Made by a program: the position numbers and the translations under genes. Under the pieces are notes generated by a model. The model had not been told where the DNA came from. It saw only the letters and a list, made by a program, of their open reading frames with translations, and made no database searches. Below, in pieces: positions 1-64,000 of a stretch of DNA of 64,000 nt; the stretch's first letter is position 1, and every line of letters starts with the position of its first letter. This DNA comes from Strigamia acuminata. Taxonomy: Eukaryota. Where the stretch lies: NCBI GenBank assembly GCA_949358305.1, contig OX442314.1:17422001-17486000 (forward strand), in the 5' to 3' direction.

Positions 1-3000
1 CCACTGACCCATTAAAAATAGAGCACATTATGAAATGTGCTTGACCTACTACTGTTACTCTACAATTTTTACTAATGGTCCTTTTTAGAACTACATTTTC
101 TATGAAAATCGTACAAAAATGCACTGGTAACCAGGCATGTCGGAAAAACAAAACATAAAGGAGTTACTAGTGCATTCCAAACCCCTCAGCCTTGGGCGGC
201 AAATAAATATACAAAAAAAAATATATTAAAAATACTATTAAAAAAAATACCTTACTCCCCTGTATTAAAAATAGAACAAATTTTTATAAAAAAGAAAAAA
301 ATTTATTTCCTGAATAACTTCAAATTAAACTCCCACACGTTTCCCTCAAACAAAACTATTTAAGAAACATGTATTCTTTATTCAGATACACGTGCATGTA
401 GTAAAATATCGACGAAAATAACCACAAAACGAGACCTTTGTACGAAATAATAACTAATAACGTTTCCCGTTCTTCTGTGCTTGAAAAATCACAATATGAG
501 GGCAGAATTTATGCGGTTAACAAAAAACTCCATTGCACAACCACAACAAACTTGCTGGGGAAATAAATATCCTTTCAGAATTTGGAGAATTTCCACCTCA
601 AATATAAATGTTAAATGAAGAAGAAGAAGAAGGAGGAGGAGAAGGTCTTGCATTATGTAATAAAGATACACCTGAGATAGAAAATCTAAAACTCGCCAAG
701 GTGACCTCAGCAATCATGACGTAAATATACGCGCACAAACACACGCCGTGTGATGTTTATGAAAATTGATGCGGTTAAGTTTTAACAGTCTTAAATTGTC
801 ACCGTCTGCGTCTGAAACCATTACTCATTCAAGCATTCACAGTCAGGCCACTATTTTGCAGTTATTGGCTTAAGGTCAAGCGTTGTATTCCAAATAAAAC
901 GATCCTATTGACACAAGTAACTTAACGCATCCTTGAAATTAGATTAAAGAATAAAAAAAATCTATCTGTGAAATGACTCCATGTTTTGTTAAAGAGGAAC
1001 TGGAAGGGGCACCGGGCACCTAACCTGGGTGGAGAGTAGTTTACCTTGACTTTCAATTCAGGTAAAGCTAAGGGCAGATTTATTCTTTCACCATTTTCGT
1101 ATAGCCTAAGCTTAAAAACCGTGTGCGAGGAAGAATTTTCCTACGCCCTTTAACTTGTGTCAGATAAAACTTGTTCGGGAGGAAGGCAGGTTTGTAACTG
1201 TGATGAAAGATTGAGTAGGTGGCAGGTGAATTAAATTAACCAATCGGCTCGGACGAAGCGGGTTTAAAGATCACAGATGAGCAGGAAGTGTTTTATTCAT
1301 TACAAACCAATTTATCATGAAATAACGGTAATCAATTTGATTCGAAAATGACTTAATGACTCGAAATTGACTTTTTTTCCTCCAAAAATAAATTTGAGAT
1401 TAGTTTTTTTTCTTGTAAAGTTAATGCGGAAATGGTCATTGGCTGTAATTACCCATTGCTTATGTTGATTTTCGATGGAGTACTCGAATAAACTCGTCTA
1501 AAAGGCAAAGTTTCAGCCTTTGATGGCTAGTAAAATGTTTATAGCCATAACAACATCAATCCACACTTTAGCTGGAGTCGTTAACCCAATTTTTTCCAAA
1601 ATAATTCTCCATAATTCCTAGTATAAAATAGTCGAAATATAATATTCAAAATTTTCCAAAAGCTTGTTTCCCACGGTAATGTCCCCCCAGATACGTAAAC
1701 TTGCTCAAACTTGTACCGAGGACAGGTGGTCAGGGTCAAAGGGGCTCCAAGTGGGGTTCGCAGACATCCATTCACAATCCCGAACAAACTAACCCGACAC
1801 AAAAGAAACTTGAGCAACAGGGAGGAAAAGTAAGAGAACCCCAGGGGGTCTACGACGTAGGTGGAGGTACAGTGGCGAGCACTTAGGGAAAATCCACACC
1901 TTCACTCACACACCCCTTAAAAAAAATCGCATTTCAATTGCAGGAAATTTTCATTCTGCAACCCGAAACCCCTTCTATTAATTTGAAGAGAAGGGGCCTT
2001 TTAGTTTGCGAAACATGGAATTAAGTGGCAACCCATGTAATTTTGAAACCTTGGATGTAATCCAAGTACAAAATGAAATCACATCCCTCGCGCGAGAAGA
2101 GTTAAAGCAGCGAGTTCAAAACTCTTCAATTGCATACAAAGCATTAATTAGAAATGTCGGATGTCATTTTCTACAAGGAAAGAGTTCATGGTCCCCCGTT
2201 TAGTAAAAATTTCATTCACGAACAGTATGTTTACATCGAAACGTGTCTTGTCTGGACAAATAACCCTATCCGTGTAATGGCAGGCAGCGAATAAATCCCG
2301 GATGTTTTCTTTTGTTTCTCCCATGTTTTTATGGCCGACCTAAGCATTTTCTTCGTCATATACATCTATCCTACTCTGCAGTAGACAAAGCCCGCAATTG
2401 GCTCGCTGCAAAAGAGTCATTTTCTGCACTGCTGCTCACAAAACTCATTAGTTTTTCAACTCGATATACGAAATAAAGGGAAAATGAGGGAAAACTCTGG
2501 AGAGGAGCAATGGCCGAAAACTTGTCTTTCTGTTTTAGACAAACGGTTTTGTTTACTTTAATCTTGTTTTATGACTCGACAAGAAGATGAAAAAAGAAAA
2601 AGAAAAAAAAAACACACAAAAACACAAGAATAAAAAGAATAAAAAGATGGAACGTGCATATTCAAAAGAATTAAAATTGCGTGATCATTTCAGGAAAGTC
2701 ATCAAAACATAATAATAAACAATTGAGAAAGGAATGTTAAGAAAACAATAGATGACGCACACACAAAATACAGCAGCACCTGCAGACGATCTATATGTCT
2801 TGATACGAACCACACCCGTTTCGCTAATTGCGCGGAAATGCGAATGAGCAGCCAAGGTTGCAATCGCAACTAGCACTTACTAAACACGTGGTGGGCATCA
2901 GGGCATTATCTACTTTACCTAGAAATGCTATTAAAATAGGTAAGTAAGGTAAAGTGTGAAATAAAAAGAAAATAAATAAATATGCATGTGCAAAACCAGT

Positions 3001-4921
3001 AAAAATGAAACGTTCAGATTATATTATCATTCATTACTTTTTTTCCCTCCGCTTTAAAAATGAAAAGTACGTATTTAAAACAAGTTTTGGTGAATATTTT
3101 AATACCTGAATGCGCGCACGTGTCTAAAAAATTGTAATGGAGATAAAATATGTTGAGTCGTCAGAATTTTCTGCGATTTAAAATTCAAACGAATTAAGAT
3201 AATAAAGTTAGGGGTATGAAGAAAGGATTTAAGGAATCCGAGGTGTGGTTTCAGGCGGAGTGAACGAACGCAAGCAGGTAAACTCAGAACCTGAATTACA
3301 TTTGAAAAAAAAAAGAAGAAAAAAAAAAAGTGCATCGTATAAATATAGAGGTAAACGGAAGAGATGCTACGTGAATTCACGTTACGAATTGTAACCACAA
3401 CCCTTTAGGTTATAGTGACCCAAATTAGAAACTAAGACGAAATCACTCTAGGCCAAATAGTGTATAATTAAATCAGTGATCTTAACTTGGGTTGTTTGAA
3501 CCTCATTTTGAAGAAACTCGAAACGTGGCTTTAATTTTAATTTCCTTCCAAATAAATCACGATTTTAGCTAATTATTGAGGAGATTGTACGAAATCTAGG
3601 TCTAAAATTTGTATGTAATTTATGGTCTAAGTAAAAAGATTTCCTTTTAAAATAAAAAATAAAATAAAAAAATTAATTTAATTTAAGATCTAGAAAAACA
3701 ATACAGTATTCGCTTCCTTCCGTCTGCATTACGCTTGCAAGTAATTCAACATAAATAACTAAGTAATTTATTTATAAATAATTAATTAAGTTGGCTACTG
3801 CGGAATGTTTCATTTTATTGATATCAAATGGATTCTTATTGGCTCGAAGAATCACTTCCTGCATGACCTCAGATCAACGCAAATTATAAATCATTATTTT
3901 AAATCTCTTACTACTCGTATTTGAAGAAAAAAAATCATTAAATATTAGTATTTGCTTTTTAAATCGGCAGTTGCAAAAGGGAGTGTTTGCAGATTTCCTT
4001 CATTTTTACTGCTGGATGAAGTGAATCTGGTTTTTGTTGGATTGAATATCATCATCCTCGGTGTCATTTGAAGACTTTTTCAGATAAATTGAGGTTAAGG
4101 AATAACCAAGGAATCTGTTCATCTCAGGGGTAACCACCTTTCATCGTGAAGACCAAACCCAAATATACAAAAAATTGGAGAAATTAAAAAAAAAAAAATC
4201 GGAAAAGTAGGTTTTCGACTTTAAAAATAAGGTTCACATTATATTGAGTAGTTTTAACCCAAATCAACAACCTGCCCAGAAATAAATTGCTCCACTTGTT
4301 GCTAGGCAACAATAAAAAAAATACAAAACCTTTCTCTTAATTTCAACATTAATCAATATGAAAAATCGCCATTTTCTCACATTCCCACCCGAAAATCAAA
4401 AAATAATAAAAAAAAAATCTGATTTTTTTTTCCTTCAAATGCAATTGAATCTATGCAATTGAATTCCATACCCTGGAAACCTTTGACTCAAACGAGAATG
4501 TTTATTGGAAGACCTCAAAAATGTTGATAACTTTTCTTCCTTCCTCAGCTTCGATTCCAAATGGACTACACTTTATATTTTTAACTCCATCTTTACCCAT
4601 TCTTTATTTCCTTCCTTCCTTCCTTCCTTCCTGGATTTGGGTGGTTCATGTTTATACCACGCTTCTGAAAACGCAATGTGAAACTTAACACGCCAAGTTT
4701 GTTTCTTTCGCCGCTGCTGACCCGTTCCGTATGGACGCCTCCCCACAAACCATTGTAATCTACAATACAATAGCTACCGTCCACCCACGCATTCCTTACA
4801 CCACAAACGGTCAACAGAAATTCCACACGGAACCTCACGACCGCAAATTACTATTTAAACACCACGAAACCAAACCAAAACAAAACAAAAAATAAAAACA
4901 CGAAAAAGTTGGACAACATAC

Positions 4922-5028
4922 CTCAAGAAACGTCTGGAAAGAGCCAGGACCTTTTCCCTTTGCTTTTCCAAAGCCTCCTCCAATCCCAAGTCAGGAAGCA
5001 ACGACTCCAACAAATGTATTTTCAACAT
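4922..5028 (-). CDS. Candidate alternative first coding exon of the LIM-domain gene (MLKIHLLESLLPDLGLEEALEKQREKVLALSRRFL)
   Basis: ATG to AG|gtatgt donor, 107 nt, phase 2 like the other donors of this gene; helical protein-like composition; GC-richer region upstream (5030-5450). Confidence 0.6.
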
Positions 5029-8000
5029 GTTGTGACACAGGAAGACAACAAATGCTACGCGAAATGTCGAGCAATCCGTGAGACAAAACGAGCCAACATT
5101 CTTCGGTAGGAAAAATCCAGGTCACTTCAATCCGAAGACAACAACAACAAAAACAGCCAATCACTCGATAATAAAAATGTCCTCTCTTTTTTCACCCCAG
5201 CCTGATCGTCTATTTATGGCAGTGGTCAAGGATTGTGGTTACTCAAAAGCACACCTCGTGTTGCAGACGCACCCCCTCGACTAGAGAAACGCAGTGCGGC
5301 TTGGGGAGGGGATCTACCAACCGCCACTCACAAACGGAATAGTCCAATGCAGCCGCCAGAGGAGAGTTACGCAGTCCACGGCATGCGGAACGCGGATAGG
5401 CCAATCCTACAAACTCACCTGAGTTCTGACCGGCCGAGTCCAATTTCAAACACAAAGGGATGGGATAAAAAAAATAAGACAGTTCATTCAAATTTTATAT
5501 CTATCTTTTAATCAATTTAATTTTTTTTTAAATTTCTCAAAGTTCATCAAGGATGAATCAATTTTTGCTTTGTTTCACCTTTAATTTCTACATTTAATCA
5601 TATCGTTAAGTGAATCACACTTGTTAGTGGGGAAAAAAAGTTTGTATTTTTTTCAAAAGCGTTTCAACCTTGCTAAGACGAAATAAATTGATGTCTCTAA
5701 TTGGCTCCGGAATAAAAGACGGTTGGACACAAAAACTCGTCCTTAGTGAATGCTGAATATTCAGTGAAGTAAAAATAAAAACGAAAACCAGATTTTTTAA
5801 AAAAAAAAGTCGCCGAAAAAAAAAGTGCACGAGCAGGAAGTAGTCAATTATATACAATACTGGACTTTCTTTCTTTCAGTCCCCATGTATGTTGTTTTCC
5901 GCACCACTGATTTCACGAATTTCTTGCCTACCTTTTACTCAAATGTCACTAAACCATTGATTAAATTAAACCACAGGCATTGACCACAAGTAAAACCATC
6001 ATTTCATCATTGAATTAACTCAAAGTAGGTTTGTAGCGCCACCAAGTGATGAAAGTAGCAATTAATAAAATGCGTGCTCGCATTTGTGTGTCAATCAAAA
6101 CACATTTAAAATATAATTTATTCATTTCAAACAACCACTAATTTTATATCTTGGAATTTAACCTTGATTCAAACTTTCCCCCTCTTTTTAACAGCGAGGG
6201 TAATCAATTTCAGGTATGTGAACCACTTAAATTCCATACAATATTTCCCATTGTCTATTTCTCGAGGCAAAACAACTTTAACACTGATTTCCAGCAAATT
6301 CTAATAAATGCAATTATAAATGCCAAAAAAATGATATACCTGTCAACAGTAATAATCATTACGCATTAATTTTCTTGCAAAATCTGCTAAAGAAACAACG
6401 TATTGATTGGACATTAAATTGACAAAAATTCCTCGATAATATAGTGATCAGGATCGCCGCCTATTACAGTATTATTGGCTTAAATGCTAAAGTAGGCGCC
6501 AAAGGGAGCAAGGAATGGTGGTGGGAACTGCCTGTGGCACGAGATAGAATTATAGGATGCCAGGTGAGATGGGTAAACGAATAAGAAGTCCAAAAGGAGG
6601 GGCAGTTGGACACCAAATCTACCCATTCAATTCATTACGGCTAAACGAAATGTTTTTCTTTTCACTGTGGCAATTTTTCACCGCTGTAACAAGATGGAGA
6701 TCTTGATACTTCACACTATACATGAAATAAACAAATCAGAAAAAGCTGATGAATATTCAAAAAGCGGGACCCCACCCTGCATCCAAGTAAGGCAAAGGGT
6801 TGACGAGACCTTGAAACTCAGTTCACACCTGCTAAAATTGGCAATTTCGCTTTTATTTCTCCGAAACTAAATGCTGTTAAGAACAATAATAATCCAAATA
6901 GTTCCTCATGGGCTAGTTTGGATGACACAAATGGCTTTTAAAATTCTTTTTTTTTCCTCGTCTTTTCTTCCAATGTGGTATCAAGCTCACAGAGACACTT
7001 CATAAAAACATCACGACCAATTTATTTCACATTTTCCAAGTTATAAAACAAGACACCGCAAAATAAGGACAACTGCGCATGCTCATTGCAATTAGCGACA
7101 TCTGGAACTCAAACCACCCTTAATATTGTGTACATAACGAACACCTAATATTTTTCCCACACATTTCGAAACATATTAACCCACTTGTAACAAATGTAAA
7201 CATAGCCCAACACCAGATACAACTTTCTTTTTTCCAAACCGCACGAAACATTTACTTAGAAACATCTTTGCGTTGCACTAACTCAATTTTGTTGCCGCCC
7301 AATTTTATTTGGTGGACCCACCACTGTGGTAAATGCACAGCTGAAGGATAACAAGTTTAATTCTGACAATTACTGTACTTCCAACTCGAGAACCTTGATA
7401 TTAAATTTACAAAGAAAGGAAAACTCAAATCGAGGCGCAAGGAGTGGATGAAATCAACTGATGCATCTTTTATTTTTTCCTGAAGTGGAAACCGATTAGA
7501 TTAGGACTGAATGATAAATTCACCCACACCCAGCGGAAACAAGCCTCGGTTGGTTTACTGTGTTTAGAATGGTTCCTCCTTCATCGTTGGGTGCATGTTG
7601 CACAGTTTCCTGCGGGGGCGATCTCCTCCCTTTCCTTTAAACCAACTCTCTCTCTCTTTTTTAATTTTTAGCTTTAAAAATTAAGGATGAATAAGAAGAC
7701 AGCCCCAGGAAATTTATGGAGATTCCATGGTCACACACACGCTCGAAAAAAATACTAGTTTATGAATAATTTAAAAGAAGAAAAATAAGGAAAAGTTAAA
7801 GAGAGGAAGGAAGTTGCAATTTAAAGACAACAAAAAAATTTTGTTTTTTAAATGCAGGTGTACTTAAAACTTTTTTTTTTAACAATGGTAACGACGAGAC
7901 TGGGTACTATTATACACTTGAAAGGTCAACGTCTCTATTTGTGGAGTTAAGCGAGTGATCAGAGTGTAATTTGATGCAATCCTCGTACGTGACAAAGTCC

Positions 8001-11000
8001 TATTTTAGGGCACGCAGGTGGTCCCCAACCCTTCCTGTTGTTAATCAAAGCCAGGTGGAGGGATCGTGAAACCGTTATTCAAACTAACAAGATAAAGAAA
8101 CCCATAATTTTTTTTATAATCCCGTCTATTGTGACTAAAACATTTTTTTCAAGTGGAATATTTCCCAACAGAAAATTGGATTCAGGATATCGAATTACAA
8201 ATGGCAAAATATCAAAGTAATTTTTTATAATTATTATGAGACATAATTTCATAAGAATAAGGCTAATAATGTGAAACTGGATATTTTTTTTCCTGTTATT
8301 AAACTCTCGTCTTTCTCATTAGTAACTTTTTTAATGAATGCAATAATAAAGTTACGTCATAAAAGCTCCAAAATAAAGTATAATCTTCTATTTGAATCAG
8401 TAAATATCTGTAATTTATCTAGTCTCGGTTATATGTCAACACAAACTTCAGTACATTTAAACTTAAAAACTTATTATAAATATACAAGCGGAAATATAAA
8501 TTGTTTCTGATAAACAAACAACGCAAATCCAAATCTCTTGATTTATCTATCGCGTTAAATAAGATGCCTGTTTGTTAACACAAAGTGTCTTTTCATCCTA
8601 CAAAAACTTCATTGAGAGGTCGATTGAAATAGCATGTCGCGCGAGCGTTCGGAACATTTCTTAACATTTCTGACAGTTTTTAAAGTAGCAAGAAAGTTTT
8701 AAAAAAAAATTCTTTAAATGCACTTACTCATGGTGAATTCCCCGCATGATAAATACGAATGTAATACGCTAAATGAACAGTCTTAAACAAGGTAAAAAAT
8801 TAGAATCCCGACTGAATTCATGGTGGCGTCCCATCGACTCCTCAACACTCAATGACTAAGTGCCCAACTCAACTGCCTGTATGCAACGCCAACTAGCACA
8901 AGGATTCGTTCATGAGGCAGCCACAGGGAAGCAGATGCAGCTCGTGGAACTATGCAACGCCAATTAACTCAAAAAATAAACATTTCCCATCACAATAATT
9001 AAAAAAATAATAATAATGATGATTTTAAAATTTTGGCTTACATAAAATGCACAAAACCTAAAATTATTCAAGAAAATTGTCATTTTCTGTAATTTTTTTT
9101 ATCTTAATTAAAAAAAAAACCACTCGTAAAAATCCATTCACTGATTTCTTTTCCCGTTTCCCATTCAACGATGTATTCAAACGCACAAGAAATCATTCTA
9201 TGCTATTAAGAAGAATTGCATCATTTAATTTAAATCAGTTTCACGAACTTTTTATTATTCCTCCTCAAGTAAACAGCTCGAAGCTTTTCAGGAAGAGCCG
9301 TCCGAGTGCCTCTGAGGCCTTCAATACATCTCGTTAACTCACCTTTAACCCTTATGGCCCAGTATTTAGTCTCCACCCGTTCATCAAACAGCAGAGACAA
9401 CCACCAATTCATAGCCATTTAAACTTCGCAGATGAAATACCCCCGGGAAAAATACATTACGTGACAGTATCAAAAAAATGTTTCATTACCTGGAAGTACA
9501 AAAACTTTTTTAAAAAAAAATAAAAAAAAAAATAAAAAAAAAAATAAAAATTACTTCACTTTCGCTGTAATATTTTTTTTACATAATATTTTAACGATTT
9601 TTTTACATCTCCATTTTATTACCGTGCAATTTTCATACTCTATCACTTTACATAAGACTACATATAGATGCCTAAATTATCTTTATTATCCCGTCATTGG
9701 AATGTCATGTCAAACGTCTCTCAAGCACGTGCCTATTATTACAATTGAACGAATAACAAGGTTACAATTAATCTAAAAAAAAGTCTATTAAAACAATGAT
9801 TAACAATGGGCATTGGTTGAAGAAATTATTGGAATATCCCGACAGTTAACAATTTCAGCAAAATGGTGCGAAAATGCTAGAAGGTAAGCTCTGTTCATTT
9901 TACATTTTTAAACATTTCCAAATGAATTACATTACATCTGCCTCCTTAAATATTGTTTTAAAAAAACTAAATTACAATTAGTAAATGAGGCCTAAAACAG
10001 GTTTTGTATTTGTTAATGTAGCAATTATCTTTTCCCTCTTAAATGCAAATTTTCTTAAATTAGCGGTGCTCGAATTTTCTTAAATTGAGGCAATAAACTC
10101 ATCAGCAGGCCCTATTTCTAGTCTCCAGAAATTAAATCGTGCCAAATAAACACGTTTTCCACATGATGTACGCAATGTGAGCAGCAAAAGCTGTTTTTCG
10201 ATCGATTAAGTTGCAGCTTCGTCCGCTGCTTATAAAGAAGCGCTACTTGTTCTTCTATAAAGTCAATATATCTCGAAATATCTCGCGATACATCATGAAC
10301 CTAATTTGGGTTTTAGCGACAACCAACAAAAACACAAATGGACAAAATTGAATTATTTTCAAAACAATTTTCTACTTTATTTTACGAAACAAAGTTCATT
10401 CGAGTCAAAGAACAATAAACTAAAGTTTATTTGTCTTATTTTTTCGTTTCCTTATTGTCAACCTCATAAAATTTAAGTCATTCCACCAGAACAAGCTTCT
10501 CGAGACATTGTGGGCTTGTCCCAAATAACCTTTTAAAGAAATTATTGCAATTTTTCATATCTTTTGGCGCGCCAAACTCTGCTCCCATATTACATAAACG
10601 AAGGCCCCTATTTGCCTTTTTCAATCTCTCTTAATGACCCCACTCGCGAATGAAGTACCATTTTTGCCTTCAATGGAGCGAAATCAAAAAAGAAAAAATA
10701 GGAAAGATGTTATCAGCTGATGAAACATACTGAGCTCACAGACCCACTATACCATAATTAGAATCAAAATGAACAACCCCGAACGTCGCATTAATAAGAA
10801 TCGTGCAATTTTCTCGCCCTATCAGTGCAAATTCAATTATAAACCCAGCACAAACAAGCCAAACAAACACACCTAAGTCATTCAATTGACTAATAAATAA
10901 GGTAAACCTACTTGTTAAACAAATTAACATCGCTTAAATTAAAACTTTATAGCCTCTTCCCGTGTTATTTCACGAAACTAATTTCCGGTTTAGGCGGAAT

Positions 11001-14000
11001 AAACCAAAATGAAAATAGAAAATTTGTTTACGAATCCCCTTCAATTAACGAAAAGAAAATTATGTCAACAATAATAAATGCTTTCAACATTCTTTCGGGT
11101 TGCATGAAAAGCAGAAAAACAGTCTCAACATTTCCCCACAACTCTCCGAGATTCGGAAATCTGCTCTATAAGTCTTTCAAATCCTCTGATAAAACGCTGG
11201 GGAAAAAAATGGTGAAAGTTGCAGGTGGATCACGTGATACTGGCTCCAAATGGCCCCATCACTCAGAATTACTTTCCGCAAATCCCAGACTATCAAATGA
11301 CATAAAACCTAATAAATTCACTTTTCTTTTTACCTTCTATTCTTGATGAGGAGGATCCCTCCCCAGGTGTGGCGTCTCATCCATGCATTCATTTCGACTA
11401 TGCGCTCTCACCGCAAAAGCTTCTAAACCACGCCCGAAACTCAACTCGGGTTTATGTTATGTTGATGCGTGGTGATAATCAGTTAACAAATAATAAGGTA
11501 ATTTCGTTCGAGTAGTAAACCTACAAAACCGAGTGAGGCGTTTTCACTTGCCATCAATGCAATAAAAAAAACGAAACAGTTTGTTCTCGGGTTAGAAGGC
11601 CAAACTCGTAACTTGCACAGATGTCTCGTAACTAGGCCAGTGAGTTCGACTAACATTCACTCGGCTTTCAACTGTAGTACTACATACAAGTGAATCAAAA
11701 TAAAGTGAGAGGAAAACTAAGTGTGTGAAAGGCAGGAGATAAACCGTGGGAAAGAAAAATAGGACATTACACCTCTAAATAGATCAAACAGCACACAATG
11801 GTGACATAAATTAAACCATCAATGACAGGTTTAAGTTGGGAATTGCAGCAGATGGATTGACAATTAAAGACTTTCATTAATGATTCCATTCCTTGGTTAC
11901 TATGACTTTACATAGTTTTGTCGTTTATTAAACTGCCAATCTATATTTTAACTAGAAAAACTAACCCTTAAATTCTAGGTTTCAGGTTTAGGCGCAACTA
12001 TTGCAGCTGTGACATCTGGACATTTTTAACATTGCTGTTCAATACTGTTTGTTCTTTGCCCCTGAGTTTTGCTGCATATCAGCGCAAATAAAATTTTACT
12101 GCTCGTAGAAATAAAATAAAATGAAATGAGAACGTTAAAAGTTTTTTATGCCAAAATTATAAGTTAAAATCCAAAAAAAAAAAAATTAAGAAATCAAATA
12201 TTTTCCGTTGCTTTCAATGTTATTCAAACAACAGAATGCTCCTTGTATATATATACCTTGTATTTTAAATTACTTACATGAACCAACAAGAAAATTTTCA
12301 AAGTATACAGATGAAATGCGTATCAGATTGAACTTATCTCCCCGAGCTCTCAATCTACTTTAAATGATTGGATTTTTCGATCTAATGCATCGTTGCTTTC
12401 AAATCATCGACTTAAATAACATCAGCAAACAAGAATTAGCTCGTCCATTGCTAACCAGAAGGATTGCAAACCATTTACACACGTACAAACCCCCAAAAAA
12501 TCTACATTAAGATAAAATTAGATGAAATTAGCACCAGCTGAATATTCCAATGAAAACGCTAATTGGCAATTTTAAGATCGTCTATTCACCCCATCTCAAC
12601 TTTGCAGTCTGACCATCACATAAGAAAGAAATATCTGCTTAGAATTGCGTGTTTAAAGCAGATATTAAACCGACTTCAACACCAAGATACTCATAAATAA
12701 ATTCTAAAGGTAAACCGAGATGGAACAACTTATTAAAAAAAGGAGGAAACGAATTTATAAATTAAACCCAACGTCTGCGTGTGGCTGCCGTCGTGAAATA
12801 CGGTGCAAAAATATTTTTCATGCCAGCTGGGAGCCTCCTTCGCCGAAGCAAAATTGCCAAAAAAGTGAAATAAATTCTTCTTTTCGTTTCAATTTGAACA
12901 CATTACTTGACAAAATCCAATTTTTGGCGTGTGGCCAAATAAATATCTGAAGAGTGGACAAGCGGCCCACGGCACCCTTCAAACTACCGTTTCAAAAACT
13001 TAATTCATTACCGCAAGCTCAAATTACGGCCTACGCATGCTCATTTTAATCGATATAGCGTTGCTCGATCATTTCATCGCGTTCTTTCAACCCCGAGTCA
13101 AAATTCCTCTTTTCATTATTTTCCCCCACTCTCAAATGTTTGAACGCATCAGTACAAAGGTTTCTTCTTTTCTTCCCCATTGCCCCACTAATACCTAGGC
13201 TTAGGTCTGTACGATTACCCTTTGTACCTAGCTTTAGGCGACGGAAATAAGTGGGCCAAACCCACGGAGCAGTTTCCAGTGGCAATGAGTGGGCGAAAGA
13301 AATGGAGATGAGATAAAGGTGACCTCAACTGTGCGTTGAAAACAAATGAGGTTCGTTAAGATAGCGAAAGAGAAAAAGGTGTGCGAGTCAGACCAAATAG
13401 AAAAGTCAAGTGGAAATAAATTAATTACATACTAAACAAACAAACTCGTCTTTTGCATTTAAACGAGAACATTTCTTTTCGTCATTATTTTTTACAAAAC
13501 ATAATTATACCACGTAATAACCAAAACTATCAGTGTTGAAAAAAATCGTCTCTTCGAATTCTGCAACAGCTGTTACCATACAGACTGAGACCAGCAACCA
13601 ATGAGAGTTTGTTTCTCCGTTTGGAAGCAGTAAAGTGATACGTGCCATGCAGACAAGCTCAGGGGGAGCATTTGTTGTGAAAGTTTAACCAGGAATTGAA
13701 AAGGAAAATCGTCAAAGTAATTTAAAACTAATGTAGAGTACATGTAATCGTTGGTTATCAAGGGTCAACAACTGCAGATTAGGAACGCTTGGAGTACTCC
13801 CAAGGCAACCAAACTGCTAAGACACCCACGAGACGCGGCAATTCATTGACGAATCGAAGCGTGACTAAGTTAAACATGGACGAGAGAGAAAGGTCGCATG
13901 TTTTCTATTCAATTTGATCAACTGCCCAAATTCTCCCCATCTTGCGCTGCCTCTCAGCGTTCGATATCAACTAAGTCCATTGAACCAAAGTCTAAATTAC

Positions 14001-15807
14001 TCCCAACGGCAAGCCAAACGGCACCTGGCCATCAATGGAAATCAATCTGGAGCGAGACGCAAATCCCAAATAACACAGGGTGACTAATTAAGAGGAGTAG
14101 AGTTGTGTTACACACATGTTCCAACGTTAATTAAAACGAAAAGCCATAAAACCAAGGGATTCATTCAAATGGCTCTGATCTGTTCTTTAAATTCGCAAGA
14201 AATGAAGCTGCATATCCAACTTTATCAACTTTACATTATCTTGTTTACCTCTGCGTTTTTCCCCCCATGCAACTTTAATGATACCGTGTAAACCTTTCAG
14301 GTTAAACCAATGCGAATAAATCCCAAGGTATCAGAGGGTTAAGTACCGGTCATGTTGCATTGGTGACACAGCTTTACTGCATCCTTTCGCTGTTTTCCGG
14401 ATATTTTGGCGTGTACTTTCGCTTCTTATCTGTTCTCTTACACCACCGTTTTTGTGCGCGAGGTTTCAGTCGTCACTGAAGAGTTATTTCATTAACAAAT
14501 TGCTCCTAATGATATTCTATACATTTTTGAGTCGAAACGTGTTAAAATACAGCAGTGGTGCAAATAAACTGCTGACTTCGCATCAGAATTTAAATTGAAA
14601 CTTATTTTCAATTATGCAGAGAGTGTTGAAATATAGTTGAGTCATTTCAAACATCTCTTCATATCCATTGATGGAGCACTTTGATAACGACATATGAGAA
14701 GCAGGGAGGGCAAAATGGAAAAACGCGAAATATAGGACTCCCCAATATGGTGTAGCTAAGACATTTTACGATGAGGGAACCTCGAAGCATGTCTCTAACA
14801 ACGTACCAAAACTGTTGGCACGTCATTAGTGAACAAATCCCCTCTCACATCACGCGTGCTCTGTTCAACTCCCGTAAAAATTTGCATATTCCTTGATTAT
14901 ATTCTAAGCTTTATTCCGCCTTTGAGCGCAGGAATGCGCAAGTTTTCTTTGGTATAAAAATAAAATGCGAAAAGAGTGGGTATAAAGAAAAATTGATCGA
15001 ACCTTCTCTATCAAAATGGTGCACCGTTTTTACAGTCCTCCGAGTGCGTAATGTTTTCGAAATTATCGAGACATTTCACTCGGAGTGAAATTCTCCTAAG
15101 AAGTATTTTACTAGCGTGTATTGTCATAGCAACAAGACCTTCCGAAGTAGCTCTGTGAGCCGCTGGTGAGAATGATGACGCCCATTGTGCCTAAGAGGAG
15201 ACATACACACACACGTGTAAAGGAGGGATAAATATTGACTGAAGGAAAACAAAAGAAAAGCAAACACTATCGAAAACAAAGCTGCAAATAGATGAAGAGG
15301 AGAGAGAAAGAGAGAACTGGCACCGGAATTATCTTAAAACTTGTGGTTGAAATAAAAATACCAGAATAATGCCAGCGGAGCGACGAGGGAGACAAAAGAC
15401 AAAACAGATTGTGACAGTAATAATGTGCGATTTATTACACAACACAGACAGACGAGCAGCAAAGGTCAAACATTCGAAACCCCGAGCAAATGCACACTTG
15501 GATTTCAATTGAAATTGCATTTTCCAAAACTGCCGTTGTAATTTACCTTCATCCTCGTCTTTCAACATTTGGAGGGAGGGAGCCTGCGCAAAACGAGTTG
15601 ATGAGTCATCCATTTGTCACGATCCAGTTTTGGATCAACAAATAGTTGGTCATGTTTTTAAAAAAAAAAAATTTAAAAAAAAATCCTCAGTGGAAACTTT
15701 CCACAAATTTTTCCACCAAAGAGCAATCACTCGAGATAATTCAATCAAAACAAATGAAAATTGTCACGTGACACATCTGGCAGCGACTCAAATTCATTTC
15801 AACTTAC

Positions 15808-15974
15808 CAGCCCAACTTGTACGCGGACCTGCTGATACGCATGGAAGTGAGTTGCATGTATTGGCTCCATGACCGCCTGAAATTCATGGAAGCGCTTCGT
15901 CGTGGAGGGAATTTCTCCTGGGCTTCCATGGTCGTAGGACACGACTCTAAACAGCGCTTTTCAAAGCCGGGCAT
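15808..15974 (-). CDS. Candidate alternative first coding exon (MPGFEKRCLESCPTTMEAQEKFPPRRSASMNFRRSWSQYMQLTSMRISRSAYKLG)
   Basis: ATG to TG|gtaagt donor, 167 nt, phase 2, GC-rich island inside an AT-rich intron. Confidence 0.5.
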
Positions 15975-18900
15975 TGAGCCGCGAACCGCGCTTCATCTGT
16001 GTTGCGAGTCAAGTCATGGCATAAGAGAAGTCGACTGAGTGTGCGCCGAGACCTCTCACCCCTTCTGGCGTCTCTCTGGGTGAAGGCATCTGATCAATAA
16101 GCGCAAGATGGGGGCATGTATAAAGAAAAAGTTCGATCCTTTTCGTCTTACACCAATAATTAATTCTAATTTCATCGTATATGACACACCTCAATGATAA
16201 ACAAACGAGTTTTTCAAGGTCTTTTAGGATCAAAGTTAAAAAGAAACTTCCTTAAAGACATAAAAATACATTTTTTCTCCCATTTATCATATTCATTTCC
16301 TTCACTTTACCTTTGTCAAGCCGTAGAGTATTTTAATATTACGTGCAAGAGCACATCTGTGCCGAAGGTTTCCCTTCTCCATCCATCCCGCCACCCCAAG
16401 GCAAGAAAAAGTGCATTTGCTTCATGATTTTCTCTTCACACCTGAGCTCCATATTACACCTGTGCTTTCTCTCTCACATTTTTTTAGGTTACCGCGTACG
16501 ACTAATGCGTTTGCAGCGGTTTCCTCATATTTTTCTTACTTTTTTTTCCCGTCATGTTGGCACATAAACTTAAAGTCGTAGAAAAATTAAAAATTAAAAT
16601 ATTTCACTTTTTATATTTTATGAGTGTAATATATAAATTTTTTAAAAAAATGTAGTAAGAAATGTGTTTTGAAGCTAAAGCAAAGAGACACCAACTAGAT
16701 TCAAGTACTTGGAGCAATAAAAACACACAACATCTGTAAAATTTAAATGTGTTTTCGTTTATTTTATTGCAATTAGTATTTTTTAAATTGAGTTTTGTCA
16801 TTTGTTTCATTTTATATTGCTCGAGGGCCGTTTTAAGTGCCCTCTTGTATGCAAATTGTGCGCCGCCAAGATCCCTGCTGACCGGTAGTGGACCCCGAAT
16901 ATTTGTTAGAATTTCATGTAAATCCGCGTGCTTGCCACTTACAACAATACCCATCACTGCGACGCCGGATTTATTTGCTACTCGCAAAACATCTAAAAAT
17001 AAATTAATTCCCTCGAATTCCTCTCGAATTCCATACTACAAATAAACATGAATGTACTTTTTCTTACCCCTTTTTCCCTCACTATAAAAACAAGCATTTG
17101 TGGCAGCTGGAGAGGAAACCAGCCAAACGCAGCTGCAACAATTAGGGAAGAAAGAAACTCATCGCCGACTTTGAAACACCTAATTTCCGCATTTCTTCTC
17201 GCATCTCGATACTGGAACTGAGATTTCTCACGTGTGATTTATTGAGAACTAATACGGGTCCCGACAGGTCAAAATCCCGTTGTGGCAGTTGATTATTTCG
17301 AACATAATCGGATTGAGATTAGAAATAGAGAAAGCTATGACATTTTTTCTTTCCTTTTCTTGATTTTTTCTCTTTCTGTCAGCAGTAAAAATCCAGTGCC
17401 CGCAGTCTACAAAAGCAGTTGTAAAAACACAATTTGAGTTTTGTGTTTTAGAAATAAAAAAAAGATGTCAATAAAACCTGAGAAAAACTGTCACAACTTA
17501 TTTATTGCCAAAAACTAAAAAGAAAAGAGCGAAAGAGAGGGAAAAAAAGAAAATACTGAAGTTATTGGCAACTGTAAAGAAAAAAAAGAATTCCAATTCA
17601 TTTTCTGTCAAGTAACCGGAAAAAGACTTTGATTCCCCAAAGAAATTTTCTGATGCTGATAAGTAAGTATGATAATGAGTCAATGGAAAAACTTTCCAAG
17701 TCACATTTTCAATTCAACTCCGAAGGGTTTCAACTTAAAACACTCGGAAATGGCTTCTTAGCTTTTGTAAACAAATTTAACATGCAAATAAATGATAATC
17801 GTAATAAAAATTCGTTTCCTTTCACGCCATAAAACCTGATAAAATAATACAAACACTAAAACACATTTCTTATTTTGTTTTCATTTCTCTTCCAACAAGC
17901 TTGAAAATCAATGCGAATTTCTTTGGGTCATTTTGCAAAACCATTTTCTTTTACACGATCTAATTCCTTCTGTATGATTAAACTCCAAGTTTATTCTCTT
18001 TCTTTATTCTTCAACTCCATCCATTCGAGTTGGAATAAAACAATATCATCATCTTTAAGAGCGGTTCAATTTACGACTTGGGAATTAATGCGAGAAAACG
18101 AACACTTGCTAAGAAGATTTAGAACTGAAGACGACTATCTAGCCCGATCTAGCTCAATAAAGCATTAGTCCAAAGTGGCGGTAAACACGTCGCCATCTGC
18201 GCAAACTCCATCCTTCATCAGAGTAACAATTGTCGAAAATATCGAACCATCAATTGCCAATAAATTGCGAGTAAACAATTCTGATTGGACGAATAAACAA
18301 GGTTAAATCCACCGTAGGTCAAGCGTAAATCAATAATTAAATACGCCGCAGCATCTCGTTGCTGTGGAAACCATATCCCAAACTCCTGCTGCCATCTGTG
18401 GATACAAATTGCACGCTCTATTAGTCGTGTGAATATTGCACAACTCGAGATGAAATCTGCACGATGGATTAACCTCAAAGCGCACCAGTGAAATATTTGG
18501 TCCATCCCACTTCTCATTTCAACTGGATTATGGATTATAAATGGCGTAGCGAGGAAATTATCTTCGTGGATTAATGGTAGTAATTACATGTAATCCAATT
18601 ATAGACCACTCTACAAAATCCATAGATCTGTTATTCTCGGATATAATTCAACATAAATCCCCCATGAACTAAAAAGAAACATTGTTTCCAGACGAGAAAA
18701 TAAAGCCTTCATTGGTTACTGGGCTTTTTATCTGCTTTCCTTTCTGTTATTATCTATTCTATTCTATAGTTATATTCAATAAAATAAATGGAAAACAACG
18801 GAAAGCTTGTTTATCCACCAAGTGATGAGTTTCAACCAAAAGGGATTTGTTATTTCGTTTGGAAATGGAGTTTGCAGTTTATTTATTCCTTCATTTCTTT

Positions 18901-20955
18901 ATATTTTCATCGTGGGACGTAAAACACCAAACATTCTAAGAAATTCCTTCGACATATAAATCACGATTTAGTGACTTTTTTTATAGTCAGAAGTCGCACT
19001 CGTTTTTATCCCTCATTATCGGGTAGAATATATGATATGTAGAACATTTTTATCTTGCATCATTCATTGTTAAAAATTCACTTCACATTTTGCAGGAAAT
19101 AAGAACAAGAACAATTTCCAGTAAAAAAAAAAAGCACGACTGTAATAAAAATAAAAAAATAAAAAAATAAAGTATTACTCATAAATCAGGAAACTATATA
19201 ACATTTTACATTCACAATAACAAAACATTTCAACAGTTACAACAGTTTTCTGGAAAAAAACGCAAAAATCGTGATTCACAAATAATCCGCTAATCAAACT
19301 TCCTAAAATCCAGAAAATCAGTTATAAACATCCTTTATGCAACAACGGTTACGAATAAATATGACGTCAAAATCAAATTCAAAACCAACAAACGTATTTA
19401 CACGAATCAATTTTCTTTGTCACTAGAAATTCAATTTCATTAGGAGTTTTACCAGCTAATTAATGCACGAATACGGGTAATATCAAGAATATTCTTGGTA
19501 ACAGTTTGAAACATTGCAAATGCGGGTTGTCTAATATTAGATTGGCAAAAAAGGAATTCAATTTTCGTCGAACAAACCAATAGCAAAGAATAGACGAATG
19601 AGCCTCTTATTCCTTTATGAGGGTTCCCATAGCCAATCTCCAAGCCCAACACTTCAACTTGCCAATTATGTTTCAAATAGGCCTAGGTGAAGGGCGGTGA
19701 CTAGAAGGGCTCTCGACCTTTTATTCCCTACTGGTTTGTTCTAGATTGGATTGAAAGAACCACAGCACCAACGACATGGGTTGACACACACACACAAGCT
19801 AGTTTATTTTTTTTCCTTTGAAACTTTTTTCCTGAATACAAAAAAAAATTTGCTGAAGAGCTTCCATAAATAAATCACGAATGAAAATCACGTGACTGGC
19901 GTGTAATTTTTACACAATTTACTACATTTTCAAGCTTTGCCAGACAAAAGATTTGAGAAAAAAAGGAAGAAAATAGATTTGGTTGTCAGGGGAAATACAG
20001 TGTAAAGGATCGTTTTATTTTTAGAAAAGACTTTCTTTTCCCTGCTCAAAGGACTCAAGAACCCCAGAGGGAGTCAGAAACCCGAGAAAAAACCCAAGTT
20101 GCAAACGGACACAAGAAGAATCACATTTCAGAATCAGCATCGAAATTAGCCGCAGACTGCATAAAACAAGTTCTAAACTTAGCCAAACCAACCCTCACGA
20201 GATGAAAATCTCTTGTTTACCTGTCAAACTTCAAAACTAGGCCTAGGCGAGTGGAAAATTTATATTTTTATTATTCCAAAAGAAAAATAGAAAAACAAAC
20301 AGAGAGAGGAAATACAAAATTCCTTAATTAACCATGATCTCATTTTCTCTCTCCATATTTTGTTTCACAGCATAAAATAAAATAAAAAAATTCTTTTCGC
20401 AAATTCCACTTGATTTGAATAAAGCAGGTACAATTGAGGTCAAGTATGTACTTTATAATAATACCTATTATCTACTAGACGTCGGCCGACACTGTGCCCC
20501 ACGTTTTAATTATGTACAAGGCTCGATATGTGAAATTTATCTGTTTGGCAATGGCCTTGATAGCTGATTGAATTTCGCCTGAAATTTCAACTTCCCTTTA
20601 TCATTCGATCCCTGCAATTGATCGAAACAAATAGAGCGGAACACCGCTTCTCATTTGATTCCTCACAATCCTTTCATTCCATTTACTCATCCAAACATTT
20701 TCTCCCGATAAAAACATAACAGGATGGCCAACTCGAAAAAACAAGCAAATTCTTCCTTGTTTCCATAGCAGCGCCAGCTGTATTCTATCGCGTGCGCCAA
20801 ACGCGCGTGACAACAAAATGAAATCAGGGGCCACGTTTGTCACACCTGCTGATAACAGAAAGAAAAGTGTGGTCTACAGCTGAAGAGCCAACTTAAAGAG
20901 GACGCACGGCTGCGTATCCAATAAACTAAGTTAGAGAACTTAACACTAGACTTAC

Positions 20956-23900
20956 CTATATGTGCTCCGGGTGAGAGGAGTTTCGCACCTATAAAAGGGA
21001 TAACAAAAAAATAAAAATAAAAAAATAAGAAATTGAAATTATAATTAAAACGTATCGTTAAATCTTTCCATTTTGGGGAGCAGGTGACCCAATTAAGCTT
21101 CGAGGTGAGAAGATGTCACATGTGAGTGAGCAAGTAAATAAAAGCAGGTTGGTGAGTTTAGGGGTTAAATGAGATGAGATTTCAATTCATCTCTGCCCCC
21201 GTATAGAAATTTAATTTCAAGGTGTCTGATGGAAACCTTGAAATTATTTATCCGTCCAATAGTGGTTCAGTAATAAGCCGAGCTTTTATCACGTTTTCCC
21301 GAAGGTAATAAAAGATCTTTTAAGATCATGCATTTTGGAATGATAAATTACATTTAATTAAACGTGTAAATGTCACATCCTTCATAAAATTAATGAATAC
21401 GGAAAATGAGTTTCATTCGGAAGACTTTTAACTAATTTCCATGGCCTCAATTTAAGGTCGATGAACACAAAAGGAATTGGTATTAAATTTCCAAATTCCA
21501 CTCGATAGTGTGTCCTTCTTTCCGCAATTGTGTCCTTGTTTTGTCACCGACCCTGCCCCCCATGTTGAACTGTTTTCCCCTTTCACTGACCTCACTAACC
21601 TTGTTTGAAGGAAACAACCAACTAAATAAATTGTTGTCTTATTTTAATATCTGCCAAACATGTGTTAAATTGCGTTTTAAATAAAGATCACATCGAATGA
21701 AAAATAAAAATAAAAATAAGTTGATGCAAGAGTTTGAGCTTTAGCAGGCCTTGTTCAAACGATTTCTCTACCAAATTGATAATCAATAAAGAACTTTCCC
21801 TTTAGAGACATACTCCATTTTGTCCCAATAAACCCTGCAAATTGAACAAAACTCACCTCAATTTGTACTTTAAACTCGCTCTTTTTACGTCGTACATTAT
21901 CAATGAAAATAAAAGGGTCAAACAACAACATGAAAGACAACTGTTTTCATACAAAAACTTAGAAAATGGGCGACGCCGAAAACAGGATGTCCGATTTAAA
22001 ACCTACTAACTCAAATCCTGTTTTCCCTACCTACCGAATAATATTTTAAAAATAATAATTATTATTATTATCATCATAAAACAAAAAAAAGATGCACGCT
22101 TCATGAATCGACTTACCTAAATTCATTTACGGGCACTGTGTGAGACGATACGTAACACGTCCACGCCATGCTTAAACCACGAGTAACTGACCACAAACAA
22201 AACAAGTAACCACTACAAAAACCGGAAGCTCGACCTCGGCACACCAAACCAATGCCTTGACGTCATTTTCTCACAACTCGATCGGTAAAACATGTTGCTA
22301 GACGTTGCACCTCTAAAGTAAACAAATATCAACATCCCCTCGAGCCCGGAGAAATAAAGTGAGCCTTAATTTGCGTCAACCCACTAGACAATTGCGTAAT
22401 CACGAAATAATGCTTTTGTCGATATTAATGTGGAATGACTCAACATAAAGCACGCACTCCACACGATTTTATGGGATGATTCTGGTTGATCCTTCCAGTA
22501 GTCATATGCTCATCTCAAAAGTTAAACTGCGCATATCTAAAGAGTCAAAACTGCGGTTTTACTCTCGGCCTATTTTAACAGTTCTCCTTAGGTCACGCCA
22601 GGATACTTTCATTATACATTATACAACTTTCTTCTTTAGAAAATAAAACAATACCCACCATAAATTTTAACGAGATAAAATAAAAATAGGGTCAACAATG
22701 TTTGGTCAAATTTATATCCCTATAATACCAACCATGTCCTTCGAACAAAATAAGTAGGAAATTGCCGCCAATTAAATCACGAGCAAAGCAGATTGAGGTT
22801 TGCTTTCCTCTCCACTTCATACTTTTTGCACTTGTTAATTAATTTTTCGTGGGATTTTAACTCTCACCTAACATGTGTCAAGTGACAATGTTATTTTTAT
22901 TTTCAATTCAAAGTGTAGCATACAAGACCTCGCCATGAAATCGCCACTCGAGTGGAATTCAATTTGGCTCCGTTCCACTACTTGGCTTTTGGCAGTGGGA
23001 CGCTCAACTCGACTCTCGACACAAGATTACACCTGGAATTCATCCATGTACAACCACACCAACAACACTTCATCATCTAACCCCTTTTCTCTATTGATAA
23101 ATTGTAATAAACAAGTCCCCATCAATTTAATGACTATATTAAACTCCCTAACAAACATGTAAAAAGCGCCTTAAAATTTAACGAGTCCAGCACTGAATGA
23201 AATAAGTCGTGCGAGTATCGACTTAATAACATTTCATCCTTTCATGTCTGCAGGATAGTCGTTAGCACCAAGGCGTTTGAGGCGGCACGCGACAATTTTG
23301 CGCCAGTCAGACTGGCACCCAATCTAAAGGTAAAAGTGGCTGACGCCAAAGCTCAAAGCAGACCCACCCACTCGACGAATCCCCTAATCCCCCTGCAATC
23401 AATCAGACACCGACCCGGAATAACGTTATGCGCATTACAAAATGCAAAAACAATGTCCTATTTTTCAAATATGTTTATATGAGCTTTTGTTCTCAACTTT
23501 TTCTGATGCAATCTGATGATTAACACCTGACAGTGACTCAATTTTCAATAGTGTTATAAAAGGAGTAAATATTTCAGTTTACCTAAGAGCACGTTTCTTG
23601 AATGACAAGTCGAGTGGAGCGACTCGTCTCAGCGACTTTGTTTGACGATCTAGTATATGCAAAGGAAAAACGCATGCCTAATAAGCTAATTATGATAACG
23701 AAGCTCAACCAACTTCTCAAATAACTTCGCGCTCCAATACCTCATTACAACGAAACAATAATCTTTCCATCAACGCAAACTCAATAAATAAGTATGAAAA
23801 AAAAAATGCGTTGTAAAATGATATATATATTTTTTTAATTTAAAATTCGAACGAAAAAAGAATTTAAAATAAAATTAAAAAAAACCTTTCCTCATGTTAA

Positions 23901-26900
23901 ATGAATAATTCGAGAGGGAAAACCCACAGCTGTAACAATTCAAGCATTGCAACAATTCCGCTGTAAAATTAAATTTCAATTTCTATTCACAGAAATTGTG
24001 AAAATAAATCAGCAAAATTGTTGCTCCAACGCAACTTGATTGATTACTTGCAACTATGGCACAAAAACTAAACAAAGTTAGCAACAACATCAACAAGCAC
24101 TTAACCACAGTCTAAATGTTAATACTTTAACAGCATACCTTGAAATTAGTCCACGATCAAATCGCTCTCTCTCTTTCTGTCTCTAGGTGACAACAGTCCT
24201 ATTAACAAGGGATATTATAAATTCACGCGCCAAACGGCCAGGTGTGGCCCAAAGCGGAGGGGAAAAATTTAGATGGAGCGTTGAAGCAGCTGCGGGGGCG
24301 GGAACACCATGGCGCCGCCAACTGATCAATGAGAGACGCAGCTCGGCGGATCCAGGAAACGCGCCAAAATGGAGAGAAAAGGTAGAATAATTTCCTTCGA
24401 ACGATGATTTGTTGCGTCAAAAAACGCGATAATACAAAAATGCGATCAATCTCATTAAAGAAACAAAAGAAAAAGAAAAACAAACCCGAATTTATTGAAA
24501 ATCGTTTCAATAACAACATTTAAGATGATTATCAAAAGGCTCTAAAAGGTCCTTACTTTCAGCCAAGGCATTGTTTAGGCAGCCAGATGTTAAAACTTTA
24601 ATGTGTTTAATATTTCATGATAAATCCAGTAATGATAAAAAAAAGCACACGATTTATATTAATTCATTTTGTTGGCACTAGATGGACTCACGCATCACAA
24701 ACAACTGCAGATCACAATAACGATACGAAATCAATAGTGATAACAGAAGTATACTTTTCTCAGTGATAAGCACAATATCACCTAAAAAATCTATATGCCA
24801 GTTGTTCAAAACAATGAATTACCAATTTTAATTGTCTCTACTTTTATATTTAAAAAAAAAATTTAAAAATATATTTTTTAAATGATTAGAATGCCGAAAT
24901 GAAGAAGAAATAGAAAGGGTCAGTGAACCCAAAATGTATTTTGGTTTGTTCCCTCAAGACTACTTATTTGAGATCCATAATTAAAGTTAATTTAACATTT
25001 TTATAAGGTGGAAATAAAATTGGTATGAAATTGCCCCAGAGAGGTATTACAGTAAAAAAAAAAAAGTAAAAAAAAGAAAAGTTTCAAACTCATCCTTGAT
25101 CTAGATATAAATATTGGAGGATACTACAGTTCGCGCCCGGTATCTTGATGCTAAATTCGTACTGCGCATTCCATTCTGCGCAGACGATTTTCTAATTCCA
25201 GTTGTTATTCAGCAGTATATTAAGCCTAATATTAGGTCTAGTAATGCCTAAATAAAGTAAATACTCCGTAAACAACAAAAAACTCATTATTAAAAGTAAT
25301 TTACACCGTAGTACCAAAATATTGTTTCTTATTTACTTTATTTAAGCATTAAATAATAAGCTTAATACCGTTAAATAACTGGAATTAGAAAATCGTCTGC
25401 GCAGAATGGAATGCGCAGTACGAATTCAGCATCAAGACACCGGGCGCGAACTGTAAGTGGCTACCATGATTCTATAGTAAGGTTGGAGAATGGGAGATGC
25501 AATTGCAACCCGTTAAGCAACAACTTAATCTCACCTGAGTGCTCACCAACTGAAAGCTCAACTCATTCGTCGTCTGGGTAACGCAAACTGTTTCTGACCA
25601 TCGTGGGATTAAGGGAAATGTACAGTAAACATCACTTTCATTTAGAAGGAACAAAAAACATTTTACTTTCTCTAATGGTTTCATTTTTTTTTTTGTATCT
25701 CCCCTTTCTCTATCTCTTTTTACTACTGTGTACTTAATCTTGCTTTTAATACAAGACTTTTGTACCATTATCAACTTCTTTTTTCCTTTATTCGTTTTAT
25801 GATGCACGTGACACATCTCACTCATAATTTAAATGCCATTAAAATTCCAAGTAAGTTTCTATTAAGTACCTTACCCAAATTAAGCTTTTTAAGCGTGACA
25901 AAAATGTAATGTTTAAAATCTAATATAGAATAATGTAAAATAGATAAAATTTTAACATTTTTTTTGTTCTTGGTCAAATATTTTCACATTTATTACGGAA
26001 TACATAAGGTTACATCACAAACATTTTGATGTTTGTTCTCTTGTAACCTAAAGTGTTTGAGCATGCATAATTGATCGTTACAAACCCTAGGTAAACTTTG
26101 TAAATTTTGAACTTAAATTGTCAACCTCAAACCAAACAATCGTTTAAAACCTAAACTTAATTTTCAGCTTTCAAACACGCAGTGTTTGTATAATTTAAAA
26201 ACAAAAAGTCTAATGAAATAACAAAATGTTTTCTTACATTTCTTACCAAACTCTTCGTGCTTGAAATCAAGAAATCATTTATTCTCGTCATGCAATAAAT
26301 CAAAAAAGAAAAGAAAAAGAAGAAGAAAAAAAACTTACTTTGTACATTTGAAGCAGTTTCGATGATACATCAAACCCTCCTCTTGAACCTTATCATGGGC
26401 CACAACAAAACCACAAACAGAGCACCTGTTGGGCAAAGGGAGGCGCAACTTCATCCCTGAAATGTTCTTGAGACTTGCACTCATGAATCCTTTGGCCTTA
26501 GACGTGACCTGCGTTCCTCCACCGCCTCCTCCTTCCCCTGCGGCTGGCGGGCCAGTCAGGTCCTGCGTGCTGCTGGAGAGGGTATCTTTCCTCGTCGACT
26601 TGTGTCCCAAACTCAATGATGTGTGACTCAGAGCCTTTTGCAACTTTAGCGTAAAGTTTGGACTACTAAAACTCTTGAGTGTGTAACGCGATTTGTCCGA
26701 ATGAGGCGACCGAGTGGCCACCGGCGTGTGGCTTAAAGTGGCAGTAGGGGTAGAAGCAGAAGAGGCGGCAGGTGGCGCTGCACCGGATGACATCAACGTA
26801 TTTGCAGTGAGCGATCTCTGGATGGCCGATGATACCACCACCGAGCAACTGGACGGCGAAGACCCTGAAGAACTCTGGTCCACACTTGGACCCCGTGTCA

Positions 26901-27495
26901 TCAACTCCTCCTCGTCTTCCTGTAAATCTAATTTGAAGTCCTCACCTAAAAAAATACAAAAAAAAACAATATTTAATTCCAAATTCATTTTTTTCCTTCA
27001 CTTTTTTTATTTTACCCAATCAACACACGCTTCTCAAACAACATACCCAATTCGATTAGACTTAATTGTATTTTTACACAAACTATATTAGCTTCGTCAA
27101 CACCACTGTCACTCCGCAACACAATCAATACAATAAGCCGCATTCAATCCGTCTCGATTGTTTTGATCGTCGTGACTGTGCTAATTTTTGCCCGATTTCT
27201 TCTCACAAATCAATGAAATCAAATTAAAGGGATGGTTTTTCGTACCTGCGATCAAAGAGCGTCCATTCAGATTGCCCATTGACACAGGTGTGGTCCAGAA
27301 ATACAGCAGTTGGTCCATTTCTTGCGTACTCAAACTAGTGGGTGTTTGCGGATTCGAGGTGGAAGTGTGATCATCCTGACTCGAGGCGGACGGGTTTGGT
27401 GATCCAGGTGAGGCAGACAGACCTTGCGGGGAGTACAGGTCGAGATCTGAATTGCCCCCCATGTTTCCGAACAGGTCTGGCATCATGAGGTCCAT
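20956..27495 (-). CDS. LIM-type zinc-finger protein, 5' coding exons only (27495-27246, 26945-26339, 20988-20956); gene probably continues left beyond the window
   Basis: AG/GT boundaries with matching phases (1, then 2, then 2). The spliced product has a Ser/Pro-rich N-terminus followed by CSVCGFVVAHDKVQEEGLMYHRNCFKCTK|CETPLTRSTY, a C-x2-C...H-x2-C-x2-C-x2-C LIM pattern. The exon with the last LIM ligands was not found. Confidence 0.75.
21857..21897 (-). CDS. Candidate alternative first coding exon (MYDVKRASLKYKL)
   Basis: ATG to AG|gtgagt donor, 41 nt, phase 2. Confidence 0.3.
22117..22169 (-). CDS. Candidate alternative first coding exon (MAWTCYVSSHTVPVNEF)
   Basis: ATG to perfect AG|gtaagt donor, 53 nt, phase 2. 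Confidence 0.4.
25127..25453. mobile_element. Tc1/mariner-superfamily MITE
   Basis: About 77-bp terminal inverted repeats starting CAGTTCGCGCCCGG and ending CCGGGCGCGAACTG; TA on both sides (25125-26, 25454-55); AT-rich non-coding interior. Confidence 0.9.
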
Positions 27496-29424
27496 GATTG
27501 ATGACTGTCAACAAGTTATGTCGTACCTGCAATGTAGGAATAGCGCGTTTATTGGTTTTATTACACGTTTAATAATTTAATAAATTTGATATGAGTTTTC
27601 TTGCGCGATCCATCAAACTCTCAGTCGGACACATGTGTCGTTATCAAGCGCGCACACGTCACAAAATAGGTCAGCTTGATTAATTTTCACGGTTGATTTC
27701 AATCGGGCCAACACCCACATCATATCTAAGACCAATTTCGGAGCAAAGTCATTTTAATTAACTTCGTAACTAAATTAAATTAAATCTAGAAAAAATATCC
27801 ATTTTATCAAGTTTTTTTTTCTTTTGCTAAATTATTAATTTGCAACCTCTTGTGTTGCAATTTTCAATTTATGGATCCACAAGCCGGAAACCTGAGACGT
27901 GTATGTGCTCATTACAAGCAATCAATTGAATATTAAAACAACTTTCGAGCAAAAATAAAAGTTTATTTTTGTTAAATTTAATTTATGAACAATTAAAAAA
28001 GTATCACACACCTTATTCGTTGCATCAAGCCCATTCTAAACCCATCTAATTAAACCTGTAAACTGTAATAAATCATTGAAGAAAATAATTATATTTAATC
28101 CCTACGGTACTCAAAAAAATAAAAATAAATATGTAATGAACACATACCAGGCTCTACGGTTCCTCCTGCAAATGCCGTTATTATTATTCCACCCTCATAT
28201 GTTGAGACCAGTAATGTTGCTATGGAAACCCATCTATTTCAACCCCCTCGTATCGATCAGTTCGTAACCCCCTCAATGAACGTGTGGGCTTTCCAGCATT
28301 GATTTTACACACGCATGTACAAATTCCTTTACTCCAAAAACCTCAAATACAAAGTCCCATAATTCATTTTTATTTGTACATAACACATTTGAAAAAATAT
28401 ACAAAAATCAGCATTAAAATAACAAAAAATAAAATATTAAAACAATTAATAAAACATTCGTTTCAACCCTTATCCAAACGCCAATCCTCTGAATTTTTCT
28501 CGTTTTCCTGCTAAAAATCTGTCCCTGCGCCCGCTGCCATGACGACGATGATTCAGCAGTGAAGCAGCTGTGTATGTGTGTTAAAATAAGGGGTGGGGAG
28601 GGTCACATAATCAATGTCACACTGATGTTCCCCACAATGCGTTTGTTTGAATCTCCAGTAGGCTTAAGTCCCGTCAGGGGTTGCAAGGCTGAATTGAGAT
28701 AAATTTTTCACTTTTCACTCGATTTTATATAGCGAGCGAAGTATTTTATATTTCATCATCTCATCTATTAAATGACTTTTTTACTAATTACTTTTAACGT
28801 GCAAAAGAAGATCCTTAACAAGCGACTCATCGGAATAACTCACCAAAATAGACTTTACTACACTGGGGGTCTCCCATTCCCCCCGCTGGAAAAGAGTGCA
28901 ACACGCCAAAAAAGGAAATTTACATTCTTATCATACAGCCAACCTCTGCCACATCTCAAGAACCCTGAGACATTATACACTTTCCGAAAAAAGAAAAGAA
29001 AAATTAAACTATCTTTCCTGAACAAGTACAAAACTCGCCATTAAGCTTATCTCCAATTTCTCTTTCTTCGCCCTAAAGTGAATAAACCAAACTCATTTCG
29101 CTTTCACTTTTACCAACCAACCATGCCCGAGACATGTTGCCGTGACAACTTGTGCCAAAAGAAAAAATGAAAATGATCTGCCAAAAACTAACAGTAAAGA
29201 TATACACAACGTGTGCAAACAAGTGCCAAAACCATATGAGACGTACGGCAATAAAAACATTTTTTTTCTTAACATAGATTCTGATGATCCATTTGAGATT
29301 TTATTTTTTCTTTATCGCCGAAACATAAATTTGGTGGAACAACAATATTTGTTTTCTCTTTCATTTGTACTAAATTTACCAAAACGAATTTTTAGCTAAT
29401 ACTTCCAATAAATACCATCGTATA

Positions 29425-29662
29425 CCGTATTTTATCGATTAAGAGTCGCCCTCGAATAGTAGCCACGGCTGAGACACCAAGAATACCGCATTTTTGCAAA
29501 ATTATGGTATTGTTTCCGTATTTAACCTCACAAACGATGAACGTACGCGTCGTTCGTGACGTTCAGACTTCACAAATGTAACAAACGAAAAACCGAAATT
29601 GTAATTGCTGACAAAAATGGCAGTATTGAATAAGAGCCGCGGCTCTTAATCGATAAAATACG
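29425..29662. mobile_element. pogo/Tigger-like MITE
   Basis: Inverted ends CCGTATTTTATCGATTAAGAG ... CTCTTAATCGATAAAATACG; TA on the left, right end eroded. Confidence 0.75.
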
Positions 29663-31506
29663 AAAACTATATTTTAAATTTTTGTTTAGAATTTCTAAAA
29701 AAAAAAATAAAAATAAAACAAAAAGCTAAATCCGAGGCTGTCTCTCAGTTGTACTAAAATCGCAGTCACCAGATGGTGACTTTCATACACACAAATGCAA
29801 TTTCAGCTCGACGATTTTCTATAGGCGAGTCATAACTTTATTGAATGCAAAATAATGGGTTGGTAAACATATAAACACAGATTGTTGCAGCCTTAATTAT
29901 ATAGAGATGTTTCTTCTCCGAGAAATTACTCGTTGTGAGTATAATTGCAAAGAAAAAAATAATAATACTTAAGTCATTTATGATATATATATTTTTTTCT
30001 TTCTTTCCTGTCTTTTTTTTAATCTCCCTCCTCCTTTATTCTTTAACTTCTTTCAAATTCACTCTTCAAAAGGTTAATTGGAGCAGGTATATTACACACT
30101 ACGAACACAGAGGCCACTTTTATAAAACGTCGTGGTTGCCTAGCAACAGGAACAGTTTTATTTGGTCCAATTTCAACACTTTCCTTACTATATTGAAATG
30201 GTTCCATTTTTTTCCTTCGTTTTTCAATTGAATTTTATAGAAATAGATTTCAAAATTCATTTTCCAATATTAAATGTTTTCAATTCTTCCTTCCTTGTGT
30301 TTGTTTTTAATAGATTTTGATAATTATTGTTGGGAAAACCGGGCGATGGATGCGATAAAATAGACGAGTCTTTTTTGGCTTTTTTTACTCTATAAGATAA
30401 AATGAAGTCCTGGATCCATTTGGAGGCTGATAGTGCTGTACTAACAGACCCAGACAAAAAACAACAACAACAGTGCACCAAAAAAACAAAATTAACCCTC
30501 GTCTCATTTAATATTTTATAATAAAAACACCCACGAGATCTTATAAATTCAATTTGCAACTAATCAATTTCCTCAAGAATTTTGCCGTACCCACACACAA
30601 GTTGATTGTTTTATATTATCTTTTTTCATTAGAGATAAATTAATGACATCATAACGAGTGAATGGCTATGTATTGCCTTTCTTGATTTCCAGATGAAATT
30701 TCTCTACATGGGTCATCGATGACGTCAGTAACAGCCCCTCCAAATTACCCATTAAAACCAACAGTACTAAACATGAATCACTCACCTCGAAAACTAAAGA
30801 AAAATTACAACCTCAACAATCCGAATAAATCAATTCACGTCTAATAATATAGCAAATAAATAATAATAAATAATTAAACTTTACATCATGTGCTTGACTG
30901 CTGAGCTTGTGACAGTAAAGTAAGCACTAACTCACCACTTGGTATTAATCGCCATCTCCTTTAAGCGTTGCCTGTTGTTTGACCAATTCCAGACTGCATT
31001 TCACTCATCATTCCATCTGCAAGCGTGCATTTTTTCGGCTCCTAGCAACTGACTTTGCTGCCAGACTCGGTCTTATGTCCAGCAAAACGGGCCTAACACG
31101 CTCTTCTATCCATACCTTTCCAGCATCAGCGCCTCACTTTTTCTATTGTGCGCAGGCGTACTAGAATTAAAAAGGACGAGTCCATAAGGGTTTGTCGAGC
31201 TAGGGAATAAGATGCGTTTCCCTCTTTTCTTTTTTATTTTCTGCACGAATGACGTAAACGTAACCTTGAAGATTGACCCACATTTGTTGGCGAGAGTGTT
31301 AAACGAGTGAATGCTATCGGCTTTCACTCGTTCGCTCCGCTTCGCTCCGCTTCACTTCGTTCAGCCGAGATTACATTCACTCTTTGTAATCTCCGGCTAA
31401 ACAGGAGACTTGAAAGGTAACTTTTTTCCATAGGATAAAAATAAAAATGTTTTGGAAAAAACAAGTTTAACAATTTTTCAGTTTAATCATTTTTTATTTT
31501 ATGAAA

Positions 31507-31715
31507 TTATTTTGGAATCGGTCTGTTTAGGACTGATTCTTGAAAAGCATTGTGGTTGACAATAGTTTTGTTGTAGAACCTCGCGAATGTTTGTTCGGAG
31601 GTCCAACCGGCAACACCTAATATTTGTTGCACCGGAATAACACTGGCGGCTGCACTGGTGGCCGCAGCTCGCGTCGAATGAGCACCGAACTCTTGACGGT
31701 AAACCGTATGGTGAC
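31507..31715 (-). pseudogene. C-terminal fragment of a DIRS1-type tyrosine recombinase (retrotransposon remnant)
   Basis: FGAHSTRAAATSAAA...ILGVAGWTSEQTFARFYNK contains the HSTR, W and catalytic Y of the tyrosine-recombinase box II as in DIRS elements; N-terminal part, RT and RNaseH absent. Confidence 0.8.
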
Positions 31716-32152
31716 CCGCACGAGAATCTTGTGCATAGTTTTGGAGTTGAAAATTACAGCGTCGGTTGACTTCAGTTATGACTTTAGCCGCTAGGAATGA
31801 AAAACAAGTCAACGATCTTTTAACTTTCAGGAAGAAGATTAAGGAACTCGTTTTTTTTTCTTACAGATGGCATTTTTAGATTACAAATAGTGTTTACGCT
31901 GGTCGTTAATGAATAAATTGTAATTTAAACAGAAAACGGAAAATCATCCACCTGGTGGTTAATCTAAAAACATGACTGGCAAATATTTAATAATCGTATC
32001 GATCAAATTATTTAGATATAATTTGTTTTTGTTACTGAATGAAAGAATTATGTTTTGTCTTGTTTCCTGAGTGAAACATGATTAAAAAGTCACATTTGAA
32101 GGAAATGATTAGTCATAAAAACCATACTGGAAATTAAAATCAAAACTGAGAA

Positions 32153-32785
<633 letters not shown>

Positions 32786-34841
32786 TTTGATGCAGTAAAT
32801 CGAGCGGAAAGAGAAATAAATTGGATTTCGATATGTCCTTTTCGCAAAATCGCTTCAATTTATATCATTAGATCAGTATCTAATTGATGTCTTCGATAAA
32901 CTTTCATGTTATCATTGGTTTAAAAACAATCAAATTATAGATTAGGAATCAAAGCCAGATCAGGTGGCGCAACTTTTGTGTATGTTAAGTGTTCGTGGCA
33001 AAAGGATCAAACGTGCAGGTGGTATTTGAATTGTGCTGCCATCTGTTGGAGAGTGTCTTAATTGCCAAATGTAACTCTTTTTATTTTAAATTTTTTTTTT
33101 TTTTAGTTTTTGCTGCTCAAAATTATTGAAATGAATGCATTTTCTGTTTTCAAGATAAGCAATTATTTTAAGTTCTCATCAATTATCATCATGTGTTATC
33201 AGACTTTAAATTGTGCTGACTATCAAATCAATAAAAATAAAAATAAAATATGTCAATTTATCATAACTTTTATTTCATTTTATTGGCGAACCAGTTTTAA
33301 ATTTTTTCACAGATTTTGTTCGAAATATTTGTATTTTTCAGTAAAATAGAGAAACTTTAACTTATACTTTTAAATTCAGTACCAGTATTCGACAGTCAAA
33401 AATTTATACATAAACGTTGTATCTTGATATGTTTTTAAGCATATTTAGCAAAGTTCTCTGTTACGACATAACAAAAAAAATAAAACAAATATTTTAAAAT
33501 GTTTATTTATTTAATTAATTATTTATTTATGTAATGTAATGAAATGTATTTAGGTACGATAAGATAGAAGAAATTAAGTAATTTTACAAAAAACTCGATT
33601 TCTCCGATAAATAATGAAAAATATAAGTACTGTACAAAAATAAAAACTTCTATTCTTAACATACCGTTATGTTTTATCATAAAGATCATAGCAACACCAA
33701 CATACTTTGTCCTTTAGTCCCCTTAACTACACCGATAAAAATAAAATTATTCAATTCTCAAATCGTACTGTGACCTTTTATGTAATTAATTTGCAGTTTT
33801 TTGAAGGCAATAACTCAGAAATAATATCATATGGTACATATTCCAATTGATATCAAGGTATCAGCAACATCATCATTACAGAACAAATTGTGTGATAGCA
33901 TAGTGACATCATCTTAAAATGCAAAATCAATTACGTTACCGGTTTTAACTACAGTTTAATTAAAAAAGTAACAATTAATGGTCTGGTACTATAACTACCC
34001 CGTAGTGTACATTCAGTATACAGTCGATTAATAAAGTATGCGTGTCTAAGAAAATCAGTAAAAACCGGAAACTTTTTCAAAAAGTAGGCATTATTATTAC
34101 TACCCACTGGGAAGTAATTTTTGCCTAAAATACATAATTTTAACACATATCACGCCTAAATGTTCATAAAAATATTGATAACTCAATTAAGAAATATTGT
34201 ACATGTTTATATATTTCATCAATTTTTATTTCTTACAATATAACATCAAAAACTGTGTTTGGTAACGAATATAGCGGGAAATACCAGGAAATTCCCGGTA
34301 GCCCTTCGGGCCAGTCAAACAAGAAATATTTGACAATACAGCATATGCTCTGCAATATTCTCCCCTCTATAATTCAACCAGCAAAGAAACTTCACAACAA
34401 AAAAACCAAAGACTAGCCAAGTCTTTCCGGCTTACTTCTGATAGACCAATACCATCTCCTTCACAACCACACTTACACTACACTAACAAGGGGAGAGCAC
34501 CAATAAGCTATCACAGATTGTTATAATATTAAACAAGAAGGATTGTTATATCATGCTGAATGAGACCCTAAAATAATTTTATTCCATAGACAGCCAACAA
34601 TGCAAACAATGAGCTCAAAGTTGGCACTATTTTGTCTGTGTATACATCAAATCTGAGCAATCAGGCCTAGTGTATGAATACTGTAAACAACAGTTGCTAG
34701 GTAAAAAATAGTCCCAAGATCCAAGTTCAATTTTATCATTTGAGATTCAATGATGTCATTTCCTCTTTTGATATCACATGACATATGACATCAGAACTTT
34801 GTTCAACAACATGACTGTCTTCATGAAGACAATAATAGTTT

Positions 34842-34913
34842 GTAGTGGTGGTCCAGTGGTTCAGGCAATGGACTAGGAATCTTTCCACACAGGTTCAAAT
34901 CCTGGTGTGTGTG
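34842..34913 (+). pseudogene. tRNA-Ser-derived sequence with Pol III A and B boxes, left arm of the palindrome
   Basis: GTAGTGGTGGTCCAGTGGTTCAGGCAATGGACTAGGAATC...CAGGTTCAAATCCTG follows eukaryotic tRNA-Ser(AGA) as recalled; variable arm deleted, acceptor stem unpaired; T-run follows. Confidence 0.7.
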
Positions 34914-35078
34914 AAAATTTTTTACTTTATTTTTTTTTAGCAGTAATTTTAATGTTTGTAATTTTATGTTTGTTTTTAGAAAACTTTAATTAATTAATTT
35001 TAATTTTTTAACAAACATAAAATTACAAACATTAAAATTACTGCTAAAAAAAATTAAAAAATAAAAGTAAAAAATTTT

Positions 35079-35150
35079 CACACACACCAGGATTTGAACC
35101 TGTGTGGAAAGATTCCTAGTCCATTGCCTGAACCACTGGACCACCACTAC
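35079..35150 (-). pseudogene. Mirror copy of the tRNA-Ser-derived sequence, right arm of the palindrome
   Basis: Reverse complement of 34842-34913. Confidence 0.7.
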
Positions 35151-36040
35151 AAACTATTATTGTCTTCATGAAGACAGTCATGTTGTTGAACAAAGTTCTG
35201 ATGTCATATGTCAAGTGATATCAAAAGAGGAAATGACATCATTGAATCTCAAATGATAAAATTGAACTTGGATCTTGGGACTATTTTTTACCTAGCAACT
35301 GTTGTTTACAGTATTCATACACTAGGCCTGATTGCTCAGATTTGATGTATACACAGACAAAATAGTGCCAACTTTGAGCTCATTGTTTGCATTGTTGGCT
35401 GTCTATGGAATAAAATTATTTTAGGGTCTCATTCAGCATGATATAACAATCCTTCTTGTTTAATATTATAACAATCTGTGATAGCTTATTGGTGCTCTCC
35501 CCTTGTAAATATAATATATAATCGAAACTTATCCCAAAATGCAAAGATTTGCATCTTTAGCAATTGCATAAGCTTAGTCTGTGCTAATTACATTGTCAAA
35601 CATTTCTTGTTCATTCATCTGCTGTAGTGAAAACACTTGCTCAGATGCTTATTTTGCTAAAGCTAAAAAGTATTGAGTGTGAACAAAATAACTTTCTCTT
35701 TTTTTTTGCATCAATTGTACACGTAAATTAAATAGAGTTTCTATCTGAAATTATTTGTTGTAATGTTTTTCTCTTTTTCCTTGTAATTTTCCAAACTTTG
35801 ACAATTTCTTACACCCTCTCAGCGTGAATACATTGTTCACCTCCTTCAGTATTACCCATAATATTGCAATTCTGCCTTTTGTTTTTTACCTTTTCACTGC
35901 CAACTGCCTTATTCTAAAAACAATAATGTTTTAAAAATGAAAGTGCAATTATATAAACTGTTTCCTTATCCTTACGATAATCATTTGATTCTGTTTGTAC
36001 GATTGTCTGTAGAATTTTGGCCAATCTTGATATGTCTTTT

Positions 36041-38417
36041 TCAACCATTGACTGTTTTGATGCCGTTGTCATCAATCTTTTTTTCTGCTGAGTTGGTCGC
36101 TAAAACCTTGACAGAGGGCAACACACATGTTTTTTGATGCACTTGTTGAGCAGAGAAAAGTGCCAAAGTCACATTTGGCTGATAATGTTGATCAAACCTA
36201 AAGCAACAAAACATTTAAAAATAAATCAACATTTAGTTGCATCGTATGAATGTAATCACCATACCGATTTGTCTCCGAATGAAGTACAACACGCTCTGGA
36301 TTGAGTAACACCGGGGGTCCATGATTCAAAAATGGAAGAACAGAATGAGAAATTCTAAAAATAAATGGAAAAGTGTTTTAAAAAATAAATATTTCTGTAA
36401 AAAAGAGAGCTGAGTGAGTGTATCATACTTGTCTCTATAAAAGGCGGTTAGTTGTGGTTGTGGCATTGACTGATGAGTCAACATTGGTTTGGCAAGTTTT
36501 CCCATTACAGAAGAGCATGGAACGGATACTTGAGACCACAAAGTTGGAACAGTCGGATACCAGTAAGTAGTCACAGGATCAAATACATTAGACAAGTATC
36601 CTGGAGTAACTGTTTGTTCATCATACGTAAAATATTTTGCTTTTTTGGTCGAAATATTTACTTCTTCTGTGTACTACAAAATAAAATACTCCGTATGTAT
36701 TTAAAAAAAATCAATTTAGATATTCAAATTAAGCATTCAAAAAGAAAAAGAAAATAAATATAATTCTTAAAGTAAAAAAAACATTTTTGAAAAATTTGAA
36801 AAAGATTTGCTGTCTCCCATTCAAACACACACAAAAAAACCAGTAAACGACACCAAGTCCATTTGGGACATTCACTGCACTTTCTTCAATTGCCCATCTT
36901 GAGTTATAGACCCTTGTCTGATGTTGTATCCAGAAAGCTGATCATGTAGCTCTTTACATCAACTAGGTACTATAAAGAGAATTCATGTAGTAGCTTTCTC
37001 ACTGAACATACGAAACACGTCTATTGCATTTTCCTTATCACCCAAGTCCCTTTTTTGAAACGCACAAGAACTGCACAATTCAAAGTTAAACAGTTATTAA
37101 TACATGTACAATTTGCATTTATCAATTTCTGTTCTCCTAATCAGTCAGTCCACCCTTTAATATTTTGTCAACAAAAATTGCGAAATAAACAAGCGGAGCT
37201 TTACGTTGGCTAATTGGGTTGTCGCCCAAGGACCTGGTCCATAAAAACTGTTAATTGCGAAGTACACCATCATGGGTTTAATTTTTTAAACCCCAGGGTT
37301 TGTTTTATAAAAGATCGATAAAATGATTTTGTGTTTACCAAATAAAAAATTATGTTGAAAGTCCCAGGGACCCGAAATCCACCATTCATCCCTGTCTAAG
37401 CTGCAGCTTAAAGAAAGTTTGAAAACTTAATTACCAGAAAACGTTTCTTACCATCTTTTTCTTATATTTATGATTGCTGTCATCGAAATACTTGTTCTTC
37501 ATTTCATTCAATTTGATTTGTAGTTGCTCCAAGTTGACCTGATCTCTTGCCAAAAGCACGTAAGCCCTCCAATTGGCTGAATCAAAGCCCCAGTGACAAG
37601 TCCGTTTTTCGAGGCCTTTATGGGCATGACGAACAAATTTTTGGGGCGAAAAATGGACGTTACACCCAAGACATTCGATACATAAAGCATCGGGAGAAAA
37701 GTAATATTCAGGAGTGTACAATCCCTTACATCTTCCAAAACACTTGTGATAAACTTTAAACGAACTCTTCTTTCGTTTTAAGGCACCTAACACCACTGGT
37801 TGTTGATAAAGGAGGGCATTTGTCAACCTTTCAGCATCAGTTTTAGTGATGAGTCCACAACTCGGAGCTCTAAATGGCAAAACTCCAGTTACCTTGAGCA
37901 CCTCCAGTTGCTCGTGATTGCATTGTGAGCAGAAAATTTGCAGATCGTCGCAAACACCGTTTATTTGCTGCAAACTAAAATCTCTGAGAACACTGTTGAG
38001 GATCTGAGGTAGACATAACCGCTTTTCTCCTCCGACAACAAAACACGAGATCACATTTCCTTCCAATATCGTCTCGGTTTTCTCACTTCGACTTTGATCA
38101 GGTGCAGTTAAAATTGGCAGCTGTTGAATGGGAAAACGAGTGCACGATGGAAACGAATCGTGAATTGCTGATGTCGATGAAGGGTTCGGAACGAGTGCAA
38201 TATTTTTCTTAATAGATTCGGTCAAAGGTATAAATGTACTGGTTTTTGACCCAAGTTGGTCGAATTTACTCACTCTACTTGCCGTCCTAGCGCCCAAATA
38301 ACTGTCCGGCCCACTTAGGCTTGTTCTAGCAGCTTTCCGATAACTGTTGAGAACCTTCTTCAGACGAAGAGTTTCGCATGACGCCTCGCACGGTTTCATT
38401 TCCGACCCTTTCTTCAT
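36041..38417 (-). CDS. Ski: Ski/Sno family transcriptional corepressor; exons 38417-37452, 36673-36429, 36354-36265, 36197-36041 (about 485 aa; 3' end less certain)
   Basis: Dachshund-homology domain ([30 protein letters not shown]...[12 protein letters not shown]), SAND-like SMAD4-binding domain ([11 protein letters not shown]...FVRHAHK...[15 protein letters not shown]), downstream [12 protein letters not shown] and FDQHYQPNV; phases consistent. Confidence 0.93.
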
Positions 38418-38429
38418 TTATTACCGGTA

Positions 38430-38729
38430 TTATTTTCTGCGCGGCTTTCGGATTGACGGTTGAGTTGTTGTTGATGAATAATTCAAAAACTGTAAAATAG
38501 TAGGCCCTTTGTCCTCGGTCTTATTCGAGTGAAGTGTGTTCATGATCGCAGAGCCTTCGTACGACCAAGCTCGCAGTGTTATTGAGACTGAAGTTCCACT
38601 AGTTCCACCTGGAGTGCGCTTTCCCCATTGCTCGTTTTTGCTCCTCCCGATTTGGCAGAGCGCCAGTTGCACTCTAGCTCTATACAACTCGGTTACTTTT
38701 TTTTTAATTCGCGGAAGACGCCCTCTCAT
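38430..38729 (-). CDS. 99-codon upstream ORF immediately 5' of Ski
   Basis: ATG-initiated, GC-richer than its flanks, same frame as Ski, separated from the Ski ATG by TAA TAC CGG TAA TAA. Confidence 0.35.
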   Translation of the reverse strand: MRGRLPRIKKKVTELYRARVQLALCQIGRSKNEQWGKRTPGGTSGTSVSITLRAWSYEGSAIMNTLHSNKTEDKGPTILQFLNYSSTTTQPSIRKPRRK

Positions 38730-40716
38730 TTAGTCATTCATTTCACATTAAAGATTTGTTTTTCATTCAAAACAAAAATATTTCGGCGAATTAAAATGGT
38801 GAACAAACTGCCAAATGGTTACCATTTAATCTTAAATAAAAGCATAATTGAACTTCTCGAAAATCAATTTAAATATATGAGATTTTGTTGTTTTGTTTCA
38901 TTCTAGAAGTCAAAACATAGTCTACGAACTGCGTAATTCAATCACAAACTAATTATGTCGACAAAACCATCTTTAATTCATGTCTATAAATTACAGAAAT
39001 AAAGCAAATTACGAAATTTTTTGGCTTCAAGTATTGTATTCGTTTCAAATGTTTGAAAATAAAACCTTATGGGTATTCAACCGAACCTTCAAACAACCTT
39101 CAACCAAGAAGAAGCGACTGTAGGGTTTCCTGGGGACGGCTTTGAAATGATGAAAACTGATATGCTTAATCAAACCACACAGAAATCACAAGCAATCAAC
39201 TTGTTTACATCTATTTGTATGAATCTATGGTTTGTTTATCATTGCAAGGTACATATAAAAAGAACAGAAAATTGAATTCAAGGATCTGGAAATGATGAAA
39301 ATCAAAGATTTTAACAGTCAGGTAGCAATGTGGCATAAAATAAATTACAAAAGCCCCAAAAGGAAAGAATTGGCGATTGACTCGGATGAAAAAAGTTACT
39401 ATTTCATTTTTACTATGATTTCTTGACAGTTGCCCAATTTTTTTAGTTTTTCAACTTGTTTACACCCCACAATAGTGGTTGCTATATATCATCACTGTCT
39501 GTTGTAGTGGAACAAGCTTACGCAGCTCTGAGTGTATTCGAAGAAATAGTATCTTAGCAGCGGCTTTGAAAAAAGAAAATTAATCCAAAAAAAAAAATTA
39601 TTTCTAGTCAAAACATTTTGCAATATAATCCCTAGCTATTAATTTTGTCCCGAATTAAATCTTTTATTCAATTAATAATAAGACTAAAGGGGGAGATTTT
39701 CTCATTTGCATCTTTGGGTCTCTCGATAGATGAAAATTGTGAACTTTAAGTTGCATGCTGAGGGGAAGTAAAACAAGTTTTCTTTAATTAGAACGGGTTG
39801 ACGAATAAAGTGGGGAAGTGTCAGACTAGCCAAGATAATTAGCATAACTATTAACTGAGTGATTATCCACCTGCTACCAAAGCGTGAGTACTATTTCGAG
39901 TAATTTTTTTTTTTACCATTTGCATCCGGCTTATTACTGCATCACGCAAACTACTGATATCATCTTTAATTTTTGTCAAATACCGGTAATTAACTAGATA
40001 TCCTTTCTTTTGTTGACTCCTGCAACACCGGGGCTAGAAAAAAGATTAAATTTGCATTTTATACACTGGATTGTTTGGAATGCTGCTGCTACAAAAAGGA
40101 AACAATCAAGTGTTAATTAGGTCAACTACTTGTAAATTTCATATTCAATAACCTCTAATGCGAAATGACTTGGATTATTAAACTTAAATGGAGAGCAATA
40201 ACTGAAATTCAGAACAAAAATTGAAAATTTCACATAAATTGCTCTTATTATTATTATTATTTCGCATCGTTACATTTAAAAGCATTCAGCTAAAGGAAAC
40301 TTCAACATATGTATAGCATGAATCTTTTTTCTCACTCGGATAAGTTTGATGGCGAGAAATGCTCTCAAATCATGCACAACGTAAGCAAGCCATCATTGAA
40401 ACTAAACTTTTCCATTTATACTGTCATTGTACGTAATTGCAAATTAGAACGACGGATTTGAATCTAGATGTGGAGTACAATTTCTTTTTTAGTACAATAT
40501 GCGGAATTTATGCCAGAAATGTGTTTTGCGTGTTGTGTGTGCTTTTTGGGGATATAACGGTATCAGCAAAATAGCATTTACCAGTAAAAGATTTCGCAGT
40601 TAAATTAGATTCATGTCAATTTATTTTTAACTAATAAAACAAATTTTAATTAATTAATTTTTTTAGGTTTTTTTTTTCAGCCTGGCAAACGTTGGGGTGC
40701 GACTGTTATCAGCTCG

Positions 40717-43247
40717 TTATTCTTCTGAAGAACTAGAAGAAGAAGAACTAGAAGAAGACGAGCTAGAAGAAGAAGAACCAGAAGAAGAAGAACCAGAAGA
40801 AGAAGAACCAGAAGAAGAAGAACCAGAAGAAGAAGAACCAGAAGAAGAAGAACCAGAAGAAGAGGTAGATGAAGAACTAGAAGAAGAGTCAGATTTTTCA
40901 GAAGAAGAACCAGAAGAAGAAGATTCAGAAGAAGAAGAACCAGAAGAAGAAGAACTAGAAGAAGAACTAGAAGAACTATCCAAATAGTTTAAAATTATAA
41001 AAGAAAAAAAAATTAAATTAAACTCAAACATAATATTTGTAGTGAGCATACGAATATAATACCTGGGGTTTTTAGGCAAATAAATTTGACGAAAATCAAA
41101 ATGGTAGCCTCCTTTGTGTCGGCCTGTCGAACTTGTGCCTTTTGGAAAACCATAGTCCAAGAAAGATTTCACGAAATAGTATACGGAATTGACAATGTCA
41201 TCTTCAGTAAGGTTTTCTAAGAGTTTGCCTAGTTTTGCAACCCAATCTACTTCTGCTTTCTTTTTTTTGCCACCAAGTATACCTAAATTGGGTGAAAAAA
41301 AAATCATTATTTTCATTTAGATATGCATTAAAACCTCCTCTTGCCGATTGCCTTTTAAGTTTTTCTTTGATTGGTTTGCTGTGCGACCTTTACGGTTACC
41401 TTTGCGGTGTGGGTGAGTTTTTCCACGTTTACCATTATAATAATCTTAACACCGGTAGAAATGAGAATTGATATTTTAATTCTCGGTGAAATTTACACGG
41501 ATGAATTCAAAACGTTTTATGTATTTTTGAATCTGCTGTGTTTATGCTTAACACACAAGAAATAATTTTGGCTAAAATTCTTACACATTTTTTCATTTTA
41601 ACAATAAGTCGTGCAATTGCATATGCGAAGTATGTGCACAAGCGACATCGCGCTTGCGAATAACCACGATGCAAACGCGTCGCGCTTGCTCATACACACA
41701 TTATTTACAAGCGCGATGTCGCGAGTATTCATAAGCGCTACGTCGCAGTTGCAAATGCTATGCGTCGCTGCAGAGAATATCGCGCGTGGAATAGCGTGCC
41801 CTAATTTTTTATTTAAAAAATAGACATAGTGGTAGGACCATCCATCCTTTGATTCTGTAATTACCAAACTATTCCAACGTTAGGTTTGTTCAAAGTTTCT
41901 GTAAACAGCACAAACAAATGTAAAATACACGCCTAACTATGAATGTGTGTACGGCAATTTCGTTTTAGGGCCTCTTTCAGTTCAATCTTTTCTTTGGATT
42001 TTATGAATAAATGGCGCTTAAAAAGTTTTTCATTTTTACTCAATCAACGAATTGTGGCCCACTTATTTGAACACAATTACATGTATTTACTCACGTTTAA
42101 GGAGCTGAATGCTTCGTTTGAAAGCATTGTAACAGTTGGAAAATTTGACCCCTCGATTTAGCTTGCATAAACAATTTCAAAAACACACATGTAAGCGTAA
42201 CAAATACGTGATTTGCAGACGAAACAAAAGATACAGTAAGTGCCCTTGTGTGCAATTGACATTTTAGATTTTTGTGTTTTCATTTTTGAATTTGGTATTA
42301 AGATACCAGTATGCAGACTGTAGCTACTTACTGCTTTCCTAACCTTAGTTTTCCGCGAAAGTTTACAGCATGAAAAGTTTCAACAGCGAAATATTTCATC
42401 ATTTATTGGAAGCAAATTCCATAAATTATTTATGAAATCTTTTTTTTTAAATTTCTAAGTTGTTATTTATGTGCTCTGATAATTTTTTGTACTTACGACC
42501 ATGAAAATCTTCATCGCTCTCTTTCAGGACCTGTAAAAAGCGGATATAAGCATATGTGGGAAATGTGTAGCGCCTACACATATTTTGGCATCACTGACTT
42601 TGACTTTCTTTCCTTTTCCTTTTGCTTTTGCTGCCCGTCCTTGATTAAACTCCTGGTAAATTCTTGGAAAGGGTGGACCCTGGAAAGAATAATTAAAAAA
42701 CTTGCAAAGACAAGTATATAAATCACTAACTAAACCTCCAGCATCCTAGGAAGTTTATTTTGATCAAAACATAAGTAATCGAATTTTTGGGCAATTAAAA
42801 CTGAGCTCATTCAATAATTTGTGATGGTGCTGATTGTTTTCTTAAAAAATAATAAAGAATTGCGTCATAAACAAATAGCCTTCAACCGTCCAGCCAATGA
42901 TAACAATCTTCAATGCTTAGCTATGCCAACGAAAGTTTGCCTAGCTACGCCAACAAAAGTTTGCTTAGCTATGCCAACGAAAGTTTGCTTAGCTATACCA
43001 ACGAAAATTAAAAATATTGAACCAACAATAGAAGAATTTATGATTAATGGCTACATACCAGATCCGTAGCTTTGCCTGATACACCACTATTCTTCTGTGT
43101 GGATACATTCTAGCAAAAATAATATATACAATGAAGTGAATGAATTAGTTTTAAAAAGTATTGAAAATAGCAACTATTAGTCATTACTTTTGACAAAAAT
43201 CCAATTAAAACAGTCAGGAAAAGTGCTATTTGGATGTTCGCAAACAT
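40717..43247 (-). CDS. Secreted Ser-rich protein, paralog A; exons 43247-43188, 43109-43059, 42679-42599, 42530-42497, 41282-41063, 40975-40717 (about 234 aa)
   Basis: Signal-peptide-like exon MFANIQIALFLTVLIGFLSK, phase-consistent GT-AG junctions, last exon poly-Ser/Gly ending SSEE-stop; extra exons in the long 4th intron cannot be excluded. Confidence 0.7.
41621..41800. mobile_element. CpG-rich 180-bp insertion specific to paralog A, probable truncated MITE
   Basis: Missing at the homologous sites of B (~49435) and C (~54508); internal inverted motif gcgacatcgcgcttg / caagcgcgatgtcgc. Confidence 0.6.
42914..43005. repeat. 24-bp tandem repeat (gcttagctatgccaacgaaagttt, about 4 copies) in intron 2 of paralog A
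   Basis: Direct reading; homologous position to the 19-bp array in paralog B. Confidence 0.85.
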
Positions 43248-43387
43248 CCTGGTGGTTAACACATATGATACTATACTACCTTATTGTGAACTAACTATAA
43301 CTTAATGTTCCTTTGTTCCATGCATTCTTTAATTTTAATTTGAATATAAATTTTAAATACAAATAACACATGCTTTGAAGCGGATAA

Positions 43388-43396
43388 TTTTTTATA
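43388..43396 (-). promoter_or_regulatory. Candidate TATA box of paralog A (equivalents at 53434-53442 and 56492-56500)
   Basis: TATAAAAAA conserved 149, 149 and 132 nt upstream of the three ATGs; AT-rich background lowers specificity. Confidence 0.5.
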
Positions 43397-45858
43397 ACTC
43401 TTTATTAATATTTTAGATTTCTTGAAAAAAAAATAAACTATAGTATCCCCGAAATTGTAATACTATAAAACGGATATGTTTCACTGCAGAAATAATTTTG
43501 GTTTTGTGTACAATGATGTTACTTATGGTACTGCTGATGGCATTTGCTCCAAACAATACGGTTTCAGTGTTAATTACAGCCAAGTTCTTAATTTGCTGTA
43601 GTGACAAAATTCTGTGTAATCGCTGCAGTGAAAAGTGACAAAATTTAGAGCATTTATTGTAAGAATAAGATTGTTCGGAACCAATTGTATTATTTATTTG
43701 TTCTGAGAAATTTTAACATGCTGATCCGGTACAATTTCACTCATATTTGATTTATAGCTTTGTCTGCACTCTTTATGTCTGTAATATTAATAAACTGGAA
43801 TACACGTGGTTGTTTGTCGTCATCATTGATTGGACAATAAGTTGTACAAATTTTATGAGTTTGTATCTCGGACGACAGTAAATTATCAAGGATGGTAACA
43901 CTCAACCAAGTAAGTTAGCCTTACGTTCCAACAACACAATTACTCAGGCAGTTACTATATTCAATGTTTTTATCCAGGACCTATCAATACTGAAGAAGAA
44001 AAACAGTTGGAAACTTGGCATTGAGCGTCACCCTCGAATTTCGACAACAATGGAGGCTTGATCTAACAAAAATACTGTCAAAGAAGCAACAATTCAAATT
44101 GAATTTGTTCTGTCAATTGAGGTTGACCTATTTTAGATTTGCTTCATTTTTGCTGTTTATTTCTAAGCCAAAAATTAATAGATTTGGATGATTTTTTTTG
44201 TATGTTTCTGTTTTTTAGTGCGAATAACTTATCAATTCGACATGTCGTTTTTTTAATGAGCACAAAAACGATCTTGTGTTGACTTTTTCACAAATTTAGA
44301 AAACAGTTGGACAAAAATATTTGGAATTTTAAAAAATGATAGATAAGAGATACAGAACTCTAAAGCAAGTAGAACAAACAGCAAAAATATAGATTTAACA
44401 TTTCCAACCATTTCATCTGATGTCAATAGATAAGAAATAATCATTTTTGAAATGCTATCCATCAAAACAATCACACTTCACTGCCAGATATGATTCCTAA
44501 ACTAGAGAATTTCAAAAATCAATGCTGCTAAACAACTTTCTAATTTGAAATTAGTCCAAATGTCAGGTGATATTTGGGAATAAAGTTTAAAATTGGTGTC
44601 AGGCTAAAATAAATATAAGCTTGCATCACTTTAGTATTATTCTATACATTGATTGGCACTGAACTACAGTGACTGAAGTTATGTAATCATTCTAAGCTAA
44701 TCTCCAGTACAGTACGTTTACATAAATTAAGTACCATATTTCTTGTAGGCGGAGTTTTAGTATATTTTATCCTGTTTAGTCGAGGTCATAAAAATCGTCC
44801 CAGTCCAGCTTGAAGCTCACCTGCAGAAAGAGAGTTTTTGGCTTTATCCGCCAAGTAGTGCAAAAATTCACTGATATGTTATGACAAATTGACATTTAAA
44901 TGATGTCAGGTGCAGGTGATTGAGTGACATCATGTAAATAATGTGGGATATTTTATTCTAGATTTTGCATATATTAAATATTCGATGTAAAATAGGTTTA
45001 AGGATTTGTTTATTGTATTTTGGTAACAGCGCATGAGTTGCATATGTTTGTTGTTGCAAGTGTGCGTTGTTTTCACACAATTGGTTTCTGAATGCGTAAA
45101 ATGGTGTTGTTAGGAGTTTTGTCAAGTTGTGTTTACTGGGTGAATACTGCTAAATGCCTCACAAAGTGATAACAGAGGACGGTTGTGTTTTGGTGGTTGT
45201 GTGTCTGGAGCAGTGTGACCAGAAAGGCATTAAGGATTTGTGAAAATAGTGAAAGATTTCAAATAAAGCTTAAGGAAGAAATAAAGAGCCAACAATGGAA
45301 CAATAAAAGCTAAACCTAACGTGCTCTGTTTAATAGCGCGAATAACTCATCAATTCGATATAATCGTTATAACGAATCGATTTTTTGGGTCCCTTGCAAT
45401 TCGTTATACAAAGAGTTCCGACTGTATTGAATGTGGATCGGAAGTCATCTTTTTCGTGCAAAATACATCCAATTCTGTTTTACAAATACATTCCAGAAAA
45501 AACCATGAAAAAACATGGAAAAAAATACAAGGAAAATTCTTTAAATATTTCCTAAACAAGGACAATTACCTCAATATTTTGTACTCCGTAAAAAATTACA
45601 GTCAATGGAGATATTTTTCGTGTTAAATCAAAAGAAATCGTGTAAAAACAGAATTGTACAGTAATTTACTTTCTAAATTGTGTTATATCAGAACTGCAAT
45701 TATTCCAGAAGTGTTTGTCATGTTATGTGTGGGGGGTTATAAATATATTTTATTCAGTTAAATAACATTTATCGGTAAAAGATTTTGCAGTTAAATTAGA
45801 TTTATGTCATTTTAATTTTGAACTAATAAAACAAAAAAAATTATCTATTATATTTATC

Positions 45859-48800
45859 TTAAAATGCTCTGGTATTATATGTATCTTCGTATGCTCTGGG
45901 TTTATGTTTATCTTCATATGCTCTAGTATTATATGTATCTTCATATGCTCTAGTATTATATGTATCTTCGTATGCTCTGGGTTTATGTTTATCTTCATAT
46001 GCTCTGGTATTGTATGTATCTTCATATGCTCTGGTATTATATGTATCTTCGTATGCTCTAGGTTTATGTTTATCTTCATATGCTCTGGTATTGTATGTAT
46101 CTTCATATGCTCTGGTATTATATGTATCTTCGTATGCTCTGGGTTTATGTTTATCTTCATATGCTCTGGTATTATATGTATCTTCATATGCTCTGGTATT
46201 ATATGTATCTTCGTATGCTCTGGGTTTATGTTTATCTTCATATGCTCTAGTATTATATGTATCTTCATATGCTCTGGTGTTATATGTATCTTCGTATGCT
46301 CTGGGTTTATGTTTATCTTCATATGCTCTGGTATTATATGTATCTTCGTATGCTCTGGGTTTATGTTTATCTTCTAATGCTCTGGTATTATATGTATCTT
46401 CATATGCTCTGGTATTATATGTATCTTCGTATGCTCTAGGTTTATGTTTATCTTCATATGCTCTAGTATTATATGTATCTTCATATGCTCTGGTATTATA
46501 TGTATCTTCGTATGCTCTGGGTTTATGTTTATCTTCATATGCTCTGGTATTATATGTATCTTCATATGCTCTGGTATTATATGTATCTTCGTATGCTCTG
46601 GGTTTATGTTTATCTTCATATGCTCTAGTATTATATGTATCTTCATATGCTCTGGTATTATATGTATCTTCGTATGCTCTGGGTTTATGTTTATCTTCAT
46701 ATGCTCTGGTATTATATGTATCTTCGTATGCTCTGGGTTTATGTTTATCTTCTAATGCTCTGGTATTATATGTATCTTCATATGCTCTGGTATTATATGT
46801 ATCTTCGTATGCTCTGGGTTTATGTTTATCTTCATATGCTCTGGTATTATATGTATCTTCATATGCTCTGGTATTATATGTATCTTCGTATGCTCTGGGT
46901 TTATGTTTATCTTCATATGCTCTAGTATTATATGTATCTTCATATGCTCTGGTATTATATGTATCTTCGTATGCTCTGGGTTTATGTTTATCTTCATATG
47001 CTCTGGTATTATATGTATCTTCATATGCTCTGGTATTATATGTATCTTCGTATGCTCTGGGTTTATGTTTATCTTCATATGCTCTAGTATTATATGTATC
47101 TTCATATGCTCTGGTATTATATGTATCTTCGTATGCTCTGGGTTTATGTTTATCTTCATATGCTCTGGTATTATATGTATCTTCGTATGCTCTGGGTTTA
47201 TGTTTATCTTCTAATGCTCTGGTATTATATGTATCTTCATATGCTCTGGTATTATATGTATCTTCGTATGCTCTGGGTTTATGTTTATCTTCATATGCTC
47301 TGGTATTATATGTATCTTCATATGCTCTGGTATTATATGTATCTTCGTATGCTCTGGGTTTATGTTTATCTTCATATGCTCTAGTATTATATGTATCTTC
47401 ATATGCTCTGGTATTATATGTATCTTCGTATGCTCTGGGTTTATGTTTATCTTCATATGCTCTGGTATTATATGTATCTTCATATGCTCTGGTATTATAT
47501 GTATCTTCGTATGCTCTGGGTTTATGTTTATCTTCATATGCTCTGGTATTATATGTATCTTCATATGCTCTGGTATTATATGTATCTTCGTATGCTCTGG
47601 GTTTATGTTTATCTTCATATGCTCTAGTATTATATGTATCTTCATATGCTCTGGTATTATATGTATCTTCGTATGCTCTGGGTTTATGTTTATCTTCATA
47701 TGCTCTGGTATTATATGTATCTTCATATGCTCTGGTATTATATGTATCTTCGTATGCTCTGGGTTTATGTTTATCTTCATATGCTCTGGTATTATATGTA
47801 TCTTCATATGCTCTGGTATTATATGTATCTTCGTATGCTCTGGGTTTATGTTTATCTTCATATGCTCTAGTATTATATGTATCTTCATATGCTCTGGTAT
47901 TATATGTATCTTCGTATGCTCTGGGTTTATGTTTATCTTCATATGCTCTGGTATTATATGTATCTTCATATGCTCTGGTATTATATGTATCTTCGTATGC
48001 TCTGGGTTTATGTTTATCTTCATATGCTCTGGTATTATATGTATCTTCATATGCTCTGGTATTATATGTATCTTCGTATGCTCTGGGTTTATGTTTATCT
48101 GCATATGCTCTGGTATTATATGTATCTTCGTATGCTCTGGGTTTATGTTTATCTTCATATGCTCTGGTATTATATGTATCTTCATATGCTCTGGTATTAT
48201 ATGTATCTTCGTATGCTCTGGGTTTATGTTTATCTTCATATGCTCTAGTATTATATGTATCTTTATATGCTCTGGTATTATATGTATCTTCGTATGCTCT
48301 GGGTTTATGTTTATCTTCATATGCTCTGGTATTATATGTATCTTCGTATGCTCTGGTATTATATGTATCTTCGTATGCTCTGGGTTTATGTTTATCTTCA
48401 TATGCTCTGGTATTATATGTATCTTCATATGCTCTGGTATTATATGTATCTTCGTATGCTCTGGGTTTATGTTTATCTTCATATGCTCTGGTATTATATG
48501 TATCTTCGTATGCTCTGGGTTTTTGTTTATCTTTGTATGCTCTGGTATTATATGTGTCTTCGTATGCTCTGGTATTATATGTATCTTCGTATGCTCTACG
48601 TTTTTGTTTATCTTCATATGCTCTGGTATTATATGTATCTTCGTATGCTCTGGGTTTTTGTTTATCTTTGTATGCTCTGGTATTATATGTGTCTTCGTAT
48701 GCTCTGGTATTATATGTATCTTCGTATGCTCTGCGTTTTTGTTTATCTTCATATGCTCTGGTATTATATGTATCTTCGTATGCTCTGATATCAGAAGAAC

Positions 48801-51800
48801 TATAAGAGACAGAAGAAGAAGAGCCAGAAGAAGAAGAGCCAGAAGAAGAAGAATTATACAGGACATAAAATTATATTAGAAAAAAGAAATCATAATATTT
48901 GTAGTGAGCATACGAATGTGATACCTGGCATCTTTAGACAAATAATTTTGACAAAAATCAAAAACTTACTTCGCTTTGTTTCGATCTGCCGGACTTCTAT
49001 CTTTTGACAATCTATATTCTTCACTAAGGTTTTCTATGAGTTTGCCTAGTTTTGCAATCCAGTCTACTTCTGCTTCATTTTTTTTGCCACCAGCTTTACC
49101 TAAATTTGGTGGGAAAAAAATCATTATTTTCATTTAGATATGCATTAAAACCTCCTCCTGCCGATTGCCTTTTAAGTTTTTCTTTGATTGGTTTGCTGTG
49201 CGACCTTTACGGTTACCTTTGCGGTTTGGGTGAGTTTTTCTACGTTTACCATTATAATAACTTTAATAACAATAGAAATGAGAATTGATATCAATTCTCA
49301 TTTCTATTGTATTTTAACTCTAGATGAAATTTACACGAAAGAAACCTAAACATTTTTTTTGTGTTTTTGAATTTGCTATTTTGGCTGAAATTGTTACATA
49401 TTTTTTCATTTTAACAGTAATAAGGCGTGGAATTGCCTGAATTTTTTATTTAAAAATGAACATGGTTTTAAGATCATCCATCCTTTGATCCTGCAGTTAC
49501 TAAACTATTAAAAAAACACTGAATTTGTTTCCAACATTAGGTTTGTTCAAAAGTTTCTGCAAACAGCAAAAACTTATGTAAAATATACGCCTAACAATGA
49601 ATGTTTGCGCGGTAATTTCATTTTAGGGCCTGTTTTCTGTTCAATCTTTTCTTTGGATCTTATGATTAAATGGCGATTAAAAAGTTCTACATTTTTACTT
49701 AATCAACAAATTGTGGCCCACTTATTCGTACACAATTGTGGCCCACTTATTCGAACACAATTGTAGCCCACTTATTCGAACACAATTGTGCTTTTATTAA
49801 TGTTTTAGCAGGTGGATGCTTTGCTTGAAAGCATTGAAGGTATTATTCTACTTTACCGGCCATCTCTCAGATCATCTCCAAAATTGGGATGTACAGGTAG
49901 GGTGGGAAATCGAATGGCGTTAACGGTTTTGGGGGCAAACGGAAACGGATGCAAAAAACAGGAGATTAATGGCAGTAGGTTTATACTTGTTAGATTAGAT
50001 TAAGCATTGGAATCAAATGGACCATTGTTGCCGTTGTTTATTGTTATTGTGGTCGCAAGTTCCACAGCATTAGCGGGCAGGGAATTTAGGGGGGGGGGGG
50101 TGGCAGAGCGCCCTTAAATAAGAAAATAAAAAGCACGTGCATAACAATGCTGGAGAGAATGATGACAGCTAACAATAAAATTAAAAAATTGAAATAATGG
50201 ACCATATGATGTCAATCAAAAGTAGTATACAGTAACAGGTCGTTAATCTCCTGTTTTCCGGTTAGTTGTCTCTCAAAATTAATCAGTGAGGTCACGCTTT
50301 ATTGCACTCCCAAAAAAAACATGAACAAATGTCTGAATTCTGAAGAATGAATAGGCCTTCAGTTAAATGTTTACAATATGGGAATACTTAACAGTGCCCT
50401 TGTGTGCAACAGACAATTTTAAATTTTTGTTTTCATTTTTGTGTTTTTGGAATTTGGCATTAAGATGCCAGTGTGCAGACTGTAGCTACTTACCGTTTTC
50501 CAAACCTTTAGTTTTCCGCGAAAGTTTTCAGCTTGAAAAGTTTCAACAGCGAAATATATCATCATTTATTGGAAGAAAGTTCCAAAAATGATTTAATTTT
50601 TTTTTTTAATTTCTAAGTTGTTAGTTGTGTGCTCCGATAATTTTTTGTACTTACGGCCAAAATCTTCACTGCTCTCTCTGAGACCCTGTAAAAAACGGGT
50701 ATAAGCACATGTGGGAAATGTGTAGCGCCTATACATACCATCATTGACATGACATCTGTTTTTTCCGGTCGTTTATCACTATCCATATAAACTCTTGGAA
50801 AGGATGAATCCTGGAAAGAATGATTAAAAAACTTACAAAGCAAAGTAACTGAATTAGATTTTAAAAAGTATTGAAATAACAACTATTAGTTCTTTCGTCA
50901 AAGTGACAATTGCAATTGAAAAAAATTGAACACAAATCTAGTTCTGCCTTTGGTTTTATTTTGACCAAAACATAAGTAATCGAATTTTTGGGCAATTAAA
51001 CTAAGCTCATTCAATAATCTATGATGGTGCTGATAGTTTTTTTAAAAAAAACCTTGAAGAATTGTGTCATAAACAAATAGCCTTCGACTTTCAAGCCAAT
51101 AGTAACAACCTTCAATGCTTAGCTATGCCAACAAAACTTTGCTTTATGACGATCATGCAGTCGCTCATCGATATAGCGACAAATTACGCCAATAGATGGC
51201 GCTGGCGACCACAGGCGGCAAATTCAAGTAGAATTTGTCACTTGATATAAAACCACATAAAATGCAACTTTTATGTGATTTTAAGGCAGAGAGTCGACTT
51301 TATCTTATATTTATGGCAATAAATATAGATATTATGTTGTTTTGTGATAACTCTGCAAAGTTACCTCAAAACTAGGTTTAGGGGATTAAATCTCCCCCTC
51401 GCACCTGCTCCAAGCGTGGACCCCCGCGGATCAAGTTGAAAGACTTAATCCAAAAGTGTTCCTCGCTATCCAGTTCCTGTCCCGACCTAGCAGAGAGCTA
51501 TGGTCTGTCTTTTTGACCACCTGGACTGAAAATGTGTCCTGAGTATCCCATCACCTGGACCAGTGATTGGGGGGATTTGCAGGACCATTGCTCTCATTGG
51601 AGCAATGGCCAAGCTATTGTTTTCCCCGAGTATATACTTCCTCGCAACAGGAAGTAGCTTGCTCTTGACCAGATATTTTGACTATATGTTTTCTTGAGCC
51701 CTTTCTACTACTTCAGTGTTATGTTGATTGCGCAAACACAAGCTTGCCTGTTGATTGCGCAGCCAATGCCCCTTATACTGCGGGCCTATGAGAACATACA

Positions 51801-53293
51801 TGCGGCGCACACTTGACGTGGAGATGGGTGATATGATGCCTCCATGTCCGGGTGCCCGATGACGGCTGTGTGGCCGTGAGGAGATCAGGTCGCGGCGATG
51901 AGTAGTAAGAATCCCGTCGGGCCGGATATATTTCAACAAGTGTTCCACAAGGCCTGCCAGTTACAGTAAACCACGGCTGCCGAACAGCGTGTCGAAAATG
52001 TAACATTAGGGTTGAAATAACTAAACTCGGAAAAGTTTAGTTAGATTAAATCCCCAACTGGTTTATGTCACAACTCAGCATTGTGCATAAACATGGATAC
52101 TTCTTCCAGAACTGTGCAAAACTGAAGACTAGTTACATTAGCATTTACTTGCCAGTAAATGTGTAGCTAAATTGCCAACTTTATGTAAGCAGAATTATTA
52201 CGAGTATTTACTGAAAAGTAATACTCTAATAAATACATCCATTACACGGAACCAGAAGTTATGATTGTAAACTCGCAACAGTTTACTCTCATATGAAGAA
52301 CCATTTGACGTATCACACCAATTATAAATGTCTTAAAACATTTATAAGAGGTCAATTGGTAAATGGCTCTCACAAGCCATTTAAACCAATAACCGCCCCA
52401 AGTTTGTGGCGATGCAGATACAGTCAACCGGAAGTCCTCGGATACTAACCTTTTCATTACAGATTTGAACCAGACCCCGATGTACAATTAGGACCAAATA
52501 ATCAACCGATTCAGACGACATCTTACCCACCCGATGAAGCCGACTTGATATTATCATAGAGCCGTTTAGGCGACTGTATGTATAGTTAATTGACCAATTT
52601 ATACAGCCAATTGTCGGCATAGTTACTGTATAACTGTATTTTATGCAAATTGATTAATATAATCACTTTACGGTGATTATATTTATATATCAATAAATAT
52701 GTTATGTGTTGATAACTGAATGCCTCATTATTTTACCCAGTTCACACTTTAGGTTTTGTCAATCCTATCTCTCAACTACTGAATAGATAGACTAGCTTGT
52801 TATGCCAAAATACATATTTTGAGCGGATAGCGTCATCGAAAGGTCATCGTCACAGCTTAGTTATGCCTCTTATGCCATCGAAACTTTGCTTAGCTATGCC
52901 AACGAAAGTTTGCTTAGCCAACGAAAGTTTGCTTAGCCAACGGAAGTTTGCTTAGCCAACGAAAGTTTGCTTAGCCAACGAAAGTTTGCTTAGCCAACGA
53001 AAGTTTGCTTAGCCAACGAAAGTTTGCTGAGCCAACGAAAGTTTGCTTAGCCAACAAAAATTAAAAAATATTGAAACAACAATACAAGAATTTATGATTA
53101 ATAGCTATATACCTGCTTCTTCCCGAAGCCATAATTCTTGTGTGTGGATACATTCTTGTAAAAATAAAATACGCAAAGAAGTGGATGAATTAGTTTTAAA
53201 AAAGTATTGAAAATAATAACTCTTAGTCATTACTTTTGACAAAAATCCAATTAAAACAGTCAGGAAAAGTGCGATTTGAATGTTTGCAAACAT
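45859..53293 (-). CDS. Secreted Tyr-rich repeat protein, paralog B; exons 53293-53234, 53154-53113, 50810-50739, 50685-50655, 49099-48970, 48799-45859 (about 1090 aa)
   Basis: Same exon layout as A and C. The last exon is 2941 nt, open from SSDIRAYEDTYNT to RAF-stop at 45859-61. Its 3' flank (45765-45835) is homologous to the 3' flank of A (40575-40645). Confidence 0.7.
45862..48786. repeat. 27-bp minisatellite, 108 units, with an 81-bp higher-order period
   Basis: Unit variants atgctctggtattatatgtatcttc(a/g)t and atgctctgggtttatgtttatcttcat; first-to-last unit distance 2916 = 108 x 27, so no net indel. Confidence 0.97.
49711..49790. repeat. 25-bp tandem triplication (ttgtggcccacttattcgaacacaa)
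   Basis: Three copies here, a single copy in paralog A near 42052. Confidence 0.85.
51145..52854. mobile_element. Probable solo LTR (1.7 kb) in intron 2 of paralog B
   Basis: Absent from paralog A; ends TATGACGAT...ATCGTCACA (inverted, TG..CA with one change); 4-bp duplication GCTT at 51141-44 and 52855-58; AATAAA near 52693; no long ORF. Confidence 0.75.
52883..53055. repeat. 19-bp tandem repeat (gcttagccaacgaaagttt, about 8 copies) derived from a 24-bp unit
   Basis: Direct reading of the sequence. Confidence 0.9.
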
Positions 53294-53625
53294 CCTGGTG
53301 GTTAACACATATGATACTACACTACCTTATTGTGAACTAACTATAACTTAATGATCCTTTGTTCCATGCATTCTTTAATTTTAATTTTAACATAAATTTT
53401 AAATAAAAATAATGCATTGTTTGAAGTGGATAATTTTTTATAGCTCTTTAATATTTTTAATTTTTTGAAAAAAAAAATAAACTAAAATTGTAATACTATA
53501 AAACAAATATGTTTCAATGCAGAAATAATTTTGATTTACTGTATACAGTAACAAAATTAATCTTTTTTAGTAATATATTTATTTAATTCACTGGCAAACA
53601 TTGGGGTGGGACTGTCATCAGCTCG

Positions 53626-56368
53626 TTATTCTTCTGAAGAACTAGAAGATGATGAACTAGAAGACGAACTAGAAGAAGAAGAAGAACTAGAAGAAGAATC
53701 AGAAAAAGAACTAGAAGAAGAATCAGAAGAAGAACTAGAAGAAGAAGAACCAGAAGAAGGACGACCAGAAGAAAGACGACCAGAAGAAAAAGAACTATCC
53801 AGGTCATTTAAAATGATAAAAGAAAAAAGAAATTTAAATTAAACTCAAATCACAATATTTGTAGTGGCATACGAATATAATACCTGGGGTTTTTAGGCAA
53901 ATAAATTTGACGAAAATCAAAATGGTAGCCTCCTTTGTGTCGGCCTGTCGAACTCGTGCCTTTTGGAAAACCATAGTCCAAGAAAGATTTCACGAAATAA
54001 TATACGGAATTGACAATGTCATCTTCAGTAAGGTTTTCTAAGAGTTTGCCTAGTTTTGCAACCCAGTCTACTTCTGCTTTATAATTTTGTCCACTAACTT
54101 TGTCTAAATTTGATGAAAAAAATATCATTATTTTGATTTAAATATGTATTGAAACCTCCTCCTAATCTTTGCAGTTGCCTCTTGCCTTTTATGTTTTTAT
54201 TTTGCTGGTTTGCTGTGCGAGAACTGGGTCTTTTTGTGGTCTTATCACGATTACCTTTACGGTACGGGTGATGTGGGCCATGTCTACCACCTTCATAATA
54301 ACCTTGATAACGATAAAAAGAAGAATTGAGATTTTAGTTTTGAGTGAAATTTACACTCATGGCATACCGGTGTTCAAAAATATGTATTTTTGTGTTTTTT
54401 TGAATTTTATGATTTTATGCTTTAACACCAGAAATTTTTTAACACCTATTTTGGCTGAATTTCGTATATGCCTACATTTTTTTCATTATAACAGTAAGTC
54501 GTGCAAATGTCTGAATTTTTTATTTCACAAATGGACATGGAGTAGCAGGATGAGTTTAATTTTAAAAAATCTAAAAACTAAAAACTAAAAACTGCCCATA
54601 TCTCTGCAACGGTGCCAGATATGCAAATTCCAACCGGGAGAATCGATTTTTTTAGGTCATTTTATGTCTAATCAGCACATTTTTAGCACTTTTTCTTAAA
54701 AATTTAGTACAAAAGATTTGAGGAGTAGTCATTTTTAGACTAAATAAATGTTGCTCTACAAGTTTACAATTGGAGATTTCTGTCTATCTCTAACGGTTTT
54801 CGAGATAATTTTCCAATGACCTTGAAGGAACATCCCAAGGTCAAATTTTGGGTCACCAAAAGATTGCCCCACCCAACTTTAATACTTTGCCATCATTAGA
54901 TTAGATGCATTGTCAGCCCTTTCAGAAATATTTAGTAGAGAACCAGACTTTTTTACCACCCTATATAAAATCTAAAGTAATCATCGTCTTTTCGTGGGAA
55001 ATTGTGGGATTTTTTCCGGGGCCCTCGATGGGTGGTGACTCCCAAGCAACTGCTGATTTTTCTTATGCATAAATCCGGCCCTGCCCCTCAATATTTAACT
55101 TGCACAAACCATTTCAAAAACACACACATACAAACAAAACAAATATGTGATTTGTCAAAGTAATAATTCTATCACTTGTTCGCTGAAGAGAATTTTAGAT
55201 TTTTGTTTTTTCATGATTGAATTTGGCATTAAGATATAGTGTGCAGACTACTTTCCAAAACCATAAGGTTTCGTCGATGTTTTCAGCATGAAAATGTTCT
55301 ACAGCGAAATATTTCATCATTTATTGGAAGCAAATTCCATAAATAATTTATAAATTTTTTTCTTTTTTAATTTATAAGTTGCTAGTTATGTGATTCGGTC
55401 ATTTATTGTACTTACGTCCCTCAAAATCTTCATTGCTCTCGCTGATAAAACCCTGCAAATAAAAATTTTTTAAAAAAAAAATCAGGTATAAGCATGTGTG
55501 AAATTTGTCATCTTTCTGGAATCACTTGCTGTCGGCGTTCCCGGATCTCTATCAAAATCCAAAGAATTTTTTTTAAATAACTCCGGTATGGAGTAAATCT
55601 GGAGAGAATAATTAAAAGTTTGCAAAGAAAAGTAAATAAATTAGATTTTAACAAGTTCTTTTTTTTTGTCAAAAAAAAATTGAACATAAATCTCGTTTTG
55701 CCTTTGCTTTTAAGTAATGGACTCCACTAAAAAAAAACCCCATTGATATAAGTTACCCTTTTTAGTTTGCATTAAGAGTTGATTTACATACATATCCTGC
55801 AAATTCCGTCTTAAATTTTGTAAGATTTTTTTAACTCTTGAACTGCTTAGAGTTATCAATTTTAAAAACATGATGAATCCACCAAACACTACTTGTAATC
55901 CAGTCTCAGTCACATGGAATCAGATCCCTAGCTAAACTTCCAATAATCTTTAGAGTTTATTTTGATGGAAAACGTCAGACTTACAAAAATATAATCGCTT
56001 TTATGCGGAATTATAAATTGAGCTCCTTCAATAAACTCTGATGGTGCTGTTGCTTAGCTTTGCCAAAGAAATTTTGGTTAGCTATAACATCAAATATTAA
56101 AAAGAATTGAACTAACAATACGGTAGTCTACTATTAATTTATTATTGATGATTACATACCTTCTCTGCGTATTCAATGTCTTTGCTTCTCAGTCTAGCTT
56201 TATACATCTGGCTAAACATTTGTGTGGATGGAATCTGAAAAAATAAAACATGCAAAGAATTAAATAAATTATATTTAAAAAAATATTAGAACAACAATTA
56301 GACATTACTTTTGACAAAATGACAATGAATCCAAGGAAGAAAATTGATATTTGGATGTTTAGCAACAT
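53626..56368 (-). CDS. Secreted Ser-rich protein, paralog C; exons 56368-56309, 56234-56160, 55598-55530, 55452-55416, 54103-53884, 53794-53626
   Basis: Signal exon MLLNIQISIFFLGFIVILSK, ESNEDF exon, 220-nt exon almost identical to paralog A, poly-Ser last exon ending SSEE-stop; intron 3 needs a GC donor (gcaagt). Confidence 0.65.
54548..55085. mobile_element. Transposon-fragment patch replacing part of intron 4 in paralog C
   Basis: No homology to A or B; contains ends resembling Tc1-like (CACCCTATA at ~54960) and hAT-like (TAAATCCGGCCCTG at ~55080) termini as recalled. Confidence 0.45.
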
Positions 56369-56832
56369 CCTGGTGTTTCACAAATGATATGATACTCCTT
56401 ATTACAAACCAACAATAACTTAATGTTCCTTTGTTTCATATGTTCTCTAATTTTAATTTGAATAAAAATAATGCAACTTTAATGCTGATAATTTTTTATA
56501 GTTCTTTATTCGTATTTTTGATTTTTTTAAACAAAACCCAAAATTATAAATACAGTACGGTACCGGTACTATAAAACAGATCCATTTCTGTGGGGCGCCG
56601 TACATTTCACTGCAGAAATAAGATTGGTTTTGTGCACAATGTTGTTACTATGTGGCACTGCTAGTGGAATCATTTGATCCAGTTTTGGTTCCAGACAAGT
56701 TTTTATTTGCTGTGGTGATAAAATGATGTATAATCTCGTAGCCAGATTTCAAACATGAAAGAATAGTTGATTTGGAACCAAATTCTTTATTTATCTATTC
56801 TGAGGAATTTTAACATCTGCTGATTTGATGTA

Positions 56833-56896
56833 CAATCGTGGACAAAAAATTGTCTCCTTTTCCAAAAAAAAGCGAGAATTTTTTTGTCCACGATTG
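56833..56896. mobile_element. 64-bp mini inverted-repeat element
   Basis: CAATCGTGGACAAAAAA...TTTTTTGTCCACGATTG inserted after TA; empty site in the paralogous region near 43730. Confidence 0.75.
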
Positions 56897-58301
56897 TTCC
56901 ATTTCACTCACATTTTATTTAGAAAAAAGCTTTGTCCATATCCTTTGAATCTGCAATAAACTTGACTATTATTTTATACGCGTGGTTATTTATTGCCATC
57001 ACTTTGAACAAAAAGTACTGTAATACAAATTTCTTAAGTTGTACCTTGGAATTATAAAGTGAATTATAAAGGGTGGGTAGCACTCACAAGTCAGGCAGTT
57101 CCTAGGACCAACCAACTCAGACTTGAAAAAAAAACAGACGAACACTTGGCACCGAGCGCCACCCTCGGCGGATTTTGACAACAATGGAGACTCGATCCGA
57201 CTCGATCAAACTAAAAAGCTGTTGAAGGAGCAACAATTCAAATTGAATTTGTGCTGTCGGTGGACCTGTTTAAGATTTGCATCATTTTACCTGTCACACT
57301 TTAATGGATAGTCGTTTTTCCGACGAAAATAAAATAATGTTGTCATCTTGATGAACACACAATAGTGATTTTGATTGACATTTCAATTTTTGGTTACACT
57401 TTCAATTTCAATAAGAGAATTTTTGTACAATTTGAGTTTTTATTACTAGAATTAGAATCTTAGAGATTTTTTTCTGAATGCAAACACAAATTGCAAATGG
57501 CTACTACGGTACTGAAAGGGAAATAATCCATAGTATTTGTAATCGCCACGCGCCAGTAGAAATAATTATTGACGAGTCTCTTCACTTAATAATTTATTAA
57601 ATATTCTCAATCTTCGACAGCGACAGCGACAGTAAGTTGACAAACATTGAAAAGATGAAAATAACATTTCAAATTCACTTTTACACATCAAAACATTCTA
57701 TCAAATTATTTTGAATTATTTATATTCGTATCGTTGCGCATCTTCATATTCATATTTTCATTTTCATTTTGCTTTTGACTTTAGATTTAATTTTTTTTGA
57801 AATTATAATTATGATTATTATTATTATTTTCTTTAAGATAACGTTATTCTGTGCCACTTCTCTGCTTTAAAATTTGGAAAAGTCATGTGGTAATGTGGTA
57901 AGTCCATACAACAAAGCCGTCGAACCATTTTTATTCTTTATTTATTCTTTCTTGTAAGAAATTTGAAGGAGAAATATACGAAGATTATTCTTTTCACTAT
58001 TTATGTATTCATCAAGCTGAAAACATTATTTTATTTTTATTTACCGTCATTTTATGTTGTCTTTAATTTTAGAACAGTTCATCCTTTGCCAACCGGGAGG
58101 TGTTTCGAGTTCAAACAAGCTTCCATTTATTTATCACAAAGGATTTTCCCTTGATCTAACTTGTAACCGCCATACAGTTTGACGTACGCGTAGTCATAGT
58201 ATGACGTAGTGCATATCGTTCGGTAGATACGTGTCAATAGAATAAGAAATAAAATAAATAAATATTTAATGAATCAACAACAACGCTATCAGTTGAGTTT
58301 T

Positions 58302-58309
58302 TATCGATA
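58302..58309. promoter_or_regulatory. DRE-type core promoter motif TATCGATA upstream of TMEM222
   Basis: Exact palindrome about 120 nt before the ATG; typical of arthropod housekeeping promoters. Confidence 0.5.
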
Positions 58310-58426
58310 AATATAACCAATAATCATTAATCATTATCATATCTACTCAAAAAGAAATCACGAGGAAACTTCGATAAATATGTTATTTTGTTGAAAGATG
58401 TCGCTACTGTATCAGATGTTTATGCA

Positions 58427-59247
58427 ATGGCCGCTACAGTTGTCCATAAACATTCAAACGTAAAGTTGGAAAGCAAACTCAGTTCACCGCCAAGTTTAGA
58501 AAAAATCATCATTGATATGGATCACAGTCGTTCGAGGTACCCATACTGCATTGTATGGACCCCAATCCCAGTACTGACGTACGTATTTTAAAAGAAAGAT
58601 AAAGATAATCTGATAGAGTTACAAAAAAAATTTTCAGATGGATATTCCCTTTTATAGGACATATGGGAATTGCTATGTCTTCAGGTGTTATCCGTGATTT
58701 TGCTGGTCCCTATTATGTTTCGGTAAATGTTAATTAACACCATCACAAATGACAAACATCATTACACATTTATTTTGTGATATTTTAGGAAGATGAAATG
58801 GCATTCGGCAAACCAGCGAGGTAAATTAATAATTTAAATAATTGATGAAACAAATAACTAAATTTAATGTATTATTGCTTTCAGATACTTAATAATGGAT
58901 CCACACAAAGCACAGAATGGATCAACGGGTTGGGACAGGGCAGTGATTGAGGCGTCTGAAGAATACAAAAATAGAATGGTATAGTTAAAGTATTGGTAAC
59001 AATTTGTTTATAACATTTTTATATTTTTTGGCAGCACAATTTAGTGTTTGATAATTGTCATTCCCACGTCGCAATGGCGATGAATTTGATGCGCTACGAC
59101 GACCGGTACAACTGGAACATGATCAAATTGGCGTGTAAAATGTTTATACGTGGAAAGTATGTGAACAAATGTGCGATAGCTCGTACGTGGGTTCCGTTTT
59201 TAATCAATGTCACGTTGGTGACGTTGATTTTACTTTTTTTATTTTAA
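58427..59247 (+). CDS. TMEM222: Transmembrane protein 222 (DUF778/RTE1 family); exons 58427-58578, 58638-58722, 58789-58820, 58885-58978, 59035-59247
   Basis: [27 protein letters not shown]...[20 protein letters not shown]...[17 protein letters not shown] motifs; all junctions GT-AG and in phase. Confidence 0.95.
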
Positions 59248-59629
59248 AATTCATCACTGGTAATTTAATACTCGTCAAATATCTATCATCGATTTTTATT
59301 AAGTTCTCTGTACAATTATTTAAAAAGTTAAATTATTTTTGTCTAAAAACTAAGTCAATAAAAGTTGTGATGCTTAAATTAAGCGTAACAATAATTATAC
59401 ATGCACAAACTAATAAAAATATGCGCTAAATTTCGACAACATTGATAACTCAATTTACGAACACAAGACATCAATACAGGAAAGTTTCATGAAATAGAAT
59501 TTAAAAAATAAACATTAACGGCACATTGTTACAATGTGGCATGTCTACTTCGAAAAATCATTTACATATTATTACATAATACAGTTTGAGCTTGGTTAGT
59601 CATTAATGTACTAGTGAATTCAACTGTTT

Positions 59630-61184
<1,555 letters not shown>

Positions 61185-63028
61185 GTTGTTTTTCCTGCAT
61201 TGCATAAAAACGGAAACGGTAAATCGTATATTTTTATTACGATAGAATAAGGTTAGTGTGCGTTTTAAACACTAGATGGCAACATCGCAAAGGCAAAATT
61301 ACGCAACATAACGATTTTACTATTTTTTTTTTCTTCTGTATAATTTTTTATTTCATTGTATTGTGTTTATACTGCCCATTCGACCAGGTTTTTTTGTCCT
61401 TCTCTTGTTTTTCAGTTTCGTGTAATTCTTTTTCTAACTTCTCTTTTCTTTACGAAAAAGCAAGTTTTGTTTTTCTATTCTTAAAAACCTTCGTGATTTA
61501 AAGCAAAATTTGCCCAAACAGAAGTAAATAAAAAAATACTTACAGTTGAAGTATAACAATGTGCTAGCTCAGATTGTTGTGATTAGCGCCACCGCAGGAG
61601 CAAATAGTGTTAGCGTGTAGAAGCTTGTGAGCCTTGCAGGATTAAATATTGCATTACAAAATCGCCAAACTTGTCTGAAATGATCATTTCAGAAGACGCA
61701 TCCTCTTAGGATGCGGAAATATTGATGAATTAGTGGCTATAGTAACAATTAACCTTTAAGCTGGTGTATTTATAATTCTGTTTAAATCGAGCCTCGGAAA
61801 TTCCCTAACCTACCATATCTACTCTACCGTAAACCTTCCAAAGATGGATGAGCCAATTAAATAATTCCATTATTTCGTTTTCCAAAATGCTTCTTCATGC
61901 TCTCTAATACACAAAGGTCAACTGGTATCACCCCAACTGGTATCACATAAGATAAAGTCAATTATTCTTAATCAAAAGAAAACAATTTTTCTTCGCGCTA
62001 ATGTAATTGAAACAATGATGAATAATTTATTTTTTTCTTTAATACGAATGCTTAAAAGTGTGTTTAAAATTAATCCACTTAAGTAGTTCAATCCAATAAA
62101 CGTAATTGAAGCGCATTTATTCAAATTACACTTATTACGCAATGTCAGTTGCTGGTCGTTTCGGCTTCCACTCGTCGACAAATCTTCTCTATTATCTCGC
62201 AGTGAAGCAGTACGAACTCGAGTCTTGATCTGCACGGATCAAAATTTTATCTGCGAGTTGAATTGAATAAGAACAAAGCAGAAAAATGCAATTTATTTTT
62301 CTTCGTATTCTCAAAATAAAAAAAAATTAAATTAAATTAAATTGCAAAACGAAATTTTTAAAAGGCAACTTTTGCCTTGATATTTTAATACAATTAAAGT
62401 TGAAAAAAAATACATTGATGATGCAATGCAGGTGAAGTTTCTGGCTGGCCAGAGTATTTTTGGTAATGATTAATAAAATAACACCTGTGAGTATTAGTTG
62501 TGTCGTACGATACATTGCAAACTACACTCCTAAAAAACTAAGTGCATCGTACATGAATTAATAAGATGCTTGTGCTAGTCCTTATTTTAGGAATTATTAC
62601 ATTAATCCTAATAGTTGTTTGCATGGGCATTTTCCGGGACAAAATAAAATCGTGGTGCAGCTGCTGCAAAAAATAATTTCCTACCAGAACAACTGGAGAG
62701 AACAGTAAAGCAAGTATATAAAAATCCTTATTTAAAATTTGAACTATAAAAAAGTTAATCAATATTGGTTGATTTTACGATAATGTTTTAATTATCCATC
62801 TCTGCTCCCATTAATTTTTCAAAGTTTAAAACGCAGAGATGATAATAAATGTGTAAATTGAAAGCTAGATGCTGCTTACATTTTATTGGTCATTCAATAC
62901 ACGTGGCATCACTCTCTCTCTCTTGAAAAGAAAGGGTAGGGTAGCTGATGGGACATTCACCCATCTATGAATGCGCGGTTTTCCGTGCGCACTAGTAATA
63001 CTCATTCAAAATCCATTCCAGCTGGAAG

Positions 63029-63680
63029 ATGCAAGGTGCATTAGTGCATATCGTTGTTATTACTATTTTATTATTAAGTACAGTTGACAATGTCCTAAAA
63101 ATATGTTTTCCACGAGGTCCATTTGAGAAATGGAAGCCACCACCTTTGAGTCACGTCCTCTCAGACTCAGACATTGTTTACAGTGTCTCAGCTAATCAAA
63201 TCATCACACAACCCATCATTGCTTTTCTGTGTGACAATGACACACCAATTTCCAATAGTAACGCTAAGTTAATCAACTTTAGTCACCCGATTTTATTTAC
63301 TATTAGTTCTCATATTGTTCCCAACTACGTCAATTCATCTTCTGATTATGATGGACAACTGTGTCAATACGCTGCTAATGATTTCCCGCTTTCTTCCCCT
63401 AGACGTTTTGATAGACAGTGGTCAAGGTACGTCAATAATTACTTCATTTCAATTGTATATTTCTTTCTATTGATTTTTTTTCAATTAGTGTAATTTGCTC
63501 AGAAAAATATAATAAAACCACATTGCCACCTATCAAGATTTATGACAATATGTTAATCGCACAAGGTTTATATCATACTAAACCTACAAGTGAAGCAAGA
63601 GTTTTTCAATTTACACTCGTTGACGATTCCAGTATATCAAATATCACCAACCCTGTGCGAGTAACAGGTGGGAGAATCGT
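63029..63680 (+). CDS. Uncharacterised, probably secreted protein, 5' exons (63029-63426, 63489-~63670); may continue beyond the window
   Basis: Hydrophobic N-terminus; AG|gtacgt donor and attag| acceptor join the two ORFs in frame; no family recognised. Confidence 0.5.
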
Positions 63681-64000
63681 AAATTGTGTTCTGTTTTCTT
63701 CTAACTCGATATTATTTTATTTGTTGATGCCTCATTTTAAACATTTTTATTATTATTGACCAGTTCCAGCAATAAAAATTAGCAGTGCATTTACCTTTTA
63801 ATGAATACGAGTCATGTTGTCAATTATTTTTAAAATTAATCGTTTTACTACAGCGCTTCAAAGTGACCGAGTTTGTTAATTAGCGTTTGATTGAGGTAAT
63901 TTATTGAGATCAGTTTTCGGAACTCACAATCTCGAGGGAGTTTTTCTCGGGTTTTTCAACCTTCGTAGTAAATCAATTCCAAACAAATTGCCAGGGCATT

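What the first reader, a model, noticed from the sequence alone, without database searches (positions are those of the whole stretch)
45859..48799. Hidden 979-codon exon: the minisatellite encodes 108 Tyr-rich nonapeptides in the frame the ORF track misses
Seen: the third minus-strand frame has no start codon but no stop from 48798 to TAA at 45861. It reads mostly (RAYEDTYNT)2-RAYEDKHKP, roughly 18% Tyr with alternating acidic and basic residues. Most unit variants are synonymous in this frame (TAT/TAC, ACC/ACT, CCC/CCT, GAT/GAC, AAT/AAC). It splices in phase to upstream exons and is followed by a 3' flank homologous to paralog A. Caveat: the + strand 931-aa frame shares the same wobble positions, so synonymy alone is not decisive; gene context and hydrophilicity favour the minus frame. 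Inference: a secreted repetitive structural, adhesive or defensive protein (Tyr for DOPA/dityrosine cross-links or sulfation at YED), or a polyprotein cut at the periodic Arg.
Basis: partly seen in the sequence, partly recalled or inferred. Interest (0 to 1): 0.9.

Follow-up and report, generated by a model that had tools for sequence, protein, structure and literature searches.

The report
Candidate centipede glue protein gene
A 3-kb DNA repeat in a centipede-like genome is likely the last exon of a gene predicted to make a secreted 132-kDa tyrosine-rich protein, which would be a candidate for the large protein of the defensive glue of soil centipedes.

Summary
There are 108 perfect 27-nt units, the minus frame is open to TAA at 45861, and Tyr is 17.9%.

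The array sits where the last exon lies in a three-gene tandem family (A, B, C). All three models share a signal-peptide exon and intron phases 0,0,0,1,2. A and C end in Ser-rich tails; B would give 1091 aa, about 132 kDa mature.

The only two credible relatives among 1.84 billion proteins are secreted Strigamia maritima proteins T1IS47/T1IS48. The neighbouring Ski gene is sister to Strigamia's.

B is the derived copy. It needs a new GTAAGT donor and must skip an upstream acceptor, which lies in a B-only hairpin. No RNA run was available, so splicing is inferred (about 80%). Open frames and synonymy are weak evidence: five of six frames are open in the consensus unit.

Best reading: the bulk protein of a sticky secretion, likely sternal-gland glue. 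A 130-kDa band is reported for Henia glue (PMC7766067), but the species and tissue here are unknown. The unit may derive from the ancestral 3' UTR after stop loss.

The parts
53234..53293 (-). Gene B exon 1: ATG and predicted signal peptide (20 codons)
   Evidence: hydrophobic core KD 2.8; all 3 differences from A are synonymous
53113..53154 (-). Gene B exon 2 (phase 0-0)
   Evidence: AG/GT ends, homologous to A and C
50739..50810 (-). Gene B exon 3 (phase 0-0)
50655..50685 (-). Gene B exon 4 (phase 0-1)
   Evidence: GTAAGT donor
49269..49310 (.). 42-nt perfect palindrome unique to B; it covers the pyrimidine tract of the upstream (4b) acceptor, whose AG is shifted by one base in B
   Evidence: longest palindrome in the window, 42 vs next 20; RNA hairpin z -5.5; 21-nt insertion
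49108..49260 (-). Vestige of the Strigamia basic spacer and GGGFN peptide, out of frame with exon 5 and predicted to be intronic in B
   Evidence: tblastn; frames
48970..49099 (-). Gene B exon 5 (phase 1-2): first half of the family domain, an in-frame 45-nt deletion, and a new GTAAGT donor at 48969
   Evidence: unspliced contigs match the DNA with 0 differences over 48758-49143
48800..48852 (-). Remnant Ser-Gly repeats in the array's frame; the ancestral acceptor TAG reads TAA, and the first AG after the tract is at 48801-48800
45859..48799 (-). Gene B exon 6: 108 nonapeptides (Arg-Ala-Tyr-Glu-Asp + Thr-Tyr-Asn-Thr or Lys-His-Lys-Pro); stop TAA at 45861-45859
45811..45816 (-). Candidate poly(A) signal ATTAAA, aligned to AATAAA of paralog A
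40717..43247 (-). Paralog A: predicted 234 aa, full family domain, Ser-rich tail (37% Ser of the mature chain) ending SEE
   Evidence: domain matches T1IS47/T1IS48
53626..56368 (-). Paralog C: predicted 209 aa if a GC donor at 55529 is used, full domain, Ser-rich tail (29% Ser)
   Evidence: all 3 differences from A in 195 nt of the domain are synonymous

Best explanation
The array is likely the translated last exon of gene B, predicted to encode a secreted 1091-aa (about 132 kDa mature) Tyr-rich protein that would serve as the bulk polymer of a sticky gland secretion of a centipede, most likely the sternal defensive glue. Shown in the sequence: the array, the exon skeleton shared by three paralogs, homology of the family domain to Strigamia T1IS47/T1IS48, and the composition (array 18% Tyr, 22% Asp+Glu, 20% Lys+Arg, no Gly, Cys or Ser; pI about 6). 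Inferred: B splices 48970 to 48799 and skips the hairpin-masked upstream acceptor; the signal peptide routes it to a gland; the Lys-Arg-Arg sites in units 2 and 5 may release a head of about 13 kDa. Proposed and untested: the near-neutral polyampholyte is stored as a dense fluid through Arg-Tyr cation-pi and charge pairing. It then sets on discharge by drying and/or Tyr oxidation (DOPA or dityrosine), with the Ser-rich products of A and C, if phosphorylated, as polyanionic partners. Origin, also inferred: the Ser-rich tail and stop were lost and a 27-nt piece of former 3' UTR was amplified in frame.
For: Coding: six exons with GT..AG ends and phases 0,0,0,1,2 in all three paralogs (C needs one GC donor). 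The exon-5 acceptor is likely in use, because the domain behind it is 40-44% identical to Strigamia and differs between A and C only at 3 synonymous sites in 195 nt (p about 0.01). The array lies in the ancestral last-exon frame, continuous with the Ser remnants. Of 44 donor/acceptor pairs, 10 reach the array frame, and the one perfect GTAAGT donor with the first AG is among them; GTAAGT occurs 0.24 times per kb. B's deletion is in frame. B's exon-1 changes are all synonymous, and exons 2-4 diverge faster from A than the chosen flanking intron pieces (103/145 vs 359/423 identical, p 0.0005). Lineage: Ski is sister to Strigamia at 100/99, and the only credible family hits are Strigamia. Function: geophilomorph sternal glands release a fast-hardening glue, with bands of 12 and 130 kDa in Henia (passage, PMC7766067); the predicted mature mass is 131.9 kDa. 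Tyr-rich plus phosphoserine-rich pairs build sandcastle-worm cement (passages, PMC9783952).
Against: No transcript or peptide evidence. The new donor overlaps an in-frame TAA, so use of the ancestral donor at 48924 would give a 112-aa product, and use of the shifted upstream acceptor gives a frameshift. B has lost two ancestral acceptors and half of the family domain, which also fits a decaying gene. The unit seems to come from 3' UTR DNA (p 0.011 vs C, 0.86 vs A), which fits a UTR minisatellite equally well. The synonymy signal is modest and shared with the plus frame. The mass match is one number from a species not known to be this one, and Haplophilus glue shows only 30-67 kDa bands. Strigamia is the only myriapod named in the tree, so 'geophilomorph' is not proven. 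Sticky secretions are often Pro/Gly-rich (PMC11170834 section 7), whereas this array has no Gly and 3.7% Pro.
Confidence: 0.45

Rival explanations
1. The exon is coding and secreted as modelled, but the product belongs to another material: the male spermatophore web or ultimate-leg gland secretion, an egg coat, a seminal plug or cuticle.
For: The coding evidence is the same as for the best explanation. Geophilomorph males spin silky threads and carry dense leg glands of unknown chemistry (passages, PMC8056527). Exons evolving faster than introns is also typical of reproductive proteins (recalled).
Against: Nothing direct. The 130-kDa match points weakly to glue.
Confidence: 0.2
2. B is a truncated or decaying paralog that ends at the TAA at 48968 (112 aa) or earlier, and the array is a non-coding minisatellite expanded in its 3' UTR.
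For: Two ancestral acceptors are lost, 45 nt are deleted from the domain, and the ancestral donor is still recognisable at 48924. The unit aligns with ancestral UTR and runs through the stop. Five of six frames are open in the consensus.
Against: A triplet period, an in-frame deletion, a new consensus donor in the right phase and an open ancestral frame over 975 codons would all have to be coincidences. Any phase-2 GTAAGT donor creates an in-frame TAA by itself. B diverges from A more just before the new donor (17/50) than after it (6/37), p 0.09. Intronic minisatellites of these genes have periods 19, 24 and 25.
Confidence: 0.18
3. B is a polyprotein cut at each Arg into about 100 short bioactive peptides, as in multidomain centipede venom transcripts.
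For: The Strigamia relatives look like peptide precursors, with 5 and 3 full copies of a 35-aa Gln...Gly-Arg unit. Centipede SLPTX4/8/9 transcripts carry several linear peptides (passages, PMC4379518). The sequence of Strigamia's abundant venom peptide GEOTX01 could not be seen, so identity with this family is not excluded.
Against: The array has no Gly and no Cys. Only 2 of 108 units end in a dibasic site; the other Arg residues follow Thr or Pro. The Gln...Gly-Arg module is out of frame in B.
Confidence: 0.12
4. The plus-strand 980-codon frame (Val/Leu/Tyr/Ser/Ala) is the real gene.
For: It is open from end to end, and the variants are equally synonymous in it.
Against: GRAVY is +1.45 over 980 residues. 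There is no Pfam match, and no plus-strand gene context was found. The wobble-partner frame is open 41% of the time whenever the minus frame is open.
Confidence: 0.02

Closest known systems
Strigamia maritima uncharacterised proteins T1IS47 (P0124) and T1IS48 (P0123)
   Same: Similar signal peptide (T1IS47), a 65-aa two-helix C-terminal domain (40-44% identical to A), a Ser/Glu tail, and a vestige of the GGGFN peptide.
   Different: Strigamia repeats a 35-aa Asn-rich Gln...Gly-Arg peptide upstream of the domain. Here that module is single and out of frame, A and C expand the Ser tail, and B keeps half the domain and adds 108 Tyr-rich nonapeptides.
Henia vesuviana glue proteins, 12 and 130 kDa (seen only as cited in PMC7766067; Hopkin 1990 not read)
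   Same: Predicted 131.9 kDa mature mass; probable soil-centipede lineage; small paralog or cleavage products of 10-22 kDa.
   Different: No sequence of the glue proteins was found in the searches made. Species and tissue here are unknown, and Haplophilus glue bands are 30-67 kDa.
Sandcastle-worm cement Pc-1/Pc-2/Pc-3 and mussel foot proteins (passages, PMC9783952)
   Same: Works like them in design: Tyr-rich chains beside Ser-rich chains from the same secretory set.
   Different: No homology shown. Pc-1/2 are small and basic (18-21 kDa, pI 9.7-9.9), whereas this is a 132-kDa near-neutral polyampholyte. DOPA and phosphoserine are untested.
Centipede multidomain venom transcripts SLPTX4/8/9 (passages, PMC4379518)
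   Same: Signal peptide plus repeated units, in a centipede.
   Different: No Cys-rich part, no amidation Gly, and almost no dibasic sites in the array.

Membership tests
T1IS47/T1IS48-like secreted family (defined here) | N-terminal signal peptide | tested here: met
   20-codon exon 1, hydropathy 2.8-3.0, similar to T1IS47; hydropathy and alignment only, no SignalP run
T1IS47/T1IS48-like secreted family (defined here) | C-terminal two-helix domain ending FDFRQI | tested here: met
   A and C full (E 1.8e-10 and 2.9e-8); B keeps only the first half
T1IS47/T1IS48-like secreted family (defined here) | Repeated Gln...Gly-Arg peptide in frame | tested here: not met
   single vestige, one base out of frame with the domain in A, B and C
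T1IS47/T1IS48-like secreted family (defined here) | Ser/Glu tail | tested here: met
   A and C end in Ser-rich SEE; in B only remnants upstream of the acceptor
Geophilomorph sternal glue protein | Present in sternal-gland secretion | not testable with these tools
   needs proteomics
Geophilomorph sternal glue protein | Mass near 130 kDa | tested here: inconclusive
   predicted 131.9 kDa vs a gel band from Henia; species not known to match
DOPA/phosphoserine adhesives (Pc-1 to Pc-3, Mfp) | High Tyr content, with a Ser-rich partner | tested here: met
   17.9% Tyr; paralogs 29-37% Ser
DOPA/phosphoserine adhesives (Pc-1 to Pc-3, Mfp) | Tyr converted to DOPA, Ser phosphorylated | not testable with these tools
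   needs mass spectrometry or NBT staining
Neuropeptide/venom peptide polyprotein | Dibasic sites or Gly-basic amidation signals around each unit (criterion recalled) | tested here: not met
   0 Gly in the array; dibasic sites in 2 of 108 units
Centipede venom families of Jenner et al. 2019 | Sequence match to a venom-proteome family | tested here: inconclusive
   family motifs absent from the stored part of the supplement, which is cut and lacks the GEOTX01 sequence

The most novel reading that the evidence does not exclude
This is the gene for the 130-kDa protein of soil-centipede defensive glue, born recently inside a peptide-precursor family. The stop codon was deleted, a 27-nt piece of 3' UTR was amplified 108 times into an Arg/Tyr/acid polyampholyte, and splicing was rewired by a new donor and a palindrome that hides an old acceptor. 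The neighbouring paralogs supply phosphoserine partners, giving a land-arthropod version of tubeworm cement chemistry.
Probability: 0.3. Interest if true: 0.82.

Novelty: new variant of a known kind. Interest (0 to 1): 0.62.

Why it matters
Geophilomorph glue hardens fast and bonds to glass and metal, but in the literature searched it is known only as gel bands. This locus gives a concrete prediction: one dominant tryptic peptide, AYEDTYNTR (69 copies), and an odd composition with no Gly or Cys in the array. One mass-spectrometry run can test it. The Gly-free Arg/Tyr polyampholyte would be a simple design for bio-inspired adhesives. The locus also shows how a 120-kDa protein region can arise from UTR DNA within a tandem family. 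If the array is non-coding, it is an ordinary minisatellite in a decaying paralog.

Tried and rejected
- No whole genome is held for this window.
- Sequencing runs: no RNA holder was listed. The two holders are unspliced, DNA-like contigs with no 48970/48799 joint; this is no evidence on expression. The 3' end of the array and the stop codon were not checked against reads.
- Array protein P0001: 0 hits among 3753 candidates of 538-1714 aa, and no Pfam match for either open frame. Atlas scores were 0.83 or lower, leads only; there was no usable Atlas hit for P0124.
- Representative search: 5 hits, of which P0125-P0127 were dropped as unrelated repeat proteins (Ig-like, low-complexity, WD40). 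The profile search of longer proteins returned only the 2 Strigamia proteins, which were in the query, among 1635 candidates.
- Structure: a single-sequence AlphaFold model of 181 array residues gave pLDDT 38, uninformative. The domain model (two helices, pLDDT 69) had no match in PDB by Foldseek or VIA-align (best Z 3.1).
- No Rfam match in 40000-58000. Three look-ups of earlier findings returned nothing.
- Papers: 0 hold the family motifs or accessions. The motifs are absent from the searched supplements of PMC6878950 (cut) and PMC11170834.
- Repeat origin: consensus units vs the A/C UTR gave p 0.04-0.89 in 4 tests, so only the terminal-unit test is quoted, as weak.
- My first model treated the DNA upstream of exon 5 as plain intron; one search showed it is former coding sequence.
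- Assembly artefact was rejected on depth ratios.

Full report
1. Observation. The minus frame from 48798 gives 979 residues and a stop. It contains 108 complete nonapeptides in 15 nucleotide variants, arranged mostly as two Thr-type units and one Lys-type unit, with Tyr at 17.9%. A 109th degenerate unit overlaps the stop. Stops per frame over the array are 0, 13 and 3 on plus and 0, 3 and 214 on minus. Openness alone means little: five of six frames are open in the consensus 81-mer, and shuffled 27-mers and 81-mers leave a given frame open 49% and 12% of the time. Distinct changes within unit classes are 7 synonymous and 7 non-synonymous, and 4 more non-synonymous changes separate the classes. 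Depending on how shared events are counted, p is 0.02-0.14, and the open plus frame has the same wobble sites. Depth ratios in two coded DNA-like runs match the assembled unit counts (31.1 vs 32; 2.0 vs 2), and their contigs match 48758-49143 without differences. They may be the source sample.

2. Gene context. Self-comparison shows three tandem paralogs on the minus strand, C, B and A. Each can be modelled with six exons and intron phases 0,0,0,1,2; all donors are GT except one GC in C. Exon 1 encodes a hydrophobic 20-residue leader. A (234 aa) and C (209 aa) end in Ser-rich tails. B ends in the array: 1091 aa, 131.9 kDa without the first 20 residues, pI about 6. Between A and B, exons 2-4 are 71% identical (103/145) against 85% (359/423) for four chosen flanking intron pieces, p 0.0005, while exon 1 differs only at 3 synonymous sites. 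This is the pattern of a fast-evolving secreted product (recalled generalisation). A resembles B in its 5' half and C from exon 5 to just past the stop, which suggests gene conversion.

3. Lineage and relatives. The Ski exon at 37.4-38.4 kb hits Strigamia maritima best (65%) and is its sister at 100/99 in a tree of 27 rows chosen from the 120 listed hits. No other named myriapod is in that tree, so 'centipede, probably geophilomorph' is an inference. A profile of exon 5 scored against 1.84 billion representatives gave 5 hits. Two are Strigamia T1IS48 and T1IS47 (E 1.8e-10 and 2.9e-8); three were dropped as unrelated repeat proteins. T1IS47 has a similar leader, five copies of a 35-aa Asn-rich Gln...Gly-Arg peptide, the shared domain and a Ser/Glu tail. 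The shared domain is predicted as two helices, with no fold match.

4. B is derived, and this is the main caveat. The Strigamia match covers the whole 220-nt exon 5 of A and C, so that form is ancestral. B has a 45-nt in-frame deletion, a new GTAAGT donor at 48969 that overlaps an in-frame TAA, and a last-exon acceptor changed from TAG to TAA, with the next AG in the same phase at 48801. Upstream of exon 5 all three genes keep a vestige of the Strigamia peptide, one base out of frame with the domain. The domain can therefore only be reached through the acceptor at 49099 and its counterparts. That acceptor is likely real, because A and C differ in the domain only at 3 synonymous sites in 195 nt. 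An older acceptor further upstream allows a 45-48 nt in-frame exon in A and C. In B its AG is shifted by one base, which would frameshift, and its pyrimidine tract lies in a 42-nt perfect palindrome found only in B; I infer that it is skipped. Of 44 donor/acceptor pairs around intron 5, 10 reach the array frame, including the best donor with the first acceptor. Together with the triplet period and the open ancestral frame, I put coding at about 0.8. No RNA run was listed, so this is not shown.

5. Origin of the unit. With the array collapsed, B aligns to A and C as a loss of about 36 nt spanning the old stop, and the unit falls on former 3' UTR. The terminal unit matches C's UTR at p 0.011 but not A's (0.86), and consensus units gave p 0.04-0.89. 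This is a weak, positional argument. It cuts both ways: a new coding region born from UTR, or a UTR minisatellite.

6. Mechanism. Each 27 residues carry 6 acidic residues, 5 Lys/Arg, 1 His and 5 Tyr; the array has no Gly, Cys or Ser. Two Lys-Arg-Arg sites in units 2 and 5 could free a 13-kDa head. AlphaFold without an alignment gave pLDDT 38, which is uninformative. A near-neutral Arg/Tyr-rich polyampholyte of this size is the kind of chain that condenses and can be cross-linked through Tyr (established chemistry, recalled). Tubeworm cement pairs Tyr/DOPA proteins with phosphoserine proteins (passages, PMC9783952), and the paralogs are 29-37% Ser. Geophilomorphs release a hardening proteinaceous secretion from sternal glands (passages, PMC6023451), with bands of 12 and 130 kDa in Henia but 30-67 kDa in Haplophilus (passage, PMC7766067; the primary paper was not seen). 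I therefore favour glue (0.45 overall). Rivals are another secreted material such as the spermatophore web (passages, PMC8056527; 0.2), a non-coding array (0.18), a peptide polyprotein or venom role (passages, PMC4379518 and PMC6878950; 0.12) and the plus frame (0.02).

7. Comparison and novelty. No paper in the library holds the family motifs or accessions, and the glue-directed searches (listings and abstract openings) showed no sequenced geophilomorph glue protein. Motifs were absent from the supplements of PMC11170834 (7 files, at least one cut; section 7 and passages also read) and from the stored part of PMC6878950's supplement, which is cut and lacks GEOTX01; the unseen part may bear on the venom reading. 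It works like known repetitive adhesive proteins but shows no homology to them. It is a divergent member of an unnamed centipede family that has lost that family's repeated peptide.

8. Verdict. A real feature, likely coding, with unproven function. Novelty: new variant of a known kind. Interest 0.62; 0.82 if it proves to be the 130-kDa glue protein born from UTR DNA (probability 0.3).

Noticed in passing
P0124 and P0123 (Strigamia T1IS47, T1IS48): Uncharacterised secreted precursors with 5 and 3 full copies of a 35-aa Asn/Gly-rich peptide starting with Gln and ending Gly-Arg, separated by basic spacers; they look like precursors of amidated peptides or of self-assembling glue/silk units.
   Followed up: partly
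window 40650-41300 vs 53555-54110: Paralog A is a mosaic: B-like in its 5' half and distal 3' flank, C-like (92-94%) from exon 5 through intron 5, which suggests gene conversion.
   Followed up: partly
window 41399-41444 and 54254-54302 (-): Possible extra in-frame cassette exon (45 and 48 nt) in A and C; read-through in C gives a product ending in the GGGFN peptide.
   Followed up: partly
window about 51110-52850: High-copy element inserted in B intron 2: summed contig depth 50,000-110,000 vs about 250 nearby in X1; no ORF over 92 aa.
   Followed up: partly
window 34474-35518: Inverted repeat with 463-nt arms, 98% complementary, 119 nt apart; likely a foldback or MITE element. A smaller one lies at 25125-25455.
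   Followed up: no
window 31507-31860 (-): 117-aa frame resembling the end of a DIRS-type tyrosine recombinase (motif recalled); Pfam gave no supporting match.
   Followed up: partly
window 37431-38417, 32310-32537, 60849-61271 (-): Neighbouring exons of Ski/Sno, cytidine deaminase and a forkhead-domain gene.
   Followed up: partly
window 42914-43006, 52871-53059, 49697-49790: Intronic minisatellites of period 24, 19/24 and 25 in A and B.
   Followed up: no
window 55529 (-): Paralog C needs a GC-AG intron (GCAAGT donor), or skipping of exon 3, to stay in frame.
   Followed up: partly
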